From Candidatus Eiseniibacteriota bacterium (GTDB lineage Bacteria; Joyebacterota; Joyebacteria; Joyebacterales; Joyebacteraceae): a stretch of DNA of 64,000 nucleotides. Both the position numbers and the translations under genes were made by a program. Below the pieces are notes generated by a model that did not search any database, was not told where the DNA came from, and saw nothing but the letters and a program-made list of their open reading frames with translations. Shown here piece by piece: positions 1 to 64,000 of this stretch. How positions within the stretch are numbered: position 1 is the stretch's first letter; each line of letters opens with the position of its first letter. Where the stretch lies: positions 19,147-83,146 of the forward strand of contig JAUVLG010000002.1 in NCBI GenBank assembly GCA_030595835.1. Reading direction: 5' to 3'.

Positions 1-1445
1 TCCCCGCCCCGCTCGCGGAGTTCGGCGATACTGCCGATGCAGTCCCGCCGCTCGCACTTCTCGCAGATCCAGATGTTCAGCGGCGTGCCCCAGTAGCGGT
101 CACGCGAAACGGCCCAGTCGACGTTGTTCTCGAGCCAGTCACCGAGCCTGTTGGCGCCGATCTCCTTGGGGTGCCACTTGATCTTGGCGTTGTTCGCGAT
201 CATCTCGCTCTTGAACTGCGTCGTCCGCACGTACCACGAGTGCCGAGCGTAGTAGACGAGCGGCGAATCGCACCGCCAGCAGAAGGGGTAGGTGTGCGTG
301 ACGGTATCGCTCTTATAGAGGGAACCACGCTTGTCCAGATCTTCGGCGATGAGCGGGTCAGCGTCCTTGATGAACATACCGGCCCACGGCTTCACCTCGG
401 ATGTGAAGCTACCCGTGTCATCGACAGGCTGGACGAACGGCAGGTCGTGCTCGACGCCCACGCGGTAGTCGTCCTCGCCGAAAGCCGGCGCCGTGTGGAC
501 GATACCGGTGCCATCCTCGAGCGTGACGAAGTCCGCGCCGATCACATACCAGGCCTTCTTGTCGACGTGCACAAACGTGTAGAGGGGCTCGTACTCCTTG
601 CCGATGAGATCTAGCCCTAAGTACTTCTCCAGAATCTCGTACTCTTCATCCAGCACGGACAGAAGGGCCTCGGCCAGTATGAGATTCTCGCCTCCCGATT
701 TCACCTTGACGTAGCTCTCGGTGGGCGCGACGGCCAGCGCGACGTTGGATATCAGTGTCCACGGCGTCGTCGTCCATACGAGGAAGGACGTATCGGGGTC
801 TTCCTTGAGCCTCATTCTGATGAAGACCGACGGGTCGACGGCGTCCCTGTAGCCTTGCGCGACCTCGTGGCTCGACAACGGCGTCCCGCAGCGCGGGCAG
901 TAGGGCAGGATCTTGTGGCCCTTGTAGATGAGGTCACGGTCCCACATCAGCTTGAGGATGTGCCAGACCGACTCGACGTAGTCGTTGGTGCACGTGACAT
1001 ACGGATCGGACAGGTCGAGCCAGTACCCCATGCGGCGGGTCAGTTCGTCCCACTCGTCCTTGTACGTGAACACACTGTGGAGGCACTTCTCGGCGAACTC
1101 GGCGACGCCGTACTTCTCGATGTCTTCCTTGCTCTCGAGATCGAGCTGCTTCTCGACCTCGATCTCGACCGGCAGCCCGTGCGTGTCCCACCCGGCCTTC
1201 CGCTCAACCAGGAAACCCTTCATCGTCTTGTAGCGACAGATGGCGTCCTTCACGGTGCGCGCCAGCACGTGATGCGTTCCCGGATGGCCGTTCGCTGTCG
1301 GAGGACCCTCGAAGAAAACGAATCTCGGGGCCTCCGCACGCTCGTCCGTGCTCCGGCGGAAGGTATCGTCGCTATCCCAGAACTCGAGCACTTCCTTCTC
1401 GATATCCGGCAGCGACTGCTTCTTATGTAGTTCCTTGAAGCTCAT
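1..1445 (-). CDS. ileS: Isoleucyl-tRNA synthetase, N-terminal part (gene continues beyond window start)
   Basis: Reverse-strand translation from ATG (rc of 1443-1445) reads MSFKELHKKQSLPDIEKEVLEFWDSDDTFRRSTDERAEAPRFVFFEGPPTANGHPGTHHVL...; a class I aaRS HIGH-type motif (PTANGHPGTHH) and a type-2 IleRS N-terminus. There is no stop before position 1, so the gene is truncated by the window edge and absent from the ORF track. Confidence 0.85.
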   Translation of the reverse strand, partial: MSFKELHKKQSLPDIEKEVLEFWDSDDTFRRSTDERAEAPRFVFFEGPPTANGHPGTHHVLARTVKDAICRYKTMKGFLVERKAGWDTHGLPVEIEVEKQLDLESKEDIEKYGVAEFAEKCLHSVFTYKDEWDELTRRMGYWLDLSDPYVTCTNDYVESVWHILKLMWDRDLIYKGHKILPYCPRCGTPLSSHEVAQGYRDAVDPSVFIRMRLKEDPDTSFLVWTTTPWTLISNVALAVAPTESYVKVKSGGENLILAEALLSVLDEEYEILEKYLGLDLIGKEYEPLYTFVHVDKKAWYVIGADFVTLEDGTGIVHTAPAFGEDDYRVGVEHDLPFVQPVDDTGSFTSEVKPWAGMFIKDADPLIAEDLDKRGSLYKSDTVTHTYPFCWRCDSPLVYYARHSWYVRTTQFKSEMIANNAKIKWHPKEIGANRLGDWLENNVDWAVSRDRYWGTPLNIWICEKCERRDCIGSIAELRERGG

Positions 1446-1517
1446 GCGCTCCTTAGGTACGGCTCCCACGCGCCCTCGTCTCGACACGTTGTGCGTCAAC
1501 GCGGCCCGCCTGGTGCT

Positions 1518-2348
1518 TTACATCTCCTTGACGAGACGGAAGACCAGCTGGGTCAGCTTCGGCTCGGCGCCGGCGGCGACCTTGAGGATCTCCTCGTGAC
1601 TTGCGGGCTGGAGGGCGTCCGCCAGACATACGTCGGTGATTATCGCCAGCCCCACAACTCGCATGCCGCCGTGAATGGCCACGATGTTCTCGGCCACCAT
1701 CGACATGCTGACTACGTCCGCCCCGATGGTGGTCAGGTAACGGTACTCCGCCGCCGTCTCGAGGTTCGGCCCGGCCACGCCCACGAAGACGCCCTTCCTC
1801 AGGCGTATCTTCTCATCGAGCGCGATGTCCTCAGCGAGGCGCACGAACTCGCGGTCGTACGGCTGCGACATGTCGGGGAAGCGCGGTCCCAGGGTCTCGT
1901 CGTTGGGACCGATGAGCGGGTTGTCGCCCGTCAGGTTGATCTGGTCGACGATGGCCACGATGTCGCCCTTGTCGTAGAGGGGGTTCATACCCCCGGCGGC
2001 GCACGTGAGAATGAGCTTCCCGGCGCCCAGCGCGCGCAGCACGCGGGTCGGGAAGGTCACCTCCTGCATCGTGTAGCCTTCGTAGTAGTGAACGCGCCCG
2101 TTCATAAGCGCCACGGGCTTGCCGCTCACGGTCCCGAGCACCAGCTCGCCTGCGTGGCCCTGAACACCCGACTTCGGGAAGTGCGGGATATCACCGAACG
2201 GGATCGTCGCATCCACTTCCATGCGGCTGGAGAGATTGCCCAGACCGCTGCCCAGGACAACGGCGATCTCAGGCACGACCGCAGACTGCTCGCGGATGAA
2301 CGCGACTGCCTCGTCTATCTTCTGTGTCAGCTTCAGTGTGTCTGCCAT
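1518..2348 (-). CDS. Purine nucleoside phosphorylase (PNP-I family, inosine/guanosine type)
   Basis: 276 aa; PNP-I-family (inosine/guanosine type) motifs such as NGRVHYYEGYTMQEVTFPTRVLRALGAGKLILTCAAGGMNP; sits directly upstream of ileS on the same strand. Confidence 0.9.
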   Translation of the reverse strand: MADTLKLTQKIDEAVAFIREQSAVVPEIAVVLGSGLGNLSSRMEVDATIPFGDIPHFPKSGVQGHAGELVLGTVSGKPVALMNGRVHYYEGYTMQEVTFPTRVLRALGAGKLILTCAAGGMNPLYDKGDIVAIVDQINLTGDNPLIGPNDETLGPRFPDMSQPYDREFVRLAEDIALDEKIRLRKGVFVGVAGPNLETAAEYRYLTTIGADVVSMSMVAENIVAIHGGMRVVGLAIITDVCLADALQPASHEEILKVAAGAEPKLTQLVFRLVKEM

Positions 2349-2395
2349 GGTACGTTCGATCCTCCGGTATCGGTTTCGTTGCTCGCTGCCCGCAT

Positions 2396-2698
2396 CTACT
2401 CGAGACGGGCTGCCAACTGGTAGAGTGTCGCCACCAGGAACCTCTGAATGAAGTAGATAGCGAAGAACGCCAACATCGGCGAAAGGTCAAACCCTCCCTG
2501 AACAGTGAACGGCAGCTTCCTCCTGATCCAGGCCAGGAGCGGGTGCGTTATCTGCCTGAGGAACATCACCGCCGGATGCACGGACCGTGGGGCGAACCAC
2601 GAAACGATCACTATGGTGAAGAGCGCTATCATATAGAGAAGCAGCGCGATGTCGATGATGGTGGCGATGGCGCCTACGAGATTGCCCACTGCGAACAC
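2396..2698 (-). CDS. yggT: YggT-family small membrane protein
   Basis: C-terminal ~100 aa of the 158-aa ORF (VFAVGNLVGAIATIIDIALLLYMIALFTIVIVSWFAP...FFAIYFIQRFLVATLYQLAARLE) matches YggT/Ycf19 family membrane proteins. Start placed at an in-frame GTG (2696-2698) preceded by GAGGG, just downstream of the yggS stop; the longer ORF would overlap yggS by 170 nt. Confidence 0.6.
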   Translation of the reverse strand: MFAVGNLVGAIATIIDIALLLYMIALFTIVIVSWFAPRSVHPAVMFLRQITHPLLAWIRRKLPFTVQGGFDLSPMLAFFAIYFIQRFLVATLYQLAARLE

Positions 2699-2703
2699 GG
2701 TCT

Positions 2704-3390
2704 CTACCCTCGCTCCCCGAAGATTGCTCTGCCTACCCGCACGATCGTGGCGCCCTCCTCGATGGCCACCTCGTAGTCGTTGGTCATGCCCATCGACAGG
2801 TGTTCCATTGAGACGCCGGGGATGACCCTCTCCTCTATAGCACTTCTGAGCTCCCGAAGTCGTCTGAAGCACGGGCGGACATCCTCGGGGTCCGGCAGGA
2901 ATGCCCCGATGGTCATGAGCCCCAGGATCTTGAGCCGCGGCAGATCGGCCATCTCCTCGAGGGCCGCCACCGTCTCATCGGGCTCCAGCCCGAACTTCGT
3001 CTCCTCGCCGGAAGTGTTCACCTCGACCAGCACATCGATGTCGACACCCGTGGATTCGCACGCGATCGAGATCTCACGAGCCAGGCGGACACTGTCCACC
3101 GACTGGATCATATCGAAGAGCGGGAGAGCCTTCCTGACCTTGTTGGTCTGAAGGTGCCCCACCAGGTGCTTCTCGACGGGCGGCAGCTCTCCTTTGAACT
3201 TCCGCTCGGCCTCCTGCACCCTGTTCTCCCCGATGCAGGTGACCCCCGCCTCAATTGCCTCGATGATGAGGGCCGGCTCCACCGTCTTCGTAATGCCGAC
3301 CAGCGTGACGTCACCGGGGTCTCGCAACGCCCGGGCCGCCGCGGCCTCGATCCGGTCACGAACCTCCCTGACGTTGTCGGCGATGGCCAA
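2704..3390 (-). CDS. yggS: PLP-binding YggS/PLPBP family protein
   Basis: 228 aa; alanine-racemase-fold YggS signature (LVGITKTV...IGENRVQEA...KHLVGHLQTNKVRKA...LKILGLMTIGAF...LSMGMTNDYEVAIEEGATIVRVGRAIFG). Confidence 0.9.
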   Translation of the reverse strand: MAIADNVREVRDRIEAAAARALRDPGDVTLVGITKTVEPALIIEAIEAGVTCIGENRVQEAERKFKGELPPVEKHLVGHLQTNKVRKALPLFDMIQSVDSVRLAREISIACESTGVDIDVLVEVNTSGEETKFGLEPDETVAALEEMADLPRLKILGLMTIGAFLPDPEDVRPCFRRLRELRSAIEERVIPGVSMEHLSMGMTNDYEVAIEEGATIVRVGRAIFGERG

Positions 3391-3653
3391 GATACTGCCT
3401 CCGGTCCGGGTTCAGTAGAACCATATATTATAGTCTGAGGCTGGGGGGTCGGCAACGCAAAAACAGCCCGGACGACGCTCCCCCAGCCACGCCGGCACCC
3501 CCTGACAGCCCGAAAACACGCGCTGTGCAGTCTTTTCCGCTTGCCCTGCCTTGCCCGCTGATGCTAGCCTATGCGGACGCGCAAAGAGCGTGGGTACAGC
3601 GTAACAACACCTGTGTGAGGTCCGTACAGGGACGGCACTCGGAGGAGAACCGG

Positions 3654-4136
3654 ATGAGCAAGACAGTTGCAGGCGGCTTCAAACCACGTGTTCTGGTCTT
3701 CTGCTGCAACTGGTGCGCGTACGCCGGCGCAGACCTGGCAGGCGTGTCCAGACTCAAGATAACTCCACATTTCCGGGTTATCAGAACCATGTGCTCGGGC
3801 CGCGTGGATCCCGAGCTCATTCTTGAGGCCTTCGCAGAGGGCGCGGACGGGGTCATGGTCGCGGGGTGCCACCCTGGCGACTGCCACTATATGGAAGGCA
3901 ACTACAAGACCATGCGGCGCATGGCCTTCCTGAAGAAGCTCGTCTCGGACCTGGGACTCGAGCCGGACAGACTGGCGCTCGAGTGGGTGTCGGCCGGCGA
4001 GGGAAGCAGGTTCCGCGAGGTCATCAACGGGTTCGTCGAGAAGATCATCGAGCTTGGGCCCAGCCCGATCGGAAAGAGGGCCGAGGCAAGGACGGGCCTG
4101 GACGCAGTGGGCCGTGGCGAAGCAGTGGGCGGCTGA
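3654..4136 (+). CDS. MvhD/FlpD-like hydrogenase iron-sulfur (delta) subunit family protein, stand-alone
   Basis: From the internal ATG at 3654 (RBS GGAGGAG upstream): MSKTVAGGFKPRVLVFCCNWCAYAGADLAGVSRLKITPHFRVIRTMCSGRVDPELILEAFAEGADGVMVAGCHPGDCHYMEGNYK...; a characteristic MvhD Cys pattern. The upstream 43 codons of the long ORF look non-coding. Confidence 0.8.
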   Translation: MSKTVAGGFKPRVLVFCCNWCAYAGADLAGVSRLKITPHFRVIRTMCSGRVDPELILEAFAEGADGVMVAGCHPGDCHYMEGNYKTMRRMAFLKKLVSDLGLEPDRLALEWVSAGEGSRFREVINGFVEKIIELGPSPIGKRAEARTGLDAVGRGEAVGG

Positions 4137-4172
4137 CCAGTAGCCGGACGACCAAAGGAGATCGGGTAGGGC

Positions 4173-4195
4173 GGGGCCTCGCGGCCCCGTCTTCC
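4173..4195 (+). terminator. Weak intrinsic-terminator-like hairpin after the mvhD-like gene
   Basis: GGGGCC-UCGC-GGCCCC stem-loop followed by GUCUUCC; the U-tract is poor. Confidence 0.3.
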
Positions 4196-4330
4196 TACAC
4201 CACCGGACGTACGGCTCCGTGTCCGGCTGTTCATGGGGAGCACATGAGGCTCTGAAGAGCCCCCTAATCTGCGTCGTCGTTGCGTGCCCTGCCCGTTTGC
4301 CACGGGGTTCCCCTAGCCCCGGCGCTGCCG

Positions 4331-7300
4331 CTACTTCATAAGGACGACCTTCCTGGTCAGCGCGGTGTCTTCTGCCGTCAGACGAACGAAGTAGATACCC
4401 GATGCAACGGGCACACCGTGACTGTCCGTGCCGTCCCAGGTAACAGAGCTCCGCCCGCCGGCCACTCTGCCGCTGGCAAGTGTTGTCACACGCGCACCGG
4501 CGATGTTGAAGACCGCCAGGTCGATGTCGGCGCCGCCGTCCGGAACGGCGTAGGCGATCATCGTGACGGGGTTGAACGGGTTGGGTACGTTCTGATCAAG
4601 CCTTGCCCCGGACACCGACCAGGATTCGTCCCCGGGCACGCCGACCTCGAGTTCGTAGTTGTAGAAGCCCGTGCGCCTGCTGTTGTGGCGCCAGCTGCCC
4701 CACTCGACGCCGTCTCCGTCGTCGTATGAGCCCTCGGTATCCCAGACGTAGACCAATCCGTCCATGCCGGAGACGATGACCTCAACGTCGCCATCGAGAT
4801 CGAGATCGGCCAGGGCCGGCGACGAGATGACCTCACCGTCTGTCTGGATGGGCCATCCGGCCAGCGGGGAGCCGTCGGTGTCGTATCCGTAGACCTTCCC
4901 GTTGTTGGAGCCCACCACTATCTCGACGTCCGGGTCGTTGTCGATGTTCCCCACCGACACGCTGCCGCGCTTGTCATTGAAGTCGCCGCCGACCATTGTC
5001 TGCGGCCACCCGGGGTAGACGGCGCCCTCCCAGGTCCAGACGTGGATCTTCGCGTCCGTACTCGTTATCAGGATCTCGAGGTCACCATCTCCGTCCAGGT
5101 CGGCAAGCGTTGGCGATGACGCGAAGTCGTCGTTCTGCACGCACGGCTGGGGCCAGTTTGGGAAGACCGATCCGTCGCTGGAGAAGAGCCAGACCTCGTT
5201 GCTGTTCGATGAGGCGACGACCTCTATCATGCCGTTGTTGTTCACGTCGCCGACTGCGACGGAACCTCTGGCGTCACCGCCGACGTTGACGGGCCATCCC
5301 TGCACCATTGATCCATCGGGGTTGAAGCAGTAGATGCTGTCCGAACGGGATGGAACGACGATCTCCAGATCGTAGTCGTGGTCGATGTCGACCACGGCCA
5401 CGGAGCCGAAGGCCCAGCTGGCGTCCAGCGAGGCGAAGGTGCCGTTTGGATTCAGGAACCCGGAGCCGTCAGCGTTCCACACGTAGAGATAGCCGTCCGC
5501 GCATGGAAGGATGATCTCATCGATGCCGTCGTGGTCCAGATCGGAGAGGGTGGGAGTGGCCCAGCAGAGCTTGTTCAACAAGACAGGCCAATTACCCGGG
5601 AGTACCGTTCCGTCCTCGGCGTTCCAGGCCCAGATCTCGTAGGCGGGATGCCCCTCGGGTCCCACGTCGCCGAAGGCGGCCCCCACGAGCTCCAGATACG
5701 GGTCACTGTCGAGCTGTCCGACGGCGATGGAGGACCTGTAGCCGCCCGTGCCTTCCTCAGCGAGCACGCCCTCCGTCCTCGGGTCGCCGTCACCATCAAT
5801 GATCTCGGTGCCGTCGTGATGCCAACCGTAGATCTCGCCCGACCCCACGAGCACCTCTAAGTCACCGTCCAGGTCCACGTCCACCGCGAGGGGGGAGCCG
5901 TACATGGCCTCGCCGCCCATCAGGGGCCATCCTGCCTGTGCCGGCGGGTTCGTGTTGATCTCAAGCGTGTCAGAGTGAACTCCCTCGTTGCCTGATGAGT
6001 CGATGGCGCTCACGTAGTAGTAGTACCTCTGATTCTCGGCGAGCCCCGCGTCCTCGTAGCAGGAGATCCGCTCGATGACGGCGGAGTTGACCTGCTCGAA
6101 CGTCCCGAAGGGATGGTCGGTCCTGTAGATGTCGTAGCCCCAGAGGTCCTCCGTGACGTCGGGATCCCACGTGAGGTAGATGGTCGTGGCCTTGACCCGG
6201 CCGTCGAGCCCCGTGGGTATGGGAGGTGCCACGACATCGAAGTTCTTGACCCACGTCTTCCCGTCCTCATCCGTCAGCACCAGTTCAAACTCCTGCGTGA
6301 TGGCGGAATTGACCGTGAAGACAAAGCCGGTCTGGCCGGAGGCGGCCGCGCCTGCTGCGATGTCACCCCACGTGTCCAGGCTGTCGGATATGGACACCTC
6401 CGCTGACGGGTAGTTCAGCTCGGCGCTCACGACGTCGGCCTCGCCGTTGCCCTCGTTCAGGATGTCGATCGTCAGAGTGACCGTCTCTCCGACGTGCGGG
6501 ACGCCGTCGTTGCCGTCATCGTAGTTGTTGCGGAGCTGCGTCAGGATCGGACGGAGCACCCTGAGGGTGTACGTGTCCGTCCAACTGCCGCGTGCCGGCT
6601 CGTCGAACTGGAGCGTGAACTCGATGTCGTAGTCGTTCGGGCACGAGTCCGCAATGTCGACCGAGAAAGCGGCCGGGTAGGCCACCTGGCTCGTTGCTCC
6701 GATGGTCCCCAGCGACTCCGTACCGTCTACGAGCGCCGCGTACGGGTCGGTAGTGGAGAGCGTTGCAGTGACGCCGGTCGCAGCCGTCAGGCCACCGTTT
6801 CCGACCGTGATGCCGAGTTCGACCGTCTCGCCGGCTTCGGCGCTGCCGTTGGCGTTGCCGTCGCTTCCGCCCACGGCATCGTCATCGACCGTGGTGGAGC
6901 GCAGTGTGAGGTGTGCGCCCGTGGACGACGTCACGCCGACTGAATCTTCGTAGGGGTAGTGGTTCTTCGCGGTAACGGTGATGGTCATTGAGCCCGTCGT
7001 CTGGGGCGTGAACGACAGTACCACCTGGCCGGACGCGTTGGTGTAGCCAGTCGCGTAGACCTCATCGTCCTTGACCAGACAGACAAGCGCGCTGTCTACC
7101 GCGGCCGGGTCGACCACGGTGACTGTCAGGTCGGTTGCGCCGAGCGGCACGCTCGAGTCGTGGATGGCCGACAGCGCTACGGGCCTCTTAGTCCAGAGGC
7201 GTGACTCCGGGTCGCCCAGGAACACGTAGCTCATCTGAGTCCAGCGATCCGTGTTGTCGTAGGACGACTCCGGCACGTAGGGGATCTTGCACATCGCGGA

Positions 7301-9034
7301 CACAACACCGGTTCTGTCGACTCCGTCGTAGAGCAGCTCGTGCCACGTGTAGTAGTAGTCTTTGGCCGTCGTGGGGAAGCAGAATCGCGTTGGGCCGAAG
7401 ACGAACGTTGAACCGCCGTTCGGGTTGTTCATGAAATGCTCGGCGATGCAGTCTTCCTCCGTCTTCGTTGACGTGCAGTTCAGCATCCAGAGGAAACCGC
7501 ATCTCTCGACCCCATTCGTGAGTGCATCGACGTCCTGGACCGTGATGTACTCGTTCTTGCTACACCGCAGGATGTCCTTGTTGCCGTGTCCCACGTGCGA
7601 TGTGATGTTGTGGCCGACGTTCAGCGAGTCCAGGGCCGCCTGTGCCGTCAGCTCGAACGACTCGGGGAACGGCTGGTAGTTCTGGTACACGAGCGCCGGG
7701 TGTACCTCGGGCGGGAGAAGCGGCAGGACCGGCTCGACTACGTGCTCGGCGCCGTCGGTGCTGATGAGCTGTCCCTCTTCCCAGTCGTAGGGAAACAGCA
7801 CTTCCGCCAAATACAGATTTCGAGCCGCGAAGAGGCCGTCGGGCATCTTCTCGTAGGTCAGCGTCTTCGTAACGAACGTCTCGACCTCGAGAGTGTTGGC
7901 TGTAGGCGCTCTGCCGACGAAGATGTCGGGGTACAGGTCAACGCTGTCGCCGGGAGACGTTACGCCCGCGTACCCCTCGCCGAACTTGCTGTCGCCGTCC
8001 AGGTTCCAGTTGTCGTCCAGGTCCGAGTAGTAGAGGTCGTTCGTCACCTCCCAGCCCCCGTAGTAAGCGGACCAGGCGTCCCTGATGGGCACGATGTTCG
8101 TTTCGCCGCCGAGCAGGATGAAGGTCGTTCCCCAGGACTCATACGCGTCCTGGATGAAGAAGCGAATGCGCTCGGTCAGGTCGGTCCCGCCAGAGTAGTT
8201 GGCATCGATCCAGGACACCGTCCGAATGACTGTCGGGATGCCCTTCTTCATCTTCCAGTCCACCAGGTCCTGGAAGTACGGCGCGAACTCGTCGCTCGTG
8301 ATGATGACGTACTCGACCGGGCTGCCCTCGAGTGACGGAGTGTAGCGGGGCATGAACCCATCCACACCTACTCCATCGACAACGTCGAGGTTCTGGAGCT
8401 TCCCTGCTACGTCCCACGGATTTTCCACCAGGCCCTCGACCAGTTCTCTATACAGTTTCTCGGAGCTTGCCGTCACCCGTATTCTCGGGTGCGCGCGGTT
8501 CGTGGCCGGCGTAAGCTCGAGTGCGACGGATACGTCGCTGGCCAGGATCAGCCGTCCACTCCCGGGCGAGTACTGCAATGGGTAGACCGCCACGCTCGCG
8601 ATGCGGTAGCCGCCCATGTAGCCCTCTCCGAGGTACTCGATACGGTTGCGGGGATAAAGCTCGTCGCTCTCATAGACGGAGCGGTCGGGATCGGCCCACA
8701 CGGCCGTCTCACCGATCGGCACCTCCGGCTGAGCGGGGAGAACTCTGTGGACTCCCGGGAGTTCCTCCTCGATGAGGTGGGAGATGGTCACGCCCTCCAC
8801 ACGCATGTCAGACGGCACCACGAAGCGCAGCACCCTCACGGGCAGCTCGGGCATCCCGACATCAGAGAGAGACCGGCATCCCTGCACGGTGACTTTCGAG
8901 AACTCACCCGCGGGTGCCACCGAAACCGCTTCACTGCTAAAAGATGTGTCGGTCGCGGGCCCTGCGGCCCATGCCGGCAGCGCCATGCACACGACGGCGA
9001 TGAGCAGCCAGTGTGCGAGGTATCTCGGGGCCAT
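4331..9034 (-). CDS. Secreted C25 (gingipain-like) cysteine peptidase with FG-GAP/beta-propeller repeats, FN3-like region and FlgD-like/T9SS C-terminal sorting domain (1567 aa)
   Basis: Signal peptide MAPRYLAHWLLIAVVCMALPAWAAGP. C25 core: VEYVIITSDEFAPYFQDLVDWKMKKGIPTVI...FILLGGETNIVPIRDA; catalytic-region motifs SHVGHGN and MLNCTS. Multiple DxDxDGxxE FG-GAP-like repeats (DLDGDGDLEILI, DVNNNGMIEVVA, DLDHDGIDEIIL, DLDLDGDVEVIV). C-terminus NPFNPVTMIAYAVP...VTWDGTDSHGVPVASGIYFVRLTAEDTALTRKVVLMK. Confidence 0.85.
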   Translation of the reverse strand: MAPRYLAHWLLIAVVCMALPAWAAGPATDTSFSSEAVSVAPAGEFSKVTVQGCRSLSDVGMPELPVRVLRFVVPSDMRVEGVTISHLIEEELPGVHRVLPAQPEVPIGETAVWADPDRSVYESDELYPRNRIEYLGEGYMGGYRIASVAVYPLQYSPGSGRLILASDVSVALELTPATNRAHPRIRVTASSEKLYRELVEGLVENPWDVAGKLQNLDVVDGVGVDGFMPRYTPSLEGSPVEYVIITSDEFAPYFQDLVDWKMKKGIPTVIRTVSWIDANYSGGTDLTERIRFFIQDAYESWGTTFILLGGETNIVPIRDAWSAYYGGWEVTNDLYYSDLDDNWNLDGDSKFGEGYAGVTSPGDSVDLYPDIFVGRAPTANTLEVETFVTKTLTYEKMPDGLFAARNLYLAEVLFPYDWEEGQLISTDGAEHVVEPVLPLLPPEVHPALVYQNYQPFPESFELTAQAALDSLNVGHNITSHVGHGNKDILRCSKNEYITVQDVDALTNGVERCGFLWMLNCTSTKTEEDCIAEHFMNNPNGGSTFVFGPTRFCFPTTAKDYYYTWHELLYDGVDRTGVVSAMCKIPYVPESSYDNTDRWTQMSYVFLGDPESRLWTKRPVALSAIHDSSVPLGATDLTVTVVDPAAVDSALVCLVKDDEVYATGYTNASGQVVLSFTPQTTGSMTITVTAKNHYPYEDSVGVTSSTGAHLTLRSTTVDDDAVGGSDGNANGSAEAGETVELGITVGNGGLTAATGVTATLSTTDPYAALVDGTESLGTIGATSQVAYPAAFSVDIADSCPNDYDIEFTLQFDEPARGSWTDTYTLRVLRPILTQLRNNYDDGNDGVPHVGETVTLTIDILNEGNGEADVVSAELNYPSAEVSISDSLDTWGDIAAGAAASGQTGFVFTVNSAITQEFELVLTDEDGKTWVKNFDVVAPPIPTGLDGRVKATTIYLTWDPDVTEDLWGYDIYRTDHPFGTFEQVNSAVIERISCYEDAGLAENQRYYYYVSAIDSSGNEGVHSDTLEINTNPPAQAGWPLMGGEAMYGSPLAVDVDLDGDLEVLVGSGEIYGWHHDGTEIIDGDGDPRTEGVLAEEGTGGYRSSIAVGQLDSDPYLELVGAAFGDVGPEGHPAYEIWAWNAEDGTVLPGNWPVLLNKLCWATPTLSDLDHDGIDEIILPCADGYLYVWNADGSGFLNPNGTFASLDASWAFGSVAVVDIDHDYDLEIVVPSRSDSIYCFNPDGSMVQGWPVNVGGDARGSVAVGDVNNNGMIEVVASSNSNEVWLFSSDGSVFPNWPQPCVQNDDFASSPTLADLDGDGDLEILITSTDAKIHVWTWEGAVYPGWPQTMVGGDFNDKRGSVSVGNIDNDPDVEIVVGSNNGKVYGYDTDGSPLAGWPIQTDGEVISSPALADLDLDGDVEVIVSGMDGLVYVWDTEGSYDDGDGVEWGSWRHNSRRTGFYNYELEVGVPGDESWSVSGARLDQNVPNPFNPVTMIAYAVPDGGADIDLAVFNIAGARVTTLASGRVAGGRSSVTWDGTDSHGVPVASGIYFVRLTAEDTALTRKVVLMK

Positions 9035-9320
9035 CGTTGTTCTCCTCTCTCACCAGGTGGGACCGTGACGTCCACCACAGATAGTTACAGGACCGAGGTC
9101 TTCTCACGACGACTCCCGATCCTGGCATTGCCAGGAACGACAAGGCGATGAACACTGCGCCGGCGCTGCAGGGCGGAATCACAAGGTGTTGCCCCGTCGC
9201 TATTCCGGCTTCGCTGTTGCACTGAGAAGCAGTAGCAGTGTTGTCTTAGCAGTGCTCCCGTTGCCCCGTCGGCTTCCCGACCTGAGCTTACGTTTTGAGG
9301 GATTATAGAAGGATTTTACC

Positions 9321-9365
9321 ACAAAAAGCCACGGGGGTCAAGGATGTTCCCAGTCCCTGACCCCC
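9321..9365 (-). terminator. Intrinsic terminator downstream of the second C25 gene
   Basis: On the minus strand: GGGGGUCA-(17-nt loop)-UGACCCCC hairpin (plus coordinates 9333-9365), followed after 2 nt by GGCUUUUUGUGG (rc of 9321-9330). Confidence 0.45.
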
Positions 9366-9485
9366 CGCAGCTTGTCTGAGTTTGCCTGTCGTCGCGTGGT
9401 GCTACTCTGGAGAAGCCCCGCTTGGCAGGTCTTTCCGGACGATCCGACCAGACCACATGGAACGGTCGGGCTCACCCGTTCCGAG

Positions 9486-12400
9486 CTACTTGAGCATCAC
9501 CATCTTCCTGGTCGCGTTCCAGGTGTCCACCGACAGGCGGCAGAAGTAGACGCCGGAGGCCACGGATTCCCCGTGGTCGTTCCGTCCGTCCCAGCTGGCA
9601 ACGTGGTTGCCGGCGTGCCCCGTCTCGTCCAGCACCGTGGCGATGCGCCTGCCCGCGACGTCGTAGATGTGCATCCGCACTCTGGCTCCGTCGTTCGCCA
9701 CCGAGTATCGGATCGACGTCGACGGATTGAAGGGATTGGGCGAGTTCTGCGAGAGCCGGTTGGCTCGGCCGATTCCGACGTCATCAACGCCGGTCGTGCC
9801 TATCAGGTCAGAGCCGTCCAGTATGCGCGTGACGTACTCGAGGCGTGTGGATGGATGAGAGCCGTCGGTCATTCCGCCCAGCAGGACTGGCACCATGTAG
9901 CGGCGGCCGCCCGTAGCAGCGTCGACGTAGAGCGCGCCGCGTTCCAGCCCGGCCTGGTCGAGCCAAACGAGCTCAGTGCCCGCGTCACCGTTCGGTCCCA
10001 CCTCACCCACGAACTGATCGCTCCATCCCTGGTAGTCGTAGTCGAACGACAAATCCTGCGTCGGCTCTCCCGATTGCCCGGCCACGGACTCGACGTTTCC
10101 GTCTCCCTTGCCGAGCCCGGTGACGTACGTTGCGTGGAATCTGTTCCAGAGGTCGAGCGCCGTCGGGCTGCCGTTGATGTAGTAGGAGCCGCCGAACATC
10201 GGCTCCTCGACGTAGACGTCACCGCCGGCGTCAAGAAAGCTCGTGAGCGCGGCCGCCTCGTCGTCGGTCATCTGCACGTTGGCGCCCGGTTCTCCGAAGT
10301 TGACGACGCCACCGAGGTAGATGATGAGTTCGAAGGGGGAGAGGTCGGCGGGGAGCGTCTCGGAGACGGAGTACAGCTCACCGACCGACTCGAGGGCCTC
10401 GATCCACGGTATCTCGCTGCCGTCGGCCGTGGTGTAATCGTCCCCGATCCCGTCGAACGGCTTATCGCCGTCATCGGCATCCCACAACAGGATGCTGGAG
10501 TTCACGCTGGCAGCGATCGGCCCCTTGGACCACACTTCCGTCCGCTCGTTACCCGAGAGGTCGACGGCGGTGAGCGCGTAGTAGTAGTGCTGCTTGTTCT
10601 CCGCAGTGACGTCGGTCCAGTCTGTCATGGCCGCGTCCAGCAGGTCCGTTGCTATGGGCGTCATCTCGGTGACATCCGAGAAGCGCTCGGTGTCGCGGTA
10701 GACCCGGTAGTGCGCGAAGTCGGACGGAGGTGCGTAGCCCGCCCAGTCCAGAAGGATGGCTCCACCTACGTCGAACGGATCGGCGGGTATCAGGTTATCG
10801 ACGGCCGCCGGGGCGTCTGTGTCCGGGGGCTGGTCGACGATGGACATGCTGCCCTCGTAGGGAAGGATGCCCTGGCCAGTGACCACGATCGTCATCGTTC
10901 CCTCGACGGTCGGCGCCGGAGACAACGTCGCCACGCCGTCGGGTCCGGTCGTCGCGACGACCGACAGCTCGCTGCAGGACAGGAACACGGTGGCGCCGTC
11001 GATCGCCTCGCCGTCTCGCGACACGGCCACGAGCAGCTCGTGCTCACCCAACGGTATCTCGCCGGCGTGCGCGACAGTGGACGTAACCGGATTCCTGGTC
11101 CATATGCGAGTCTCGGGATCGCCGAGCAGGTTGAGTTCGTAGAGAGTGTAGCGCGTGTAGCGTTCGGATCTCGCCAGTTCGACGAACGCGTCCTTGTGGG
11201 CCGCGTGGGCGACTCCCGCGTGCTCCAGTCCCTCGTTGAAGAGCTTGCTGAAGAACTCCCTGTCGAACTCGTCGCCGGTTCCATTGCCGGGGTTGCCGGG
11301 CGAGCCCCATCCATACCGGCTGTTGCCGACGTAGGCTATCCCGCCGCCGCCCGGTGAGTTGAGCCAGTGTTCCGCTATGCAGTCCCTGTCTATTGCCGCG
11401 GACCAGCAGCCCATTGAGTAGAACAGGCCGTAGCGGGGAGCGTTGGTCAGACCGTCGAAGTCCGAGCGGTAGAGCGCTCCGCTTCCGATGCACAGGACCG
11501 TCGTGTTGGCGTGACCGTTGTGGTTGATGATGTTGTAGCCGGTGTTCATCGCGGCGACGGCGCTCGAACGCGACAGGTTACCGCTCGTCTCATAGAGCTT
11601 CGTGATGGGATCGTATAGCTCCGGCACCGACTCGTCGTCGATCATGTTCTTGCAGATGGCGTGATCGGTCCAGGGGTTGGTCCAGAGAACCTCGGCCATG
11701 AAGAGTATATTCTCCAGATAGTCCGTCGGCAGCGGGTCGCCTCCCGGCGCTCCCTCGTAGGTCAGGACCTTGTTGACGAAGCGCGCGGCCTCGGTCGTGT
11801 TGTCGACCGGAGCGCGCCCGACGAACACGTCGGCATACATATCGATCTCGTCGAGCGAGATCTGGCCATACGTGCCGTTGCCGTTCGCGTCCCACGTGCC
11901 ATCGAGGTCGCCGTAGTACAGGTCGCAGCGGATCTGGTCTTCGTCCGGTGCGCCGCCGACGCCGGATGTCATTGCGTAGACCGTGCGGGCCGGGACGACG
12001 CCGGTGTCGCCTCCAAGAAGCACCCACATCGTGCCTTTGTTCTCGTAGTAGTCGATGATGCAGTTCCGGATCTGGTCCTGCTCGTCGACACCCGTGTAGT
12101 TGGAGTAGATCCACGTCGTGGTCACTACCTCGGTCGTCAGCCCCTTCTGCGCCTTCCAGTCAGCCAGTGTCTGGAATGTCGATTCGTAAGCGGAAGGAGC
12201 GATGATCAGGTAGTCGACCTCGCCGCGGCCGGCTCTGGGACCTGCCGATCGATCGATCACGTCTTCCGGATTGACGACGAGCGAGCGCGAACGCTCCGCG
12301 GCGGCGCTGGCCGACCTTGCGGAGAGCGGACCCGGGACCCGGGCCGTATTCGGCGCGAACTCGATCTTGAGAGATATCTCAGTGGTCTCATTGACGTAAA

Positions 12401-12902
12401 GCTTCCGCTCGGAGGCCACATACTGGACAGGGTAGAACGCAACGGTCGCGATCCCCTGGCCGGAGGCTGAGCCCGAGCCCAGGAGGACGCAGCTTCGCTC
12501 GGGGTAGGGACGCGACGATGCGTATGCCTCGGCATCCGCGTCGACCCAGGCAGCCGCCTCGAGTGTCGAGAGCGGTACCTCTGGCTGGCGTGGCCGCACC
12601 AGGAATGAGCCGGGACGTTCGCCCCGCGACAGGACCGTCGCCTCCGCACTCACCGCCACTGCCCCGTCTGGGAGAGCGAACCTGACGAGCATGAGCGGTA
12701 GTTCCGGGTACCCTTCTTCATGCGTCGTCAGTTCGCCTCGAAGGCGGACGACATCGAAGCCGTCTACCTGCTCGACGAAGAGATCCTGTTCCGCTACCTC
12801 CACTGTCGTCGTCAGCGCACTCTGTGACGCGAGAGCCATAGACGTGAGGGCGCAGAGAGCGGCGACAGTAGACAGCACTATCCGAAGACCGGACAGGCGC
12901 AT
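9486..12902 (-). CDS. Secreted C25 (gingipain-like) cysteine peptidase with FN3-like domain and FlgD-like/T9SS C-terminal sorting domain (1138 aa)
   Basis: Signal peptide MRLSGLRIVLSTVAALCALTSMALA. C25 core: VDYLIIAPSAYESTFQTLADWKAQKGLTTEVV...WVLLGGDTGVVPARTVYA; NHNGHAN His motif and SMGCWSAAID Cys motif. C-terminus NSPNPFNPSTSIRYSV...IYDVAGRRIATVLDETGHAGNHVASWDGRNDHGESVASGVYFCRLSVDTWNATRKMVMLK. Confidence 0.85.
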   Translation of the reverse strand: MRLSGLRIVLSTVAALCALTSMALASQSALTTTVEVAEQDLFVEQVDGFDVVRLRGELTTHEEGYPELPLMLVRFALPDGAVAVSAEATVLSRGERPGSFLVRPRQPEVPLSTLEAAAWVDADAEAYASSRPYPERSCVLLGSGSASGQGIATVAFYPVQYVASERKLYVNETTEISLKIEFAPNTARVPGPLSARSASAAAERSRSLVVNPEDVIDRSAGPRAGRGEVDYLIIAPSAYESTFQTLADWKAQKGLTTEVVTTTWIYSNYTGVDEQDQIRNCIIDYYENKGTMWVLLGGDTGVVPARTVYAMTSGVGGAPDEDQIRCDLYYGDLDGTWDANGNGTYGQISLDEIDMYADVFVGRAPVDNTTEAARFVNKVLTYEGAPGGDPLPTDYLENILFMAEVLWTNPWTDHAICKNMIDDESVPELYDPITKLYETSGNLSRSSAVAAMNTGYNIINHNGHANTTVLCIGSGALYRSDFDGLTNAPRYGLFYSMGCWSAAIDRDCIAEHWLNSPGGGGIAYVGNSRYGWGSPGNPGNGTGDEFDREFFSKLFNEGLEHAGVAHAAHKDAFVELARSERYTRYTLYELNLLGDPETRIWTRNPVTSTVAHAGEIPLGEHELLVAVSRDGEAIDGATVFLSCSELSVVATTGPDGVATLSPAPTVEGTMTIVVTGQGILPYEGSMSIVDQPPDTDAPAAVDNLIPADPFDVGGAILLDWAGYAPPSDFAHYRVYRDTERFSDVTEMTPIATDLLDAAMTDWTDVTAENKQHYYYALTAVDLSGNERTEVWSKGPIAASVNSSILLWDADDGDKPFDGIGDDYTTADGSEIPWIEALESVGELYSVSETLPADLSPFELIIYLGGVVNFGEPGANVQMTDDEAAALTSFLDAGGDVYVEEPMFGGSYYINGSPTALDLWNRFHATYVTGLGKGDGNVESVAGQSGEPTQDLSFDYDYQGWSDQFVGEVGPNGDAGTELVWLDQAGLERGALYVDAATGGRRYMVPVLLGGMTDGSHPSTRLEYVTRILDGSDLIGTTGVDDVGIGRANRLSQNSPNPFNPSTSIRYSVANDGARVRMHIYDVAGRRIATVLDETGHAGNHVASWDGRNDHGESVASGVYFCRLSVDTWNATRKMVMLK

Positions 12903-12953
12903 GGGAATCCTCCTCCTCCGGGATCATCTGTGGCTAACTTGTTCAATCACCTC

Positions 12954-12982
12954 ATTTTAACTCATTTGACCGTCTTAGTCAA
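12954..12982 (-). promoter_or_regulatory. Near-consensus sigma70-type promoter for the second C25 peptidase gene
   Basis: Minus strand: TTGACT (rc of 12977-12982), 17-nt spacer, TAAAAT (rc of 12954-12959), about 50 nt upstream of the ATG at 12902, with RBS GGAGGAGGA. Confidence 0.45.
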
Positions 12983-13275
12983 GGAATACTGATTCAGGAA
13001 AGAGTCACACCCCACGCGACAAACGCGGCCGGGGCAGGGAATCGCACACGACGGGCCGGTGACAGCGAGTGTGACCGATCTGAGAGGAGACTGCAAAAGC
13101 CGAGGCGCGACCGTCACTCGGGATCCATGGTCGGTCCCGAGGGCGAGCCGCGCCTCTCGTCCTGCATCCTGCTCAGTGGCTCGGAGGTCCGCCCCGCCCA
13201 AGTCGCTCAGGTTCGGGCGGCGTTGCTCCTCCTGTGCACTTCCTCGAGAACCGCACTGACGCCGGCTGCTCGATG

Positions 13276-14502
13276 TTACCTGTAGAGCGCCTTGATCTGT
13301 GTCCAGGACGTGTTCTCCACCGGGCTCTCGTGGTTGCCCAGGAATGTGACGTCGTCGATCATGGCTCCGGCATCACCACCACCGGCAGGCCCGCATCCAT
13401 TGTCTGTGGTGTACATCACCCACAGGAAGCCGCCCCAAGTGTAGGGACCGGGGAAGTCGAACTGCGTGATGTCATAGCCGATGTTGTAGGCCGTGCCACC
13501 CCAGCCGTCGCACGAACCGAAGTCGCCCCAATACGCCGCGATGCCGTAGTAGTCGGCGCCGTTGGATGTGCCGTTGAAAGTTATGTAGTCGTTGTCGACC
13601 GTCGGGATCGCGAAGTGGATGGCGAACCGGACCGTGCAGCTCAGGGCGCCTACCAGATTGACGAGAGGAGAGTAGAGGGCATTCTGCAGCATCGGCGGGA
13701 CGAAGCTCGTGTCGGCGTCATCACCACACCACCAGCTGTGCGGGTCGCTATAGGCCGGGCAGCACCTGTCGATCAGGTGCCAGAAGTCACCGGCAGCGCC
13801 GGGAACGGCCGGGATCAGATTGACCTGGTCGTCGGCGTTGTCGTAGAAATACACATAGCCGCCGAAGTAGTCAAAGACCTTGACCATGTCGCACATGAAA
13901 CCACCACCGACGGACAGATAGAGAGCGTCCTGATCGGACCAGGCGCCGTCCGACAGGAAGCGGAAACGAGCGTTGAGCGGATTGTCGTATGTAGCGAGGA
14001 TGAAACCGTAGAGACCAATGTCGGTCCACGGCTGCGTCCCGTCGTAGCCACGGTTCAGGTCCACGAAGACGCCGAGGCTCTCGGCCTGCACGTACGTGTA
14101 GTCGTAGCCCGTCTCCGAATCGTGACGGAACGCGTATGTCAGGATCGGATACGTGGCGCCGCTCAGGTCCAGCGTCGGGATGACCAGTCTGTCGTCCCAG
14201 CTGTTGCCGTAGCCACCGTCGGCGTCGTAGTCGAAGTTGCCGCACCACCAGGAGTGTGCGCCCTCGTAGGCCATATACGTGTCAATGTGGAAGTGCGGGG
14301 ACGCGCCGGCGCTGAAGTCGGCGGTCGAGTACCCGCTGACGTCACCTTCCATGTCGTCAAACGAGAACTCAATGTTAGGCCATCTCTCACTCTCATATCC
14401 GATATCGTAGACGGGTGAGGCGACCAGCTTGCTGGCCTGGACCTGCCCGCACGCAAGTATCACGAGCGCGAGCGCCGTCAAAAGGATCGTCGTCCTCTTC
14501 AC
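13276..14502 (-). CDS. Secreted hypothetical protein built from two tandem ~170-aa modules sharing an HSWWCG motif (possible beta-sandwich adhesin/MAM-like modules)
   Basis: Signal peptide MKRTTILLTALALVILACGQVQA. Internal duplication: ...YEGAHSWWCGNFDYDADGG...GGGFMCDMVKVFDY versus ...YSDPHSWWCGDDADTSF...GGDAGAMIDDVTFLGN. The plus-strand ORF over the same region is R/V-rich antisense junk. Confidence 0.6.
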   Translation of the reverse strand: MKRTTILLTALALVILACGQVQASKLVASPVYDIGYESERWPNIEFSFDDMEGDVSGYSTADFSAGASPHFHIDTYMAYEGAHSWWCGNFDYDADGGYGNSWDDRLVIPTLDLSGATYPILTYAFRHDSETGYDYTYVQAESLGVFVDLNRGYDGTQPWTDIGLYGFILATYDNPLNARFRFLSDGAWSDQDALYLSVGGGFMCDMVKVFDYFGGYVYFYDNADDQVNLIPAVPGAAGDFWHLIDRCCPAYSDPHSWWCGDDADTSFVPPMLQNALYSPLVNLVGALSCTVRFAIHFAIPTVDNDYITFNGTSNGADYYGIAAYWGDFGSCDGWGGTAYNIGYDITQFDFPGPYTWGGFLWVMYTTDNGCGPAGGGDAGAMIDDVTFLGNHESPVENTSWTQIKALYR

Positions 14503-14838
14503 TGGACACCTCCTTAGTGTAGCGAGCCACGCGGACGCGCACCGACATCTACAGGGGCGCGGCCACGTCCCATTGGACTCCGCAGGTCATTCTCGGGGCA
14601 CCAGTCCTCGGGTGTCAACAGAAAAAGAGCGGCGCGCACCGGACGACGTGCGATATAGAGGAATGGATTCAGGGGCCTCACGCCGAAGGTGGCGCGGGTG
14701 GGCGGCAACGTGCTGCTTGACAGAGGGGTCCGACTGGCCCTATAAGATGAGGGCGACCCGTCGTCTACTGATGGGTCGTGTGCGGATGGTGCGCGGAACT
14801 GCCGCGCGCAGGCCGCAGGGCGCAGATACGGAGGCAGT

Positions 14839-16056
14839 TTGCACAAAGACACCGTGGTCATAGTCCTGGCAGGAGGCAAGGGAGAGCGTCTCTGGCCTCT
14901 CACGCGGGACCGGGCCAAGCCCGCCGTGCCCTTCGGTGGCATCTATAGGATCGTCGACTTCAGCCTTTCCAACGCCATGAACTCGGGTCTCAGGCGGATC
15001 TTCGTCCTCACACAGTACAAGTCCATCTCGCTGACCAGACACCTTCGGCGCGGATGGGATCACCTGAGCTATGCCCTCGGGGAGTTCATCGAGAACGTGC
15101 CCGCGCAGCAGCGGCTCGGCGAGGTCTGGTACAGGGGGACCGCTGATGCCATCTGGCAGAACGTCTACCTCCTGGACCAGCTGAAGCCCAAGCCACGCTA
15201 CGTCTTGGTGCTCTCGGGAGATCACGTTTATCAGATGGACTACAACGGTCTCCTCGCGTACCACGCGGCCTCGGGTGGCAGCGCGACCGTGTGCGCACAG
15301 GAGAGGCCCGTAGAGGAGGCCTCCGAGTTCGGTGTGCTTCAGGTGGACGACGCATTCCGCGTCCGCGGCTTCCAGGAGAAGCCCGAGCGGCCCGACACCA
15401 TTCCTGGGAAGCCCGACCGCGTGCTGGCCTCCATGGGGGTCTACGTCTTCAACACCGATTTCATGATAGAGCGTCTGAGCGAGGCCGCTGAGCGAGGCAT
15501 GTTTGACTTCGGGCACGACCTTCTGCCCGAGATGACAGAGAGGGAAGACGACCTTCGGGCGTATGTCTTCGGTGAGAACGGAGCGCGGGGTTACTGGCGA
15601 GACGTCGGCACCATTGATGCGTATTGGGCGGCCAACATGGACCTCGTGAGTCCGATTCCTGAGCTCAATCTCTATGACAGGGAATGGCCGATCCACACAT
15701 ACCAGGGTAGGTTCCCGCCCGCCAAGTTCCTCCACGACGGTGCCCAGGAGGGCGACAGGATGGGCGTCGCGGTCGACTCGATAGTATCGACCGGCTGCAT
15801 CATCTCCGGCGGCCGGATCCACAGGTGCGTGCTCTCCCCGCGAGTGCGGACGAACAGCTACAGCTATGCGTTCGAGTCCATTCTGATGGAGGACGTCGAC
15901 GTCGGACGGTACGTCAAGCTCCGCCGCGTCATTGTGGACAAGGGCGTGCAGATCCCCCCCAGGACCCAGATCGGGTACGATCCCGAGGAAGACGCGCGGC
16001 GATTCACGATCACGAACAGTGGCGTGGTCGTCGTGCCCAAGGGGTTCACTTTCTAG
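14839..16056 (+). CDS. glgC: Glucose-1-phosphate adenylyltransferase
   Basis: 405 aa; VIVLAGGKGERLWPLTRDRAKPAVPFGGIYRIVDFSLSNAMNSGLRRIFVLTQYKS... is the canonical ADP-glucose pyrophosphorylase N-terminus, and the C-terminus has the left-handed beta-helix. Confidence 0.9.
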   Translation: MHKDTVVIVLAGGKGERLWPLTRDRAKPAVPFGGIYRIVDFSLSNAMNSGLRRIFVLTQYKSISLTRHLRRGWDHLSYALGEFIENVPAQQRLGEVWYRGTADAIWQNVYLLDQLKPKPRYVLVLSGDHVYQMDYNGLLAYHAASGGSATVCAQERPVEEASEFGVLQVDDAFRVRGFQEKPERPDTIPGKPDRVLASMGVYVFNTDFMIERLSEAAERGMFDFGHDLLPEMTEREDDLRAYVFGENGARGYWRDVGTIDAYWAANMDLVSPIPELNLYDREWPIHTYQGRFPPAKFLHDGAQEGDRMGVAVDSIVSTGCIISGGRIHRCVLSPRVRTNSYSYAFESILMEDVDVGRYVKLRRVIVDKGVQIPPRTQIGYDPEEDARRFTITNSGVVVVPKGFTF

Positions 16057-16153
16057 CATCGACTTGCAGTGAACGTGTTGTTGGGACGCAACTTGTTGTG
16101 CCCGCGGCCTGTCAGAACATATGGAACCTCGTTCCGGATGCCCTCCTGGAGTG

Positions 16154-16924
16154 ATGGACGGAACAGCCATGTCCGAACGCCCTCAGTACATCACGAAGAT
16201 CCGACGCGGACGCGAGCGGCGCTACCGGCGCACGATCGCCTGGTCGACCGCCGGAGCTGTCGTCTTCCACATTCTGTTGGTTTTGATAATCGCTACCTTC
16301 AGAGAGCGGCCCCATCTCGTCATGCGCAGTGGCTACAGGGGAGAGTTCCGCCTGCTTCCGGCGATCTCGATTCTGAGGGAGCCGGACGTGACGGAGAGCG
16401 AGGCGCAGGCCAGAGGCAGAGAGTTGGGGAGCTCCGGTTTCACGGTGGTCAACCTGGTCGTTGCCGAACACGCGCTGTCGAGGAAGACCCCGATCGAGTC
16501 CGAGGTCGAGGAGCTGGATCGGGCACTGGGGGATGACCCCCGGAATCTGCGCGATACATCCCTCCCGCAGCCTGCCGGCCAGGAGATCGTGATCGAACAC
16601 CTCGTGGAGCCCATCTACCCGCAGTCCGCGATCGACCGGGAGATCGAGGGCGTGGCGGTCTTCGTGATCAGCGTGGATGCGACGGGCGAGGTCCGCAACG
16701 CCCGGCTCGTCGAGTCCGAGGTCAGTGGGGACTGCAACATCGAGGCGCAGCGCGCGCTGCTGCAGTGGAGGTTCGCTCCTTATCTCGTCGATGGCAGGGC
16801 GATTCCCTTCCACAAGTTCTACCGGATACAATTCGACCTCCTCGATGAGTTCCAGCGCGTCCAAGAGGCTCGTTCGAGAGAGAAGAAGCGGCGTGCGCTG
16901 CCTGCTCCACGAACTGCCCCGTAG
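16154..16924 (+). CDS. TonB-family protein (energy transducer TonB C-terminal domain)
   Basis: N-terminal TM segment (TIAWSTAGAVVFHILLVLIIATF) and a C-terminal TonB-like domain (IEHLVEPIYPQSAIDREIEGVAVFVISVDATGEVRNARLVESEVSGDCNIEAQRALLQWRFAPYLVDGRAIPF). Start is ambiguous (ATG 16154 or 16169). Confidence 0.7.
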   Translation: MDGTAMSERPQYITKIRRGRERRYRRTIAWSTAGAVVFHILLVLIIATFRERPHLVMRSGYRGEFRLLPAISILREPDVTESEAQARGRELGSSGFTVVNLVVAEHALSRKTPIESEVEELDRALGDDPRNLRDTSLPQPAGQEIVIEHLVEPIYPQSAIDREIEGVAVFVISVDATGEVRNARLVESEVSGDCNIEAQRALLQWRFAPYLVDGRAIPFHKFYRIQFDLLDEFQRVQEARSREKKRRALPAPRTAP

Positions 16925-17051
16925 AACACACACCCGCCGGCCGTGCGGGCGGGCACGCTCCCGTCCTTGACACGAGCCTGTCCGCTGGGCGAGACTCGGC
17001 GGACGTCCGGGCGCACTGCGCGCGGCGACTGACGACACTCTCCCGAGCGAG

Positions 17052-18965
17052 GTGCAGATGAGTTTCAACAGGCGCTCCAGGTTTCCTCTCGCGCGGGCGT
17101 GTGCCGCCGCGCTTGTCGCCACGGTTCTTCTGGCGATACCCGCGGCGAACGGTGCGCGGGCGGACACTCCCGAGGGGTACTTCGTTTCCGTGGAGGAACT
17201 GAAGCGGGGCGACAGGTGCGTCGGGCGGACCGTTTTCGTCGGCACCGAGATCGAGGAATTCGAGCTTCTGATACTCGGAGTGATCCGCGGCGCCGCGCCT
17301 GGCACTGACCTCATAATCGGCAGGGCGGGAGGTGCTCTGCTCGAGAGAACCGGGATACTCGAGGGCATGAGCGGCAGTCCAGTCTACAAGGACGGGAGGC
17401 TCATCGGCGCGATCTCGTCGACGTGGCAGTTCAGCAAAGAGCCCATCGCGGGGATCACCCCGATCGGAGAGATGCTGCCGGCGCTGGAACTGATGGACAC
17501 AGAGGGTCACGCGAGCGGCCGCCCTGGCCTGGATGAACTTCCAGGGCTCGCTATGCTGCCCGAGGGCGAGAGGGCTGCTTCGTCTCTCGCGCGGATCTGC
17601 GATACGGCGGGTATGCTCGAGCGGCGGATCGACCTGCACTCCGCATCGAACGCGGTCGCGTTCGGTGATCGTGTGCTGTCCCCAATAGCGGCCCCTCTGG
17701 TCGTCTCGGGCGCGAACGCGGACTACGTCCATCGCGCGTCCCGAATACTCGGGCCCGGAGTTGCGCCGCTGCTCGGATCCGGCGTCGCGCCCGGCCCCGC
17801 GGCTGTCCCCGGGTCTTCGTCGGGAGCGGGATGGAACGCCGGGGAACTCGAGCCCGGTTCCGCCGTGGGGATCCAGTTCGTGAGAGGGGACGTCAACTGG
17901 ACCGCGATCGGCACTGTCACACATCGCGACGGCGACCGACTTGTCGCGTTCGGCCACCCGCTCTTCAACGCGGGAGCCATCGACATGCCGATGGTTGCAG
18001 CCTTCGTCCACGCCGTCATGCCCATTCAATCCATGTCGTTCAAGTATGCGTCCGGGGGAGAACTCCTCGGGACCATCAAGGAGGACAGGAACAGGGCCGT
18101 GGCGGGCATCGTTGGCCCGGGACCGCCCATGGTCCCGTTCACGGTGAACATACGTGCGAATGGCGGCGAGCGCCTCTTCGAGTTCGAGACGGTGAGCAAC
18201 CGCCCCTACACTGCGCTCTTCAGTGGCCTGGCCTTCGGCGGGGCGGTATCGAGCGCCGTGAAGGCCTCGGGTCCCGTGACCGTCGACATGAGCGTCCGGA
18301 TCGACACCGGGGAGGAGATGGTGGAGTACCGCGACGTCTTTCACACGACCGAGCCCGCGATGAGGTGCAGTGGCGAGCTGTCGCTCCTTCTGTCGTTCAT
18401 CGCGGAGAACGCGTTCGAGGAGAGGGAGCTTCGGGGAGTCGAGCTCGATGTGACCATTCGGGAGGGAGATTCCTGGACGGTGATCTCTCGTGTCGACGCC
18501 GACAGGAAGGTCTACCGGCCCGGCGACGACGTGACGCTCCGCCTGTTCATGCGTCCCCGACAAGGCGACCCGTTCGAACGCGAACTGTCCCTGCGGATCC
18601 CCAACTCGATCACGCCCGGCGCGCTCACGGTGCGAGTCGGCGATGCCGTGTCGTTCCATCTGGGTGAGCGGGACCGGCTGGCGGCCGGAGCGGCGCCGCG
18701 AAGCTACGAGCAGCTCCTGAATCTCATCAGGGACGCCAAGCCCGGGAACATCGTGGTCGCCCAGCTGCTCTCCGACAGCCCGAGCCTGTCGCTGTCGGGG
18801 GACGAGATGCGCGGTATCCCCGGTCGGGCGGGCCTCGCGATGGCGTCGAGCGCGACGAGCGGGGCCGTCGATCCGTCCATGTTCTCCGTGCTGAGAGAAC
18901 GCGAGCTCGCCGTTGAGGGCCAGGTTGTGGGGTCCTTCGAGATGACCATTCACGTCAGGGAATAG
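17052..18965 (+). CDS. Secreted protein with SpoIVB/S55-like GMSGSP serine motif (divergent, possibly non-canonical peptidase)
   Basis: Signal peptide MQMSFNRRSRFPLARACAAALVATVLLAIPAANGARA; the motif LEGMSGSPVYKDGRLIGAISSTW closely resembles the SpoIVB (MEROPS S55) active-site Ser region. No His is found upstream within the short N-terminal region, so the catalytic architecture is uncertain. Confidence 0.55.
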   Translation: MQMSFNRRSRFPLARACAAALVATVLLAIPAANGARADTPEGYFVSVEELKRGDRCVGRTVFVGTEIEEFELLILGVIRGAAPGTDLIIGRAGGALLERTGILEGMSGSPVYKDGRLIGAISSTWQFSKEPIAGITPIGEMLPALELMDTEGHASGRPGLDELPGLAMLPEGERAASSLARICDTAGMLERRIDLHSASNAVAFGDRVLSPIAAPLVVSGANADYVHRASRILGPGVAPLLGSGVAPGPAAVPGSSSGAGWNAGELEPGSAVGIQFVRGDVNWTAIGTVTHRDGDRLVAFGHPLFNAGAIDMPMVAAFVHAVMPIQSMSFKYASGGELLGTIKEDRNRAVAGIVGPGPPMVPFTVNIRANGGERLFEFETVSNRPYTALFSGLAFGGAVSSAVKASGPVTVDMSVRIDTGEEMVEYRDVFHTTEPAMRCSGELSLLLSFIAENAFEERELRGVELDVTIREGDSWTVISRVDADRKVYRPGDDVTLRLFMRPRQGDPFERELSLRIPNSITPGALTVRVGDAVSFHLGERDRLAAGAAPRSYEQLLNLIRDAKPGNIVVAQLLSDSPSLSLSGDEMRGIPGRAGLAMASSATSGAVDPSMFSVLRERELAVEGQVVGSFEMTIHVRE

Positions 18966-18972
18966 CAGCGGA

Positions 18973-21132
18973 GTGGGCCACAACGGGCCCCTGGGAGGTT
19001 CGATGCAGAGAGTTCTGACGACCCGCCGCACATGCGCGGTACTGCTCGCGGCGACGCTGTCCTCGGCGGCGATACTGTGCACACTCGCGCCGGACGCGCT
19101 CGCCGTCTCAACGTCTTTCTGGAAGACCGACTCGTTCGTGACGGCGGAGGAAGGACGCCTCGAAGGGGTTTCCGTTCTGCGCGACGGGCGGATAGTCCTG
19201 TCACGTGAGTTGGAGATGCTGGATACACCGGAGGCGCAGTACGTGTGGTCCGGCGAGGGCATGGGACGTGGGGTCGTGGTGGTTGCGGGCACGCCCGGGA
19301 GGGTGCTCAGATTGGGCGACGGCGATCCGGTCGAGCTTCTCAGTTTGGAGACGGCTGATTTCCCCGCGATGGCGGTTTCTCCCGAAGGCAGCGTTTTCGT
19401 CGGGACGGCGCCGGGCGGCGAGGTCTACATCATCACGCCCGACGGCGAGAGCCGGCTCTTCTTCGAGACGGGCGAGGGCTACATCTGGAGCATGGCTTTC
19501 TCAACTGATCACGGGCTTCTCGTCGGCACGGGCGACGCCGCGAAGGTCTACGCGGTTGACAACGGCGGATCGGGGGTCGTCATCTACGAGTCGAGCGATG
19601 CGAGTGTCTCCGCTCTGGCCGTCACGGACGGCAGGGTGCTCGCGGGCACCAGTATCGACGGGCTCCTGCTGGACATCACGCCAGGCAGTGACCTGCGGGT
19701 GTTGTGCGACTCCTGGTACGATGAGATCTCCGGTGTGGTGCGCGGCACGGACGGTACCATCTTCTTCGCGGCCACCAGCGTGTCGCTCGAGGACATACTG
19801 GACGGCAACGGAAACGGCGACAGCGGCTACGGCTCGGGCTTTGGCGAGGGAGCCGTGTTTCGGATTACACCCGGCGGGGGTGCAGTCGAGCTATGGCATT
19901 CGCGGAGCGCGCCCGTTACCTCACTCGGGCTTTCGCCGGACGGCCTGATACTGGCGGGCACGGGGTCCGGCGGCCGGATCTACGCCGTGGGCCACGACGG
20001 CACCGCCGATCTGGTCGCGGAGCTGGAGGGGGAGGAGGTGCTCTCTATCCGGGGTACCGGAGACGCGATCGTGACCACCGGCGCGCCGGGAGCGGTCTAC
20101 AGGATGGGCCCGGACACAGCCCGGTCCGGTGAGTACGAATCGGAGGTGTTCGATGCGCGCTCGACATCTGCCTGGGGTGAACTGGCGTGGAAGGCGGATG
20201 TGCCCGCCGGGGCTGGCGTGGAGTTCTTCGCGAGGTCGGGCAACACCGGTGACCCGGACGAGACGTGGAGTGAGTGGACGCCTGTCGCAGGGAGAGGGGG
20301 CGGGCAGATCGTGAGCCCCTCGGCGCGGTTCCTCCAATGGAAGGCCGTGTTGAGCCGAGGTTCCAGTGGGGCGGGCCCCGAACTGCTCAGCGTGGAGGCC
20401 GCCTACCTGCGCGAGAACCTCCCGCCTCTCGTGTCGTCCGTGACCGTATACGAGCCCGGCGACATCGTCACGGGCCCCGCCGGCGGAGCGAACGATTCCT
20501 CCGTCTCGCAGACTCTGCCGGGTGGAGTCGAGGTGACATACTCGCTCGACCCCGTTGCGTCCCCTGACCGCGAGCTTCCTGTGCTCCTGCGCGGGATGAG
20601 AACGGCGTCGTGGGAGGCGCTCGATCCGAACGGTGACGCGCTGTCGTTTGATATCTACCTGAAGTCGGACGACGAGGAGGACTGGAAGCTAGTAGAAGAA
20701 AGCGTCCTTCGGCGGACGCTGCACACCTGGGACACTGCTGCGATGACCGACGGTGTCTACCGACTGAAAGTGAAGGCGACAGACCGGCAGTCCAATCCGA
20801 AGGAGTCCACGCTTACGGCTTCGGCAGAAAGCCCGCCCTTCACTGTCGATCACACGCCGCCCGAGTTCACGCGCGTCGATGTCTCCTCGTCGGCCGGCGG
20901 GCTGACCGTCAGTGGAGTTGTCACGGACGCGGCCAGCCAGGTGATGTTCGTCGACGTGTCCGTCGACTACGGCGTCTGGAGACCGGCGTTCGCGGACGAC
21001 GGCATGTTCGATTCGTGCAGCGAGTCGTTCAGGCTTGTGATAGAGGGGCTGGAAGAGGGGGAGCACGCCGTGTCAGTGCGGGCGGCGGATCGCTCCGGGA
21101 ATCCCGTCGTCGTGCGGAAGTTGTCGTGGTAG
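18973..21132 (+). CDS. Secreted beta-propeller protein with C-terminal Ig-like/Y_Y_Y-like domain (sensor-ectodomain-like)
   Basis: Probable signal peptide from the internal Met (MQRVLTTRRTCAVLLAATLSSAAILCTLAPDALA). Repeated G-x-V/I-x-x-G-T/S blade-like motifs. The C-terminal region (DGVYRLKVKATDRQSNPKESTLTASAESPPFTVDHTPP) resembles the Y_Y_Y domain found after two-component regulator propeller repeats. Only 8 nt separate it from the preceding gene. Confidence 0.55.
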   Translation: MGHNGPLGGSMQRVLTTRRTCAVLLAATLSSAAILCTLAPDALAVSTSFWKTDSFVTAEEGRLEGVSVLRDGRIVLSRELEMLDTPEAQYVWSGEGMGRGVVVVAGTPGRVLRLGDGDPVELLSLETADFPAMAVSPEGSVFVGTAPGGEVYIITPDGESRLFFETGEGYIWSMAFSTDHGLLVGTGDAAKVYAVDNGGSGVVIYESSDASVSALAVTDGRVLAGTSIDGLLLDITPGSDLRVLCDSWYDEISGVVRGTDGTIFFAATSVSLEDILDGNGNGDSGYGSGFGEGAVFRITPGGGAVELWHSRSAPVTSLGLSPDGLILAGTGSGGRIYAVGHDGTADLVAELEGEEVLSIRGTGDAIVTTGAPGAVYRMGPDTARSGEYESEVFDARSTSAWGELAWKADVPAGAGVEFFARSGNTGDPDETWSEWTPVAGRGGGQIVSPSARFLQWKAVLSRGSSGAGPELLSVEAAYLRENLPPLVSSVTVYEPGDIVTGPAGGANDSSVSQTLPGGVEVTYSLDPVASPDRELPVLLRGMRTASWEALDPNGDALSFDIYLKSDDEEDWKLVEESVLRRTLHTWDTAAMTDGVYRLKVKATDRQSNPKESTLTASAESPPFTVDHTPPEFTRVDVSSSAGGLTVSGVVTDAASQVMFVDVSVDYGVWRPAFADDGMFDSCSESFRLVIEGLEEGEHAVSVRAADRSGNPVVVRKLSW

Positions 21133-21246
21133 CTCTTCCTACGGGGCTTTCCGGTCCCGCGAAACCCCAGGAGGGCGTCCGGAGTCACATGTACGTGGAG
21201 TTGCAGCTACTTCTGGTCTCTCGGGGTCAGGTCGGAGGTCTCACGG

Positions 21247-21783
21247 GTGGATTGCACGGCGAACAGACGACTGATGGACGAGAAGCTGGATGGGAACATC
21301 ACGGCCGACGACGCGCGCGCCCTCGAGGCGCATCTCTCCGCGTGCTCCTCATGCCGTCGCGAATGGGAAGTCCTCGTCGCGGTGGATCGGGTGCTCGCCG
21401 ATGTTCCACTGGAGCGGGCGCCGGCCGGGTTCGAGCAGTCCGTCGTTGCTGAGATAGTCCGGTGCGTGGAGGCCCGCCGCCGGAGCGAGTCGATCGGCAT
21501 CCCCGTTGCCTGTGGTGTGGCTGCCGTCGCGGCAGGCTACGGCGTGCACCGCGTCGTGAACTGGGAGGCCGCGCGCTCGTTCGTTCGTGGGATAGGCGAG
21601 GCCGCGAACGGAGTACTGGCGCCGCTCGCCGAGCCCCTTGCAAGAACGCCCGACTTCGTGACGACCTGGTCACAGGAGCCGGGCGCTGTTGGTGCCCTGC
21701 TTGCGCTGGCCGTGGCCGCTGTCTTCTTCCTTGGCTTGAGCGCCCTCCGATTCGTCAGACAGAACGCTTTCGAGTGGCACTAG
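21247..21783 (+). CDS. Anti-sigma factor, zf-HC2 type, with C-terminal transmembrane segment
   Basis: GTG start with GGAGG 8 nt upstream; zf-HC2 motif ARALEAHLSACSSCRREWE; C-terminal TM segment AVGALLALAVAAVFFLGLSAL. Confidence 0.65.
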   Translation: MDCTANRRLMDEKLDGNITADDARALEAHLSACSSCRREWEVLVAVDRVLADVPLERAPAGFEQSVVAEIVRCVEARRRSESIGIPVACGVAAVAAGYGVHRVVNWEAARSFVRGIGEAANGVLAPLAEPLARTPDFVTTWSQEPGAVGALLALAVAAVFFLGLSALRFVRQNAFEWH

Positions 21784-21882
21784 AGGTCCGCCGAGCGTGA
21801 CGCCAGAGGCCCCGCGCGAGTAACGCCGGAGGCCCCGCGCGGAGAACCGCACGGGGCCCCTTCAGATTTCCGGTCTACCGCT

Positions 21883-22326
21883 CTACTCGTCGTCTCCGGA
21901 AACGACCCTGACAGATTCACCGGTTCCGCCTGTCGGCGGGCTGAAGATCACGGGCTCGCCGTTCTGTTTCTCGTCTCCCACGACCTTCCTGCGGATCGCG
22001 TAGTAGATGATAAGGCCGAGCCCGACGAAGAACGGAACGAGCGCGCCGGTCAGGGCGTCGTTCAGCACGCCGAGCGCAATGAAGCCGATGAAGAGCGCGA
22101 TCCCGATGGCCGTGAAGAAGATACCCCAGCCGAGTGTGGCTGTGCCGGAGCTCTTCTTGCCCGCGATCAGCCGGTAGTCGTAGATGCCCTTGTCGAGCGT
22201 TTTCTGGTAGGTCTGCTGCCTGATCTCCTGGGAGCGGTTGATGCCCTTCATGATGAGCATGATCATGAGAACGCCACCGGCTATCGAGACCAGGGCCGTC
22301 AAGAAACTGAAGAAGAACATGTGCAC
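21883..22326 (-). CDS. Hypothetical membrane protein (3 predicted TM segments)
   Basis: ORF trimmed to the GTG/ATG after the RBS GAGGAGG: MFFFSFLTALVSIAGGVLMIMLIMKG...ATLGWGIFFTAIGIALFIGFIALGVL...LVPFFVGLGLIIYYAIRRK; the longer N-terminal extension lacks an RBS. Confidence 0.5.
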   Translation of the reverse strand: MHMFFFSFLTALVSIAGGVLMIMLIMKGINRSQEIRQQTYQKTLDKGIYDYRLIAGKKSSGTATLGWGIFFTAIGIALFIGFIALGVLNDALTGALVPFFVGLGLIIYYAIRRKVVGDEKQNGEPVIFSPPTGGTGESVRVVSGDDE

Positions 22327-22667
22327 GGTCGCCTCCTCGTTGTTTTTCCCACCGCGGTCGTCCCGAAAGGAAAGGGTTGGTTCCCGAACGTCCGGCCCGC
22401 GGCAGAGCCCCATTGTCACTCTCTTTACCGTACGCTATGACACCTCTTCCGATCGGGGTGTTTCAGGGGCGCGAGCGGGACCGGGGATATTCCAGGGCAA
22501 AGGCTGCGGGTTCCCGGGTCTGAAACGCCTCATTGTGGGCAAAAGCGCTTGGATTCTGAGGTCCTTCTGGTAGCATTGTGGGTTGAACCTGGCTGGTCGG
22601 CACGCGGACGCGCGGCCCGAGCAAGTGCCTAGCTGGCCGCCGCCCGTGGGCGGGCGCGGAGGAGCCT

Positions 22668-23279
22668 TTGGCTGGGTCGAACCTGACGCGTGAGTACACG
22701 CCGACGGATGAAGAGCTGATCGCGAGAGTCCTGGCCGGCGACGAGGCGTCCTACGGGACGCTGGTCACCCGGTACCGGGACTACGTGTACACGATCGCCG
22801 TACGGATCGTGGGAAGCGATGAGGACGCGGAAGACGTCGCTCAGGAAGCGTTCGTCCGAGCGTACCGCGCGCTTCCCAGGTTCAGAGGGGACTCCAAGTT
22901 TTCGAGCTGGCTCTACCGCATCGCGACCAACCGCGCGCTCACACATCTGAAGAAGCGCCGGAGGCGAGCGGACACCGTCGACATCGAGTCGGGGTCTCAC
23001 GTGGAGGCCGTTGTCATCGACGACGGCCGCGGCGAGGTAGCGAGTCCGGAGCTTCTGGTCCGGAATGAGGAGTTCAGGCGTGCGGTTCGCGCCGCCGTTC
23101 TCGAACTTCCCGAGCAGTACCGTGTCGTTGTTACGCTCTTCTATCTGGAGGAGAGAAGCTACAAGGAGGTAGTGGCCACACTCGGGATTCCCATGGGAAC
23201 CCTGAAGACGCACCTGCATCGCGCAAGGGCGCTGCTCAGGGACATCCTCACGAAACATCATCTGGAAAGCGGGAGGTAG
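22668..23279 (+). CDS. RNA polymerase ECF-type sigma-70 factor
   Basis: 203 aa; region 2 (YRDYVYTIAVRIVGSDEDAEDVAQEAFVRAYRALPRFRGDSKFSSWLYRIATNRAL) and region 4 (LPEQYRVVVTLFYLEERSYKEVVATLGIPMGTLKTHLHRAR). TTG start as given by the ORF track. Confidence 0.85.
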   Translation: MAGSNLTREYTPTDEELIARVLAGDEASYGTLVTRYRDYVYTIAVRIVGSDEDAEDVAQEAFVRAYRALPRFRGDSKFSSWLYRIATNRALTHLKKRRRRADTVDIESGSHVEAVVIDDGRGEVASPELLVRNEEFRRAVRAAVLELPEQYRVVVTLFYLEERSYKEVVATLGIPMGTLKTHLHRARALLRDILTKHHLESGR

Positions 23280-23281
23280 GT

Positions 23282-24097
23282 TTGGACAAGAGCTGTCTCG
23301 ATACCATACTCGACAGGCGCAGCATCCTGAAGTTCAAGGACGACGATGTCTCGTCCGACGTGCTGGACAAGGTGCTCCACGCGGCGCTCAGAGCATCCGG
23401 ACCGGGCGGAACGCTGAAGGGTGGGTACAGGGGTTCCCAGCCGTTCTCCATCATAGTGGTACGCGACCGCGCCAGGCGCGCGCAGCTCAACGAGCTTCTG
23501 TGCGAGGGCAGAAGGCCCTGCATCGAGAAGGCGCCGGTCTCGCTGGTCTTCTGCGTGGACACGCACCGCATGAACAGGTGGTGTGCCCTCGGCGGGGGCG
23601 CTCCTCACTTCAAGGGCATAGGTGTTCTGTGGGTGGCCCTGAGAGGCGTCTACACGGCAGCGCAGAATGCGGTCCTCGCCGCCGAGTCGCTGGGGCTGGG
23701 TTCGCAGTACATCCAGGAGATAGTCTGGCAGCCTTACACAACGCTCGGCTTCTTCCAGCTGCCGCCGCAGGTGCTCCCAGTCGCCATGCTGATCATTGGT
23801 CACCCCGAGGAGCGTCCACAGCTTGCACCGTCGCTCCCGCTTGAGGCCATCGTCCACAGGGAAGTCTACAGCGATCCGTCCGATGAGGAACTCGTGGAGT
23901 ACTTCGCCGACAAGGAGAAGTACTTCCAGGACTGGCTGGAGGGCCTTCCGGAGGACTCGAAGCTCAAGCGTCACATCGAGTCCGAGGGAGTGACCACTCT
24001 GGCACAGTGGGTCTCGCAACTCACCTACACCGAGAGCTTCTACAAGTGGAGAGACGACGCGGTCCGCACCAACCTGCACCTCTCTGAGCTGGAGTAG
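23282..24097 (+). CDS. Nitroreductase-family flavoprotein
   Basis: 271 aa; LDTILDRRSILKFKDDDV...VLHAALRASGPGG... is a nitroreductase/NADH-oxidase fold N-terminus. It starts 3 nt after the sigma-factor stop, so it is co-transcribed. Confidence 0.8.
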   Translation: MDKSCLDTILDRRSILKFKDDDVSSDVLDKVLHAALRASGPGGTLKGGYRGSQPFSIIVVRDRARRAQLNELLCEGRRPCIEKAPVSLVFCVDTHRMNRWCALGGGAPHFKGIGVLWVALRGVYTAAQNAVLAAESLGLGSQYIQEIVWQPYTTLGFFQLPPQVLPVAMLIIGHPEERPQLAPSLPLEAIVHREVYSDPSDEELVEYFADKEKYFQDWLEGLPEDSKLKRHIESEGVTTLAQWVSQLTYTESFYKWRDDAVRTNLHLSELE

Positions 24098-24163
24098 GCG
24101 GCGTGGCCATCGCGACCGAGGGGCGCATCAGGCTCGCGAGCGGCGCGGGCCCTAGGAGCTAGC

Positions 24164-25388
24164 GTGGAACGCGAGATCCTCGCCCTGATCCTCTCCGTTG
24201 TCCTCATCGTTCTGCTGGTCCGCTTCCGCGTGGATCTGGGTGTTTCCATGCTCGCGGGAGCCGCGACGCTCGCGCTGGTGGTTGGACGCGCCCCGCTCTG
24301 GACGCGCCCCGCTCTGGACGCTTGTCGAGCTGGGGCGCGCCGCGATCGCGCACGACACACTGCTGCTCCTCGCGCGGATTATCACGATCATGGCCCTGAG
24401 CGCGCTGGCGGGGAAGCTCGGCTATCTGGACCGCTTCGCATCGGGCCTCCGTGCACTCATCTCCGACAACCGCATCGTCGTCGCGCTTATCCCCGCGTTC
24501 GGGGGGATGCTCCCGATGCCAGGTGGCACCATGCTGACGGCTCCGATGGTCGAGAGCGCCGTCAGCACCGGGCACGCCACACCGGAACAGAAGCTCTTCG
24601 TCAGCTACTGGTTCCGGCACGTCTGGGAATACATCTGGCCGCTCTACCCGGGCGTGGTAGTGGGCGCGGCGCTGGTCAACAGACCCGTGAGCGACTTCTT
24701 CCTCTACAACTGGCCCATCACGCTGGCGGCTATCGCCTCCGGCGCCTTCTTCGTTCTCCGCAGAGTCGACGCCGGCAGGAACCACCGTTTGAGAGATGGA
24801 GTCATGGGCGGGTGGAAGAACATCCTCATCGGCGTGTGGCCGTTCGGCGTTGTCGTCGCTGGCGTGCTCGTCCTCCAGATCGAGCTGATCCTGGTCATCC
24901 TGGTGGTCATCGCAGTGCTCGTGATCCTGGAGCGCCCCGCCGGCACGCATATCTGGCGGGCGTTCCGGCGCGGGACGGAGTTTCAGATAGTGACGCTGAT
25001 CGTTGGCGTGGCGGCGTACCAGCATCTGCTTGATGCGGTCTCGGTCGTGGACGCGATCCCGCCGCTTCTGCTGAGGATGAGTCTTCCGGAGGTCGTCGTC
25101 ATCGCTGTCGTACCGATGATAATCGGACTCATCACCGGCGTGACTCTGGCCTTCATTGCCGTGAGCTTCCCTCTGCTTATCCCACTAATGGGCGGCCCGG
25201 ACATCAACATGGAGCTCGTCATGCTGGGCTTCGCCTCCGGGTTCGTGGGCTGCCTGCTCTCTCCTGTTCACCTCTGCCTCGTGATCACTCGGGAGTACTT
25301 CGGCGCCAGTTGGGGCGGTATCTACCGCATGCTCCTGCCGGCTTGCGCGGTCATCATGGTCGTTGCGGCGCTCATCGTGCTCCTGTAG
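24164..25388 (+). pseudogene. DUF401-like polytopic membrane protein gene interrupted by a +1 frameshift (16-bp tandem duplication)
   Basis: The N-terminal frame (24164; MEREILALILSVVLIVLLVRFRVDLGVSMLAGAATLALVVGRAPLWT) switches to the 24198 frame (...LVELGRAAIAHDTLLLLARIITIMALSALAGKL... through 25388). Removing one copy of the 16-nt repeat at 24285-24316 restores a single ~400-aa ORF (GRAPLWT|LVELGRAAIAH). Confidence 0.6.
24285..24316 (+). repeat. Perfect 16-bp tandem duplication (gacgcgccccgctctg x2) causing the frameshift
   Basis: Read directly from the sequence: 24285-24300 is identical to 24301-24316. Confidence 0.9.
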
Positions 25389-25503
25389 GATAGGCGCTTA
25401 ATCCAATAGACGGGCGCGTCATCGATGGAAGCGCGAATCATCGAACTGGCGCGGGTCATCGAGCTGGTGCGCACTGTCCACGCGATCGCGCGCGGGAGAT
25501 ACC

Positions 25504-26451
25504 TTGAAGGGGTCAAAGGGTGCTGTCCTGGCCACGATCGCTGCTGGACTGCTGTGGGGGTCGTCGTTTGCCGTCGTCAAGATCGGTCTGCGTTCGATAG
25601 ATCCCTTCTGGTTCGTCTTCTTGCGGTTCGCCGTCGCCTCGGTGCTGGTGGTTCTGTTCAGCGTGCTGACGGGAAGGACCCGCCGGGTCCTCGCGCTCCT
25701 CAGGAATCCGCTGGTCCTGTGGCTGGGTATCACGAACGCCGCCGGTTTCGTGTTCCAGTTCAAGGGGCAGACGATGACGACGGCCGCGAACGCCGCGCTC
25801 CTCATCAATGCAAGTACGCTCTTCGTGGCGATGGCGTCGCGCGTGGTTTTCCGCGAGCGATTCGGTCCGCTCAAGGTGATTGCCGTGCTGGTGGGAATGG
25901 CCGGTGTTTTCCTGGTGACGACCGGGGGCCGTCCATCCGCGGCGACGGGCGCCGCTCTGCACGGCGACCTGCTGGTCCTGACGGCCGCCTTTCTGTGGAC
26001 GTTCTTCATCCTGCTCAACAAGCAGATCGTCGCCGGCCACGCCGTGGACGTGCACGCGCTGACGGCGGCCATGGTCGTCGTGACCACGCTGATCGCACTT
26101 CCCGTCGCGCTTGTCTTCGGGGAAGGCGGCTTCCCCAAGATGTCAGTCCAGTTGTGGACCGTGCCGTACACGGCGGTCTTTTGTTCGATCGCGCCGTTCT
26201 ACCTGTGGACGTGGGGTCTGAAGCGCATTACGGCGACCACGTCTAGCGTCGTGTTGTTGGTTGAGATCGTGTTCGCGCTGGTGTTCGCCGCCGTGTTGCT
26301 CGGGGAGCGGCTCTCCCCGGTCGCGCTCGTGGGCAGCGCCCTGATCCTCGCCGCGGTAGCGCTTGCGTCGAGGGAGAAGGGCGAAGAGGCACCGGTGGGT
26401 CCGGACGTGGTTCCGGAAGAGACCGGTGTTCGGTCTATGGAGAAGCAATGA
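25504..26451 (+). CDS. DMT-superfamily (EamA-like) transporter
   Basis: 315 aa, ten predicted TM segments, two EamA-like halves (LWGSSFAVVKIGL...; LLNKQIVAGHAVD...TWGLKRITATTSSVVLLVEIVFALVFAAVLLGE). Confidence 0.8.
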   Translation: MKGSKGAVLATIAAGLLWGSSFAVVKIGLRSIDPFWFVFLRFAVASVLVVLFSVLTGRTRRVLALLRNPLVLWLGITNAAGFVFQFKGQTMTTAANAALLINASTLFVAMASRVVFRERFGPLKVIAVLVGMAGVFLVTTGGRPSAATGAALHGDLLVLTAAFLWTFFILLNKQIVAGHAVDVHALTAAMVVVTTLIALPVALVFGEGGFPKMSVQLWTVPYTAVFCSIAPFYLWTWGLKRITATTSSVVLLVEIVFALVFAAVLLGERLSPVALVGSALILAAVALASREKGEEAPVGPDVVPEETGVRSMEKQ

Positions 26452-26577
26452 AAGTGAAAAGGAACCGCGCCGTTGATGGGGACGAGGCGATCGGGCTGGA
26501 TCCCGAACACGCAATGGCGGTCGAGTCGAAGGAGAGGCTTGAGGTCGAGCACCCGTAGGTATGTTGGGAGAGTCCCA

Positions 26578-28569
26578 ATGAGCGAGAAGAAGCGGCTCGG
26601 AAAGGAAGCATACGGCGGCGTCCCGGGCGAGAGCTACAGCCCGTACGTCAAACACGACGAGACGATGCGCGAGCTCACGCTGCGCGCCGTTGTCGTAGGC
26701 ATTCTGGTGGGCGTCGTTTTCGGGGCGGCAAACGCCTACATAGGGCTCAAGGTGGGCATCACCGTCGGGGCGTCCATCCCGGCCGCCGTCATCGCGATCG
26801 CGATCTCCAAGTTCTGGCGTGCGACCGTACTGGAGAACAACATGGTCCAGACGGTCGGCTCGGCCGGCGAGTCGCTCGCCGCGGGCGTCATCTTCACGGT
26901 CCCCGCGCTCATCGTGCTCGGATTCATGCCGCAGCTCTCGAAGATCTTCATTCTCTCGGTGGTCGGAGGACTGCTCGGCGTCTTCTTCATGATCCCGCTG
27001 AGAAAGCACCTGATCGTCCGCGAGCACGGCAGGCTCCCGTACCCGGAGGGCACGGCGTGCGCCGAGGTGCTCGTCGCCGGTGATCACGGCGGGACGATGG
27101 TCAAGCGCGTCATGGCCGGCGTCGGCATCGGTGCTCTGTACAAGTTCATCATGGAGGGCATGGAGCTCTGGAGCTACAAGCCGGAGTGGGACATCCGCGG
27201 CATCAAGGGCGCGCGTATCGGTGGTGAGATCACACCGGCCCTTCTCGGTGTGGGCTATGTCATCGGCCCAAGGATCGCGGGCATCATGTTCGCCGGCGGA
27301 GCCATCGGGTGGCTCGTTCTCATCCCCATCATCAAGATGATGGGAAGCGGGCTCTCCGAGCCTCTCTACCCGGCAACGGTTCTCATCAGGGACATGGGAC
27401 CGGCCGCGATATGGAACAACTACATCAGGTACATCGGGGCCGGAGCAGTGGCGTTTGGCGGGCTCGTGACGCTTATCAGGGCCATCCCGACCATGGTGCG
27501 GTCGTTCGGCTCGGGTGTCAGGGAGGCCGCTCGCGACCGCGCGGGCGGCGGCGGAGCCGTCAGGCGCACGGCACTGGATCTGCCGGTCAAGTACGTGATG
27601 GCGGGCGCTCTGGCGCTGGGAGTCCTTTCCTGGCTTCTCCCTCAGATTCCGGTCAACGTGGTCGGCGCGATACTCATAGTGGTCTTCAGCTTCTTCTTCG
27701 TCACGGTCAGCTCAAGCATCGTGGGGTTGGTGGGCAGCACGTCGAACCCGGCCTCGGGAATGACGATAGGTACGCTCCTGGCGACGAGCCTGATCTTCCT
27801 CGGCCTCGGGTGGACCGGGACCGCGGGCATGATCGCCGCCATCTCGGTCGGGGCGGTGGTCTGCATCGCCATCTGCATTGCGAGTGATACGTCGCAGGAT
27901 CTCAAGACCGGGTTCCTGGTAGGCGCGACGCCGCGCCGGCAGCAGTATGGTGAGATCATCGGTGTTCTGTCCTCGGCGCTTGTCATCGGCTGGGTCGTCT
28001 TCTTCCTTCACAGGGTCTACGGGATCGGTTCGGAACAGCTGCCCGCTCCCCAGGCCGTCCTGATGTCGATGGTCGTGAAGGGCGTTCTGACGATGTCGCT
28101 GCCGTGGACGCTGGTCTTCATCGGTGTGTTCATCGCCGCCTGCATCGAGCTCTTGGGAATACCGTCGCTGCCGTTCTCGGTCGGGCTCTATCTTCCGATC
28201 AGGCTCTCGACGCCCATCATGATCGGTGGGATTGTCAGGCAGATGACCGAGCGCATCAAGAACGTGGACATCCGGCACCGCCTGCGGGAGCGGGGAGTGC
28301 TGTACGGGTCGGGTCTCATTGCGGGCGGCGGCGTGATGGGCATTATCGTGGCGGCGCTATACAACTCATCGCTCCAGAGCGAGAAGCTCCTCGCGGCAGG
28401 CGAGCCGGTCGGCGCCGCGACCAGGGTCACGGCGACGTTCTACAACTTCATCAACGTCGGGTACGGCTGGGCCGGGAGCTGGGCGGGCGTCGTTGCGCTC
28501 GTGGCATTCGGAGCTCTGACCATGACGCTCGTGTGGAACATCTGGTCTGGAGACAGGCGCGGGGAGTAG
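26578..28569 (+). CDS. OPT-family oligopeptide transporter
   Basis: Start at the ATG after GGGAGAG: MSEKKRLGKEAYGGVPGESYSPYVKHDETMRELTLRAVVVGILVGVVFGAANAYIGLKVGITVGASIPAAVIAIAI... is the typical OPT N-terminus; about 16 TM segments. Confidence 0.85.
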   Translation: MSEKKRLGKEAYGGVPGESYSPYVKHDETMRELTLRAVVVGILVGVVFGAANAYIGLKVGITVGASIPAAVIAIAISKFWRATVLENNMVQTVGSAGESLAAGVIFTVPALIVLGFMPQLSKIFILSVVGGLLGVFFMIPLRKHLIVREHGRLPYPEGTACAEVLVAGDHGGTMVKRVMAGVGIGALYKFIMEGMELWSYKPEWDIRGIKGARIGGEITPALLGVGYVIGPRIAGIMFAGGAIGWLVLIPIIKMMGSGLSEPLYPATVLIRDMGPAAIWNNYIRYIGAGAVAFGGLVTLIRAIPTMVRSFGSGVREAARDRAGGGGAVRRTALDLPVKYVMAGALALGVLSWLLPQIPVNVVGAILIVVFSFFFVTVSSSIVGLVGSTSNPASGMTIGTLLATSLIFLGLGWTGTAGMIAAISVGAVVCIAICIASDTSQDLKTGFLVGATPRRQQYGEIIGVLSSALVIGWVVFFLHRVYGIGSEQLPAPQAVLMSMVVKGVLTMSLPWTLVFIGVFIAACIELLGIPSLPFSVGLYLPIRLSTPIMIGGIVRQMTERIKNVDIRHRLRERGVLYGSGLIAGGGVMGIIVAALYNSSLQSEKLLAAGEPVGAATRVTATFYNFINVGYGWAGSWAGVVALVAFGALTMTLVWNIWSGDRRGE

Positions 28570-28690
28570 TCCCGGGCACAGGGCTGTTGGAGTGCCGATT
28601 CGCGCGTTTCAGGACGCCGGCGCGCCTGAATGTTGCGTGTCTGTCTGGCGTCTATCATGAGTGGCCGCACACTATAGTGCTGAATCCGCT

Positions 28691-28719
28691 TGACTGAGGT
28701 GTCGGTTGCCCCTAGAGTA
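28691..28719 (+). promoter_or_regulatory. Sigma70-like promoter upstream of the PhaR-like gene
   Basis: TTGACT (28691-28696), 17-nt spacer, TAGAGT (28714-28719); 60 nt upstream of the TTG start at 28779. Confidence 0.35.
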
Positions 28720-28778
28720 ATGGTGCAATGCACTAGCATGCGGACCGCTCGATGCGGGAAATCTGAGGAGCGTCCATC

Positions 28779-29120
28779 TTGAGAACCATCATCAAACACG
28801 CTAACAGGCGGCTCTATGACGCCAGTGAGCGCGGAGCGGTCACCCTCCTTGGGGTCTCCGAGCTGGTCATCGGTGGCGAGGCCATCACTGTCGTGGATAA
28901 GGCGTCCGGGGAGGACATCACGGTGGTCACACTGCTGCAATCTCTCCTCGAGCGGCTGAAGAGGTGTTCATCGGATGGGCTCGGGGCCGAGGACACCGAT
29001 CGCCTGGTTGCCGCTCTCAAGGTGGCGATGCTGGCGGGCGCGCGTGCAGGTGACTCGTACGATTCCGAGGTTGAGGCGGGCGCTGGAAGCAGTGCCGGCG
29101 CAGTTGGGGGAGCGGCCTGA
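28779..29120 (+). CDS. PhaR-like regulator (PHB/PHA accumulation regulator N-terminal DNA-binding domain only)
   Basis: 113 aa; MRTIIKHANRRLYDASERGAVTLLGVSELVIGGEAITVVDKASGEDITVVTLLQSL matches the PhaR N-terminal motif (IKKYPNRRLYDT...). The C-terminal half is Ala/Gly-rich low complexity. Confidence 0.6.
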   Translation: MRTIIKHANRRLYDASERGAVTLLGVSELVIGGEAITVVDKASGEDITVVTLLQSLLERLKRCSSDGLGAEDTDRLVAALKVAMLAGARAGDSYDSEVEAGAGSSAGAVGGAA

Positions 29121-29161
29121 CCGCAGTGAAGCCTGAGCGGCGCAGGCCTTCGGGGGAACGG

Positions 29162-31432
29162 ATGGACGAGACGAAAGACACCAGCAGAAAAGGCCTCCTG
29201 AGTCTCTTTAGGAACAGGGACTTCTCGCTTCTGTGGGCGAGTACGGTCGCCTCGCAGCTGGGCGACCACCTCAATCTCATGGCCCTTACGGCTCTCATTT
29301 TCTCCATGAGCGCCGGCGCCATCAAGGGCCTTGAGTTCTCGAAGATCCTCCTCCTCGCAAGTGCTCCCGTGCTTATCTTTGGTCCGATCTCAGGTGTCTA
29401 CGCGGACCGGCTCTCCCGCAAGAAGATGATGATAATCTCGGACGTGCTGCGAGCGCTGCTGGTTGCTTCCATACCGTTCGTCGCCCGTTCGATGACCTAT
29501 GTCTACGTGATCCTCTTCATCGTTTTCACGATCAACCGCTTCCACCTGTCGGCCAAATCGGCGGCGGTTCCTCAACTCGTCACGAAGGACCGGCTCCTGG
29601 CTGCTAACTCCCTTCTGAGCGTGGCCATGATGGCGGCCATCATGTTGGGCCCGTGGGGTGGCGGACTGCTCGTCGAGCGGTTCGGTTTCACCGTCGGATT
29701 CCTTGCCGACTCGGGCACATACATCATCTCCGCGGCGTTCGTAACCTTCATCACCCTGAAGAGCATGTCCGAGGTGAAGGAGGCGCGTCAGCTGGAGCAC
29801 GCGGCACTGCGGCACGCGCTCGGCGAGACGGCCAGGGAGACCCTGAGGTCGCACTCGCCCTCGGAGCTGGCCGGCGGCGCGGCGAAGCTGGGCCGGGAGA
29901 TCGCGGCTCCTCTGGAGGAGGAGGTCGAGGTCATCGGTTCCGCCTACCATCGCCTCATTGCCGATCTCAAGGACGGTGTGGCGCAGATGCGGGGCAACCG
30001 ACTGGTGGTCTACTCCACCGTCTCTTTCTCCGCCATCATGTTGATCGCCGGGTTCGTGCTTATCGCATGCCCGGTGCTCGTGCGGAACGAGTTCGGACTC
30101 GGTGCGGCCGACGTGGGAATGCTGTTCTCCGTCGGCGGCGTGGGCATGCTCGTGGGTTCGCTCGTGGTAGGCAGGTTCTTCCACAAGACCCAGCGGAGGG
30201 CGATCATCACGGTCAGCTTCCTCTTGTCCGGCATCGTCATTCTGGTTCTTTCGACGGTGGGTTCCATCCCTGTTTTCGGCGTGTGGATATTCACGCTGGG
30301 TCTGCTCATTGCGCCGACAATGGTCACCTGCGACACGATCCTCCAGGAGAAGATGCCGCCTGAGGCCGTTGGAAAGGCCTTCGGGTTCCGCGAGATGGTC
30401 AGTAAGGCGGCGTTCGGGGTGGCCGGAATCGTCTCTGGCATCGTCGTCGACATCATAGGTCCACGGAACCTCCTGGTGGTTCTAGGGGCGGCGGCCATCG
30501 GGTACTCCGCATTCTCGCTGGTTCTCCTTGCGGACACGTCCAAGCTCAACCTGCTCAACGTCTACCCGCTGCTCAGGGCGGGCTCGGGGCTGGCCGCACG
30601 TCTGCCGCGCGCGGTGAGCTACCGATTGGCCTCGGTACTCTCCGGCATCGCCTTCCTCGTGATGTCCGACAAGCGGAGAGGGGCAAGTGAGAACATATCG
30701 CGAGTGATTCGGAAGCACCCGGAGAGCCCGGAGGTCAGGGCGCTGGTCAGGCGGATGTTCCGAAGCTACGGCCTCTACTGGGCTGATTTCTTCGGGCTGA
30801 ACGGGAGGACCCGCGGCAAGGTGCACGAGATCGTGCGTACCGAGGGGCTCGAGCATCTGAAGGAAGCGCTTCGCGGCGGCAAGGGCGCGCTCCTTGTGAC
30901 GGCACATCTGGGCAATTGGGACATGGGAGGCGCGGCTCTGGTGGAGACCGGCGAGTTTCCCGGGCTCTCCGCAATCGTGGAGCCTGTCACGCAGAGAGCG
31001 TCCGAGAAGACCGTGACCTCCATGCGCGAGAGGCGTGGAATAAAGGTCATCCCGCTCGGGAGGCCGTTGGGGATAGCCCGGGCCCTCAGGCGAAACGAGG
31101 TCGTCCTTGTGGTCGGCGAGCGTCTGATCAACGGCGAGGGTGTCGAGGTCGACTTCTTTGGTGAGAAGACCCTGTTTCCCAGAGGCGCGGCGTACTGGTC
31201 AGCGAAGCTCGGTGCTCCGATACTCCCCGGTTTCTGCATTCGTCAGCCCGACGGCACCTTCGTCAGCCATATCGAGGCCCCGCTCACGCTTGCGGTTGAG
31301 GGAGACGGGGGGGGCGACGAGGTGGCACACACTCAGCAGCTGGCCAGTATCATTGAGGAGTACATCGCTCGTTACCCGGAGCAGTGGTGCATGCTGCAGC
31401 CTATATGGGGCAGCGTGGGAGGGCGCTCTTGA
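29162..31432 (+). CDS. MFS transporter fused to LpxL/HtrB-like lysophospholipid/lipid A acyltransferase domain
   Basis: N-terminal 12-TM MFS (LFRNRDFSLLWASTVASQLGDHL...). C-terminal domain carries the acyltransferase H-x4-D motif (VTAHLGNWDM) and LpxL-like context (RMFRSYGLYWADFFGL...GKGALLVTAHLGNWDMGGAAL...FFGEKTLFPRGAAYWSAKLGAPILPGF). Start taken at ATG 29162; the ORF track's GTG at 29126 lies 6 nt after the preceding stop. Confidence 0.75.
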   Translation: MDETKDTSRKGLLSLFRNRDFSLLWASTVASQLGDHLNLMALTALIFSMSAGAIKGLEFSKILLLASAPVLIFGPISGVYADRLSRKKMMIISDVLRALLVASIPFVARSMTYVYVILFIVFTINRFHLSAKSAAVPQLVTKDRLLAANSLLSVAMMAAIMLGPWGGGLLVERFGFTVGFLADSGTYIISAAFVTFITLKSMSEVKEARQLEHAALRHALGETARETLRSHSPSELAGGAAKLGREIAAPLEEEVEVIGSAYHRLIADLKDGVAQMRGNRLVVYSTVSFSAIMLIAGFVLIACPVLVRNEFGLGAADVGMLFSVGGVGMLVGSLVVGRFFHKTQRRAIITVSFLLSGIVILVLSTVGSIPVFGVWIFTLGLLIAPTMVTCDTILQEKMPPEAVGKAFGFREMVSKAAFGVAGIVSGIVVDIIGPRNLLVVLGAAAIGYSAFSLVLLADTSKLNLLNVYPLLRAGSGLAARLPRAVSYRLASVLSGIAFLVMSDKRRGASENISRVIRKHPESPEVRALVRRMFRSYGLYWADFFGLNGRTRGKVHEIVRTEGLEHLKEALRGGKGALLVTAHLGNWDMGGAALVETGEFPGLSAIVEPVTQRASEKTVTSMRERRGIKVIPLGRPLGIARALRRNEVVLVVGERLINGEGVEVDFFGEKTLFPRGAAYWSAKLGAPILPGFCIRQPDGTFVSHIEAPLTLAVEGDGGGDEVAHTQQLASIIEEYIARYPEQWCMLQPIWGSVGGRS

Positions 31433-32610
31433 AGATAGGAATCGTCACACCGACCTACCATCCCTATCCCGGCGGCGTGCCGGAGCACGTTTACCACACC
31501 TGCGTCGAGTTCGGCCGCATGGGGCACGACGTCCGCGTCATCACCACGCACTTCGGTCGGGGCCGGGCGCCGAACGAGGAGCAGGTGATCAGGATCGGAC
31601 GCTCGGTCCCGATCCCGGCCAACGGCTCTATCTGTCCGGTGGCCGTCGACGTGCGCATGAGAGCGAAGGTGCGCAGGATGCTCGTGGCCGAGCGATTCGA
31701 CGTTCTGCACCTGCACGAGCCGCTCATGCCGACACTGTGTCTCTCCGTTCTCGCCGAGGCGGAGGTGCCCATCGTGGGGACGTTCCACGCGAACAATGAT
31801 AGTGCTTTCGGCTACAGGCTGTTCGGCTCGCTGCTCAAGAGCTACCTCGATAAACTGGACGCCAGAATAGCCGTGTCCGCGGCGGCCCTGCGCACGGTCG
31901 CCGGGTGTTTCGGCGGCGACTACACCGTCATCCCAAACGGCGTGGACATCGGGAGGTTCTCGACCGCCGCATCCGCTTCCACTCCAGGTGACGGGACCTT
32001 CACCATTCTCTTCGTTGGACGGCTGGAACCGCGCAAGGGGGCGAAATTTCTATTGAGGGCGATGCCGCGCATCCTCAGGGATGTCCCCGAGGCGCGGCTC
32101 ATCGTTGTGGGGAGTGGCCCCTTGTCCGGCTACTACCGGTCGCACCTGCCGGATGGCGTGGGTGACCGTGTCGTGTTCGTCGGGCGCGTGTCCGGCGAGG
32201 CCCTGGCGAGCTACTACGCGGGCGCCGATGTGTTCTGTTCGCCGGCGATGGGCGGGGAGAGCTTCGGGATAGTGCTGATCGAGGCGATGGCCGCCGGCGC
32301 CGCGGTGGTGGCGTCCGACATCGCGGGTTACAGGGACGTCGTGAGCGACGGAGCGACCGGGCTTCTGGTCCGTCGGGGCGACCCGGATTCCATCGCCGAT
32401 GCCATCGTCAGGTTGGCTCGTGACGATGAGCTGAGACGACGCCTGGTCGAATCTGCCGGGAGCGAAGTGCGTCAGTATGCATGGGATCGAGTTACCAGGC
32501 GAATCCTCGCCGTCTATGAGTCCGTGGTCGACGGCGGAGCGGCGAGTCCCGGTGAACCAGTCCCAACCACTGAGCAGAGCGAGGAAGGAGTCGAGATCGA
32601 GATCAGTTGA
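31429..32610 (+). CDS. Glycosyltransferase family 4 (GT-B fold)
   Basis: TTG start overlapping the upstream stop (TTGA), with GGGAGGG 6 nt upstream: LKIGIVTPTYHPYPGGVPEHVYHTCVEFGRMGHDVRVIT...; C-terminal ...ESFGIVLIEAMAAGAAVVASDIAGYRDVV (GT4 E-x7-E region). Confidence 0.8.
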   Translation: MKIGIVTPTYHPYPGGVPEHVYHTCVEFGRMGHDVRVITTHFGRGRAPNEEQVIRIGRSVPIPANGSICPVAVDVRMRAKVRRMLVAERFDVLHLHEPLMPTLCLSVLAEAEVPIVGTFHANNDSAFGYRLFGSLLKSYLDKLDARIAVSAAALRTVAGCFGGDYTVIPNGVDIGRFSTAASASTPGDGTFTILFVGRLEPRKGAKFLLRAMPRILRDVPEARLIVVGSGPLSGYYRSHLPDGVGDRVVFVGRVSGEALASYYAGADVFCSPAMGGESFGIVLIEAMAAGAAVVASDIAGYRDVVSDGATGLLVRRGDPDSIADAIVRLARDDELRRRLVESAGSEVRQYAWDRVTRRILAVYESVVDGGAASPGEPVPTTEQSEEGVEIEIS

Positions 32611-32703
32611 GCGCGCCGGCCTTGCCGGGCCGCATCCGAGTACCCGCCTCGCACAGGCGTGGGCGGGGTCGCATCGGGTTGTTGGGTAAAGGAGGGGTGA
32701 ACC

Positions 32704-33273
32704 ATGTTGGACAAGGCGGAACTTGGCAGACGAGTCAAACTCGAGCGTCTGGCGAAAAGCATGACGCTCAAGCAGGTGGCGGACTCCTCGGGCATGTCGC
32801 CCACGCACATCTCGGAGATCGAGCGCGGTAGGACCTCGCCGACGGTCGGTGCACTCCTTAGGATATCCAGAGCACTCGGCAAGTCCGCGACCTACTTCGT
32901 TGAGGAGGACGAACTGCCCACCGTGTCGGTCGTGCGCCGGCACGAGCGTCCGCACCGGGCGATACTGGACGGCGACAAGAGCATCGCCGACGTCGATTTT
33001 CTCACTAAGGGTATCCCCGCGGGGCGGCTGCGAGTCGTCGAATTCAAGGGTCTGTCTGAAGGAGAGATGACCGGTCCCCTCCATCAGGGCGAGGAGATCC
33101 TGCTGGTCACGGCGGGGAAGGTCCGTGTCACTGTCGGGAGCGAGGACTTCGAGCTCTCGGAGGGCGACTGCATTCAGTTCAAGGGCAGCGCGCCGCACAA
33201 GTTCACACGTATGGGCGACGAGCCGCCGCAGGCGTTCTGGATCACGGCGTCCGAGGGACTGCTGTCTCCCTAG
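32704..33273 (+). CDS. XRE-family HTH transcriptional regulator with C-terminal cupin domain
   Basis: HTH (LAKSMTLKQVADSSGMSPTHISEIERGRTSPTVGALLRISRALG) plus cupin (GEEILLVTAGKVRVTVGSEDFELSEGDCIQFKGSAPHKF). Confidence 0.8.
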   Translation: MLDKAELGRRVKLERLAKSMTLKQVADSSGMSPTHISEIERGRTSPTVGALLRISRALGKSATYFVEEDELPTVSVVRRHERPHRAILDGDKSIADVDFLTKGIPAGRLRVVEFKGLSEGEMTGPLHQGEEILLVTAGKVRVTVGSEDFELSEGDCIQFKGSAPHKFTRMGDEPPQAFWITASEGLLSP

Positions 33274-33365
33274 CCGGACGATCGAAACCGACACTGCACA
33301 GGGGCACGGGCGGGCGGTTCCAGACGCCCGTCTGCACCGGTGAAACCTCGGAAGGGGGTTCGAGC

Positions 33366-35330
33366 GTGGCTCCACCGCGCAATCCGCATTCCCGTCTGCT
33401 CGTGATAGCACCTCTGGTGCTCGTTCTCGCGGCCGTCATTATCTCCGCGACGGCCGGCCGGGCTACGGGTCCGACGGTCGATGAGCTGGGATTGTCATCC
33501 GAGGCGCGTCGGCAACTCTCGGAACACGGCTTCGTTGTGGTGCCGGGTGGGAGCGGGGATTTTCCCGAGACCTACGCCGCTCTCGCGGAGCGTGACCTGC
33601 CCGTGTTTGTTACGTCCGACTCGGTCCTCCGCGTCACGGACCTCCTGATAGACAGGATCCTCCGGACCATCGAGGAAGTCTATCTCTATGACAGGCTGGA
33701 GCAGTTGTCGCGCGAGATGGTGCGGCTTCTGGACGACGACTACCTGCGCTCGACGGACGCGCTGGTCAAGGAGGCCGCGCGCCGTGACCTCGCGTTCTTC
33801 GCCGTCGGACTGAGCCTGCTCGACCCGGACTACTTCCCGCCCGAATTCGCCCGGGGCCTGGTCGAGCGTGAGCTCGAGCTTATCGAGGCCGCCAACCGGG
33901 TGGTCAGCTCCCCGATCATGGGCCCGACCCCCCTTGATCAGGTGGTCGGTCCCGGTGAGGACTACACGTGCTACGCTCCCACCGGCCACTACGCTTCGAG
34001 CGAGCGTCTCGAGCGGTACTACCGGGCGCTCACCTGGTACAGCAGGATGGCGTTCGCGCTTCCCGAGAGGCCCGTCGAGGACTACACGCTGACCGTACAG
34101 GCTCTGCTTGTCATTCGCGCTCTGGAGAGGGAAGCAGGGGAGTGGTTCGAGCTGTGGGAGCGCATCAACTACCCGCTGACCTTCTATTACGGTGGGGCGG
34201 GAGACCCAACCGTCGCGGACTACATGGAGCTGGCCGACGAGGTGTTTGGTCGCGAGTTCGAGCGGGACCTCGCCGCGAGCGAGTCATTGCTCGTTGTGTT
34301 TGTTGACAGGGTCTCCGACATGGCCCCCGCTCATGTCCAGACGCATGAACTGCGCGGTATGCGGTTCCTGCCAAGAGATTTCCCTCCGGCGACCGACTAC
34401 TTCGGACTTCTCGCGGGAGGCGAGGACAGACCGCTCCCTACCTCGCTGGATTTCATGTCCCTTCTGGGGTCGTCCGCGGCGCGGTCGCTTCTCGATGAGA
34501 GCGACGTGTTCGACGACAGCGTGTACCGGCGGACCCACGAGTCGATCGAGCGCGAGCTCGAGACGATGACGTACGGGGACTGGACGCGCGACCTCTACTG
34601 GGGCTGGCTTCACTGTCTGTCGGAGCTCCAGCTTCCACCATCGGGCAAGGCTCCTCGGTTCGTGGCGAGTCCGGCTTGGGGCTTCAAGGAGCTGTCAACC
34701 GGAAGTGCAGCCTGGGCGAGCATTCGGTACCAGGCCGCGGACGCCGCGCTCTCCCGAAGGTCACACCGCTCGCCGGCCGCCGCCGTGGACATCCCCGTGC
34801 TGGTGGAGCCCTATCCGGGGCTGTACTCACGGCTCGGAGAACTCCTGGAGAACCTGAGGGATCGCCTGTGGGAGCACTATCTGCTGGACGATTCTATCGA
34901 CGCCCACATGTCCGAGATGATCGATTTCCTGAAGTCGCTCGAGCGGGCGTCGGAGGGGATCCTCATGGACGGTACTCCTCCGCCTGACGTGGCGGCCGCG
35001 CTCTCCGACTACGCGCGGGTCCTCGGGCGTCTGGCAGGTCACGAGGCGAGGCGCAGGCCCGGCGAGCATGCGTGTGTTCTGGTATCGGACGTGGCATACG
35101 AGGACCTGGACACTGGTCGAATCTTACAAAACGCGGTCGGCACTCCCGATGTCATCTACGTTGTGGCGGATCTGGGTGAGGGCGAGACCGTCTACGCGGG
35201 TGCCGTCCACTCCTTCTTCGAAAAGGAACTGGCGGACCGCGAGGAACTGGACGCGGTGGGGTGGCCCAGCGTTCTGAGGTCGTGTCCGGTCAATCGTCCC
35301 TACTGGGTGCGGCGCTTCGTGGTGGAGTAG
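33366..35330 (+). CDS. Secreted hypothetical protein, DUF3160-like (tentative)
   Basis: 654 aa; N-terminal signal/TM (LLVIAPLVLVLAAVIISATA); the PVFVTSDSVLRVTDL motif region resembles DUF3160-family proteins. The family assignment is from memory only. Confidence 0.5.
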   Translation: MAPPRNPHSRLLVIAPLVLVLAAVIISATAGRATGPTVDELGLSSEARRQLSEHGFVVVPGGSGDFPETYAALAERDLPVFVTSDSVLRVTDLLIDRILRTIEEVYLYDRLEQLSREMVRLLDDDYLRSTDALVKEAARRDLAFFAVGLSLLDPDYFPPEFARGLVERELELIEAANRVVSSPIMGPTPLDQVVGPGEDYTCYAPTGHYASSERLERYYRALTWYSRMAFALPERPVEDYTLTVQALLVIRALEREAGEWFELWERINYPLTFYYGGAGDPTVADYMELADEVFGREFERDLAASESLLVVFVDRVSDMAPAHVQTHELRGMRFLPRDFPPATDYFGLLAGGEDRPLPTSLDFMSLLGSSAARSLLDESDVFDDSVYRRTHESIERELETMTYGDWTRDLYWGWLHCLSELQLPPSGKAPRFVASPAWGFKELSTGSAAWASIRYQAADAALSRRSHRSPAAAVDIPVLVEPYPGLYSRLGELLENLRDRLWEHYLLDDSIDAHMSEMIDFLKSLERASEGILMDGTPPPDVAAALSDYARVLGRLAGHEARRRPGEHACVLVSDVAYEDLDTGRILQNAVGTPDVIYVVADLGEGETVYAGAVHSFFEKELADREELDAVGWPSVLRSCPVNRPYWVRRFVVE

Positions 35331-35395
35331 CAGAAGCGGGATGCAAACCGAGCTACGGGCATCGGAACAGGGGCGTCCCGCGCGCCGCCGAGAGC

Positions 35396-36628
35396 TCACT
35401 CATACCTGAACGCGGCGACCGCCGCGATCGAGAATCCCAGCGCGAATCCGAGCAGGACCAGCACCTGAGGTATGACACCGGAAAGCGCATAGCCGCGGCT
35501 CAGCAGGTTGTTCATCGCGTCCATCGCCCAGCCTGTTGGTATGAGGTGTCCGACCGTCTGGTACGCCTCGGGCGTGATCTCAAGGGGCCACCAGAGCCCA
35601 CCGAGCGCGCACATAGCGAGTGAAAGAACCAGCGAGAGAGTCTCCGCCCGCCTTGGGTTTCCTGACAGGCTCCCAATGAGGACCGACAGGCCCGCGACGG
35701 CCGCGACGTAAGCCGCGCCCACGAGCGCGAGCGCGAGCATGCTGTCGCCCCAGTCGACGCGGAATACGAGCGCGCCGAACCCGATGAGGAACCAGAGCTG
35801 TAGCGTTCCCACAATGAACCTCCACGCGAGGTTCGCCGCGACTATCTCGCTCCTGCGCACAGGAGCGATAAGGAGTCTGGCCAGCGTCTTCTCCCGCTTC
35901 TCCGTGACCAGCATGGACGAGAGCATCAGCCCGTTCAGAAGGACGAACATCAGGGCCATCGCCGGCGACGAGTGTTGGAAGCCCATGTCCGGCGCCTCTG
36001 ACTGCGCGGGTCGTCCCAGCCTCTCGACCGCGACCGTCGTCGACGGACCAGCGAACTCCGCAGAAACGAACGCCCGTATCGCTCGAGTAAGCTCGAGTTC
36101 CTCCTCCGCCGAGGGTGCGCCACGGATGGCCTCGTGCGCGCTCACCACGGCCCGCCCCGCCAGCTCGTCTGCGTTGAGTTTCGTAACAACTCTCTCGACG
36201 GCCCGACGTGTGACCAGCGGGTTCATCCGCTCGGGATTCCTGTGGAACGTCAGCGTCACGGATTCCCGCGCGGCCAACCTCTCGCTGTAGTCGCGCGGGA
36301 TGACGAGGGCCGCCGACCTGTCACCGTCCTCCACCAGGAGCTGGGCCTCTTCGTCGGCCGCAGGGCCCTCGAGCATCAAGAGGTCGATCTCGTCCGAGCG
36401 CAGAATCGCATCGAGCAGTTCTCCGCCACGACTGCCCTCGTCCATGTTCGCAACCGTCAGGGCGTACCTCACGGGAGCGTCGCCGCCACCACCGCCGCCC
36501 GAGAACGCGACGCCGGACACGAACGTGAAGACAATGGGCATCGCGAGCAGCCAGAGAAGCGCGGTGCGGTCCGAAAGAAGCACCCGCACGTTCAGCGCAG
36601 CTATGGAGTAGATCCTCCTCACGTGCAT
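35396..36628 (-). CDS. ABC-2 type transporter permease
   Basis: From the internal Met after GGAGG (MHVRRIYSIAALNVRVLLSDRTALLWLLAMPIVFTFVSGVAF...): large periplasmic loop followed by 5 C-terminal TM segments, typical ABC-2 permease topology. The upstream 73 codons of the track ORF are Arg/Ser-rich and probably non-coding. Confidence 0.7.
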   Translation of the reverse strand: MHVRRIYSIAALNVRVLLSDRTALLWLLAMPIVFTFVSGVAFSGGGGGGDAPVRYALTVANMDEGSRGGELLDAILRSDEIDLLMLEGPAADEEAQLLVEDGDRSAALVIPRDYSERLAARESVTLTFHRNPERMNPLVTRRAVERVVTKLNADELAGRAVVSAHEAIRGAPSAEEELELTRAIRAFVSAEFAGPSTTVAVERLGRPAQSEAPDMGFQHSSPAMALMFVLLNGLMLSSMLVTEKREKTLARLLIAPVRRSEIVAANLAWRFIVGTLQLWFLIGFGALVFRVDWGDSMLALALVGAAYVAAVAGLSVLIGSLSGNPRRAETLSLVLSLAMCALGGLWWPLEITPEAYQTVGHLIPTGWAMDAMNNLLSRGYALSGVIPQVLVLLGFALGFSIAAVAAFRYE

Positions 36629-36635
36629 CCTTTCC

Positions 36636-37829
36636 TCAGATCCGCCGCCTGGACAGCAGAAGCACGGCCACCACGACGAACACGGCCGACATGGCGCAGA
36701 TGATGGAGATCTCCTGTGTGATGCCGGCGAGGCCGGCGTCGTCGAAGACCAGCTTCTTGAACCCGCTGTGGGCCCAGTAATTGAACGTGAAGCGCCCGAA
36801 TCGCTGGAAGGCCTCGGGCGCCTGCTCGATCGGCCACATGCTGCCACCCATGAGAGACATCACGAGAATGATCGCGGTCCCCACGCTGTCCGTCTGCCTG
36901 CCGGTGCGGGCCGCCGCCGCGATGAGCATCGCGAGTGACGTCGCCCCCGCGGCGGTGACGAGCGCCATGATGATCGTGGCGCCCGGGTGGCTTCCCCACT
37001 TGATCCCGAAGAGGAGACCTCCGAGCGCGATCAGCGTGAGGATCTGAATTGCCGCGAGCACGTACGAACCGGTCATCTTACCTGCGATGATCGAGGTCTT
37101 CGAGAGTGGCGCGGCCATGAGGCGTTCGTAGGTGCCGGACTCGCGTTCCTCGTGGATGGTCTTTGCGCTGGCGAGCATCGTGAACAGTAGGAAGAGCACC
37201 GCGAAGCCGGGGGCGAAGTACGCGTGGACGTTGAGGTCATCCGTGTCCGTGGTGGACGTGTCGAGAGACACGGGGGGCTCCGTCCACGCGTCACGCATCC
37301 ACATGAACATCCATCCCCAGAGGGCGAGGTGCTCCGAGTCGCCGAGCGGTTCGGCACGGTCCAGTGTCTCGAACACGCCGCGGCCCACCGCACTGCCCGC
37401 CGATAAGTAAGAGATGAACTGCTCGATCATGGACTGGACAATGCCGGCCTTGATGTTGCTCGCAGGGTCCAGAAGAACGCGCACTTCCGCGGGAGCGCCC
37501 GTGAGGACGCTGTCGAGCAGACCCTCGGGGATCACGACGGCCGCCGATTTCTCGCCGGCCGCGACGGCCCGCCGCGCCTCCTCTTCAGTCGCGCGCTCAA
37601 CGTCGAAGAGCTCGTGATGGCTTAGAAGGCCTGCGGCCGCTTCCGCTAGGAACCCGCCCTCCTCGGGAGCGACCAGCAGGAACTCGACGGTCGATATGCC
37701 TGACTCGCCCCCGAACGCGAACCCGATGATGGCCGTCATGCCCACGGGGAGCAGCAGCATCATGACCAGCGTGTTCCGGTCACGAAGCCTCATCTTGAGG
37801 TCTTTGAGCGCTATGTACAGAGCCCTCAT
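36636..37829 (-). CDS. ABC-2 type transporter permease
   Basis: 397 aa; MRALYIALKDLKMRLRDRNTLVMMLLLPVGMTAIIGFAF..., a large extracytoplasmic loop and 5 C-terminal TM helices. Confidence 0.75.
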   Translation of the reverse strand: MRALYIALKDLKMRLRDRNTLVMMLLLPVGMTAIIGFAFGGESGISTVEFLLVAPEEGGFLAEAAAGLLSHHELFDVERATEEEARRAVAAGEKSAAVVIPEGLLDSVLTGAPAEVRVLLDPASNIKAGIVQSMIEQFISYLSAGSAVGRGVFETLDRAEPLGDSEHLALWGWMFMWMRDAWTEPPVSLDTSTTDTDDLNVHAYFAPGFAVLFLLFTMLASAKTIHEERESGTYERLMAAPLSKTSIIAGKMTGSYVLAAIQILTLIALGGLLFGIKWGSHPGATIIMALVTAAGATSLAMLIAAAARTGRQTDSVGTAIILVMSLMGGSMWPIEQAPEAFQRFGRFTFNYWAHSGFKKLVFDDAGLAGITQEISIICAMSAVFVVVAVLLLSRRRI

Positions 37830-37892
37830 CTTGAGCTCCGAGGGAAGGGTTCGCTCGTCGGGGCGCCCCTGCCGCGCGCTGAGTGTGAGCCG

Positions 37893-38855
37893 TTAGCTCT
37901 TCTCATCGTGCTCCTCGTCCAGTCGTCTGCCCGTAAGATGCAGGAACACGCTCTCGAGGTTGGGGACCGTCACGTCCAGCGAGTGTATGTCGACTCCGCT
38001 GCCCGCCAGTTTCTCCACGACGGTCGGCAGAAGATCTGCGCCCCTGACGACGTTCAGTGTCAGTCCGTCCTCGCTTCTCGCTACCTTACTGACTGCCGGG
38101 AGGGCGGCCAGCCAGTCGATCAGGGCATCGTTGAGCCCGTCCGCACGCACCGCGATGACGCCGGTCGCACCGATCGACTCGGTGAGCTCGTCGCGCGTTC
38201 CCACCGCGATCATCTTCCCCTCATCCATGATACCCACGCGGTCGCAGAGGAATTCGGCCTCCTCCAGGTAGTGTGTCGTGTAGAGGATGGTCAGGCCTTC
38301 GGCGTTGAGTTCCTTGATGAGGTCCAGGATGTTCCTGCGGGTCTGGGGGTCTATTCCGACCGTCGGCTCGTCGAGAAACAGCACGTCGGGTCGGTGAAGC
38401 AGTCCAGCCGCGATGTTGATCCGCCTCTTCATTCCGCCCGAGAACGTGTCGATCCTACTACTCGCGCGATCGGAGAGCTGCACAATGCTGAGCAGCTCGT
38501 CCACGCGCCGTGTGAGAGTCCGGTCGGGCAGTCCGTACATCCTGCCCCAGAACATCAGGTTGTCGCGCGCCGAGAGGGTTGGGTAGAGCGCGATCTCCTG
38601 TGGGACCACTCCGATCTTCGAGCGGGCCGTGAGCGAATCCGTGACGACGTCAATTCCCGAGACCATTGCCGACCCGGACGTCGGGGGAGTGATGCACGAG
38701 AGGATGGATATGGTGGTGGTCTTGCCCGCGCCGTTCGGACCGAGCAGCCCGAAGATCTCCCCTTTGGCCACTTCGAAGCTGACCGCGTTCACGGCGACCA
38801 GTTCTCCGTAGCGTTTGACGAGATTCCGTACCTTGATGACGGGTTCGCCGCTCAT
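37893..38855 (-). CDS. ABC transporter ATP-binding protein
   Basis: Start at ATG with GGAGG 6 nt upstream (MSGEPVIKVRNLVKRYG...). Walker A GLLGPNGAGKTTT, signature FSGGMKRR, Walker B VLFLDEPTVGID. Confidence 0.9.
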   Translation of the reverse strand: MSGEPVIKVRNLVKRYGELVAVNAVSFEVAKGEIFGLLGPNGAGKTTTISILSCITPPTSGSAMVSGIDVVTDSLTARSKIGVVPQEIALYPTLSARDNLMFWGRMYGLPDRTLTRRVDELLSIVQLSDRASSRIDTFSGGMKRRINIAAGLLHRPDVLFLDEPTVGIDPQTRRNILDLIKELNAEGLTILYTTHYLEEAEFLCDRVGIMDEGKMIAVGTRDELTESIGATGVIAVRADGLNDALIDWLAALPAVSKVARSEDGLTLNVVRGADLLPTVVEKLAGSGVDIHSLDVTVPNLESVFLHLTGRRLDEEHDEKS

Positions 38856-38929
38856 GGTTGCCTCCGGAAGTGAGTTCTCTGCAGTGGTCCGGGCGTGTCC
38901 TGCTCCGGACGTGGGGGAGGGCATGCCCG

Positions 38930-40078
38930 TCAGACGACCGACCTGTCGGTCGTCACGGGTCCCTCGGTGAAGCGGCGCGCGTTCAGGCGAGAGATGTCGA
39001 GGTCCGGTTTCTGCCCGGCCACAACCTGCGCGACCAGCATGGCCACCTTCGGCGCGATCATGAAGCCGTGTCCCGAAAAGCCGTTCGCCTGGAAGAAGCC
39101 GTCCACGCCGTCGGTCTCACCGAGGATGGGCTGCGCGTCCGGTGTGAGATCGTACATGCCGCCCCACTGCCTGACGATCTTCACGGACCTCAGGCGTGGC
39201 ATGAGGAACGCCAGCTTCGCCGACATCGTGGTGAGGAACTCGAGGCTCGACGTCTGGTTGAAGCCCGCGGGCTCGTCCGGGTCTCCGAATCCACCGATCA
39301 CCGATCCGTGCCTGACCTGTCTGAAGTAGACCCCCAGGCTGAACGAGATGATCATAGGGTCGAAGAAGCGCTCGAGCGGCTCAGTGACCAGGATCTGCCG
39401 GCGGTACGGGGTGATGGGCAGATCTACACCTGCTGTCTTCGCGATCGGGACCGAATGGCTGCCGGTGACGTTGACCACGAGCGGAGCACGGATGGTCCCT
39501 CTGGACGTTTCGACGCCCGTCACGCGGCCGCGCTTCGTGAGGACCCGCGTGACCGGTGTGAAGAGCTCGACCTCGACCCCCAGGCGGCGCGCCGCGTCGG
39601 CGTAGGCTCTGGTCGTCAGGAACGGGTTGGCGCTGGCGTCCGAGGGGCAGTAGGTCGCCATCCGGACGCCGTCGGTGTTCAGCTGCGGCACGACTCTGTC
39701 TGTGATCTCGTCGGGGGTCAGGATCGCAACATCGAGGCCGAGCCCTTGCTGGAGAGCAACGTTCCTCTCGAACTGGGCCACGTCCTCGTCCGTGTAGGCG
39801 AGGACCAGATAGCCGCCCTGGAGGAACTCGATGTCGGCGTCGAGCTCCTCCGAAAGCGAAGAAAACTCCCTGACGCTCTCGATTGCGAGCTGCGTGTTGG
39901 CCTCCGTGCTCCACTGCTGGCGGATTCCCCCGCCGCAGCGACCCGTCGCGCCGCTCGACAGGTAGTCGGCCTCGACGAGAACACAGTCGGTCATCCCGGC
40001 CTTCGCCAGGTAGTAAGCGATGGCAGTGCCGACGACTCCGCCACCTATGATCACGCACTCGGCCCTACTCTTCATCAT
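38930..40078 (-). CDS. FAD-dependent oxidoreductase, sarcosine-oxidase-beta / proline-dehydrogenase-beta like (DadA family)
   Basis: 382 aa; ECVIIGGGVVGTAIAYYLAKAG (GxGxxG), ...LSSGATGRCGGGIRQQWS...; a DAO-type flavoprotein. Confidence 0.85.
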   Translation of the reverse strand: MMKSRAECVIIGGGVVGTAIAYYLAKAGMTDCVLVEADYLSSGATGRCGGGIRQQWSTEANTQLAIESVREFSSLSEELDADIEFLQGGYLVLAYTDEDVAQFERNVALQQGLGLDVAILTPDEITDRVVPQLNTDGVRMATYCPSDASANPFLTTRAYADAARRLGVEVELFTPVTRVLTKRGRVTGVETSRGTIRAPLVVNVTGSHSVPIAKTAGVDLPITPYRRQILVTEPLERFFDPMIISFSLGVYFRQVRHGSVIGGFGDPDEPAGFNQTSSLEFLTTMSAKLAFLMPRLRSVKIVRQWGGMYDLTPDAQPILGETDGVDGFFQANGFSGHGFMIAPKVAMLVAQVVAGQKPDLDISRLNARRFTEGPVTTDRSVV

Positions 40079-40373
40079 TGGTTCCTGTCGGGGCGCTGAC
40101 GTTCATGACGTCGGGTTCCGCAAGCGTTCCTATCTCGACGGGCCTCGACGGCGGGCGGACGGCCGGGTACGGCACGTCGGCTATCTTCGCTCCGGTCTTC
40201 TCGGCGATTATCCGCGCGATGAGTCTCGAGCACGTGCGTCCCTGGCACGGCCCCATTCCGGTGCGGAGGACCCGCTTGATCTCCTCGGTGGTCGTGAGCC
40301 CTTCGTCGATCGCGTCCACGATCTCACCGTAGGTAACGTCCTCGCACCTGCATATGATGACGTCACGATTCAT
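40065..40373 (-). CDS. BFD-like [2Fe-2S]-binding small subunit
   Basis: 102 aa from the ATG overlapping the upstream stop (ATGA): MNRDVIICRCEDVTYGEIVDAIDEGLTTTEEIKRVLRTGMGPCQGRTCSRLIARII carries the BFD-like C-x-C...C-x4-C motif. Confidence 0.7.
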   Translation of the reverse strand: MNRDVIICRCEDVTYGEIVDAIDEGLTTTEEIKRVLRTGMGPCQGRTCSRLIARIIAEKTGAKIADVPYPAVRPPSRPVEIGTLAEPDVMNVSAPTGTNDEE

Positions 40374-40870
40374 GCAGTCACGTCCTTGGCCAGAAAGTGC
40401 CTCACGTCCATCGCGTGGTCCGCGGGCACGGAGAGAGTCACTATTGGGGTCCGGTCGAGCGCCAACGCCTGCAGGACACGCTTGACCGTTCCCTCGCCGA
40501 GAACCTTGCCTTCCCTCGACAGCGTTACCACCGTGTCGCCGACGGAGGGGAGGGGGGTGTACTCGTAGGGAAGCGAGACCGTCGCGGCTCCGGCGTCCAG
40601 GCTCATGTCGACCACGAAGATCGCGAGCCCGGGGCACGCGCTGACACAGAGCCCGCACCCGTCGCAGGTGTCGAAGTCGACCGACGGTGTGCCGTTCATG
40701 TCGCCCTCTATGCGGATGGCGCCCTTGGGGCACGCTTCCACACACGGGTCGCACGGGATGTTCTCGACGCACTCGATGATGGCGACGGGCCCGCAGGCCG
40801 ACCTCTCCGTCGAGGGCACGAGGGGCAGGAGCTGCCGCCGTTCAAGGATGCCGTCCTGTCGGTGACTCAC
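40370..40870 (-). CDS. 4Fe-4S ferredoxin-like subunit
   Basis: 166 aa; two Cys clusters (CVENIPCDPCVEACP and CDGCGLCVSACP). Confidence 0.7.
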   Translation of the reverse strand: MSHRQDGILERRQLLPLVPSTERSACGPVAIIECVENIPCDPCVEACPKGAIRIEGDMNGTPSVDFDTCDGCGLCVSACPGLAIFVVDMSLDAGAATVSLPYEYTPLPSVGDTVVTLSREGKVLGEGTVKRVLQALALDRTPIVTLSVPADHAMDVRHFLAKDVTA

Positions 40871-42324
40871 GAGTCACCCCCTCGCGCGCTGGCCAGTGCG
40901 AGCATCTTCCGCTTACCTGCTCTGGCGTGCTTTCCGAACGGGCCGGCCCTGAGCGCGCGCAGGCCTTCTTCGGCCTCGCTTCTGAGGCGCGTCAGTTCAC
41001 CCATCTCCCGGTCGTGGAGGAACTTCGCGGCGGCCGAGAGGCCGGCGAGTCGTCCCTCGAGCATCGCCGTCGATGCTTCCTCAATGCCGGAGGCGTCGCC
41101 TGCGATGTGGACGCCGGGGACCGTGGTCTCGAGGCTCGCGTCGTGAATTGCCACCCTGCCGCCCAGCTCGGCGACGTATGCCTCGTCGCACCCGAATTGT
41201 GATGCCAGTTCGCAGTTGGGGGTGAGTCCGACGGCCAGGCAGATGGTGTCCACGTCGAGCTCGACTTCCGTGCCCTCGATGGGTCGCCAGTCACCGTCGA
41301 TCTTCGAGATGACTGCGCCCTCCACGCGGTCGGTTCCCAGAGCGCGAAGAACGGTGTGTGAGGTCATGATCGGAACGCCGGCGCGTCTGATTTTCGCCGC
41401 GTGCACGTGGTAACCGCCGAACTCGGGCAGACCCTCCACGACGGCCGCGACCTCGACGCCAGCCTGGAGAAGCTGATAGCTTACGATGAGCCCGATATTG
41501 CCGGCGCCTATCATGAGAACGCGTTTCCCGGGAGCGACGCCGTCGACGTTCATGAGCGTCTGGACGGCCCCGGCGCCGTAGACCCCGGGGAGGTCGCTGT
41601 TGGGAAACGCCAGCATGTTCTCGGAAGCGCCCGTGGCCAGGATGACCGAGTCCGCCGTCAGACGGTGCAGTCTGCCGTTCCGAAGAAGCGCGAGCATCCT
41701 GCCGGGGTAGAGGCCCAGAACTGTGGTGCCGGTCAGACAATCGACCGGCAGATCCTCGATCTCCTTCACGAGAATCGCGCCGATGTCGATGCCGCGCACC
41801 CGGGCATGGTGTTCCTTCGACCCGAAGAACATGTGGGTCTGCTTGATCAGTTGGCCGCCCGGAACGGGGTTCTCGTCAATGACAACGGATCTGACCCCGA
41901 GCTGTCCCGCTGCAATGGCCGCGGAGAGCCCCGCCGGTCCGGCGCCTACGATGGCGAGCGGTACGTTGCCCAGGTCTCTCGGGTAGTCGGGATCTGTTGG
42001 GGGGGTGGGGAAGTGCACGTCCGGGATGATGCCCTTGCCCGTCTGTGTCTCGATTCGCATGCCCGCCGACAGCGCGGTCACGCACGTCATTACGTTCGGG
42101 ACGCCGTCGACGGTCATCAGGCACGACGAGCACCTGCCGATGGCGCAGAAGAAGCCCCTCGGCCGGTCGAGTTTGATGCTGTGTCGAAGGACGCGAACGC
42201 CGGCCGCGTGCAGCGCCGCGGCGATGGATTCACCCTCGTGCCCCTTGAGTTTCCGGCCGTCGTGCTCGAACTCGACGAGCGGGCCCTTCTCGAACTTGAG
42301 GATCGGGTGTTCCGTGATGCGCAC
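40867..42324 (-). CDS. NAD(P)/FAD-dependent oxidoreductase alpha subunit with N-terminal 2Fe-2S domain (OoxA / HcnB / PDH1-alpha like)
   Basis: 485 aa; N-terminal 2Fe-2S ferredoxin-like segment (GFFCAIGRCSSCLMTVDGVPNVMTC), Rossmann motifs LAIVGAGPAGLSAAIAA and RVLMIGAGNIGLIVSYQL; overlaps the next gene by 4 nt. Confidence 0.8.
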   Translation of the reverse strand: MRITEHPILKFEKGPLVEFEHDGRKLKGHEGESIAAALHAAGVRVLRHSIKLDRPRGFFCAIGRCSSCLMTVDGVPNVMTCVTALSAGMRIETQTGKGIIPDVHFPTPPTDPDYPRDLGNVPLAIVGAGPAGLSAAIAAGQLGVRSVVIDENPVPGGQLIKQTHMFFGSKEHHARVRGIDIGAILVKEIEDLPVDCLTGTTVLGLYPGRMLALLRNGRLHRLTADSVILATGASENMLAFPNSDLPGVYGAGAVQTLMNVDGVAPGKRVLMIGAGNIGLIVSYQLLQAGVEVAAVVEGLPEFGGYHVHAAKIRRAGVPIMTSHTVLRALGTDRVEGAVISKIDGDWRPIEGTEVELDVDTICLAVGLTPNCELASQFGCDEAYVAELGGRVAIHDASLETTVPGVHIAGDASGIEEASTAMLEGRLAGLSAAAKFLHDREMGELTRLRSEAEEGLRALRAGPFGKHARAGKRKMLALASARGGDS

Positions 42325-42572
42325 GATGTGGGTGCTCCCCGTCGAACGCGTTTCCAGGATCCGTGGAACCCACGGCGCGTTTGAGAGAATGACGTTGAAG
42401 GACCGCAGCGTTTCCCGCTAGAATGAGCCCGGAGCAGGGATCCCTCACACGTCCGGGAACCCGAGGCGCCACGACCAGACAGAATACCATTCGCTGCCCG
42501 GTCCGGGCAACCCGAATCGCGAGCGACCATTCGCCGCACGTGTCTGACCGAACTCAGTTGGCGTCGGGAGAG

Positions 42573-43418
42573 ATGCTGGACTCAGCTCCGGCGGACCCGA
42601 TCCGGAGCCTGGCGGAGGAGATGATGACCGTACCGACAGTACTGACCATCGCCGGTTCCGACTCGTCAGGGGGCGCCGGGATCCAGGCCGACCTCAAGAC
42701 GATGTCAGCCTTCGGTGTCTTTGGGACGACCGCCCTGACGGCGGTTACCGCACAGAACACCCTGGGCGTGACAGAGAGCCTGTTTCTCTCCGCCGAACTC
42801 GTGGCTCGTCAGATAGACGCCGTGGTGGAGGATGTGGGGGTCGATGCAGCCAAGACAGGTATGCTCGGGACCGCCCTTGTCATTGAGATCGTGGCGGAGA
42901 GAGTCGGCCGGCACCGGATCCCGAACCTCGTGGTCGACCCTGTGATGGTGGCGACGTCCGGCGCTTCTCTGATGGAGGACGATTGCCTGGGTGCGCTCCG
43001 GACGGCCTTGATACCGCGGGCGTATATCGTGACGCCGAACGTCCCCGAGGCGGAAGTTCTCTCCGGCGTCAGCATCGTCTCGCTGGAGACCATGGAGGAA
43101 GCGGCCCGGGCCGTACACGGGCTCGGTGCGGCCAACGTACTGGTGAAGGCCGGGCACATCGAGGGCAGCGCCACCGATGTGCTCTTCGATGGAGAGAACA
43201 TCACCCGCTTCTCGGCCGAGCGGATAGAGGGCGGTAGCATCCACGGGACCGGGTGCACGCTGTCGGCGGCCATTGCGTCAGGACTGGCGCTGGGTCTTGA
43301 ACTCACTGATGCCATAGCTGGAGCCAAGTCGTTTGTGACGCGGGGCATAGCGGCAGCGCTCGACATGGGTAGCGGCAGCGCGTTCGTCAATCACTTCGTG
43401 TCGGTGGACGAGGGCTGA
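42573..43418 (+). CDS. thiD: Hydroxymethylpyrimidine / phosphomethylpyrimidine kinase
   Basis: [44 protein letters not shown]..., ...KTGMLG..., ...[17 protein letters not shown] are canonical ThiD motifs. Start placed at ATG 42573 (RBS GGGAGAG); the upstream 50 codons of the track ORF look non-coding. Confidence 0.85.
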
Positions 43419-43479
43419 GTCAGATTCGGGCATGACTTCGAAGGCGTGGCACAGGCGCCAGGGCGAATGGAGGACGGCA

Positions 43480-44397
43480 GTGAAGCACGTGTTCGGACCG
43501 GTACCATCGCGAAGACTCGGGTTCTCACTCGGCGTGGATCCGGTCATCCCAAAGACATGCACGCTCGACTGTGTCTACTGCGAGCTTGGTCCCACGACGG
43601 ACAGGACCGTCACGCGGCAGCTGTACGTTCCCATCGACGGGATACTGGAGGAACTGGGAGCCAGACTGGCCGAGAACCCGGACCTCGATTTCATCACGTT
43701 GTCCGGGTCGGGTGAGCCCACGCTCAACTCCGGTCTGGGCAGGCTAATCGACGGTATCAAGGATATGACGGATGTCCCGGTGGCCGTTCTCACCAACGGG
43801 ACACTGCTCACCGATCCGGACGTGCGGGCCGCGCTCGCCCGTGCCGACGTTGTGGCCCCTTCGCTGGACGCGGTCTCCCGCGACGCCTTCGAGAAGGTCA
43901 ACCGTCCGCACGAGTCGCTCGATCCGGGCGTAATTGCCGATGCCCTCGTCACTTTCGCCCGCGAGTACCGCGGGAAGATTTGGCTTGAGGTCCTGTTTGT
44001 CGAGGGGCTGAACGACAGTTCCGACGAGGTTGAGCGTATCGCCGGAATTATCGACGCCGTCAAACCGGACAAGGTCCACGTGAACACGGTCGTGCGACCC
44101 CCGGCGGCGCCACACTCACGCGCGCTCAGTCAGGAACGTCTGGAAGAGATAGCGGAACGCTTCGGTCCGAACGCTGTGGTAATCGCGAGTGCGACCGGGC
44201 CGTCGCAGCCGAAGTCCGAGCGCGATGCCTCCGATGTCATCGTCGCGATGGCCGCGCGCAGACCGGTCACTGCCATCGATGTTGCCAGATCCGTCGGCGT
44301 CAGTCAGGCCGCTGCCGCGAAGCGGCTGAACGCGTTGGTCGAAAGAGGAGTCTTATCAGTTGTGCGGCACGGCGAAAGACTGTATTATAAGCAGTGA
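43480..44397 (+). CDS. Radical SAM protein with C-terminal winged-helix (MarR-like) domain
   Basis: GTG start with GGAGGA 5 nt upstream: VKHVFGPVPSRRLGFSLGVDPVIPKTCTLDCVYCELG (CxxxCxxC at the N-terminus), ...LSGSGEPTL...; C-terminal wHTH (RRPVTAIDVARSVGVSQAAAAKRLNALVERGVLSVVRHGERLYY). Confidence 0.75.
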   Translation: MKHVFGPVPSRRLGFSLGVDPVIPKTCTLDCVYCELGPTTDRTVTRQLYVPIDGILEELGARLAENPDLDFITLSGSGEPTLNSGLGRLIDGIKDMTDVPVAVLTNGTLLTDPDVRAALARADVVAPSLDAVSRDAFEKVNRPHESLDPGVIADALVTFAREYRGKIWLEVLFVEGLNDSSDEVERIAGIIDAVKPDKVHVNTVVRPPAAPHSRALSQERLEEIAERFGPNAVVIASATGPSQPKSERDASDVIVAMAARRPVTAIDVARSVGVSQAAAAKRLNALVERGVLSVVRHGERLYYKQ

Positions 44398-44408
44398 CCT
44401 GAGAGGGG

Positions 44409-45131
44409 GTGTCAGTGAAGCATGCGATCAAGGGATTCGACCAGATGTCCCTCGTGGATTGGGACGGCATGGTCGCCTCGACACTCTACACCTCTGGCTG
44501 CAATTTCCGTTGTCCGTACTGTCACAACTCCGGTTTGGTTCTGTTCCCGGATCAGTACGAGTCAATACCCGTCGATGAGATTCTTGATTACGTGAGGGAG
44601 CACAACGATTTCATCGACGGCGTCGTCATCACTGGCGGCGAGCCCTGCATCCACAGCAACATCGGGGTCTTGATCAAGCAGCTGCGAGAGGTGGGAGTAG
44701 CAGTGAAGCTCGACACGAACGGTTCCTTTCCGGATCTGCTCGAGTCGCTGATAGACAAGGAACTGGTCGACTACGTGGCGATGGACGTCAAGGCGCCGCT
44801 CGACTTCGATGCGTACTCGAAGAGCGCCGGGATCACCGATCGCCGCACGTTCGAGAAGGTGCGAGACAGCATCGACCTCCTGATGGAAGGGAGGGTCGAC
44901 TACGAATTCCGAATGACCGTCGTGCCCGCACTGCATCGCGCAAGCGATCTCCAGCGGGTCGCGGAGCAGATCAGGGGCGCGAGCCGTTTCATTCTTCAGA
45001 ACTACGTGCCGCGTGACACGCTGGATCCTGCTTTTCTCAACGAGACACCATACAACGCGGAGCGGCTTGAGGAGTTCAAGAAGATGATGGCGCCGATGTT
45101 CGGCGAGTGTCTGATTCGCGGGGAGAGCTAG
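44409..45131 (+). CDS. Radical SAM protein, anaerobic ribonucleotide reductase activase (NrdG)-like family
   Basis: 240 aa; TSGCNFRCPYCHNSGLV (CxxxCxxC), VVITGGEPC; 11-nt gap after the preceding radical SAM gene. Confidence 0.8.
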   Translation: MSVKHAIKGFDQMSLVDWDGMVASTLYTSGCNFRCPYCHNSGLVLFPDQYESIPVDEILDYVREHNDFIDGVVITGGEPCIHSNIGVLIKQLREVGVAVKLDTNGSFPDLLESLIDKELVDYVAMDVKAPLDFDAYSKSAGITDRRTFEKVRDSIDLLMEGRVDYEFRMTVVPALHRASDLQRVAEQIRGASRFILQNYVPRDTLDPAFLNETPYNAERLEEFKKMMAPMFGECLIRGES

Positions 45132-45177
45132 AGCGGGCGGAGCGCCGGTGGTCCGCGCTCTGGTGTGTGCCTGCTTT

Positions 45178-45897
45178 CTACTTCTTGCGATTGTGGGTAT
45201 TGAGCTTCCGGATGGACGAGCGGCGAGGCCTCGATAGGAGGACTCGCCGTTTGTGCATTCTCTCGTGCACGGCGCGAACACTGGTCGCGCCGCCCTCACC
45301 GTCGTCTTCCCTCAGCACGGCTCTCCCGAACAGCAGCGGAACCGCGTAGACGGACGCCACGACAAGCGGTACGTGTATCCACCCTTCAGAGAGAAGACCG
45401 TTGACACCGATGACGAGTCCGACTGCGGCAAGCGACCCGTGGAGGGGACGGCTCGTCGCCGGTGCGATGGAGTTCAGTGTCGCGAGCGCGAGGAGAAGGG
45501 TAGGAGGCAGCGTCACGCCGAGAGGGGAGAAGACGAAGCTTGGTAGCTCGCCTGAGTACCCCGGATACAGCAGAGCGAAAAGCCCCAGGATACCCATCAC
45601 TGCGAGTCGAAGTCGGGGCGTGCGGCGGAATGAGAGGACGTTCTTCGGGTGCGCTGCCTCGAGACACCAGAGCGCGGACAGTCCGGTGGTGAACGCTGCC
45701 ACAATGCGTGCGGACGGGTGGCCGGCGAGCGCCACCGCCGCGGTGGCGAAGGCAAGAGCGAAGTACACGGCGACCGTCCTCTCCATCGACGTGCGTCTGA
45801 TCCAGAACAGGACCGCGACGACGGCGACGGCGAAGTGGTGCAGCGCTGCCACAAGGAGGAAGCTCTCGGCGACGGCCAGCTGCGTTTCCGGTGACAT
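45178..45897 (-). CDS. Hypothetical polytopic membrane protein (last gene of TPP-riboswitch operon)
   Basis: 239 aa, about 6 predicted TM segments (FLLVAALHHFAVAVVAVLFWI; VAVYFALAFATAAVALAG; LAVMGILGLFALLY; ...). It follows the PurM-like gene by 35 nt. Confidence 0.5.
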   Translation of the reverse strand: MSPETQLAVAESFLLVAALHHFAVAVVAVLFWIRRTSMERTVAVYFALAFATAAVALAGHPSARIVAAFTTGLSALWCLEAAHPKNVLSFRRTPRLRLAVMGILGLFALLYPGYSGELPSFVFSPLGVTLPPTLLLALATLNSIAPATSRPLHGSLAAVGLVIGVNGLLSEGWIHVPLVVASVYAVPLLFGRAVLREDDGEGGATSVRAVHERMHKRRVLLSRPRRSSIRKLNTHNRKK

Positions 45898-45932
45898 GTC
45901 TCAGTGCCCTCCGTTCGACCACGGTGCCGTAG

Positions 45933-46988
45933 CTACCTCGCGGACTGCTTCGCGAGGTACTCTTCGAACTTGCCCCAGAACGGATCGATCTCGGGGTGCT
46001 CGAGAGGATGCCGCCCGTCCTCGTCGATGACGACGACACCCGCGTCGGGCTCGGTGAGTTCTCCCACGACGGACGCGGGTATCCCCTTTCCATCAAGGGC
46101 CGCCAGGATGTCCTCGGCCCGGTCGGGCTTCACCGTAGCCACGAGAGTCCCCTCACTGATGCTCTTGTAGGGGTCGATGTCGAAGACCTCACAGGTCTTC
46201 ATGACGGCGTCCTGTGTTACGATGCTGCACTTCTCGACCACGAGCCCCTTCCCGGACGCTCGCGCTATCTCGAACAACGCGCCCCAGATCCCGCACTCCG
46301 TGGCGTCGTGCATGGCGGTTACGCCGCCCACGCCCGCGCAGATGGCGGCGTCCTCGATGACGGACATCTGGTAGAAGACGCTCTGAGCCTGCTCGGTCGT
46401 GGTCTCGCCGAAGCGCTCGGTTATGAACTCGGGGAATTGGACCGACATCAACCCGGTCGTCTCGACCGCCGGCCCCTTCGTGATGATGATCCTGTCGCCC
46501 ACCTCTGCCTTGCGAGGATCGATCAGGTCGTCGCTCGCGCCGACCCCGATGACCGTCGCCCCACCGACCATTGGGAAGTTGCATCCCGCGTACCTGGCCG
46601 TGTGCCCGGTGACAATGGCGATTCCCAGGCGTTCCGCCTCCTCGTGCACCGTCTGCCAGATGGTGACGAGCGCCTGCTCCTCCAACTCGGGCGGGAGGTT
46701 GAGATCGACGGCGAGAAACCGAGGTGGGATCCCACTGACGGCGACGTCACTCGCGACAATGTGCAGCGCGAACCACGCCGCGCGCTCCCAGCCTAGCGAG
46801 GGAGCGATGAAGAACGGGTCGGTCGACAGGACCACGGTCCGGTCGCCTATGGTGATGGCCCCGAAGTCGACGCCGTGGGTTGGCCCCACAACGACCGAGT
46901 CGTCGCGCGCCCCGAGGCGCGGGAAGATCACTTCGTCGAAGAACTGTGGTGTTGCCTTGCCCAGTGTTGGAAGTCTTTCCTGCGGCAT
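45933..46988 (-). CDS. AIR-synthase-related (PurM superfamily) protein, HypE-like
   Basis: Start at ATG with GGGAGGA upstream (MPQERLPTLGKATPQFFDEVIFPRLG...). PurM-fold motifs ...VVLSTDPFFIAPSLGWERAAWFALHIVASDVAVSGIPPRFLAVDLNLP... (HypE-like) and C-terminal ...AMHDATECGIWGALFEIA.... The upstream 98 codons of the track ORF are Arg-rich junk. Confidence 0.75.
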   Translation of the reverse strand: MPQERLPTLGKATPQFFDEVIFPRLGARDDSVVVGPTHGVDFGAITIGDRTVVLSTDPFFIAPSLGWERAAWFALHIVASDVAVSGIPPRFLAVDLNLPPELEEQALVTIWQTVHEEAERLGIAIVTGHTARYAGCNFPMVGGATVIGVGASDDLIDPRKAEVGDRIIITKGPAVETTGLMSVQFPEFITERFGETTTEQAQSVFYQMSVIEDAAICAGVGGVTAMHDATECGIWGALFEIARASGKGLVVEKCSIVTQDAVMKTCEVFDIDPYKSISEGTLVATVKPDRAEDILAALDGKGIPASVVGELTEPDAGVVVIDEDGRHPLEHPEIDPFWGKFEEYLAKQSAR

Positions 46989-47083
46989 GCGTCCTCCCTG
47001 CAACGGTGTTGTCTTTCGTTCCCTTGTCGTCACACTCGGGGCACGCGGTCGCGTCGGTAGCCCGCTGCGGTTTCGTCCCGTGT

Positions 47084-47626
47084 TCAGCCGCGTCCGCTCT
47101 CCTCTATGTAGGTGCGGACGATCCTCCTGTGATCCGCGAACGCTATCGGCTGCGGCAGGTCGTCCATGTCGAAGAACGCCGCCTCGGCCGCGTCGTCGCC
47201 CGCGGCGAGTTCTCCGCCAACCACCCTGGCAGTGAACGCAATACTGATGACGGGTGTCCTGGGGTCTTCGTCCGTCGCCCATGTGTCGTAGATGCCGGTG
47301 ATCTCGACGTCGAGCCCGGTCTCTTCCTTCGTCTCTCTTGCCGCGCTCGCGTCCGGCTGTTCACCGGCCTCCAGGAAACCCGCCGGCAGGCACCACTTTC
47401 CCTTGCCGGGCTCGTACTTGCGCAGTACGAACAGGAGCTTCCCGTCCCGCTCGGCCAGCACGCACGTCACCGCCGCCGGCGCCATGTAGAAGATGTAGGA
47501 GCAGCTCGTGCAGACCATACGCCGGTGACCGCGGCTCTCTCGCTCCTCGAGCCGGGCCGCGCACCTCGGGCAGAACTTCAGCCCCTCGTAGTTCGCCTGC
47601 GCGTCTATGTCATATGTGTCGTCCAT
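47084..47626 (-). CDS. NUDIX hydrolase with N-terminal zinc-ribbon
   Basis: Start MDDTYDID (GGGAGGAAG RBS); zinc ribbon CPRCAARL...CTSCSYIF; Nudix box GKWCLPAGFLEAGEQPDASAARETKEETGLDVEI. Confidence 0.8.
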   Translation of the reverse strand: MDDTYDIDAQANYEGLKFCPRCAARLEERESRGHRRMVCTSCSYIFYMAPAAVTCVLAERDGKLLFVLRKYEPGKGKWCLPAGFLEAGEQPDASAARETKEETGLDVEITGIYDTWATDEDPRTPVISIAFTARVVGGELAAGDDAAEAAFFDMDDLPQPIAFADHRRIVRTYIEESGRG

Positions 47627-48302
47627 CTTCCTCCCGGCGTCCCGTCCGGTCAACGGGACCGCTCTCCAATGCGATCTGGAAATCATCGATGGCGTCTAAG
47701 GGATCGTCCGCGTGGCACACGGCCGATATCACAGCGACGTAGTGCGCACCCGCCCTGAGGACGTCCGTCGATGTGGACTTGCTTATGCCTCCTATGGCTA
47801 CCCTCGTCAGTTCGGGAACGCGCCCGGCTACGGACCTGAGTCCGTCCAGACCGATGGGCGCAAGTGCGTCGGGCTTCGTGTCGGTTGGGAACACGGGACC
47901 GACGCCTATGTAGTCGGCGCCGGCAATTCGCGCCTCCTCCGCTTCGTCCGGCGTCCTCGTCGACAGCCCTATGACGGCCGAAGGTCCCAGGAGCTCCCTG
48001 GCGCTTTTTATGCCTGCGTCGGTTCTTCCGAGGTGCACTCCGTCGGCGCCCGCGGCGGCGGCGACGTCCGGCCTGTCGTTGACGATGAAGAGGGTGTCCG
48101 TGCCTCTCGTGACGTCCGCTATCTCACGCGCGAGTCTCAGGAGCTCGTCGTCGGGGAGGTTCTTCTCACGCAACTGTATTGCGGGCACACTGCGCTCGCA
48201 CGCACCGGCCGCGAGCTCGACGTGCGGAATTACCGGGGAGGTGAGAACCAGGTACAATCCGCCTCCGCCGAGGAGACGTTCTTTCGAACTGACAGTGCTC
48301 AC
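47610..48302 (-). CDS. thiE: Thiamine-phosphate synthase
   Basis: 230 aa; ...LYLVLTSPV...IQLREKNLPDDELLRLAREIADVTRGTDTLFIVNDRPDVAAAAGADGVHLGRTD...IGLSTRTPDEAEEARIAGADYIGVGPVFPTDTK... is the TMP-TENI fold signature. Confidence 0.85.
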   Translation of the reverse strand: MSTVSSKERLLGGGGLYLVLTSPVIPHVELAAGACERSVPAIQLREKNLPDDELLRLAREIADVTRGTDTLFIVNDRPDVAAAAGADGVHLGRTDAGIKSARELLGPSAVIGLSTRTPDEAEEARIAGADYIGVGPVFPTDTKPDALAPIGLDGLRSVAGRVPELTRVAIGGISKSTSTDVLRAGAHYVAVISAVCHADDPLDAIDDFQIALESGPVDRTGRREEDGRHI

Positions 48303-48409
48303 GGTATCCCTCCGTACACTCTCCGGAACCGGGCTGCGCGGGTGCGGGTGCGTCCGTTCCCAGGCGCGTCCGCGGGCTCGCGCCCGACCGGTTTCGGTGC
48401 GTGGACCGA

Positions 48410-49246
48410 TCAGCGTGCGGTCGCCTCGGCGGCGTGCTCGAGCTCTCCCTCGGCTGGGTGGGGCGCCTCGCCGTCCAGATCGCGCAGAATCAGCTGGGCG
48501 ACCTTTCTTCCTGAGAGGAACATGCCTCCGAATATCGGGCCCATCCGCGGTGCGCCGTGAACGGCGCCGGCCGCCATGCCAGCCACGTAGAGGCCGGGGT
48601 ACACCTCACCGGTGTGCTCGATCACGGCTCGCTCTCCGCTGTCCGCGCACATCGAGCGCTCACCCATGACACCTCCGGTCTCCGTCCTCAGGGTCACGCC
48701 TTCCTTGCGCACGGTGACGCGGGTCACATCCGCGTCATGTCCTGTCGCGTCCAGGACTACTCGAGCCGAGAACGAGAGGGGGTCGACGTGCAGTCCGGCG
48801 GCGTCGACGGCGCTCCACAGTACGACGACTCCCGCCACCCTGCCACCGTTGAACATCACGTCTTCGACTCGGCAGCCGTTGAGGACGAGAAGTCCCTCGC
48901 GGGTCGCGCCGTACGCGAGGGCCGCGGCCGTGTGCACTGAGTCGGCGGTGTGGAAGCCGTCACTGTAGGGCCTGTGTCTGATGCCGAAGTCGTCGAGCAC
49001 CTCGAGCGCTTCGTCCTGCACCACGATCTCGTTGAACATCATGCCGCCGCCCCAGATGCCGCCGCCGGTCGAGAGCTTGCTCTCGAAGAGTGCGACCTTC
49101 CTTCCCGCGCGCGCGAGGTACCCTCCGGCAACCAGCCCGGCCGGCCCCGCGCCCACGATGGCCACGTCCAGCTCAGTTGCCTCGCTCAGCTTCTCGAAGA
49201 ACCTCTCGGTGATCGCACGTGTGACCATGACGTCGCTGATCATCAC
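48410..49246 (-). CDS. thi4: Thi4-family thiazole synthase
   Basis: 278 aa; DVAIVGAGPAGLVAGGYLARAGRKVALFESKLSTGGGIWGGGMMFNEIVV..., ...HTAAAL..., ...GMAAGAVHGAPRMGPIFGGMFLSG are Thi4/THI1 signatures. It is the first gene after the TPP riboswitch. Confidence 0.85.
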   Translation of the reverse strand: MMISDVMVTRAITERFFEKLSEATELDVAIVGAGPAGLVAGGYLARAGRKVALFESKLSTGGGIWGGGMMFNEIVVQDEALEVLDDFGIRHRPYSDGFHTADSVHTAAALAYGATREGLLVLNGCRVEDVMFNGGRVAGVVVLWSAVDAAGLHVDPLSFSARVVLDATGHDADVTRVTVRKEGVTLRTETGGVMGERSMCADSGERAVIEHTGEVYPGLYVAGMAAGAVHGAPRMGPIFGGMFLSGRKVAQLILRDLDGEAPHPAEGELEHAAEATAR

Positions 49247-49261
49247 ATCCTCCTCCGAACG

Positions 49262-49299
49262 AAAAAGGGACCCCTCGTGGTGTCGTCATGAGGAGTCCC
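49262..49299 (-). terminator. Rho-independent terminator forming the expression platform of the TPP riboswitch
   Basis: Minus-strand RNA GGGACUCCUC-AUGACGACACCAC-GAGGGGUCCC followed by UUUUUCG; it lies between the aptamer and the RBS GGAGGAGGA. Confidence 0.5.
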
Positions 49300-49317
49300 G
49301 CGCGGTCACGCGCTTCA

Positions 49318-49410
49318 AGGGCCGTTTCCCTACGCTGGCATTGCCCAGTTCAGGTTCACGGGGTATCATTCTCAGACCCTGGCGGGCCACCCCCAACGAC
49401 TCCTATGTTA
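49318..49410 (-). ncRNA. TPP (THI-box) riboswitch
   Basis: Reverse complement of 49321-49400 reads GUCGUUGGGGGUGGCCCGCCAGGGUCUGAGAAUGAUACCCCGUGAACCUGAACUGGGCAAUGCCAGCGUAGGGAAACGGC, containing the conserved GGGGUG, CUGAGA, ACCC, CCUGA and GCCAGCGUAGGGAA elements of the TPP aptamer, upstream of thi4. Confidence 0.85.
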
Positions 49411-49467
49411 TCTGCACCGCTCGTCCGGACGCACCAATGACGCTTGAGCACGGAGAGCGCTTCGTAT

Positions 49468-49496
49468 ACCCTACTTGAGATTCGCCGGTCAGTCAA
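49468..49496 (-). promoter_or_regulatory. Candidate sigma70-type promoter for the TPP-riboswitch operon
   Basis: Minus strand TTGACT (rc of 49491-49496), 17-nt spacer, TAGGGT (rc of 49468-49473), about 60 nt upstream of the aptamer. Confidence 0.35.
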
Positions 49497-49524
49497 CCGC
49501 GGGGACCGCTAACAAGGGGAACAT

Positions 49525-50916
49525 GTGAAGCTCACTGCCTACGGCGCTGCGCGCAATGTCACGGGTTCCAAGCATCTGCTCGAGGTGGCCGGGAAGCGCA
49601 TTCTGCTCGATTGCGGCCTCTATCAGGGGCGCCGGGCCGAGAGCGAGCGGCGCAACAGGCAGCTTCCGTTCGATCCCGCCTCCATAGATGCGGTTCTGCT
49701 TTCGCACGCTCACATTGACCACAGCGGCAGTCTGCCCACTCTGGTTAAGCAGGGCTTCCGCGGGTCCATCTACGCAACGCACGCGACCGCGGACCTGTGC
49801 GAGATACTCCTCAGAGACACGGCGTACATTCAGAGCCACGATCTGGAGTACCTGAACAAGAGACGAAGGAAGAGGGGAGAGGTCCCGCTCGAGCCCATCT
49901 ACACCATGGACGATGTCGAGGATGTACTGCCGCGATTCGTGGGCGTCGACTACGATAGTCCGATTCGAGTCACGCAGGATCTTACGGTCACGTACCGCGA
50001 CGCGGGACACATCCTCGGTTCAGCGATCCTCGAGATCGACGCGCGCGAGTCCGGCAGGCGCACGAGGATCGTTTTCACCGGTGACCTCGGCAGGGCGGAC
50101 ATGCCCATCCTGAAAGACCCGTACGAGGTGAGGAGCGCGGACGTTCTCATAACCGAGAGCACGTACGGCGGTCGCTCTCACAACCAGGTGCAGCACGTCG
50201 AAGAGAACCTCGCGTCGTTCGTGTCCGACGTCGCTCGCCGCAAGGGGAAGATCATCATCCCCTCGTTTGCCGTCGGCAGGACGCAGCGCGTTGTCTACGG
50301 ACTGCACAAGCTCATGCGGGACGGACTCGTAAGAGAGATGCCCATCTTCGTCGACAGTCCGCTCGCGATCTCCGCGACCGAGATTTTCCGCAGGCACCCC
50401 GAGTGCTTCGACGAGGAAATGAACGCACTGCTCCGGCGCGACGATGACCCCTTCGGCTTCTCGCGCGTTCGGTACGTCAAGAAGGCGGCCGAGTCGAAGA
50501 AGCTCAACCGCATGAGCGGACCGATGGTGATTATCTCGGCCTCCGGGATGTGTGAGGCGGGGCGCATTCTGCACCATCTCAAGAACAACATCGGGAACCG
50601 CCGGAACGGCGTGCTGATAGTCGGCTATCAGGCGCGTCACACCCTTGGCAGGCGCATCTCGGAAGGGGAGAAGAGGGTCAAGATCTTCGGCAAGCCCTAC
50701 CTCGTGAGGGCCCGCGTCAGGGTGTTTGATGAGTTCAGCGCCCACGCCGACAGCGGCGAGTTGCTGGCCTTTGCCGAGGGGATCCGGCGCCCGCCCAGGG
50801 CGACGATCGTAGTTCACGGCAACGAGGAACAGTCGCTGGCCTTCGGGCGCCGCCTGACCGAGCGGGGATTCCCGAGAGTGACCGTTCCCTTCGACGGTGA
50901 GACCATCACCCTGTGA
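49525..50916 (+). CDS. MBL-fold / beta-CASP RNA-metabolising metallo-hydrolase (RNase J / CPSF73-like)
   Basis: 463 aa, GTG start after AAGGGGA. Motif 1 D (LLDCG), HxHxDH (LLSHAHIDHSGSL), ...ITESTYGGRSH..., beta-CASP and C-terminal RMMBL (FSAHADSGELLAF). Confidence 0.85.
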   Translation: MKLTAYGAARNVTGSKHLLEVAGKRILLDCGLYQGRRAESERRNRQLPFDPASIDAVLLSHAHIDHSGSLPTLVKQGFRGSIYATHATADLCEILLRDTAYIQSHDLEYLNKRRRKRGEVPLEPIYTMDDVEDVLPRFVGVDYDSPIRVTQDLTVTYRDAGHILGSAILEIDARESGRRTRIVFTGDLGRADMPILKDPYEVRSADVLITESTYGGRSHNQVQHVEENLASFVSDVARRKGKIIIPSFAVGRTQRVVYGLHKLMRDGLVREMPIFVDSPLAISATEIFRRHPECFDEEMNALLRRDDDPFGFSRVRYVKKAAESKKLNRMSGPMVIISASGMCEAGRILHHLKNNIGNRRNGVLIVGYQARHTLGRRISEGEKRVKIFGKPYLVRARVRVFDEFSAHADSGELLAFAEGIRRPPRATIVVHGNEEQSLAFGRRLTERGFPRVTVPFDGETITL

Positions 50917-51232
50917 AGTTTCGACACGTTGACTTCTGACTTCCGGGTTAGAACAGGGCGAACGCCCTCGAGTACTCCTGCGCGAAGGCGCTCGCACGCG
51001 AGTTGTGTCGAACGGTTCAGCGCCCTGCCTTCGCGCAACGCGCATCAGTGAGTAGTGACACGACTCCCCGCACAACACGCGGCTCGCCCGTGCTCGACAT
51101 GCTTCACGCGACACGTGTTTGAGTGTGCGACCGACGAGTACGTCGACGGACGAACGCGTCGTTGCGAACTCCTTTTGCTCCGCAGCGATATCGACTCGTC
51201 AAGTCGCGCGAGTACCGAGTTGCACTTTTCGC

Positions 51233-51261
51233 TTGACACAAACGTAGTCTGCTTCTACATA
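51233..51261 (+). promoter_or_regulatory. Candidate sigma70-type promoter far upstream of the histone-like gene
   Basis: TTGACA (51233-51238), 17-nt spacer, TACATA (51256-51261); this would give a ~200-nt leader before the ATG at 51476. Confidence 0.3.
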
Positions 51262-51475
51262 TGGCGATGACAGGTGTGTTGCGTACGCAAGCAGTCCCTT
51301 CTCGACTTGAGCGTTGCGTTGCTCGCCGTCGCGGCGGCCCAGGCCGCCGACCGTTGGCCGGATGAAGGCACCGCGATCACGCATGATGATCGCGGGAATG
51401 TCCGGCGGAGGAATCTGAGTCGGCCAACTCCCCTCTGCGAATGGGCGCGGAGTGGGGCAAAGGAGGTGACGGCTG

Positions 51476-51793
51476 ATGGCAGTGAAGAAGAAGCCCGCCA
51501 AGAAGAAGGCGGCCGCGAAGAGGAAGCCGGCAAAGAAGAAGGTCGTGAAGAAGAAGACGACCGCGAAGAGGAAGCCGGCGAAGAAGAAGGTCGTGAAGAA
51601 GAAGACGACCGCGAAGAGGAAGCCGGCGAAGAAGAAGGTCGCGAAGAAGAAGACGACCGCGAAGAGGAAGCCGGCTAAGAAGAAGGTCGTGAAGAAGAAG
51701 ACGACCGCGAAGAGGAAGCCGGCGAAGAAGAAGGTCGTGAAAAAGAAGACGGCCAAGAGGAAGCCGGCCAAGAGGAAGACCAAGAAGAGGTAA
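51476..51793 (+). CDS. Lysine-rich histone H1-like nucleoid-associated repeat protein
   Basis: 105 aa; RBS GGAGGTGA; five near-perfect 16-aa repeats KKKTTAKRKPAKKKVV encoded by 48-bp tandem repeats. Confidence 0.75.
   Translation: MAVKKKPAKKKAAAKRKPAKKKVVKKKTTAKRKPAKKKVVKKKTTAKRKPAKKKVAKKKTTAKRKPAKKKVVKKKTTAKRKPAKKKVVKKKTAKRKPAKRKTKKR
51530..51770 (+). repeat. Five tandem 48-bp coding repeats inside the histone-like gene
   Basis: aagaagaaggtcgtgaagaagaagacgaccgcgaagaggaagccggcg repeated with only 1-2 substitutions per unit. Confidence 0.85.
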
Positions 51794-51845
51794 CGGTTGG
51801 TCTACCTGGCAGAACGAAGAAGCGGAGCGATTACTCGCTCCGCTT

Positions 51846-51920
51846 CTTCCATGTGGTAGCGCCAACGGGAATCGAACCCGTGTTACCGGCTTGAGAGGCC
51901 GGCGTCCTAACCGCTGGACG
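51846..51920 (-). tRNA. tRNA-Glu (anticodon CUC), CCA encoded
   Basis: rc: GGCGCCAUCGUCCAGCGGUUAGGACGCCGGCCUCUCAAGCCGGUAACACGGGUUCGAUUCCCGUUGGCGCUACCA; cloverleaf with anticodon loop CUCUCAA. Confidence 0.85.
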
Positions 51921-51929
51921 ATGGCGCCT

Positions 51930-52003
51930 TCACTTTGTGGTTGGGGAGGGAGGATTCGAACCCCCGCCGGCGGATCCAGAGTCCGCTGTCCTACCACTAG
52001 ACG
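51930..52003 (-). tRNA. tRNA-Gln (anticodon CUG), CCA encoded
   Basis: rc: UGGGGAGUCGUCUAGUGGUAGGACAGCGGACUCUGGAUCCGCCGGCGGGGGUUCGAAUCCUCCCUCCCCAACCA; anticodon loop CUCUGGA. Confidence 0.85.
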
Positions 52004-52018
52004 ACTCCCCAGATCGTC

Positions 52019-53476
52019 CTATTCTATCAGCTCTCGCGAGCCGGCGATTCGCGCGAGAGATACCTCACGTCCGAGGAGCGACAGCGTCTCGAAGATCCCG
52101 GGGCTCGCAGTGCGACCGGTCAAGGCGACCCTGAGGGGTTGTACGACCTTGCCCAGCGAGAGCCCGGCGTCCTCCGCGAACTTCCGCAACGCCCCTTCGA
52201 GTGTCTCGGGCTGGAAGTCCGGGCATCCCGAGAGAACCAAATGAAGCCCGACGAGGATTTCGTCCGCACCGGGCTTGGCCAGCACCTTACTGACAGCAAT
52301 CTTATCATAGACGACGTCCGGCGCAAGAAAAAACCCCGCGAGTTCGACGATGTCGGTGAGAACCTTGAGGCGGTCGTCGATAAGCTCCACGATCTTCTCC
52401 AGGTGCGACCGATCCTCAGGAGTCAACTCCTTGGGCAGGAGCCCATCCGCCCTCAGAAAGGGGATGACCCGCTCAGTTCGGTCGGGGACGTCCAGCCTCT
52501 TGAGCCATTGGGTGTTCATCCAGTCCAGCTTGTCCGGGTCGAACGATGCCGGCCTCTTGCTGACGCTGCCCGTGTCAAAGTTCTGCAGAAGGTCGTCCAG
52601 CGAGAAGAACTCCTGGTCTCCCTCGTAGGACCATCCCAGGAGCGCCATGTAGTTCACGACGGCCTCGGGCAGGTAGCCACGTCTTCGGTACTCGCCTATC
52701 GCGATGGCCCCGCGGCGCTTCGACATCACTTGCTTGTCCGGAGCGAGCACCAGGGGCTGATGGCCGAACGTAGGCGGTTCGTGGCCGAGAGCCTTCCAGA
52801 TCACTATCTGTCGCGGCGTGTTGGAGATGTGGTCGGCGCCCCGGATGACGTGTGTGATTGCCATCTCCAGGTCATCCACCACCACGGCGAAGTTGTAGGT
52901 AGGCGTCCCGTCCTGGCGGATTATGACGAGGTCGTCGAGCTCCGCGTTGTCGAATTCGATCGTGCCGAGCACCATATCATCGAACGACGTTTTGCCCGCG
53001 GGCACGCGGAAGCGGACCACGGACGGTTGCCCCTTGGCCAACATCGCTTCCCGCTCATCGTCGGAGAGCCCCAGGCACTTGCGGTCGTAGATCCACCCTC
53101 CGTCGGCCGCCTGCGCACGGCTGCGCCTCTCTTCGATCTCCTCGGGAGAGCAGAAGCAGCGGTACGCCTGTCCGCTTCTGAGGAGTTTCTCAACGTGCGG
53201 CTCGTAGCTCTGGGAGCGCTCCGACTGAAGGTAGGGGCCGAAGTCGCCTCCGCACTCGGGGCCCTCGTCCCAGTCGAGTCCGAGCCAGCGTAAGTCCTCA
53301 AGGATGGCATTCAGGTACTCAGGTGTGGACCGCTCCCGGTCCGTGTCCTCGATTCTGAGGATGAAGGACCCGCCCTCATGGCGTGCGAACAACCAGTTCA
53401 ATAGAGCCGTTCGGGATCCGCCCATATGAAGGAAGCCCGTCGGACTCGGTGCGAAGCGCACTCTGACACCACTCAT
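52019..53476 (-). CDS. gltX: Glutamyl-tRNA synthetase
   Basis: 485 aa; RVRFAPSPTGFLHMGGSRTALLNWLFARH (HIGH region), ...VSKRRG... (KMSKS-type); directly followed by tRNA-Gln and tRNA-Glu. Confidence 0.9.
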   Translation of the reverse strand: MSGVRVRFAPSPTGFLHMGGSRTALLNWLFARHEGGSFILRIEDTDRERSTPEYLNAILEDLRWLGLDWDEGPECGGDFGPYLQSERSQSYEPHVEKLLRSGQAYRCFCSPEEIEERRSRAQAADGGWIYDRKCLGLSDDEREAMLAKGQPSVVRFRVPAGKTSFDDMVLGTIEFDNAELDDLVIIRQDGTPTYNFAVVVDDLEMAITHVIRGADHISNTPRQIVIWKALGHEPPTFGHQPLVLAPDKQVMSKRRGAIAIGEYRRRGYLPEAVVNYMALLGWSYEGDQEFFSLDDLLQNFDTGSVSKRPASFDPDKLDWMNTQWLKRLDVPDRTERVIPFLRADGLLPKELTPEDRSHLEKIVELIDDRLKVLTDIVELAGFFLAPDVVYDKIAVSKVLAKPGADEILVGLHLVLSGCPDFQPETLEGALRKFAEDAGLSLGKVVQPLRVALTGRTASPGIFETLSLLGREVSLARIAGSRELIE

Positions 53477-53649
53477 GTATCACCTCATAAAAAAGGCCTC
53501 ATCGCCGAGGCCGTCCGTACTCAGGCGGACTATACCAACCCACGGGCGGGACTGTCAAGAACGCCCGTGGACACACTTGACAGCTGTCTGAGGGCGGAGC
53601 TAGTGTCATGAAGATGGTGTGAGGGCCAGGCCACGGAGGATCCCGGCAG

Positions 53650-54138
53650 ATGACAGGCTATTCAACACCCATGCCGCGGCCAAGGAGAGACGTGCTGATC
53701 GCACTGGCGTGGCTTGCGGCGTTCGCCGTCGCGATGGCGTACGTGGAGGCAGCGGTCGTCGTCTACCTCCGGTTGCTCTACTACCCCGATGGATTCTGTA
53801 TAGAGGGAGCGGCCTCGCTCCAGTGCGTGCCTCCGAGTGCTCTTGCGATCGAGATAGGGCGCGAGGCTGCGACCATCGTCATGCTCGTGGCCGTTGCCTT
53901 CCTGAGTGCCGGGAAGAACTGGTGGGTGCGCCTGGCTCACTTCATGTGGGCGTTCGCGCTCTGGGACATCTTCTACTACATCTGGCTCTACGTGCTGCTC
54001 AGGTGGCCTCCGGGCCCGATGACCGTCGATGTGCTGTTCCTGATTCCCCGGCCATGGATTGCTCCGGTGCTCATGCCCGTTGTCATTTCCCTCCTGATGA
54101 TAGGCTCGGCTCTGGCCATTCTAAGGAGGAGGCCCTGA
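53650..54138 (+). CDS. Hypothetical membrane protein
   Basis: 162 aa, 4-5 TM segments, Trp/Tyr-rich (FMWAFALWDIFYYIWLYVLLRWPP). Confidence 0.5.
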   Translation: MTGYSTPMPRPRRDVLIALAWLAAFAVAMAYVEAAVVVYLRLLYYPDGFCIEGAASLQCVPPSALAIEIGREAATIVMLVAVAFLSAGKNWWVRLAHFMWAFALWDIFYYIWLYVLLRWPPGPMTVDVLFLIPRPWIAPVLMPVVISLLMIGSALAILRRRP

Positions 54139-54300
54139 GTGCATCGTCTCTCGGTCCGTCGCATGTGCACTTGACAGGTATTGCAGTGCGGGGCTAGGCT
54201 CAGTACGAGGGTGAGAGCCAGTTCGACAGACGGTGCGCACCGTTGCGTGCGGCGCCAGGAGCGATGCCGGGTATCCCGGCACTCGCGTGAGAGGTGTTGG

Positions 54301-54975
54301 ATGATCCACCGTATGTTGGTTCTGATCGTGGTTGCCTGTCTGCTGGGAGCCTGTTCCGGCGACGAGACCGCGTCTGAACGCAACTCCTCAGAGCCGTCAC
54401 AGACGGCAGCGGTCGCGGATCCGGGTGAGACCCTGGCCGGGCAGGACGATGCGGTCCCAGTGTCTTCCGGAGATCCGGTGGACATCGAGGCTTCCGCCGA
54501 CACGAGCGCGGACACGGCGTGGGTCGAGCCGGTGGAGAGCGCCGACGAGCCGGCGGAGGATTCCACGAGTCCAGATGAGCCCGCACGGGATGAGCCCGTG
54601 GGAGGGCCCGACGAGTCGGGCGCGTCTGCCGTGCCCGCGTCCTTGAGTGGGCTTCGCGTGCTTCGGACGTACGTCTGCAAGGGCATCGAGCAGAGCGAGC
54701 CGACCGAGGCTGGGAAGAGCTTCATACCGGAGGACGGTGTCCTGAGGCTCTGCTGTTTCAGTGAGATCGCGGGGGCCGCCGGGCCCGACACGGTCCTGCA
54801 CATCTGGCGCTGGGGCGACCGCGAGATGGCCCGCGTGGTCCTTGAGGTCAAGAGCTCGCGCTGGAGGACCTGGAGCACGAAGCGCATCCTCGATGAGTGG
54901 CGCGGCGAGTGGCACGTCGACGTGACCGACAGCGACGGTGTTGTTCTCGCCAGGCAGGAGTTCTCGGTGGAGTAG
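54301..54975 (+). CDS. Lipoprotein with acidic low-complexity linker and conserved C-terminal domain
   Basis: Start MIHRMLVLIVVACLLGACSG (lipobox LLGAC) after GAGAGG; D/E/S/P-rich linker; C-terminal ...VLHIWRWGDREMARVVLEVKSSRWRTWSTKRI...GEWHVDVTDSDGVVLARQEFSV. Confidence 0.55.
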   Translation: MIHRMLVLIVVACLLGACSGDETASERNSSEPSQTAAVADPGETLAGQDDAVPVSSGDPVDIEASADTSADTAWVEPVESADEPAEDSTSPDEPARDEPVGGPDESGASAVPASLSGLRVLRTYVCKGIEQSEPTEAGKSFIPEDGVLRLCCFSEIAGAAGPDTVLHIWRWGDREMARVVLEVKSSRWRTWSTKRILDEWRGEWHVDVTDSDGVVLARQEFSVE

Positions 54976-55108
54976 ATCGCTCCCCATCAGTGCCTTCCCC
55001 CGACTTTCCCGGAAGAACCCCACAAGCAGCTTGACACGCCGAACATTCGCACTATATAATATTAGCAGGTTTGAATAGAACCGCCTTGAAGGCTGTTGGG
55101 AGCCAGTA

Positions 55109-55459
55109 ATGGACGATGCGGGTCACACCACAGAGAGCGCACGGGCGGGGGAGACTCAGTCCGAGGCGTGTGAGAAGGCGGCGGAGCTTCTTCGCGCCCT
55201 CTCGCATCCCGTCCGGCTCAGGATCATCAAACTCCTGGGCGAGGGAGAGCTGTGTGTGAAGAGCCTCGAGGAGATACTCGAGATCTCGCAGTCGTCCGTC
55301 TCGCAGCATCTGACGCGCCTGAGGTACGCCGGACTCATCGAATCCGAGCGCAGAGGGCATCTCGTCTGCTACCGACTGGTCAAGGGCGGTGCGGCGAAGG
55401 TAGTGGAAGCGGCATTGGACGAGTCACAACAGAGAAACTCAGGAGAGGAAGGTAGCTGA
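55109..55459 (+). CDS. ArsR/SmtB-family transcriptional regulator
   Basis: LLRALSHPVRLRIIKLLGEGELCVKSLEEILEISQSSVSQHLTRLRYAGLIESERRGHLVCYRL is the ArsR-type wHTH. Confidence 0.8.
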   Translation: MDDAGHTTESARAGETQSEACEKAAELLRALSHPVRLRIIKLLGEGELCVKSLEEILEISQSSVSQHLTRLRYAGLIESERRGHLVCYRLVKGGAAKVVEAALDESQQRNSGEEGS

Positions 55460-55460
55460 C

Positions 55461-55784
55461 ATGAGTAAGACAATGGCCGGAACCGATGGGAACTTCGAAG
55501 TCGAGGTCCTCAAATCTGACAAGCTGGTGGTGGTTGATTTCTGGGCGCCCTGGTGCGGGCCGTGTCGTCTGGTCGGTCCGATCCTCGAGGAGATCGCGGA
55601 CGACAACGACGGCAAGCTCAAGGTGGTGAAGGTCAACGTCGATGAGAATCCCGCGCTCGCGCAGCACTACGGGATCCGCGGCATTCCGACGATGATGTTC
55701 TTCAAGGGTGGTGAGCAGGTCGACATGACCGTCGGCGCCGCCATGAAGAACAGTATTCAGGAGAAGGTAGACGCCCTGCTCTAG
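55461..55784 (+). CDS. trxA: Thioredoxin
   Basis: 107 aa; VVDFWAPWCGPCRLVGP...NPALAQHYGIRGIPTMMFFKGGE is canonical TrxA with a WCGPC active site. Confidence 0.9.
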   Translation: MSKTMAGTDGNFEVEVLKSDKLVVVDFWAPWCGPCRLVGPILEEIADDNDGKLKVVKVNVDENPALAQHYGIRGIPTMMFFKGGEQVDMTVGAAMKNSIQEKVDALL

Positions 55785-55790
55785 TCGGAC

Positions 55791-56414
55791 ATGGAGGTAG
55801 CAAGCATGATGAAGATCCTGAAGGTCGTAGTTCTCTTGCTGTCGGCAGCGGTTCTCTCTGTCGGGTTCGCCGGCTGTGGCGGAACGGAAGAGGAGGTGTC
55901 GGCTGGTGAGACCGCAGTGACCACCGAGGGAGTTGGAGCCGTGCCGGTCCCACAGGCGTCCGGTGTGGGTGTTGAGCCCGGACAGACTCCGCCTGCGTTC
56001 GTGCTTCCCGACCTCGACGGCAACGATCTGTCCCTCGACGATTTCAAGGGCAAGGTCGTTATTCTCGACCTGTGGGCGACCTGGTGTCCGCCGTGTAGGA
56101 AGGAAATCCCGTTCCTGGTCTCGCTCCACGAGGAGTACAAGGACCAGGGGCTCGCCGTCATCGGTGTAGGGCTGGACCAAGGCGGCGCCGCGGTCATGGC
56201 CCCGTTCGTAGAGGCCAACAGCATGAGTTACACGGTTGTCGTCGGCAACCAGAAGATCAGCCGCGACTTCAAGGTGAGCGGTATTCCCATGACCCTCACC
56301 ATAGACAGGGACGGCCGCGTGGCCGCCAAGGACGTCGGGTTCGCGCCCTCGATGGAAGCGGAGATGCGCGCCCGCGTCGTGGAGCTGCTTGCACGTCCCG
56401 CGACAGAGGCGTAG
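55791..56414 (+). CDS. TlpA/ResA-like thiol-disulfide oxidoreductase lipoprotein
   Basis: Signal plus lipobox (LLSAAVLSVGFAGCGG); redoxin fold with active site DLWATWCPPCRKEIP. Confidence 0.8.
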   Translation: MEVASMMKILKVVVLLLSAAVLSVGFAGCGGTEEEVSAGETAVTTEGVGAVPVPQASGVGVEPGQTPPAFVLPDLDGNDLSLDDFKGKVVILDLWATWCPPCRKEIPFLVSLHEEYKDQGLAVIGVGLDQGGAAVMAPFVEANSMSYTVVVGNQKISRDFKVSGIPMTLTIDRDGRVAAKDVGFAPSMEAEMRARVVELLARPATEA

Positions 56415-56622
56415 AAGCGCCGCACACATCTGAGTATCGCGCAGGGGGACGACACGTGAAGTGGGGTGAACTGGCACTGCCCGCCGCCTTCATCGGACTC
56501 TGGCTGCTGCTGCAGCTGGTGGTGCTGCCCAGACTCGGTGTGGCGACGTGACTCAAGTCGTCCTGCGGACCCGCCGAGCGGGTCGAGGAGTCGTCGGGTC
56601 ACGACGATGTTAGCGAGCAGTG

Positions 56623-57015
56623 ATGGAACCGCCCCTCATCGTTGTCAGGAAGTCGAAGTTCGAACTCGAGCTGACTACGTCGGTTGGGACGCGTGTGTTC
56701 CCGGTGGGCATAGGTTCGAACCCGGACGGCGCGGACAAGGAGAGGGAAGGCGACTGTCGTACTCCTGAGGGCGAGTTCACGGTTGTGTCCATCGAGGACT
56801 CGAGCGAGTGGAAGCATGAGGGAGAGCGGGCCTATGGTCCGCTCTTTCTGCGTCTTGACTGCCCGCCCTGGGAGGGGATCGGCATACACGGTACAAACGA
56901 GCCAGAGGGTATAGGCACGAGATCGAGCAGGGGTTGTGTCCGGATGAGGAACGACGATCTCGTGACGGTGGCGGGCGAGGTGACCGTGGGCACACGGGTC
57001 AGGATAGTTCCGTGA
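56623..57015 (+). CDS. L,D-transpeptidase (YkuD) catalytic domain protein
   Basis: GIHGTNEPEGIGTRSSRGCVRMRNDDL carries the His/Cys catalytic motif of the YkuD domain. Confidence 0.75.
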   Translation: MEPPLIVVRKSKFELELTTSVGTRVFPVGIGSNPDGADKEREGDCRTPEGEFTVVSIEDSSEWKHEGERAYGPLFLRLDCPPWEGIGIHGTNEPEGIGTRSSRGCVRMRNDDLVTVAGEVTVGTRVRIVP

Positions 57016-57157
57016 ACGGTCGCCCCGGACATCGACGGCGAAGGACTTCGAGGAAGGAAATCCTGTTGACACACAGGAGGTCCGAGAGTAGATTCATCTT
57101 GCCTCAGGCGGGTGTTTCTTCTGCCGGTATCTCATCACAGATTCTCGGGAGCTTTTT

Positions 57158-57832
57158 ATGCGACCCGGTAAGTTCGTGGCCGTCGCCGGAAACATCGGTG
57201 TGGGTAAAACCCACCTCACCACGCTTCTTGCGAACCACTTGGGCTGGCGCGCGTACTACGAGCCCGTCATCGACAATCCCTACCTCGACGACTTCTATAG
57301 TGACATGGAGCGCTGGTCGTTCCACCTCCAGGTCTTTTTCCTCTCGAAGCGCTTCGAGATTCACAGAGAGATGGTGAGTTCGGACGAACCGTGCATCCAG
57401 GACAGAACCATATACGAGGACAAGGAGATATTCGCTCACACCCTGCACAACCAGGGCTTCATGTCGGACCGGGACTACGAGAACTACACCGCCCTGTTCG
57501 ACGCGATGACGAGCTTCCTGCATACTCCCGATCTCGTGGTCTACCTGCGCGCCGGGGTGGACACGCTGCAGGAGCGTATCAGGTGCCGCGGTCGCAGTTG
57601 CGAGCGGGAGATATCGAGCGAGTATCTCGAGGCGTTGAACCGCGCGTACGAAGACTGGTGCGCCCGGGCATCGCTGATCACAGAAGTGCTTATCATAGAC
57701 ACGGAGGGCCTCGACCTGGTGCGGGACGAGGCAGCCGTGGAACGCGTCCTGACGACCGTTGTGAGGCGCCTCGGGCCGACCACCCCAGAGGATCAGCCGG
57801 CCGAAGTCGGCCTGGAACTCGCGAGCATATAG
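57158..57832 (+). CDS. Deoxynucleoside kinase (dAK/dGK/dCK family)
   Basis: P-loop VAVAGNIGVGKT, ...YYEPV..., ...ERWSFHLQVFFL..., and the DRxxYED motif (QDRTIYEDKEIF). Confidence 0.8.
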   Translation: MRPGKFVAVAGNIGVGKTHLTTLLANHLGWRAYYEPVIDNPYLDDFYSDMERWSFHLQVFFLSKRFEIHREMVSSDEPCIQDRTIYEDKEIFAHTLHNQGFMSDRDYENYTALFDAMTSFLHTPDLVVYLRAGVDTLQERIRCRGRSCEREISSEYLEALNRAYEDWCARASLITEVLIIDTEGLDLVRDEAAVERVLTTVVRRLGPTTPEDQPAEVGLELASI

Positions 57833-58044
57833 CGTCCATCGCGGAATCCGGTTCCAGGGGAAGCGCCGAGCGGAGCCTCACCCAATCCCGATTACACGCA
57901 GGCCGAATGAGATCGAAACCGGAGCGTCCAAGCTCCAGGCGGCTGCATTGGTGAGTCAAGAACCGGTGCGCGGGTGCGCTACACGTGAATTCTTGACCTA
58001 TGGACTGTATGATGATATAATAGGACAGGAATAAAAATGGGGGT

Positions 58045-58602
58045 TTGATGACCTACAGGAGACTGGCGGGGCTTGCGATCGCGCTGGCTGCGCTCCTCGT
58101 GTTGACGGGGACAAGCATATCTGTGGGCGCTGCCAAGAAGGCGCCCGAGTTTACACTTCCGAATCTCGATGGTGAGGACGTCACACTATCTGAGCTGCTC
58201 GAGGACGGACCGGTGATCGTGGATTTCTGGGCGACGTGGTGCAAGCCGTGCATCAAGGCGTTCCCCGATCTGCAGGAGGTCTTCGACAAGTACAGGAACT
58301 GCGGGCTCACGGTAGTTGCCATCTCGATCGACGGACCGAAGTCAATGTCGCGCGTCGGGTCGCTCATCAAGTCGAAGGGGAACACGTTCGAGGTGCTTCT
58401 CGATCCGGGCCAGAAGGTTGCGAGGAAGTTCCACGTGACGTCCGTTCCCAGGACCGTGCTGGTGAACACGGACGGGACCATCGCCTATGCGGTGACGGGT
58501 TACCGCCCGAAGAACCACGAGGAACTGGAAGCCGCCGTGGCCAAGCTCCTTCCGGGCGATTGCCCCGAGGAGCCGGAGAGCGAGGAGAAGGCCGTTGAGT
58601 AG
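58045..58602 (+). CDS. Secreted TlpA-like thioredoxin-fold thiol-disulfide oxidoreductase
   Basis: Signal peptide; APEFTLPNLDGEDVTLSELLEDGPVIVDFWATWCKPCIKAFP. Confidence 0.8.
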   Translation: MMTYRRLAGLAIALAALLVLTGTSISVGAAKKAPEFTLPNLDGEDVTLSELLEDGPVIVDFWATWCKPCIKAFPDLQEVFDKYRNCGLTVVAISIDGPKSMSRVGSLIKSKGNTFEVLLDPGQKVARKFHVTSVPRTVLVNTDGTIAYAVTGYRPKNHEELEAAVAKLLPGDCPEEPESEEKAVE

Positions 58603-60166
58603 AAACGGGTGGGCGCTTGCGCTCCTTTCCGTCGCGCTCTTGGCCCTCGTGTCGGCCTCGGCGTTGGCTGAGACCGACGTCTACGCGAGCGGCGTGGTGC
58701 GGGGGAAGTACCTCTACAGCACCGACGAGGAGGCATCCGTCTGGGACACCAGAGTCGATTTCGACGCCAGCATCGGAGCGCTGACGCTTGGGGCGGTCTA
58801 CCGGGGATTCTGGCTCTCGGACGACGAGTACAATCCCGCGAACGTTGTGGTGGCTGATCCCAACGACGTCAAACATCGCTACGCCGCGCTCGAGTACGAG
58901 GATTTGTACCTCAGGGCAGGGCATTTCTCCACGACGTTTGGGCACGGCCTGACGCTTCGGAGCTACGAGGACGTGGACCTTGAGCACGACACCCTGCTGG
59001 ATGGATTCTCCGCCGAATACGATGCTGGCGTGTTCGATGTTACGGTTCTGACCGGCGCGTCCAGGGAGGATTCAGGCGACAGGTTCTACGCGCATACCGT
59101 GCACGGTGCCCGGGTCAGCGTGCCCGTGGGCGAATGGGTGGAAGTCGCCGGCAGTGCCGTCGAGCGCTCGCGGATCTGGAACGACGAGGACGGCGAGTTC
59201 GGGGGTGACTTCGCCCGGTTCGAGGACAGCGTGCGCGGGGCGGAGGTGTCTGGTTGGATCGGACCATTCACGTTCGGGGGCGAGTACGCTGAGAGGAGCG
59301 GGGACTACCCGGAGGCGGCGAAGAAGGTCGATCCTGAGACCGGCGGGCTCGCGTACCCGCGGGGGCAGGTCGAGACGCAGGGCCACGCGACCTACGCTTC
59401 CGGAACGCTCGACCTCGGATGGGCCACGCTCTTCGGCGAGTTCAAGGACTTCGACGACTTCGCCCACAGCCTGGCCAATCCGCCGACGTGCGTGCGCGAG
59501 CACCTATGGACTTTGATGAACCGCGCAACCTACGAGGTGGATCTCAATGACGAGCGCGGTTTCCTCGTGGAGGGAAGTTCGGTTCTTGGTGACGCAGTCT
59601 TCGTGACGGGTGGGGCGTCGGAAGCCAGGAGCCACGATCGGGATCTTCGCCACTGGGAGATGTTCGGCCACGCGACCTACGACGTGGGCTCCGACATAAC
59701 GCTTGGTGCGGCCGCGTCACGATCGAGGGAGTACCTGTTCGGGGAGGAAGGCGGCATCGGGAAGTTCACCGAGCACACTACGGGAGTGGTGGAGGCCGAT
59801 CTCACCTTCGCGCTTGGGGCTCTCGGTGACCAGACGGTCGAGCTGACCCTTGAGATGCAGCGGACCGAGGATCCGGCCCTGGATACTCAAGATGACTACG
59901 TGGCATCGGTCGCGTGGTATCCGGGGCTGGATCTCATCCCGGGGCTGGAGGATCTCACGGTCTCCGGTGTCTACGAGAAGACGACCATCGATTGGGAGGA
60001 GCGACAGAACTGGATCATGCTCTCCGTCCGGAAGTCGTTTGCCAACGACCTCGAGGCGGAGATCGCAGGCGGCACCGAGCGTGGGGGCAAGAAGTGCGCG
60101 GGCGGCATCTGTCGCTACGAGCCTGAGTTCGAGGGCGTCAGATTCAGACTGACGAAGTTCTTCTAG
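58595..60166 (+). CDS. Putative outer-membrane beta-barrel protein
   Basis: Signal peptide LALLSVALLALVSASALA; alternating amphipathic beta-strand pattern; C-terminal ...VRFRLTKFF ending in an aromatic residue. TTG start overlaps the preceding stop. Confidence 0.5.
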   Translation: MSRNGWALALLSVALLALVSASALAETDVYASGVVRGKYLYSTDEEASVWDTRVDFDASIGALTLGAVYRGFWLSDDEYNPANVVVADPNDVKHRYAALEYEDLYLRAGHFSTTFGHGLTLRSYEDVDLEHDTLLDGFSAEYDAGVFDVTVLTGASREDSGDRFYAHTVHGARVSVPVGEWVEVAGSAVERSRIWNDEDGEFGGDFARFEDSVRGAEVSGWIGPFTFGGEYAERSGDYPEAAKKVDPETGGLAYPRGQVETQGHATYASGTLDLGWATLFGEFKDFDDFAHSLANPPTCVREHLWTLMNRATYEVDLNDERGFLVEGSSVLGDAVFVTGGASEARSHDRDLRHWEMFGHATYDVGSDITLGAAASRSREYLFGEEGGIGKFTEHTTGVVEADLTFALGALGDQTVELTLEMQRTEDPALDTQDDYVASVAWYPGLDLIPGLEDLTVSGVYEKTTIDWEERQNWIMLSVRKSFANDLEAEIAGGTERGGKKCAGGICRYEPEFEGVRFRLTKFF

Positions 60167-60175
60167 GAGGAATGG

Positions 60176-61243
60176 GTGCTGAGACGGGAGCATACGACGG
60201 TTTCGAGGGTCCGGAGCGAGGTTTTCATCGTCGCCCTTGTCGCGGTTGCGATAGCGGGCGGATGCGACTGGTTCGACGCCCCGTCGCAGATCAACCTTCC
60301 TCCTGAGACGACGATAACCGTGTGTCCGTCCTCGCTCGTTTCGCCCGGTGACAATGTCACCATCAAGTGGACGGGCAGCGACCGGGACGGCCAGGTCGTC
60401 GAATACGAGTGGACGCTCGATGACACGCTGGAAGGAACGACGCACGCCACGACGATGATGGTCACCGGTGTGGAGGAGGGAACGCACACTTTCACGGTGG
60501 CATCGATCGATAACGACGGTGATGTCGATGCGTCACCGGCGGAGTGCACGTTCACCGCCGGAGAGTACGTGGAGCGCGTCGTGCTCTGCGAGCTTCTGAC
60601 GACGAAGATATGTCCGAACTGCTGGAAGGCGGACCTGGTCCTCGAGCAGATGCTCGAGGAGTTTGGTGAGGAGAATCTTTCCGTGGTGTCGTACCACTAC
60701 GATCCGCCTCCCGATCCACTGGCGACGCCGGCGACGTTGGCGCGCTGTGACTGGTACTACACGTTCCCGGACTTCAGTCATCTCGGTGATGCCTTCCCGA
60801 CCACGTTGTTCGACGGGCTGACCTACAAGACCGGGGCGGCGGATATCACCGCGACGGAGATCGCCTACAGGACGCAGATCGAGGCTCGCCAGGTTGTCGG
60901 GTCGCCGGTGAGCATCGAGCTTCAGGGAGAGATCGGGGGGGGACGGGGGAGCGTGACGGCCACGGTGAGAGTTCACTACCAGTTGTCCGAGAGCTCCTAC
61001 ACACTTCGGATGATGATCATCGAGAATGACGTCTGGGATGGCGCTCACTTCGCCAGCTTCGTTGTGAGGGAGTTCTTGCTGGAGGAGGAGCTGCTGAACG
61101 TGGACGCCGTGGGCGAGTCGCTCGTCGTCAGCCGGGAGTTCGCGCTCGGCGACTGGAATGCGGAGTATCTGGATATCGTGGCACTGGTGCAGGACGACGC
61201 AACCGCGGAAGTACTCCAGTCCGGGCGGTTGATGACGGAATAG
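60176..61243 (+). CDS. Lipoprotein with Ig-like domain and thioredoxin-like CPNC module
   Basis: Lipobox VAIAGGC. Module VVLCELLTTKICPNCWKADLVLEQMLEEFGEENLSVVSYHY is homologous to the N-terminus of the 61644 gene (VLAEMFGATWCGYCPNATVALQQLQEEYGTDGLVCFYYHV). Confidence 0.6.
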   Translation: MLRREHTTVSRVRSEVFIVALVAVAIAGGCDWFDAPSQINLPPETTITVCPSSLVSPGDNVTIKWTGSDRDGQVVEYEWTLDDTLEGTTHATTMMVTGVEEGTHTFTVASIDNDGDVDASPAECTFTAGEYVERVVLCELLTTKICPNCWKADLVLEQMLEEFGEENLSVVSYHYDPPPDPLATPATLARCDWYYTFPDFSHLGDAFPTTLFDGLTYKTGAADITATEIAYRTQIEARQVVGSPVSIELQGEIGGGRGSVTATVRVHYQLSESSYTLRMMIIENDVWDGAHFASFVVREFLLEEELLNVDAVGESLVVSREFALGDWNAEYLDIVALVQDDATAEVLQSGRLMTE

Positions 61244-61369
61244 TCAGGTTGATGATTGATCGAATGATGGCTGGTTGAGGAAGCTAGTGGGCTGGAACAC
61301 TGCCTCTACAACAGAGAGGCGGCAGGATCCTGCGACAAACCGAGCGGTGTGACCGCAAGGGGAGAACAG

Positions 61370-61540
61370 CATGCTGAAGCGTTCGGCGATCCTGGGACTC
61401 GTGGTTCTGGTCCTGTGTATCGGCGTTCTTCCGGCAGTGTCCGCGCAGCGGACCGTGCTGGCGGAGCTTTTCGGGGCGACGTCGTGAGGCTTACCGCCAA
61501 CGAGGAGAACGCGTTCAGGAAGATGACGCTGCTCAAGTAG
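61370..61540 (+). pseudogene. Deletion-derived remnant of a paralog of the downstream gene (signal peptide plus 13 codons fused out of frame to the last 16 codons)
   Basis: MLKRSAILGLVVLVLCIGVLPAVSAQRTVLAELFGATS* (compare downstream MLRRAAIVIGLAVAVLLAGTVPAASAQRTVLAEMFGATW...). Immediately after, in the +2 frame: ...LTANEENAFRKMTLLK* (compare downstream end ...SSEDSAFRKMTLLK*). Confidence 0.6.
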
Positions 61541-61643
61541 CAGCTTCGAGTGGTGCGCCTAGTTGGTCTGTGTCGGACGCGCCCCCACGGAGCCCGCCTG
61601 CGCCGGGGGCCTTGAGTTGGATGACACCAGGAGGAGGAGCGAC

Positions 61644-63656
61644 ATGTTGAGGCGTGCGGCGATAGTTATCGGACTTGCTGTTGCGGTGCTTCTGGCGGGC
61701 ACGGTGCCCGCGGCGTCCGCCCAGCGAACGGTGCTGGCCGAGATGTTCGGAGCCACGTGGTGTGGCTACTGCCCGAACGCCACCGTGGCGCTGCAGCAGC
61801 TTCAGGAAGAGTACGGTACGGACGGTCTCGTTTGCTTCTACTATCATGTCGGCGATGCGTATGCGACCGCGGAGACGCACAACCGGGCCAGCTACTACGC
61901 GGTTGGCGGCATTCCCGAGGTCGACTTCGATGCTGTGACGGAGGTCGTGGGCGCCGGGACGAATATCTACGACGTCTACGCTCCGATCGTCGCGACGAGA
62001 TACGCGGAGTCGACCCCGGTTACCATTCGCACCGAGGGCGTTATCTACGCCGCGGGCGACCCCGACTCCAGCTGGGTGACGGCGGTGTTCAAGGCCGTCG
62101 ATACCGTGCCCTACGGTGACCTCAGGGCCTACTTCATCGTCTGCGAGAACACGAGCGAGGTCTATCCGTGGACAGTGCGGGACATGCTGCCGCCCTCCAC
62201 GGTCACCACGCTGGCGGCGGCCGGCGACTCCGTCGTCATCACCAGGAAGTTCAAGGTGGACGCGGCGTGGGACCTTGAGGAGCTCGGCGTGGTGGTCTTC
62301 ATTGAGGACACCGATCCGAAGCTGATCGTCAATGCTCAGGTGATGCCCGCACCGTTTAGCAACAGCTTCGGCCACGCGGACCGCTACGCGGTCGAGATCG
62401 ATTACTTGGGCGAGGCCATCTACCACATCGTTCTCGAGAACACCGGCGTGATGTCGGACGTCATCACGGTCGATATCGGTCACGATATTATCCCGGATGG
62501 TCTGGGGTCGTGGGATTGGGTCGCGTTCTACTGTGATACGGACGGCGCCTGTCACTTCGGCCCGTGGGACTTCGTGCTCGAGCCCGCGGCGAAGGAGACC
62601 TTCGACGTTCACATCTTGGACAACGTCGGCCACACTCAGGGCATGGCTCTGACCACGCTTAGCGCGACGAGCACGAGTGACCCCTCGATGATGTCCAGCG
62701 AGTCGTTTGCGACGTTCGTCGACCTGCCGTCGGTCCTGCTGGTCGACGACGACGGCGGCGCATCAGACGAGACGTATCTGGAGACGGCACTGACCGACAC
62801 GGGTTACACGGCGATGGTGTGGGACGCCGAGGTGAGGGGCAGGCCGTGCATGACACGTCTGGAGTCCTACTGGGCGGTCCTGTGGACCACGGGCGGTGGC
62901 TCCGCCGCCGATCTCGGCGGTTCCTGCGAGAACAACATGGCGGCGTACCTGGACGGCGGCGGAAACCTGCTGCTCTCGAGCATGGAGTTCCTGTCCAGCC
63001 GCGTCAACACGCTCGCGTTCCGGACGGACTACCTGCACATCGACTCGTACACGAGCGACAATGGTGGCTTCGTCGTTACGGGCGAGACGGGGGACGCCAT
63101 CTCGGCGGGGATGTCTCTGAATCTGCTCGGAGGTCCTTTCGCTCCCAATCCCAGCGACGTTTTCGTCGCGGGTTCCGCGGCCGATGTCATCTTCACGAGC
63201 CCGGCCGGGACCGAAGGTATTCGCGTTGAGGAGAACGACCACAAGGTGGTCTTCCTGAGCTTCCCGTTCGAGGACGTGAAGACCACGGAGGCCGCTCCCA
63301 ACAACCAGAAGACACTGATAGGGCGCATACTGAACTGGTTCAGCCTGCCGTCTGGTGTTGAGGCCGGACAGGTCCACCGCCTCGCGCTCCAGCCGAACTA
63401 CCCGAACCCGTTCAACCCCGTGACCAGGGTCGCGTTCTCGGTGCCCGAGGCCGCCGGACGGGTGAGCCTCACGGTCCACAACGTCAACGGTCAGGTGGTT
63501 CGCACGCTGGTCGATTCTGAGCTTCCCGCGGGTCCCGCGCTTGCCGTGTGGGATGGAACCGACGACCTCGGGCGCCCTCTCGCGTCCGGGATCTACTTCG
63601 CGAAGCTCGCATCGAGCGAGGACAGCGCGTTCCGGAAGATGACACTGCTGAAGTAA
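61644..63656 (+). CDS. Secreted thioredoxin-like CGYC-module protein with FlgD-like/T9SS C-terminal sorting domain
   Basis: ATG after GGAGGAGGAG; signal peptide; WCGYCPNA module; C-terminus NYPNPFNPVTRVAFSVPEAAGRVSLTVHNVNGQVVRTLVDSELPAGPALAVWDGTDDLGRPLASGIYFAKLASSEDSAFRKMTLLK. Confidence 0.7.
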   Translation: MLRRAAIVIGLAVAVLLAGTVPAASAQRTVLAEMFGATWCGYCPNATVALQQLQEEYGTDGLVCFYYHVGDAYATAETHNRASYYAVGGIPEVDFDAVTEVVGAGTNIYDVYAPIVATRYAESTPVTIRTEGVIYAAGDPDSSWVTAVFKAVDTVPYGDLRAYFIVCENTSEVYPWTVRDMLPPSTVTTLAAAGDSVVITRKFKVDAAWDLEELGVVVFIEDTDPKLIVNAQVMPAPFSNSFGHADRYAVEIDYLGEAIYHIVLENTGVMSDVITVDIGHDIIPDGLGSWDWVAFYCDTDGACHFGPWDFVLEPAAKETFDVHILDNVGHTQGMALTTLSATSTSDPSMMSSESFATFVDLPSVLLVDDDGGASDETYLETALTDTGYTAMVWDAEVRGRPCMTRLESYWAVLWTTGGGSAADLGGSCENNMAAYLDGGGNLLLSSMEFLSSRVNTLAFRTDYLHIDSYTSDNGGFVVTGETGDAISAGMSLNLLGGPFAPNPSDVFVAGSAADVIFTSPAGTEGIRVEENDHKVVFLSFPFEDVKTTEAAPNNQKTLIGRILNWFSLPSGVEAGQVHRLALQPNYPNPFNPVTRVAFSVPEAAGRVSLTVHNVNGQVVRTLVDSELPAGPALAVWDGTDDLGRPLASGIYFAKLASSEDSAFRKMTLLK

Positions 63657-63735
63657 CAGTCTCGCGTGCGCGCCAGGAAGGGTTCTCCGGACGTGCACCT
63701 GTTTCCGACAGTCACGGCGGGAAGGAGTCTCAACA

Positions 63736-64000
63736 TGATGGTCTGGCGCCTGGTGGTGGGAGCGCTCGCGGTAGCTTTGTTCGCGCCCGCCGCTCACGCG
63801 TACCCCAGAGACGATGCGGCGGTGGTCACGGTCGACATTCTCTCTCGTGAGGATATTCATCGTCTGAACGAACTCGGGATGGACATCATGTCAGTCCGGG
63901 AGGGAGTCGCGGAGATAGCGGCCATACCGGCCGAGGTGGATGCGCTGTGGGCGAACGGGTTCCGACCGACCGTCATTCTTCCCAGGATGATCGACGCCGT
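63736..64000 (+). CDS. Secreted hypothetical protein, N-terminal fragment (continues past window end)
   Basis: RBS GGAAGGAG; MMVWRLVVGALAVALFAPAAHAYPRDDAAVVTVDILSREDIHRLNELGMDIMSVREG...; no stop before 64000. Confidence 0.5.

Follow-up and report, generated by a model that had tools for sequence, protein, structure and literature searches.

The locus examined here raises the question of whether three neighbouring genes, coding for a SpoIVB-like serine protease homologue (A), a secreted propeller protein (B) and a membrane-anchored anti-sigma factor (C), make up one envelope signalling module or belong to separate units lying side by side. To our knowledge, S55 peptidases are known almost solely from SpoIVB, the checkpoint protease of Firmicutes sporulation. 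The preliminary description had reported three co-oriented ORFs, and an ORF check located them at the positions given below. The features bearing on the question, in the window (the whole stretch of DNA analysed, 64,000 nucleotides in length), are as follows.

16121..16924, + strand: TonB_C-domain membrane protein, upstream of A (PF03544, E 1e-11)
17052..18965, + strand: gene A, secreted S55-family (SpoIVB-like, clan PA) serine protease homologue, 637 aa (ORF, PF05580); domain order: signal peptide, Ser barrel, insert, His barrel, C-terminal β-sandwich and α/β domains
17175..17513, + strand: Ser-bearing β-barrel of A, residues 42–154 (hhalign, PDB 9lnf match, conservation)
17364–17384: GMSGSPV motif of A, residues 105–111 (motif translation)
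17838..18122, + strand: His-bearing β-barrel-like region of A, residues 263–357, with D280, H302 and D345 (conservation, model, hhalign)
17946–17960: AFGHP motif of A, with H302 (translation)
18973..21132, + strand: gene B, secreted propeller protein, 719 aa (ORF, PDB matches, AF2, Foldseek)
21247..21783, + strand: gene C, membrane-anchored zf-HC2 (ZAS-type) anti-sigma factor, 178 aa (PF13490)
21883..22419, − strand: DUF6249 membrane protein, divergent from the ECF sigma gene (PF19762, E 1e-9)
22668..23279, + strand: ECF sigma factor, RpoE/SigW-like (Sigma70_r2 and r4_2; NCBIfam sigma70-ECF)
23282–24097: nitroreductase gene, starting 2 nt past the ECF sigma gene

The spacings of 8 and 115 reported earlier for A–B and B–C are correct as coordinate differences; the intervening bases number 7 and 114. 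In database relatives, the starts correspond to M3 of A (P0001, 635 aa) and M11 of B (P0121, 709 aa), so that with these starts the A–B gap would be 37 nt; an exact-match look-up of P0001 returned no entry. A (residues 11–35) and B each have one hydrophobic N-terminal segment. In a pattern scan, the ECF-type promoter pattern GAAC-N15-18-CGT was not enriched and did not occur in the relevant intergenic regions; scans for sigma-70 promoters and for terminators gave no usable information. Less than 10 kb from A–B lie genes for two giant C25 peptidases and an OPT transporter.

The attribution of A to S55/SpoIVB-type proteins, with its GMSGSPV motif, holds. Pfam Peptidase_S55 (PF05580) matches A with 36.9 bits (gathering cutoff 25, E 5e-9); the match starts straight after the signal peptide and is limited to profile positions 117–201 of 210, which is the serine-bearing C-terminal half. 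Against the SpoIVB equivalog model (NCBIfam TIGR02860), A scores 30.6 bits, with a cutoff of 305.25. The crystal structure of SpoIVB from Bacillus subtilis (MEROPS S55, clan PA) has been determined (9lnf; PMC12502668). Residues 42–154 of A correspond to residues 303–415 of SpoIVB (hhalign comparison of alignment A1 with one of SpoIVB, probability 98.7%, E 4e-16) and, judging by this correspondence, the Ser barrel of A and the C-terminal barrel of SpoIVB are homologous. The GMSGSPV motif aligns with GMSGSP of SpoIVB, in which Ser378 is the nucleophile, and S107 is the presumed nucleophile of A. The AF2 model of A (pLDDT 83.6, pTM 0.83) contains two six-stranded β regions, and its Foldseek matches to HtrA, DegS, MucD, Rv3671c and 3C proteases are partial, with a probability of about 1 and weak E-values (5e-3 or worse). 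Pfam shows no PDZ domain in A, and the insert (residues 140–265) has no similarity to the SpoIVB profile. A weak MG2 match lies under the cutoff. The family comprises more than 2395 homologues, with more than 2,300 clusters at 90% identity; no discussion of it was found in the literature searched. The homologue database, queried with an 85-aa SpoIVB fragment, returned only fragments of 81–149 aa; the full-length SpoIVB proteins used for comparison were taken from a representative search.

A was earlier described as lacking a catalytic histidine upstream of the serine and hence as perhaps non-catalytic. This reading is not supported, as a conserved histidine, H302, sits downstream of the serine. 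The AF2 model places six strands at residues 271–354 of this region, and hhalign aligns A 282–357 with SpoIVB 205–293, the region of His236 (E 2.7e-4 and 1.3e-4). None of 200 column shuffles reached the score of this comparison; one of three alignment versions ranked another segment first. A profile of the His region produced chance-level matches only against PDB sequences, and an artificially re-permuted A, with residues 263–345 placed before 44–145, gave S55/SpoIVB matches no longer than the Ser half in Pfam and PDB sequences. The barrels follow one another as Ser then His in A and as His then Ser in SpoIVB, and these alignments make a circularly permuted S55 fold the best reading of A. The Ser barrel would directly follow the signal peptide, with the His barrel (H302 and the acid D345 or D280) about 150 residues later and a probably intact active site at the barrel interface.

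Residues S107, S109, D280, H302 and D345 are each at least 95% conserved among 110 relatives, down to about 30% identity. Conservation of a nucleophile motif, a histidine and aspartates at such identity is a pattern typical of active enzymes. We infer that A is probably active via S107 and H302 together with D345 or D280, between which the alignments do not securely assign the acid; the geometry of the S107/H302/D345 site is a prediction. In one hhalign run, D345 was matched to an Asn of SpoIVB; larger alignments failed to reproduce this match and it was dropped. Alternatively, A could be a catalytically dead pseudo-protease that joins B in a structural complex of the envelope, its S55-like scaffold serving binding only. 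The matching of only half of the S55 model, the weak Foldseek E-values against proteases and the insecurely assigned triad acid would fit a scaffold of this kind, whereas the conservation of GMSGSP, H302 and both aspartates argues for an enzyme, and the third catalytic residue is atypical even in SpoIVB (PMC12502668); a dead protease seems very unlikely.

Protein B is a secreted β-propeller, as had been proposed: its sequence matches designed and PQQ-like propellers in the PDB, and the AF2 model (pLDDT 86.6) and Foldseek agree. A Reg_prop/PQQ-like propeller of 7–8 blades (residues 48–390) is followed by a jelly-roll (393–480) and two Ig-like domains (486–718). The top Foldseek matches include BT4663, BT4673 and BT3049 (E about 1e-10 to 1e-9, TM-scores 0.2–0.33), in agreement with the suggested resemblance to the periplasmic parts of Bacteroides hybrid two-component systems. 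The statement that B lacks a kinase was likewise borne out; the protein ends at residue 719, and Pfam detects no histidine kinase, receiver or AraC domain, nor is there a transmembrane segment. The proposed Y_Y_Y-like C-terminal domain was not recovered, since PF07495 does not match B at E ≤ 0.1; nor is it among the 25 listed of the 28 Pfam families that match 32 relatives of B. Reg_prop (PF07494) is matched in 20 of these 32 relatives and not in B itself.

A and B form an old and widespread pair. B lies directly downstream of A on the same strand at 54 of 81 loci, or 54 of the 73 with at least 3 kb of downstream sequence, in at least six phyla: Acidobacteriota, Gemmatimonadota, Latescibacterota, Planctomycetota, WOR-3 and Eisenbacteria. 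The two genes overlap by 4 nt in one gene-called example, and matches to A and B share contigs in an independent database; A occurs without an adjoining B in Pyrinomonadaceae and some Terriglobia. Of the three genes for which synteny had been suggested as a check, A and B stay together in many phyla, and a position of C after B is limited to Eisenbacteria-type relatives. The neighbours of the pair differ by lineage and, as read from the sequences, include the housekeeping genes MutS/MutL, riboflavin genes, SecA and EF-P; in most lineages sigma and anti-sigma genes are absent nearby.

The conserved pair would represent an ancient two-gene operon of exported proteins. In this operon, A would be a clan-PA serine endopeptidase of the S55 family with barrels swapped relative to SpoIVB, and B, presumably co-transcribed with it, would most likely bind a ligand or substrate and present it to A or gate access. 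The two proteins may form a complex. The targets of A are probably envelope proteins and, because the pair stands among housekeeping genes in many phyla, its role may be housekeeping processing or quality control.

The surroundings of the pair in this genome could also suggest nutrient acquisition, with A and B degrading extracellular protein or glycoprotein, the propeller binding the polymer, in concert with the TonB-like protein, the C25 peptidases and the OPT peptide transporter. The TonB_C protein is encoded directly upstream of A, the peptidase and transporter genes are close by, and B resembles the glycan-sensing periplasmic domains of Bacteroides hybrid two-component systems. However, only the Eisenbacteria-type lineage has the TonB_C, C25 and OPT neighbours (the TonB_C gene in L001, L002, L082 and L084), and the neighbours elsewhere are housekeeping genes; the secreted C25 peptidases of this region have a C-terminal FlgD_ig domain that is absent from A and B, and there is no adjacent TonB-dependent receptor. 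A nutritional role appears quite improbable.

Gene C encodes a membrane-anchored zf-HC2 anti-sigma factor, in accordance with the preliminary description: PF13490 matches with 31 bits (cutoff 22.2, E 2.7e-7), and hydrophobic segments occupy residues 82–100 and 143–171. The zinc motif is complete, with H29-x3-C33-x2-C36 and C3 as putative Zn ligands, and the part exposed outside the membrane, between the two hydrophobic segments, amounts to about 45 residues at most. C also shows a weak RsrA-like match. A second weak C-like match, at 56013–56237, proved to be a thioredoxin-like lipoprotein. The ECF sigma factor at 22668, the only one detectable in the window, is indeed not adjacent to C; its gene starts 884 nt past C, beyond the opposite-strand DUF6249 gene. 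This layout is conserved in relatives, with the DUF6249 gene in the same position in L002, L082 and L084, and so is the coupling of the sigma gene to the nitroreductase gene. The probable partner of C is this sigma factor, and C more plausibly belongs with the sigma factor and nitroreductase than with A–B.

Eisenbacteria-type relatives are the only ones with C after B; in them, A is 41–50% identical and the positional homologues of C are 28–39% identical, with a poorly conserved loop. These relatives are collinear over about 20 kb, including the unrelated GlgC, DUF401, EamA and OPT genes, so little can be concluded about function from the B–C synteny; C is probably no more than a neighbour that A–B has in this lineage. 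In one acidobacterial (Vicinamibacteria-like) clade, B is directly followed at about 17 loci by a convergent ECF sigma/zf-HC2 pair; across these loci A diverges to 40% identity and the upstream neighbours differ. A TonB_C-like C-terminus suspected on a Vicinamibacteria anti-sigma factor has no Pfam support. As zf-HC2/ECF adjacency recurs in two clades, the units could be functionally tied.

Known anti-sigma factors of RpoE/SigW-type sigmas undergo cleavage. A cascade of anti-sigma cleavage, with the propeller as sensor and A as site-1 protease, was proposed earlier for this locus. By analogy with DegS–RseA, PrsW–RsiW and SpoIVB–SpoIVFA, B would sense an envelope signal, A would cut C, and an intramembrane protease would then free the ECF sigma factor at 22668. 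The relationship of A to the signalling protease SpoIVB is consistent with this scheme, as are the RpoE/SigW-like type of the sigma factor and the co-orientation of C, 114 nt past B with no terminator-like site between them in a scan that was uninformative overall. The C-like genes after B in Eisenbacteria-type relatives and the independent sigma/anti-sigma pair at B in Acidobacteriota also fit. Against it, most lineages with A–B have no sigma or anti-sigma gene nearby, the synteny in Eisenbacteria is part of the general collinearity and, by a rough estimate, adjacency in two of about 11 clades would lie within chance for ECF-rich genomes. Further, C exposes a short, poorly conserved loop rather than a sizeable extracytoplasmic substrate domain, and its complete ZAS motif would fit control by redox state or zinc in which proteolysis plays no part. 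A PDZ domain is missing from A, and a scan of the neighbours between 4.3 and 37.8 kb revealed no M50 site-2 protease. The comparative evidence lends the cascade no support; such a mechanism is possible but unlikely here.

A broader form of the same idea, in which A–B is a phylum-spanning signalling device that pairs a permuted site-1 protease with a sensor propeller and releases an ECF sigma factor by cutting a zf-HC2 anti-sigma factor in at least Eisenbacteria and the Vicinamibacteria-like clade, is similarly improbable. If true, the site-1 proteases of ECF signalling would number three classes, the other two being DegS and PrsW, and the device would indicate where the sporulation protease SpoIVB came from in evolution.

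The explanation proposed here, to which we give about an even chance, is that the locus joins two separate units. One would be the envelope protease pair A and B; the other, lying beside it in this genome, would be an ordinary ECF sigma/zinc-binding anti-sigma unit comprising C, the DUF6249 protein, the ECF sigma factor and the nitroreductase. The S55-type family is far larger than SpoIVB alone, and is found in non-sporulating diderm phyla with its halves swapped and a propeller gene adjoining; A is a candidate ancestor or sister of SpoIVB and, if active, would be a natural case of a barrel-swapped clan-PA architecture. The annotation ‘SpoIVB peptidase S55 domain-containing protein’ is not in itself evidence of sigma-factor signalling. 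A–B offers a conserved envelope protease–adaptor pair for study in Acidobacteriota, Gemmatimonadota and anammox Planctomycetota.

Among known systems, SpoIVB shares with A the homologous Ser barrel, a GMSGSP-type motif, a GT-x-T...GH motif in the His region and export. Unlike SpoIVB, A has its barrels swapped, lacks a PDZ domain and is extended at the C-terminus by about 280 residues (β-sandwich and α/β domains); it occurs in non-sporulating diderm phyla, and a propeller partner replaces the SpoIVFA/BofA/SpoIVFB checkpoint. With the DegS–RseA–RseP and PrsW–RsiW–RasP systems, the locus has in common a chymotrypsin-fold serine protease gene near genes for a membrane anti-sigma factor and an RpoE/SigW-like sigma factor. 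It differs from them in that A lacks a PDZ sensor, the exposed segment of C is very small, the sigma and anti-sigma genes are not co-transcribed, and A–B mostly occurs without sigma genes. The Bacteroides hybrid two-component sensors BT4663, BT4673 and BT3049 combine Reg_prop-type blades with an Ig-like domain, as B does, but B has one propeller instead of two, no Y_Y_Y Pfam match and no signalling domains. Tricorn and the prolyl oligopeptidase family, serine peptidases gated by a propeller, offer an analogy only: B likewise is a propeller that occurs with a serine peptidase, for which it could filter substrates or present them, whereas A and B are separate polypeptides and the peptidase belongs to clan PA rather than to S41 or the α/β-hydrolases.

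The G+C content of the window is 62–66%. Gene A (secreted S55/SpoIVB-like protein), gene B (secreted propeller protein) and gene C (membrane-anchored zf-HC2 anti-sigma factor) were recovered as three co-oriented ORFs exactly as placed in the preliminary description, among the following genes.

16121–16924, +, TonB_C protein gene upstream of A (Pfam)
17052–18965, +, gene A, ORF of 637 aa
18973–21132, +, gene B, ORF of 719 aa
21247–21783, +, gene C, ORF of 178 aa; zf-HC2 (Pfam, E 2.7e-7)
21883–22419, −, DUF6249 gene (Pfam)
22668–23279, +, ECF sigma factor gene (Pfam)
23282–24097, nitroreductase gene (Pfam)

Start codons in database relatives correspond to M3 of A and M11 of B; with these starts the A–B gap would be 37 nt instead of 7 nt. 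A and B both carry a single hydrophobic segment, at the N-terminus; C has two hydrophobic segments (82–100 and 143–171). Within the window, a second ECF sigma gene was not detectable, nor were paralogues of A or B. An antisense ORF of 856 aa (16722–19292, −) covers the end of the TonB-like gene, the entire A gene and the beginning of B, and comparable ORFs cluster across the loci with A homologues (components 1, 3 and 4); these antisense ORFs arise from the high G+C content and the conserved codon structure and are not genes.

The GMSGSPV motif described earlier for A is present at residues 105–111. A scores 36.9 bits (E 5e-9) against Peptidase_S55 (Pfam), which exceeds the gathering score, the match being confined to profile positions 117–201 of 210, and falls far below the cutoff of the NCBIfam SpoIVB equivalog (30.6 versus 305 bits). 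Among solved structures, only SpoIVB (9lnf) is related to A by sequence, with A 49–134 matching the C-terminal barrel of the chain; the other barrel cannot precede residue 49, because only the signal peptide stands before it. The A-family alignment (33 relatives, later 110, down to about 30% identity) has two conserved blocks, 53–141, including S107 and S109, and 269–355, with D280, T288, T290, H302, S329, K331, D345 and R346; all these residues are at least 95% conserved. The AF2 model of A (pLDDT 83.6, pTM 0.83) is arranged as follows.

Residues 55–137, six-stranded beta region 1
Residues 140–262, partly disordered insert
Residues 271–354, six-stranded beta region 2
After residue 354, up to the C-terminus, beta-sandwich and alpha/beta domains

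A Foldseek search of the PDB with this model gave partial matches to HtrA, DegS, MucD, Rv3671c and 3C proteases, with a probability of about 1 over 113–119 columns but with weak E-values. Such a length corresponds to roughly half a chymotrypsin fold, as would be expected if the sequence order differs. In a profile–profile comparison with an alignment of full-length SpoIVB representatives, A 42–154 aligned with SpoIVB 303–415 (probability 98.7%, E 4e-16) and the His region of A with SpoIVB 205–293 (E 2.7e-4), AFGH falling on the invariant ALGH. These positions refer to the SpoIVB representative P0363, whose numbering is offset by 9 from that of B. subtilis SpoIVB; the aligned residues are therefore His236 and Ser378, the catalytic residues of SpoIVB (PMC12502668). 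In 200 column shuffles of the profile, the score for the His region (real 32.0; shuffled mean 14.3, sd 2.8) was never reached, and larger alignments (110 by 109 sequences) repeated the match (E 1.3e-4). With a less diverse sub-alignment, a different 30-column segment ranked above the His region, and the evidence is therefore good but not overwhelming that gene A encodes a circularly permuted S55 domain in which, unlike in SpoIVB, the Ser barrel comes first and the His barrel lies downstream. No PDZ domain was found in A, either by Pfam or in a comparison of the insert with the SpoIVB profile.

GDSGGP is the nucleophile motif of chymotrypsin, and by comparison with it S107 is the predicted nucleophile of A. 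A catalytic His had been thought missing; the conserved H302, aligned with the SpoIVB His, sits downstream of the Ser. Candidates for the acid are D345, 43 residues after H302 and near the corresponding chymotrypsin spacing of 45, and the equally conserved D280. The conservation of these residues argues for an active enzyme, and the alternative that A is a pseudo-protease appears very unlikely. An S-x-K motif in the His barrel (S329, K331; window positions 18036–18044) is also at least 95% conserved across the family.

No Pfam family was matched above cutoff in B, and its sequence matches in the PDB are designed and PQQ-like propellers. The AF2 model (pLDDT 86.6) comprises three parts.

Residues 48–390, beta-propeller of 7–8 four-stranded blades
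Residues 393–480, jelly-roll domain
Residues 486–718, two Ig-like domains

The proposed likeness of B to Bacteroides hybrid two-component sensors holds at the level of Foldseek, where the top matches include the periplasmic domains BT4673, BT4663 and BT3049 (E 1e-10 to 1e-9), but fails for Y_Y_Y and sensor-kinase family membership: Y_Y_Y has no Pfam match in B and is absent among the families listed for 32 B relatives. TM-scores against these periplasmic domains are only 0.2–0.33, because the BT proteins have two propellers, whereas B has one; single seven-bladed propellers superpose on B at TM 0.65–0.78 (normalised to target). Reg_prop occurs in 20 of the 32 family members and Big_13 or Big_3_3 in up to 13.

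A genome scan yielded 80 loci with A homologues (81 with the window) from Acidobacteriota (Vicinamibacteria, Blastocatellia, Terriglobia, Aminicenantes), Gemmatimonadota, Latescibacterota, Planctomycetota (Kuenenia, Scalindua), WOR-3 and Eisenbacteria. In 54 of the 81, A is followed directly by a co-oriented gene for a B homologue; among the other 27, 8 loci end within 300 nt of A, and the remaining 19 are mostly Pyrinomonadaceae, with two Terriglobia. The two genes overlap by 4 nt in one gene-called example, and their matches in the protein database have contig sizes in common (e.g. 2,220,267, 432,515 and 614,963). Neighbours outside A–B vary by lineage and, as read from their sequences, appear to be housekeeping genes (MutS, MutL, riboflavin synthesis genes, SecA, EF-P, shikimate dehydrogenase).

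The Pfam match of C bears out its zf-HC2 assignment. C3, H29, C33 and C36 stand in a ZAS arrangement (read from the sequence), with the same C-to-H spacing of 26 as in RsrA; the RsrA-like match in NCBIfam is weak. The ECF sigma gene is indeed not adjacent to C, lying 884 nt downstream, past the opposite-strand DUF6249 gene, and it abuts the nitroreductase gene. On the simplest reading, C and the ECF sigma factor make up an ECF sigma/ZAS anti-sigma unit that is complete in itself and possibly related to stress. The DUF6249 gene, which codes for a membrane protein, is divergent from the ECF sigma gene (21883–23279), and the trio that they form with the nitroreductase gene is kept in loci L002, L082 and L084; DUF6249 may be part of the sigma factor's regulon or regulation.

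The preliminary description proposed a cascade of regulated proteolysis through A, B and C. No terminator-like site was found between B and C, so read-through from A–B into C is possible. The two hydrophobic segments of C are separated by no more than about 45 residues; the figure falls to about 11 if only the second spans the membrane. A scan of neighbouring genes revealed no M50 protease. C (homologues of 28–39% identity) and the TonB-like, GlgC, DUF6249, ECF sigma and nitroreductase genes are found again in the nearest clade only (L001, L002, L082, L084; A identity 41–50%). They lie there inside a general collinearity of about 20 kb, from a C25 peptidase gene to an OPT transporter gene, which is no argument for a functional B–C link, because clearly unrelated genes are included. 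A role of A–B in nutrient acquisition, together with the TonB-like, C25 and OPT genes of this stretch, is quite improbable.

On the A tree, one acidobacterial clade of about 17 loci (with A identities as low as 40%) has a convergent pair of ECF sigma and zf-HC2 anti-sigma genes that ends beside B, about 2.2–4.5 kb beyond the end of gene A; the upstream genes are variable. The anti-sigma factor, of about 260 aa, has a larger C-terminal part and also contains the C-x25-H-x3-C-x2-C motif.

Loci with the convergent pair: L004, L009, L010, L015, L018, L020, L022, L026, L032
Further loci with the convergent pair: L033, L039, L042, L052, L062, L067, L068, L070

Sigma/anti-sigma genes stand next to A–B in 2 of about eleven clades. 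Given the density of ECF genes in such genomes, the probability of such adjacency arising by chance in two clades is roughly estimated at 0.07–0.2, and as a sign of a link with A–B it is suggestive only. The proposed cascade is considered unlikely. The preferred reading, with about an even chance of being correct, is that A–B is an exported protease–adaptor pair: A would act on envelope proteins, the propeller and Ig-like domains of B would select or gate its substrates and the C/ECF sigma unit would be a mere neighbour.

Other features were observed elsewhere in the window.

4331–9034 and 9486–12902, both −, two very large Peptidase_C25 proteins, gingipain-like, of 1567 and 1138 aa; both have a C-terminal FlgD_ig domain, and FG-GAP/propeller repeats are also present in the first; a similar C25 gene is at the matching relative position in the related contigs L082 and L084
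13276–14502, −, secreted protein of 408 aa without Pfam match; relatives in L001 (47% identity) and L082 (410- and 418-aa genes)
29126–31432, +, single ORF of 768 aa in which a lipid A biosynthesis acyltransferase domain is fused to an MFS transporter, recalling lysophospholipid transporter/acyltransferase pairs
49310–49404, −, TPP riboswitch (Rfam RF00059, 63.6 bits, above gathering score)
51857–52011, −, two adjacent tRNA genes
55109–56414, +, ArsR-type regulator, thioredoxin and TlpA/ResA-like thioredoxin-fold lipoprotein in a row (read from translations)
58045–58602, second TlpA-like gene (read from translation)

No paper dealing with S55 homologues beyond the sporulating Firmicutes came up in full-text searches, and relatives of A are annotated at source as "SpoIVB peptidase S55 domain-containing protein" or hypothetical. 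The S55 kind is known, whereas the predicted swapped order of the barrels and the constant pairing with a propeller protein appear to be new.

Follow-up and report, generated by a model that had tools for sequence, protein, structure and literature searches.

A 16-bp tandem duplication shifts the frame of a DUF401 membrane protein gene in an uncultured Candidatus Eisenbacteria genome and is probably a very recent slippage allele

A DUF401 gene (24164-25388, plus strand) in a 64-kb stretch of DNA from an uncultured Candidatus Eisenbacteria genome was found to carry a perfect 16-bp tandem duplication. (The whole of this stretch is called the window, and its numbering is used throughout.) Because 16 is not divisible by three, the duplication shifts the reading frame. 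It probably represents a real loss-of-function allele of very recent origin, possibly a polymorphic one. The original prediction had left the cause open; it can now be narrowed to two possibilities, a real lesion of very recent date or an artefact, while an evolved switch is argued against.

The 16-mer GACGCGCCCCGCTCTG lay at 24285-24300 and was repeated head-to-tail at 24301-24316 (both plus strand), in agreement with the limits first given for it; which of the two is called the "extra" copy is arbitrary. The perfect period-16 self-match covered 39 bp (24283-24321, plus strand; 2.44 copies of TGGACGCGCCCCGCTC, 100% matches, TRF score 78). It was slightly longer than two 16-mers because a 7-bp direct repeat, TGGACGC, bounds the unit. 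The order of elements in the duplicated stretch was TGGACGC-GCCCCGCTC-TGGACGC-GCCCCGCTC-TGGACGC, i.e. an ancestral 23-bp sequence TGGACGC-GCCCCGCTC-TGGACGC to which a further 16-bp unit has been added. In the 64-kb window, no second perfect tandem duplication of a 10-39-bp unit was detected, and ~1.5 × 10^-7 runs of at least 23 consecutive period-P self-matches were expected by chance in 64 kb of the window composition. Structure-driven slippage was ruled out, the DNA-parameter fold of 24268-24336 being no more stable than those of shuffled sequences (z = 0.46). Scanning for promoters and terminators around the DUF401 gene gave nothing informative.

Elsewhere in the window, a tandem array of another kind was seen at 51484-51778 (period 48, 6.2 copies, 92% matches, a 15-bp sub-period, GAAGAAGAAG-rich). 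It was located inside an ORF on the minus strand (51199-51801), whose product is probably a repeat protein, charged and of low complexity.

Deletion of one 16-bp copy yielded a 402-aa ORF, from GTG at 24164 to the stop at 25388, and the two frames were rejoined at ...GRAPLWT/LVELGRAAIAH..., just as had been proposed. An AGGAG Shine-Dalgarno-like motif (24154-24158, plus strand) was read from the sequence 5 nt 5′ of the native GTG, a start that agreed with the MERE... N-termini of orthologues. In the two-copy allele, the native frame (24164-24304, plus strand) encodes residues 1-47 (MEREIL...GRAPLWT), which span predicted helices 1-2, reach into helix 3 and include D24, L25 and G26, which are invariant or near-invariant in the family. 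Out-of-frame read-through after the duplication then runs over 242 Arg/Ala/Gly/Pro-rich codons to the first stop (24305-25033, plus strand). The predicted product from the native start was 289 aa (47 native and 242 out-of-frame residues, stop at 25033), with no hydrophobic segment beyond its native part. The 3′ part of the gene (residues 41-402 and the stop) lies in the shifted frame at 24300-25388 (plus strand), and this downstream frame is open from 24198. As read from the nucleotide sequence, residues 48-402 of the transporter would no longer be made in register, and the product of the two-copy allele is predicted to be non-functional.

The repaired ORF matched PF04165 (DUF401) at 177.6 bits (cutoff 24) in a single stretch, with residues 6-400 aligned on profile positions 5-390 of 393. 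With a score above the gathering score and most of the profile covered, the repaired product was a full-length DUF401 protein, as its DUF401-like character had implied. Its score with TIGR00529 (AF0261), 228.7 bits, fell below the curated NCBIfam cutoff of 378.4 bits, so that it belongs to the DUF401 family but not to the TIGR00529 equivalog. A search of a 5.8-billion-protein collection recovered 735 homologues of the repaired protein, the best of which were 400-402 aa long, covered 100% of the query and came mostly from Candidatus Eisenbacteria MAGs. The repaired ORF was 97% identical to one orthologue (P0001) and 98% identical, with 8 differences, to two others (P0123 and P0127). The invariant DUF401 motifs GGLLPMPGG, YWFRHVWEY and LSPVHLCL were common to the repaired ORF and 62 homologues, and some homologues carried precomputed Pfam matches to GntP_permease or CitMHS. 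Among the titles and abstract openings retrieved for DUF401, a term that also catches DUF401x names, no title on the family was found; judged by these, the hits seemed to concern other subjects or DUF401x families.

The structure modelled was that of the intact orthologue P0001 (the one 97% identical), not of the frameshifted window gene. Its AlphaFold2 model (pLDDT 90.1, pTM 0.88) was all-helical with ~20 helices, bearing out the earlier view of a membrane protein with many transmembrane segments. A sequence-profile search of the PDB matched no solved structure. Foldseek aligned the model with the TRAP transporters SiaQM/IseQM, ArsB, VcINDY and NaS1 at TM-scores of 0.66-0.76 (chains 7qha_B, 9pym_A, 10tp_A and 6okz_B; E = 5.5e-09 to 3.6e-07), i.e. 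with the fold shared by the ion-transporter superfamily (TRAP-M, DASS, ArsB, AbgT). From this placement of the model with elevator carriers, the intact gene most likely encodes a putative elevator-type secondary transporter of that superfamily.

Comparison with orthologues, a check proposed together with the original prediction, showed the single-copy, in-frame state at all 71 related loci covering the site; none was gapped or out of frame. The junction peptide ...VVGRAPLWT/LVELGRAAIAH... stood unchanged in the closest orthologues and was conserved throughout the clade. Aligned with the DNA of loci L001 and L002, the window showed a clean 16-bp insertion, and L004 and L005 contained the exact inferred 23-bp single-copy sequence, unchanged. 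The nearest and near-conspecific relatives, L164 (GCA_025782585.1) and L165 (GCA_048635015.1), were 97.3% and 96.9% identical in nucleotides to the repaired gene, and both were single-copy and intact. Relative to each of these six loci the 16-bp insertion disrupted the reading frame, as in a frameshift pseudogene or null allele. A degenerate 37-nt pattern describing the two-copy state had no match in either of the DNA collections scanned, the GTDB species-representative genomes and the JGI metagenomes (0 in each). In L164 and L001, the first copy read GGGACGT instead of TGGACGC.

These comparisons bear on whether the locus could be a reversible on/off (phase-variation-like) switch, the 16-mer toggling between one and two copies and the transporter being on or off in subpopulations. 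Tandem duplications revert through the same slippage that made them, so reversion is possible in principle; besides, the site is early in the coding region, where a duplication would produce a clean null, and the rest of the gene is fully preserved. However, phase-variable loci vary in repeat copy number among relatives, and here it was constant, with variation at 0 of 71 related loci and the two-copy pattern absent from both DNA collections. The locus has merely two copies of a 16-bp unit, whereas contingency loci have many copies of 1-7-bp units, and the DNA structure at the site was ordinary (z = 0.46). Nor was the 7-bp microhomology conserved, as the GGGACGT of L164 and L001 shows: the TGGACGC repeat is an accident of codon choice, Gly-Arg being written as GGA CGC and Trp-Thr as TGG ACG C. 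A switch of this kind is thus very improbable.

Pairwise dN/dS values of the repaired gene against six orthologues were 0.09-0.13, not above the 0.07-0.23 spanned by the flanking genes (sigma factor, nitroreductase and EamA). Substitutions unique to the window, scored at sites where seven relatives agreed among themselves, numbered 7 synonymous and 1 nonsynonymous (S204L) in the DUF401 gene; the probability of at most one nonsynonymous change out of 8 under neutrality was 6e-4. No further stop or indel was present in the repaired gene, which showed neither the relaxed selection nor the additional lesions of an older pseudogene. The excess of synonymous changes, the low dN/dS and the lack of another lesion indicated purifying selection over essentially the whole terminal branch, and hence that the frameshift either arose very recently or is not real.

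The lack of decay would be expected equally of an artefact and of a very young mutation. If it were an artefact, the organism would have an intact single-copy gene, the extra 16 bp having come from sequencing, amplification or assembly/polishing, by in-vitro polymerase slippage (during library preparation or whole-genome amplification) or during consensus building. This is consistent with the clear purifying selection on the gene up to the present, with the finding of the two-copy allele in no other sequence examined and with the intactness of every relative, even at 97% nucleotide identity. On the other hand, in-vitro 16-bp duplications rarely reach the consensus. A de Bruijn loop needs a repeat of at least k-1 bases; the ancestral repeat, at 7 bp, falls well short of assembler k-mer lengths and would not be expected to form such a loop, which favours a real allele. 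In addition, five further pairs of overlapping ORFs in the window, flagged by a GC3-based ORF map, revealed no other frameshift: by Pfam, all ten ORFs were separate, complete genes, indicating that the assembly is not indel-ridden. An artefact is thus possible but rather unlikely, and a genuine, recent duplication is the preferred reading. A minority variant can become fixed in a MAG consensus; in the population sampled, the two-copy allele may have gone to fixation or be no more than a polymorphism.

In the gene call of the public source contig (NCBI, 85,782 bp), the locus is given as a 382-aa ORF, P0132 (24240-25388, plus strand), starting at GTG 24240. Its first 20 residues, MFPCSREPRRSRWWLDAPRS, were out-of-frame sequence, i.e. 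a false N-terminus. The public call passes as an intact DUF401 protein, and the lesion is thereby hidden from routine gene calling. P0132 sits inside a 90% identity protein cluster, and no other member of that cluster had an N-terminus of this aberrant type. A 15-billion-protein collection contained the nitroreductase, EamA and 382-aa products from that contig. Neither the exact repaired 402-aa sequence nor the 289-aa wrong-frame product was present in it.

The same call raises the question of residual function, either by low-level +1 ribosomal frameshifting in the duplicated segment, which would give a full-length protein lengthened by 5 inserted residues, or by initiation in the downstream frame at GTG 24240 (P0132) or ATG 24390 (repaired codon 71), which would give an altered or truncated transporter. 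The downstream frame is indeed open far enough for a gene caller to have produced its 382-aa call, and CGC-CCC-G, present in the duplicated segment, offers a proline codon context at which +1 slippage is possible in principle. However, the strong Shine-Dalgarno motif precedes GTG 24164 and not the alternative starts. Initiation at the latter would also sacrifice the invariant or near-invariant N-terminal residues D24, L25 and G26; P0132 begins with out-of-frame residues, and in a hydropathy scan the downstream-frame product lost the first hydrophobic segment. Every orthologue was single-frame (400-402 aa), indicating that no recoding is conserved, whereas programmed ribosomal frameshifting would call for a conserved two-frame layout with a slippery site and a stimulator; local structure was not significant (DNA-parameter fold z = 0.46). 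We therefore regard a locus that still functions in either way as extremely unlikely.

The DUF401 gene belongs to a cluster conserved in many relatives. Its operon-like setting with ECF sigma factor and nitroreductase genes, noted in the original prediction, was recovered as a same-strand, tightly spaced and syntenic cluster, ECF sigma-nitroreductase-DUF401-EamA. An ECF-type sigma-70 factor gene comes first (22668-23279, plus strand), followed by a nitroreductase-family gene (23282-24097, plus strand) ending 66 bp 5′ of the DUF401 start; an EamA/DMT transporter gene (25504-26451, plus strand) lies 3′ of DUF401, and an OPT transporter gene (26578-28569) is found further on, on the same strand as the cluster. 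Close to the ECF sigma gene, on its upstream side, were a gene for a zf-HC2 anti-sigma-like protein and a divergent one for a DUF6249 membrane protein (21247-21783 and 21883-22419, minus strand), and the same arrangement occurred in L002 and L165. A Logan contig (L163), from an independent assembly of the public run SRR18936872, corresponded to window positions 21917-23498 with 99.4% nucleotide identity, differing by 8 mismatches and 1 gap over 1.58 kb; its sigma factor product was identical to that of the window, and the contig ended inside the nitroreductase gene, before DUF401.

In at least 15 related loci, a gene for a 358-aa TPR protein lies between EamA and OPT. In the window, ~970 bp of this gene were deleted in frame, leaving a remnant of 36 codons, MKVKRNRAVDGDEAIGLDPEHAMAVESKERLEVEHP (26448-26558, plus strand; junction at ~26452-26479), of which the last ~26 codons still aligned to the C-terminus of the 358-aa protein. 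In L164, the start of the TPR gene was still present. The deletion is a second lineage-specific lesion in the DUF401 cluster, and its proximity counts toward a real allele rather than an assembler artefact at the 16-mer. Identity to L164 was 97-99% over the sigma factor, nitroreductase and most of the DUF401 gene but 83-88% in the 3′ half of EamA (25900-26451), where that gene adjoins the TPR deletion. The EamA gene had 21 synonymous and 15 nonsynonymous window-unique changes, compared with 3-8 in the neighbouring genes. The identity drop beside the deletion suggests a recombination tract.

If the DUF401 lesion is real, its position adjoining the TPR loss hints at strain-level remodelling of the cluster. 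A stronger version, in which the two-copy allele would be a real, recurrent and reversible null switching off a conserved transporter, deserves hardly any credence. Were it true, the null might serve, for example, as an escape from a toxic substrate or from a phage using the transporter as receptor, and together with the TPR deletion it would amount to ongoing adaptive remodelling of an ECF-sigma-controlled envelope/transport cluster in uncultured Eisenbacteria.

For the preferred reading, a genuine and very recent duplication, the simplest route would be slipped-strand mispairing between the two TGGACGC copies. Judging from the anatomy of the site, the ancestral TGGACGC-GCCCCGCTC-TGGACGC, in which the 7-bp direct repeat recurs at a 16-bp period, would have been the slippage substrate. 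The nascent strand would have slipped back by one period during replication, so that 16 bp were copied twice, and the extra 16 bp would have caused a +1 frameshift after codon 47. Since the allele is a tandem duplication, the same slippage can revert it.

The biological weight of the finding is small: it adds another frameshifted gene in a MAG, made by a known mechanism. If the lesion is real, it is a very young null of a gene otherwise under strong purifying selection. Its value for annotation lies in the false N-terminus of the public call, with which automated pipelines would count the transporter as present.

At the protein level, the gene resembled two groups of known proteins. Like the DUF401/TIGR00529 "AF0261" integral membrane proteins, the repaired product matched the whole PF04165 profile, but the window copy differs from them by its frameshift. 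The elevator carriers of the ion-transporter superfamily (SiaQM, IseQM, ArsB, DASS/VcINDY and SLC13) were alike in fold, but at a sequence identity of merely 11-17%. At the DNA level, the duplication shared with simple-sequence contingency loci a repeat early in the coding sequence whose copy number sets the frame, but it differed from them in having 2 copies of a 16-bp unit, no polymorphism among relatives and a seed that is not conserved. A further likeness was to frameshift nulls caused by short tandem duplications at microhomology, which have the same perfect head-to-tail copy, the same kind of border (here the 7-bp repeat) and single-copy relatives. Slipped-strand mispairing has its textbook example in the CTGG hotspot of lacI, and the feature described here is an ordinary slippage duplication made by that textbook mechanism, not a new kind of genetic element. 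It differs from the known microhomology-duplication nulls not in mechanism but in its host, an uncultured Eisenbacteria MAG, and in the gene affected.

Follow-up and report, generated by a model that had tools for sequence, protein, structure and literature searches.

The carbamoyl dehydratase HypE (TIGR02124) acts in [NiFe]-hydrogenase maturation and carries its substrate on the cysteine of a C-terminal PR(I/V)C motif. In HypE, PurM, and PurL, amide oxygens are activated so that dehydration or cyclisation can follow; SelD cleaves an ADP anhydride to AMP. The thiamine-monophosphate kinase ThiL (TIGR01379) is itself a member of the PurM superfamily, which provides a precedent for transferring a phosphoryl group to a phosphate. 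Hydroxyethylthiazole kinase, ThiM (PF02110), has a ribokinase-like fold, and thiM is expected to be common in thiE operons. The NudC-type hydrolases act on ADP-linked dinucleotides (NAD(H)) and bear the signature SQPWPFPxS; ADP-thiazole, the product of Thi4, derives from NAD. The Nudix enzyme responsible for ADP-thiazole hydrolysis is still called unidentified (PMC4215014, PMC5853225), and a precedent for Nudix genes clustered with thiamine genes is cited in PMC5853225. Here, we describe a thiamine operon in a 64-kb stretch of DNA (64,000 nucleotides, hereafter the window) from a Candidatus Eisenbacteria genome.

Organisation of the Riboswitch Operon

The TPP riboswitch aptamer (THI element; 49310..49404, minus strand) matched Rfam RF00059 at 63.6 bits (gathering score 54.3, E 3.7e-10), and R1, a covariance model of our own, gave 97.9 bits on the same element. 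Sequence reading and folding placed the expression platform at 49258..49299 on the minus strand. It consists of an intrinsic-terminator-like hairpin with a 10-bp GC-rich stem (49299-49290 paired with 49276-49267), after which UUUUUCGUU runs to 49258; the fold has an energy of -28.8 kcal/mol (z = -2.0). Its 13-nt loop kept this hairpin from being picked up in a consensus terminator scan. The Shine-Dalgarno sequence GGAGGAGG and the thi4 start follow on the 3' side. Judging by sequence and fold, the riboswitch probably acts by terminating transcription.

The genes after the riboswitch, all on the minus strand, are thi4, thiE, a Zn-ribbon Nudix hydrolase gene, a PurM-like gene, and a membrane protein gene. 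The product of thi4 (48410..49246) is an ADP-thiazole synthase (TIGR00292 304.5 bits, cutoff 148.3; PF01946 249.8 bits). It is apparently of the non-Cys type, as no Cys was found within 25 residues after its GHD motif, relative to which we take the active site to be placed as in the yeast sequence. The thiamine-phosphate synthase gene thiE (47610..48302; TIGR00693 179.3 bits, cutoff 145.1; PF02581 185.6 bits) follows after a gap of 107 nt that the earlier note had left out. The intervals which that note did give, namely the 17-nt overlap of the Nudix gene with the thiE stop and the further gaps of 95 and 35 nt, were exact.

The full gene order is kept in about 16-20 loci of Candidatus Eisenbacteria or related metagenome-assembled genomes, and the riboswitch was found in 16 of them. 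Identity across these loci is 68-95% for the PurM-like protein and 42-77% for the membrane protein. In two loci (L024 and L029), thi4 is missing from the operon and the riboswitch lies directly before thiE, followed by the Nudix, PurM-like, and membrane protein genes. The Rfam match and the conserved order thus confirm the riboswitch operon proposed earlier from the window alone. Meanwhile, thiD (42621..43418, plus strand; HMP/HMP-P kinase, TIGR00097 310 bits, cutoff 205) is the first gene of a convergent neighbour operon that is kept beside the thi4 operon in Eisenbacteria loci. Its start was chosen from the beginning of the domain, the longest open reading frame beginning at 42423, and the Rfam and R1 scans found no riboswitch upstream of it.

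The Nudix Hydrolase and the Membrane Protein

The Nudix protein (47084..47626, minus strand; PF00293 81.5 bits, PF14803 28.8 bits) contains an intact Nudix box, GFLEAGEQPDASAARETKEETGL, and two CxxC pairs. The start at 47626 is supported by the length of its homologs, 180 aa. A zinc ribbon together with an intact Nudix box is common to this protein and the NudC-type hydrolases, but its top NCBIfam match, of the NudC type, scored 47.9 bits, well under the cutoff of 158, and the NudC signature is absent. The thiamin damage-control Nudix enzyme (Goyer et al. 2013) may be another comparable system. The gene is kept within the operon across Eisenbacteria, and its thiamine context is limited to that lineage. 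As the relatives outside Eisenbacteria (40-50% identity) occur in folate, sigma-factor or signalling contexts and not in thiamine contexts, what speaks for a thiamine role is the gene's place in this operon within a single lineage. The earlier note had regarded the protein as a candidate pyrophosphatase of HMP-PP or damaged thiamine; we have revised this, ADP-thiazole being the better-motivated candidate substrate. On the operon evidence from this one lineage the protein is a candidate ADP-thiazole hydrolase, and in the window operon it may, with the odds slightly against it, hydrolyse ADP-thiazole to AMP and carboxythiazole phosphate.

The last gene (45178..45897, minus strand) encodes a membrane protein with a basic C-terminal tail. 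Hydropathy predicts seven hydrophobic helices in it, not the six transmembrane helices proposed previously. No Pfam or NCBIfam match was found for the protein, and its AF2 model (pLDDT 81.7) gave no significant fold match in the PDB. The protein is restricted to its lineage, without detectable relatives beyond it: 64/64 homologs with a source name are of the Eisenbacteria type. Purely by guilt by association, and in keeping with the earlier note, we tentatively suggest that it might import a thiamine precursor.

These properties bear on the question of whether the three genes after thiE are hitch-hikers without a thiamine role (a housekeeping Nudix enzyme and an unrelated membrane protein, for instance), transcription effectively ending after thiE. 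The contexts of the Nudix relatives and the lack of informative relatives of the membrane protein would suit such a view. It is opposed by the overlap of the Nudix gene with thiE, by the operon interior, in which the consensus scan found no terminator-like site on the minus strand, and by the gene order, which persists among loci where the identity of these genes falls to 42-57%, L024 and L029 included. For the PurM-like gene it is also contradicted by the family-wide evidence given below. We consider this explanation very improbable.

The PurM-Like Protein Belongs to a HypE-Derived Clade

The PurM-like gene (45933..46988, minus strand) encodes a HypE-like protein of the PurM superfamily with AIRS and AIRS_C domains. 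Comparison with HypE, ThiL, and SelD, as suggested in the earlier note, bore out its view that HypE is nearer than ThiL, although the NCBIfam scores lie under the cutoffs of all three (HypE 101 bits, cutoff 252; ThiL 75, cutoff 184; SelD 57, cutoff 125). The family profile searched against PDB sequences ranked HypE first (6e-24), followed by SelD (2e-8) and ThiL (2e-5). Foldseek aligned the AF2 model (pLDDT 89) with HypE at E 2.5e-21 (TM 0.67-0.70, 22-26% identity) and with ThiL at 5e-19 (TM 0.63-0.65). We rejected orthology with ThiL, given the low score and the absence of the D-L-S-D-G-L motif; the gene is no clear ThiL ortholog.

The family comprises 760 clusters at 50% identity and is marked by the motifs GH(T)xxY and HD(A)TE(C/G)G and by a C-terminal DPFW helix. 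The superfamily Asp residues, a D-x-T-x-G-G-type motif, and the start of the C-terminal tail are shared with HypE. However, the substrate-carrying cysteine of HypE is absent, a Cys being present among the last six residues in only 1/116 members of the narrow clade, which includes the window protein, and in 3/114 members of the broad family; the GDT of HypE has become GHT. The GH(S/T) motif, with His where HypE and ThiL carry Asp, resembles that of SelD, and an N-terminal Lys aligns near Lys20 of SelD. Unlike SelD, the family lacks the N-terminal Cys or Sec of the glycine-rich loop and has no selenium context. Both C136 and C266 are invariant, and C232 nearly so, across a 15-sequence alignment of the narrow clade. 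We place the gene in a large PurM-superfamily clade that derives from HypE, carries no annotation, and lacks the HypE C-terminal Cys.

Thiamine Linkage of the PurM-Like Family

The genomic contexts of the family were read from 170 loci (1.94 Mb), with about 10 kb of flanking sequence to either side of the gene. No hypA-D genes were found in any of them; the family occurs in thiamine contexts instead of those of hydrogenase maturation. About 26 loci outside Eisenbacteria have a TPP riboswitch upstream on the same strand, and among the broad-family loci 19/80 had such a match to R1. In three loci the riboswitch is directly 5' of the PurM-like gene (L064, 61.1 bits; L062, 54.0; L084, 50.1); elsewhere it stands directly before a PurM-like-ThiN fusion (L098, 63.7 bits) or before thiE-PurM-like-thi4 (L060). 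Of the 45 well-flanked broad-family loci, 30 have thiE or thiN as an immediate same-strand neighbour. Three PurM-like-ThiN fusions, in both domain orders, were found (P0325, P0345, and P0362), P0325 on three contigs from three samples; P0073, a possible fusion with thiE, may be an artefact. The genes thiC, thiD, and thi4 also occur beside family members, and in L032 the PurM-like gene is directly 3' of thiC. Other recurrent neighbours are nifS, larE-like, mnmA or ttuA-like, cysK, HcyBio-like, and bioB genes, and the set of nifS, larE-like, mnmA, cysK, HcyBio-like, and bioB has been reported around Thi4 genes (PMC13325395).

The family is thus found under TPP riboswitches and adjoining or fused to ThiE or ThiN in many bacterial and archaeal lineages. 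Since this linkage to TMP synthase recurs in many phyla, the PurM-like protein is very probably an undescribed enzyme of the thiamine pathway, ATP-binding and placed at the thiamine-phosphate-synthase node, as sequence and context together indicate. The earlier note had expected thiamine roles for all three extra genes from riboswitch membership; the riboswitches, the adjacency to thiE or thiN, and the ThiN fusions seen in many lineages strengthened this for the PurM-like gene, and the Nudix gene is left with the evidence of its one lineage.

Proposed Steps for the PurM-Like Protein

We favour, at a probability of about 0.5, the reading that the PurM-like protein supplies thiazole phosphate to ThiE or ThiN. 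Two routes would lead to it. In the first, which is possible, the protein would take the place of ThiM without being its ortholog and phosphorylate hydroxyethyl- or carboxy-thiazole from salvage. In the second, which is unlikely, it would turn ADP-thiazole into thiazole phosphate by cleaving the ADP anhydride as SelD does, the chemistry that an enzyme processing ADP-thiazole would need. The family matches the genomic behaviour of ThiM in riboswitch control, in operons with thiD, thiE, and tenA, and in fusion or adjacency to TMP synthase; the operons PurM-like-thiD-thiE (L143) and PurM-like-thiE-thiD-tenA (L130) mimic thiM-thiD-thiE operons, and ThiM for its part is known in ThiE-ThiM fusions. 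The two folds are unrelated; this resemblance is one of function and context only. A tblastn search with one E. coli ThiM query found no match in the 170 loci even at E <= 0.1, and ThiG, ThiS, and ThiH were never found there, Thi4 being the sole thiazole synthase nearby. The Thi4-type set of neighbours, the SelD-like GH motif, and the N-terminal Lys also count in favour. On the other hand, we know of no PurM-superfamily enzyme that phosphorylates an alcohol, which counts against the thiazole-kinase route, and the Nudix protein of the window operon would make the second route partly redundant there. In L024 and L029, the Nudix and PurM-like genes persist in an operon without thi4. It should also be noted that thiE is adjacent in only 2/49 well-flanked narrow-clade loci outside Eisenbacteria, many members of this clade lying in nifS-larE-like-birA synteny without a riboswitch; we assume that the function of the broad family (35-45% identity) carries over to the narrow clade.

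The stand-alone copies in CPR and DPANN genomes would fit a final-step kinase better than thiazole supply. This leads to the second-ranked explanation, a non-orthologous thiamine-monophosphate kinase that would convert the TMP from ThiE or ThiN to TPP. ThiL and the PurM-like protein share superfamily, fold, and pathway, and ATP-dependent phosphotransfer is plausible in both. Adjacency and fusion to TMP synthase fit consecutive steps, the Eisenbacteria cluster holds thi4, thiE, and thiD without thiL, no other PurM-superfamily ORF was found in the 64-kb window, and small Omnitrophota genomes have stand-alone copies as well. Yet in L094 and L096 a canonical ThiL (TIGR01379 194.6 bits, cutoff 184.15), operonic with thiC, is divergent from a PurM-like-ThiN fusion. 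Frequent TPP-riboswitch control and thiM-like operon positions, common in this family, are atypical for thiL, and the family shows HD-A-T-E-G where ThiL shows D-L-S-D-G-L. A HAD phosphatase closes the L143 operon; enzymes of this kind are used in the TMP-phosphatase/pyrophosphokinase route that Hasnain et al. reportedly described in 2016. The suggestion of a ThiL analogue made in the earlier note is thereby weakened, the associations resembling those of a thiM or thiazole-branch gene, and we regard it as unlikely.

An HMP-phosphate kinase analogous to ThiD, which would deliver HMP-PP to ThiE or ThiN, is improbable. The PurM-like-ThiN fusions do parallel the known ThiD-ThiN fusions, conversion of a phosphate to a diphosphate is a ThiL-type reaction, the PurM-like gene directly follows thiC in L032, and L094 has thiC, thiL, and thiN with no thiD within 6 kb. 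However, at least five lineages combine the PurM-like gene with a bona fide ThiD in one operon or cluster, namely Eisenbacteria (the window and others), L130, L143, L137, and L162, and in L137 a ThiD-ThiN gene adjoins the PurM-like gene itself.

As the family coexists with ThiD, ThiL, ThiC, Thi4, and ThiE or ThiN, none of the known steps is plainly missing its enzyme across all contexts. The protein might then catalyse a new ATP-dependent, non-textbook step, for example activation or relay of sulfur for Thi4, or else the ATP-driven cyclodehydration of a damaged thiamine or thiazole intermediate, or its repair, much as PurM or HypE would act. The chemistry of its closest relatives, HypE, PurM, and PurL, the conserved cysteines of the narrow clade, and the recurrent sulfur-metabolism neighbours (nifS, larE-like, mnmA or ttuA-like, cysK, and HcyBio-like) would agree with this. 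We find it rather doubtful: the family pairs most tightly and most often with TMP synthase rather than with Thi4 or the sulfur genes, the C232 position is Gly in the broad family, and no specific substrate can be named. Whatever its step, the PurM-like family very probably represents an undescribed family of thiamine-pathway enzymes.

Organization of the riboswitch-controlled operon

A complete TPP riboswitch aptamer was found on the minus strand at 49310-49404, where it matched Rfam RF00059 over its full length (model positions 1-105), scoring 63.6 bits (gathering score 54.3; E 3.7e-10); the CUGAGA and ACCUGA...GCGUAGGGA cores were both present. Between the aptamer and thi4, the sequence folds into a 10-bp GC-rich hairpin (49299-49290 paired with 49276-49267, minus strand), which is followed by the U-tract UUUUUCGUU, then by GGAGGAGG and the thi4 start. 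Judged by this layout, the expression platform looks transcription-terminating. The consensus terminator scan missed the hairpin because its loop is 13 nt long; within the operon, the scan detected no terminator on the minus strand.

The riboswitch is followed, all on the minus strand, by thi4 (48410-49246; TIGR00292, 304.5 bits, above the cutoff of 148.3), thiE (47610-48302; TIGR00693, 179.3 bits, above the cutoff of 145.1), a zinc-ribbon Nudix gene (47084-47626; PF00293, 81.5 bits), a PurM-superfamily gene (45933-46988) and a membrane-protein gene with no Pfam or NCBIfam match (45178-45897). The spacing described in the earlier note, namely a 17-nt overlap and gaps of 95 and 35 nt, was exact on these coordinates. 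The nearest relatives of all five genes come from Candidatus Eisenbacteria MAGs. The gene order is maintained in about 16-20 Eisenbacteria MAG loci, 16 of which carry the riboswitch; the lowest identities are 68% (PurM-like protein) and 42% (membrane protein). Conservation extends to the flanks, where a beta-CASP RNase gene diverges from the operon and thiD, radical-SAM and NrdG-like genes form a convergent one. Two related loci (L024 and L029) lack thi4, and there the riboswitch stands directly 5' of thiE-nudix-PurM-like-membrane. In itself, the operon is of an ordinary type, a set of thiamine genes controlled by a riboswitch.

The Thi4 protein (48410-49246, minus strand) has Cys only at positions 125 and 200. 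As none is located within 25 residues past the GHD motif, Thi4 seems to be of the non-Cys type, and it appears to be a sulfide-dependent, catalytic enzyme.

The convergent thiD-led operon (42423-45131, plus strand) contains, after thiD, genes for a radical-SAM protein that ends in a winged-helix domain (43432-44397, plus strand) and an NrdG2-type radical-SAM activase (44409-45131, plus strand). In about 17 loci of Eisenbacteria, the two operons are conserved together; the thiD-led one is not preceded by a TPP riboswitch, and thiC is absent from the window. The beta-CASP/MBL ribonuclease gene divergent from the riboswitch (49525-50916, plus strand) keeps its position in the Eisenbacteria loci. 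Its top NCBIfam match was the type VII CRISPR Cas14 model (420 bits, far under the cutoff of 800), and it scored 310 bits with the aCPSF1 model. A 105-aa Lys-rich protein with AKKKPAKKKVVKKKTT-type repeats and a histone-H1-like look is encoded at 51476-51793 (plus strand), adjoined by two tRNA genes on the opposite strand (51857-52011, minus strand).

Relationship of the PurM-like protein to HypE, ThiL and SelD

The PurM-like protein had been described in the earlier note as HypE-like rather than ThiL-like, and this was borne out by profile comparisons. It scored 101.5 bits with the HypE model TIGR02124 (cutoff 251.6), 75.4 bits with the ThiL model TIGR01379 (cutoff 184.15) and 57 bits with the SelD model TIGR00476 (cutoff 125), below the cutoff in each case. 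When a profile of 15 family members was run against all PDB sequences, HypE was retrieved at 6e-24, followed by SelD at 2e-8, PurM at 4e-6 and ThiL at 1.8e-5 or worse. The AlphaFold model (pLDDT 89) matched the folds of HypE (E 2.5e-21, TM 0.67-0.70), ThiL (E 5e-19, TM about 0.64) and SelD (E 8e-19). As the three match at similar levels (TM 0.6-0.7), the fold has no say on function.

The protein was then aligned with E. coli HypE, SelD, ThiL and PurM. The superfamily Asp residues are kept (D41, D57, D81 and D228), whereas other motifs differ: GHTARY is found in place of GDT in HypE and ThiL and GHS in SelD, and HDATECG in place of RDATRGG in HypE and DLSDGL in ThiL. The C-terminal Cys of HypE (PR[IV]C) bears the carbamoyl or cyano group and defines the chemistry of that enzyme. 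This Cys is absent from the PurM-like protein, in which an invariant HPxxDPFWxxFEEYL C-terminus (...FEEYLAKQSAR at the end of the window protein) replaces the ...EPLPRIC of HypE; a Cys is found among the six final residues in one of the 116 narrow-clade sequences and in three of the 114 from the broad family. Unlike SelD, which has a Cys or Sec in its N-terminal glycine-rich loop, the PurM-like protein has an LP-x-LGK N-terminus without Cys. A tblastn search with E. coli HypA, B, C and D gave no match in 170 loci of the family.

The alignment, which had been proposed earlier as the means of classification, did not reveal a clear ThiL ortholog; by sequence, the PurM-like protein is HypE-derived and is an ortholog of neither HypE nor ThiL. 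A search of all six-frame ORFs of the window with the family HMM at maximum sensitivity found neither a second PurM-superfamily ORF nor a canonical thiL.

Distribution and genomic contexts of the family

A HMMER search of 1.84 billion representative proteins delineated a broad family of 760 clusters (clustered at 50% identity) at E <= 1e-30. The window protein falls in a narrower clade with the same motifs, GHTxxY, HD[AV]TE[GC]G and a C-terminal D[P][FY]W. Identity in this clade is 56-95% across several groups, which include bacteria (Eisenbacteria, Omnitrophota, MAGs labelled Planctomycetes, and Calditrichota), CPR (Nealsonbacteria, Paceibacterota and Gottesmanbacteria) and archaea (Hydrothermarchaeota, Aenigmatarchaeota and Woesearchaeota).

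The family has several independent links to thiamine that lie beyond Eisenbacteria. TPP riboswitches were found directly 5' of the PurM-like gene in L064 (61.1 bits), L062 (54.0 bits) and L084 (50.1 bits), and 5' of thiE-PurM-like-thi4 in L060. In L052, thiE overlaps the start of the PurM-like gene, and in L032 the latter lies directly 3' of thiC (629 bits). A riboswitch indicated in L032 by a regex match was rejected, as Rfam did not confirm it. L064 (4311-5757) contains two TPP riboswitches, the one of 61.1 bits (Rfam) 5' of the PurM-like gene and another of 24.9 bits, detected with the covariance model R1 built in this analysis, 5' of thi4; the two genes appear to have one switch each.

Among 80 broad-family metagenome loci, ThiN was adjacent in 28 and ThiE in 20, and a TPP riboswitch was located upstream on the same strand in 19. 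At least 700 nt were available on each side in 45 broad-family loci; in 30 of them, the same strand carried a thiamine-phosphate synthase gene no more than 250 nt away. Moreover, three PurM-like proteins are fused to ThiN (PF10120), an alternative thiamine-phosphate synthase, and both domain orders are represented. One fusion (P0325) was recovered on three contigs from three samples, and another (P0362) has a TPP riboswitch of 63.7 bits in front of it. In L098, an FMN riboswitch of 100 bits (15879-16023, minus strand) precedes a ribDEBAH-type operon 6 kb away from a TPP-riboswitch-controlled PurM-like-ThiN fusion.

Two other candidate fusions were set aside. The PurM-like/ThiE protein P0073 contains only the first third of ThiE, possibly due to a frameshift or assembly artefact, and was counted as adjacency. 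The PurM-like/PfkB protein P0432 is probably an artefact, its PfkB part being the neighbouring pseudouridine-kinase-like gene of high-GC contigs. In L170 (7394-9177), representing such contigs, a PfkB kinase gene and one resembling that of pseudouridine-5'-phosphate glycosidase come after thiE-PurM-like, and P0432 probably arose by a frameshift in an arrangement of this type.

Outside Eisenbacteria, thiE adjacency is rare in the narrow clade (2/49 well-flanked loci), and for many members the surrounding synteny is nifS-larE-like-PurM-like-birA, with no riboswitch. In Omnitrophota and related MAGs (L041-L081; for example, L055:8042-12050), genes for NifS, a LarE-like PP-loop ATPase, the PurM-like protein, BirA and a TonB-dependent receptor follow one another, with mnmA and nadA farther downstream. 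Two of these loci, L075 and L078, also have a thi4 under riboswitch control, 8.5-9.5 kb upstream. The recurrent neighbours of the PurM-like genes (nifS, larE-like, mnmA/ttuA-like, cysK, HcyBio-like and bioB) are those already described for the surroundings of Thi4 genes (PMC13325395).

The thiamine-related role that the earlier note had proposed for the PurM-like protein from one operon is strongly supported beyond it, in many lineages, by riboswitches, thiE/thiN adjacency and ThiN fusions. On this strong comparative-genomic evidence, we judge, with a probability of roughly 0.9, that the family belongs to the thiamine pathway and is an enzyme of the thiamine-phosphate-synthase node. In our literature search, no paper connected TPP riboswitches or ThiN with proteins of the HypE-like or AIR-synthase-like kind.

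Candidate reactions of the PurM-like protein

The suggestion that the PurM-like protein is a ThiL analogue, made in the earlier note together with that of a new ATP-dependent step, was weakened. In L094 and L096, the PurM-like-ThiN fusion is divergent from an operon encoding ThiC and a canonical ThiL (TIGR01379, 194.6 bits, cutoff 184.15). We consider the analogue unlikely. With about 10 kb of flank per locus, canonical ThiL was seen beside the family in these two loci only. The cluster is compact (L094:3798-7566), with thiL-thiC on one strand and the fusion on the other; neither thiD nor a thiazole synthase was found within 6 kb of it in L094. The ThiN fusions also raised the idea of a ThiD analogue. 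This is unlikely and was rejected, because a bona fide ThiD is encoded in the same operon or cluster as the PurM-like gene in Eisenbacteria, L130, L143, L137 and L162.

Meanwhile, three lines of evidence favour a PurM-like enzyme that would supply thiazole phosphate to ThiE/ThiN: operons resembling those with thiM, the absence of ThiM, and the absence of ThiG, ThiS and ThiH together with Thi4-type neighbours. The gene orders riboswitch-PurM-like-thiD-thiE(-HAD) in L143 and riboswitch-PurM-like-thiE-thiD-tenA in L130 are like those of classical thiM-thiD-thiE operons, except that the PurM-like gene takes the place of thiM. A search with one E. coli ThiM query gave no match at E <= 0.1 in the 170 loci (1.94 Mb), against the expectation that thiM is common in thiE operons. 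ThiG, ThiS and ThiH were not seen near PurM-like genes, and Thi4 was the only thiazole synthase there. ThiE-ThiM fusions are known, and the fusion of the PurM-like protein to a synthase parallels them. Overall, we give the supply of thiazole phosphate an even chance. The operon of L143 is closed by a HAD-family phosphatase (3613-4290), which recalls the TMP-phosphatase route to TPP, and that of L130 by TenA (10564-11280).

Thiazole phosphate could be supplied in two ways. A non-orthologous kinase of hydroxyethyl- or carboxy-thiazole (HET or cHET) is possible, with the odds clearly against it. ADP-thiazole processing is suggested because the GH motif is SelD-like and SelD is able to cleave ADP to AMP. 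By a similar cleavage of the ADP anhydride, a PurM-fold enzyme would convert ADP-thiazole, the product of Thi4, to thiazole phosphate, which would then be fed straight to ThiE/ThiN. We regard such a processing enzyme as unlikely, although, if true, it would explain the ThiN fusion, the Thi4-type neighbourhoods and the absence of ThiG, ThiS, ThiH and ThiM. It would then be the long-sought prokaryotic enzyme for this conversion. The same low probability covers the alternative that the HypE-like family carries out some other, wholly new ATP-dependent reaction in the Thi4 branch. A pathway step that nobody has anticipated is slightly less probable still.

The Nudix and membrane proteins

The Nudix protein carries the box GX5EX7REUXEEXGU (GFLEAGEQPDASAARETKEETGL; PF00293, 81.5 bits) and an intact zinc ribbon. 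Its closest curated family is the NudC-type NAD diphosphatase NF001299, with 47.9 bits, far below the cutoff of 158, and the SQPWPFPxS motif of NudC is absent from it. Orthologs of at least 57% identity seemingly come only from Eisenbacteria-type contigs, judging by the few with a source name. Four relatives from other bacteria (P0253, P0273, P0293 and P0282; 43-49% identity) have no thiamine genes nearby and adjoin folate, sigma-factor or signalling genes. As the outside relatives lack a thiamine context, the link of this protein to thiamine comes from the 17-nt overlap with thiE and from conservation in one lineage.

In published pathway schemes, the ADP-thiazole made by Thi4 gives rise to thiazole phosphate through the action of a still unidentified Nudix hydrolase (PMC4215014, PMC5853225). 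As a NudC-like (ADP-X-cleaving) enzyme whose gene stands between thi4-thiE and the other genes of the operon, the Nudix protein is a natural candidate for this hydrolase, at somewhat less than an even chance. Damaged thiamin diphosphates, or HMP-PP as proposed in the earlier note, are possible substrates.

For the membrane protein, seven hydrophobic helices are predicted instead of the six transmembrane helices counted before. All the source-named sequences among its 64 homologs come from Eisenbacteria-type contigs. A Pfam scan of these homologs assigned no family and gave scattered weak matches only (for example, DUF6064 in one member). The AlphaFold model is confident (pLDDT 81.7) and has no significant PDB neighbour. 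An HH pair, W32, R35, Y45, YPG, N142 and H153 are conserved, and the C-terminal tail is basic. Only its operon position hints at a thiamine-precursor transporter, a plausible assignment that we consider less likely than not.

Implications for thiamine biosynthesis

Thiamine biosynthesis is seen as almost fully mapped, yet a family of at least 760 clusters (50% identity) shows, in its genomic contexts, the hallmarks of a core thiamine enzyme. This large, widespread and unannotated PurM-like family is a real finding. It spans Eisenbacteria, Omnitrophota, CPR, DPANN, other archaea and high-GC bacteria, and it has been hidden by annotation, its members being called only "AIR synthase family protein" or misnamed HypE. 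Assignment of the reaction may close the gap of ADP-thiazole processing or that of a non-orthologous ThiM or ThiL, and the chemistry of the PurM superfamily would gain a new reaction type. A defined partner would also aid the transfer of catalytic, non-suicidal Thi4 pathways to crops, for which the complete downstream chemistry is required. With the reaction assigned, metabolic reconstructions would be corrected and, in many uncultured lineages, predictions of B1 auxotrophy would be mended.
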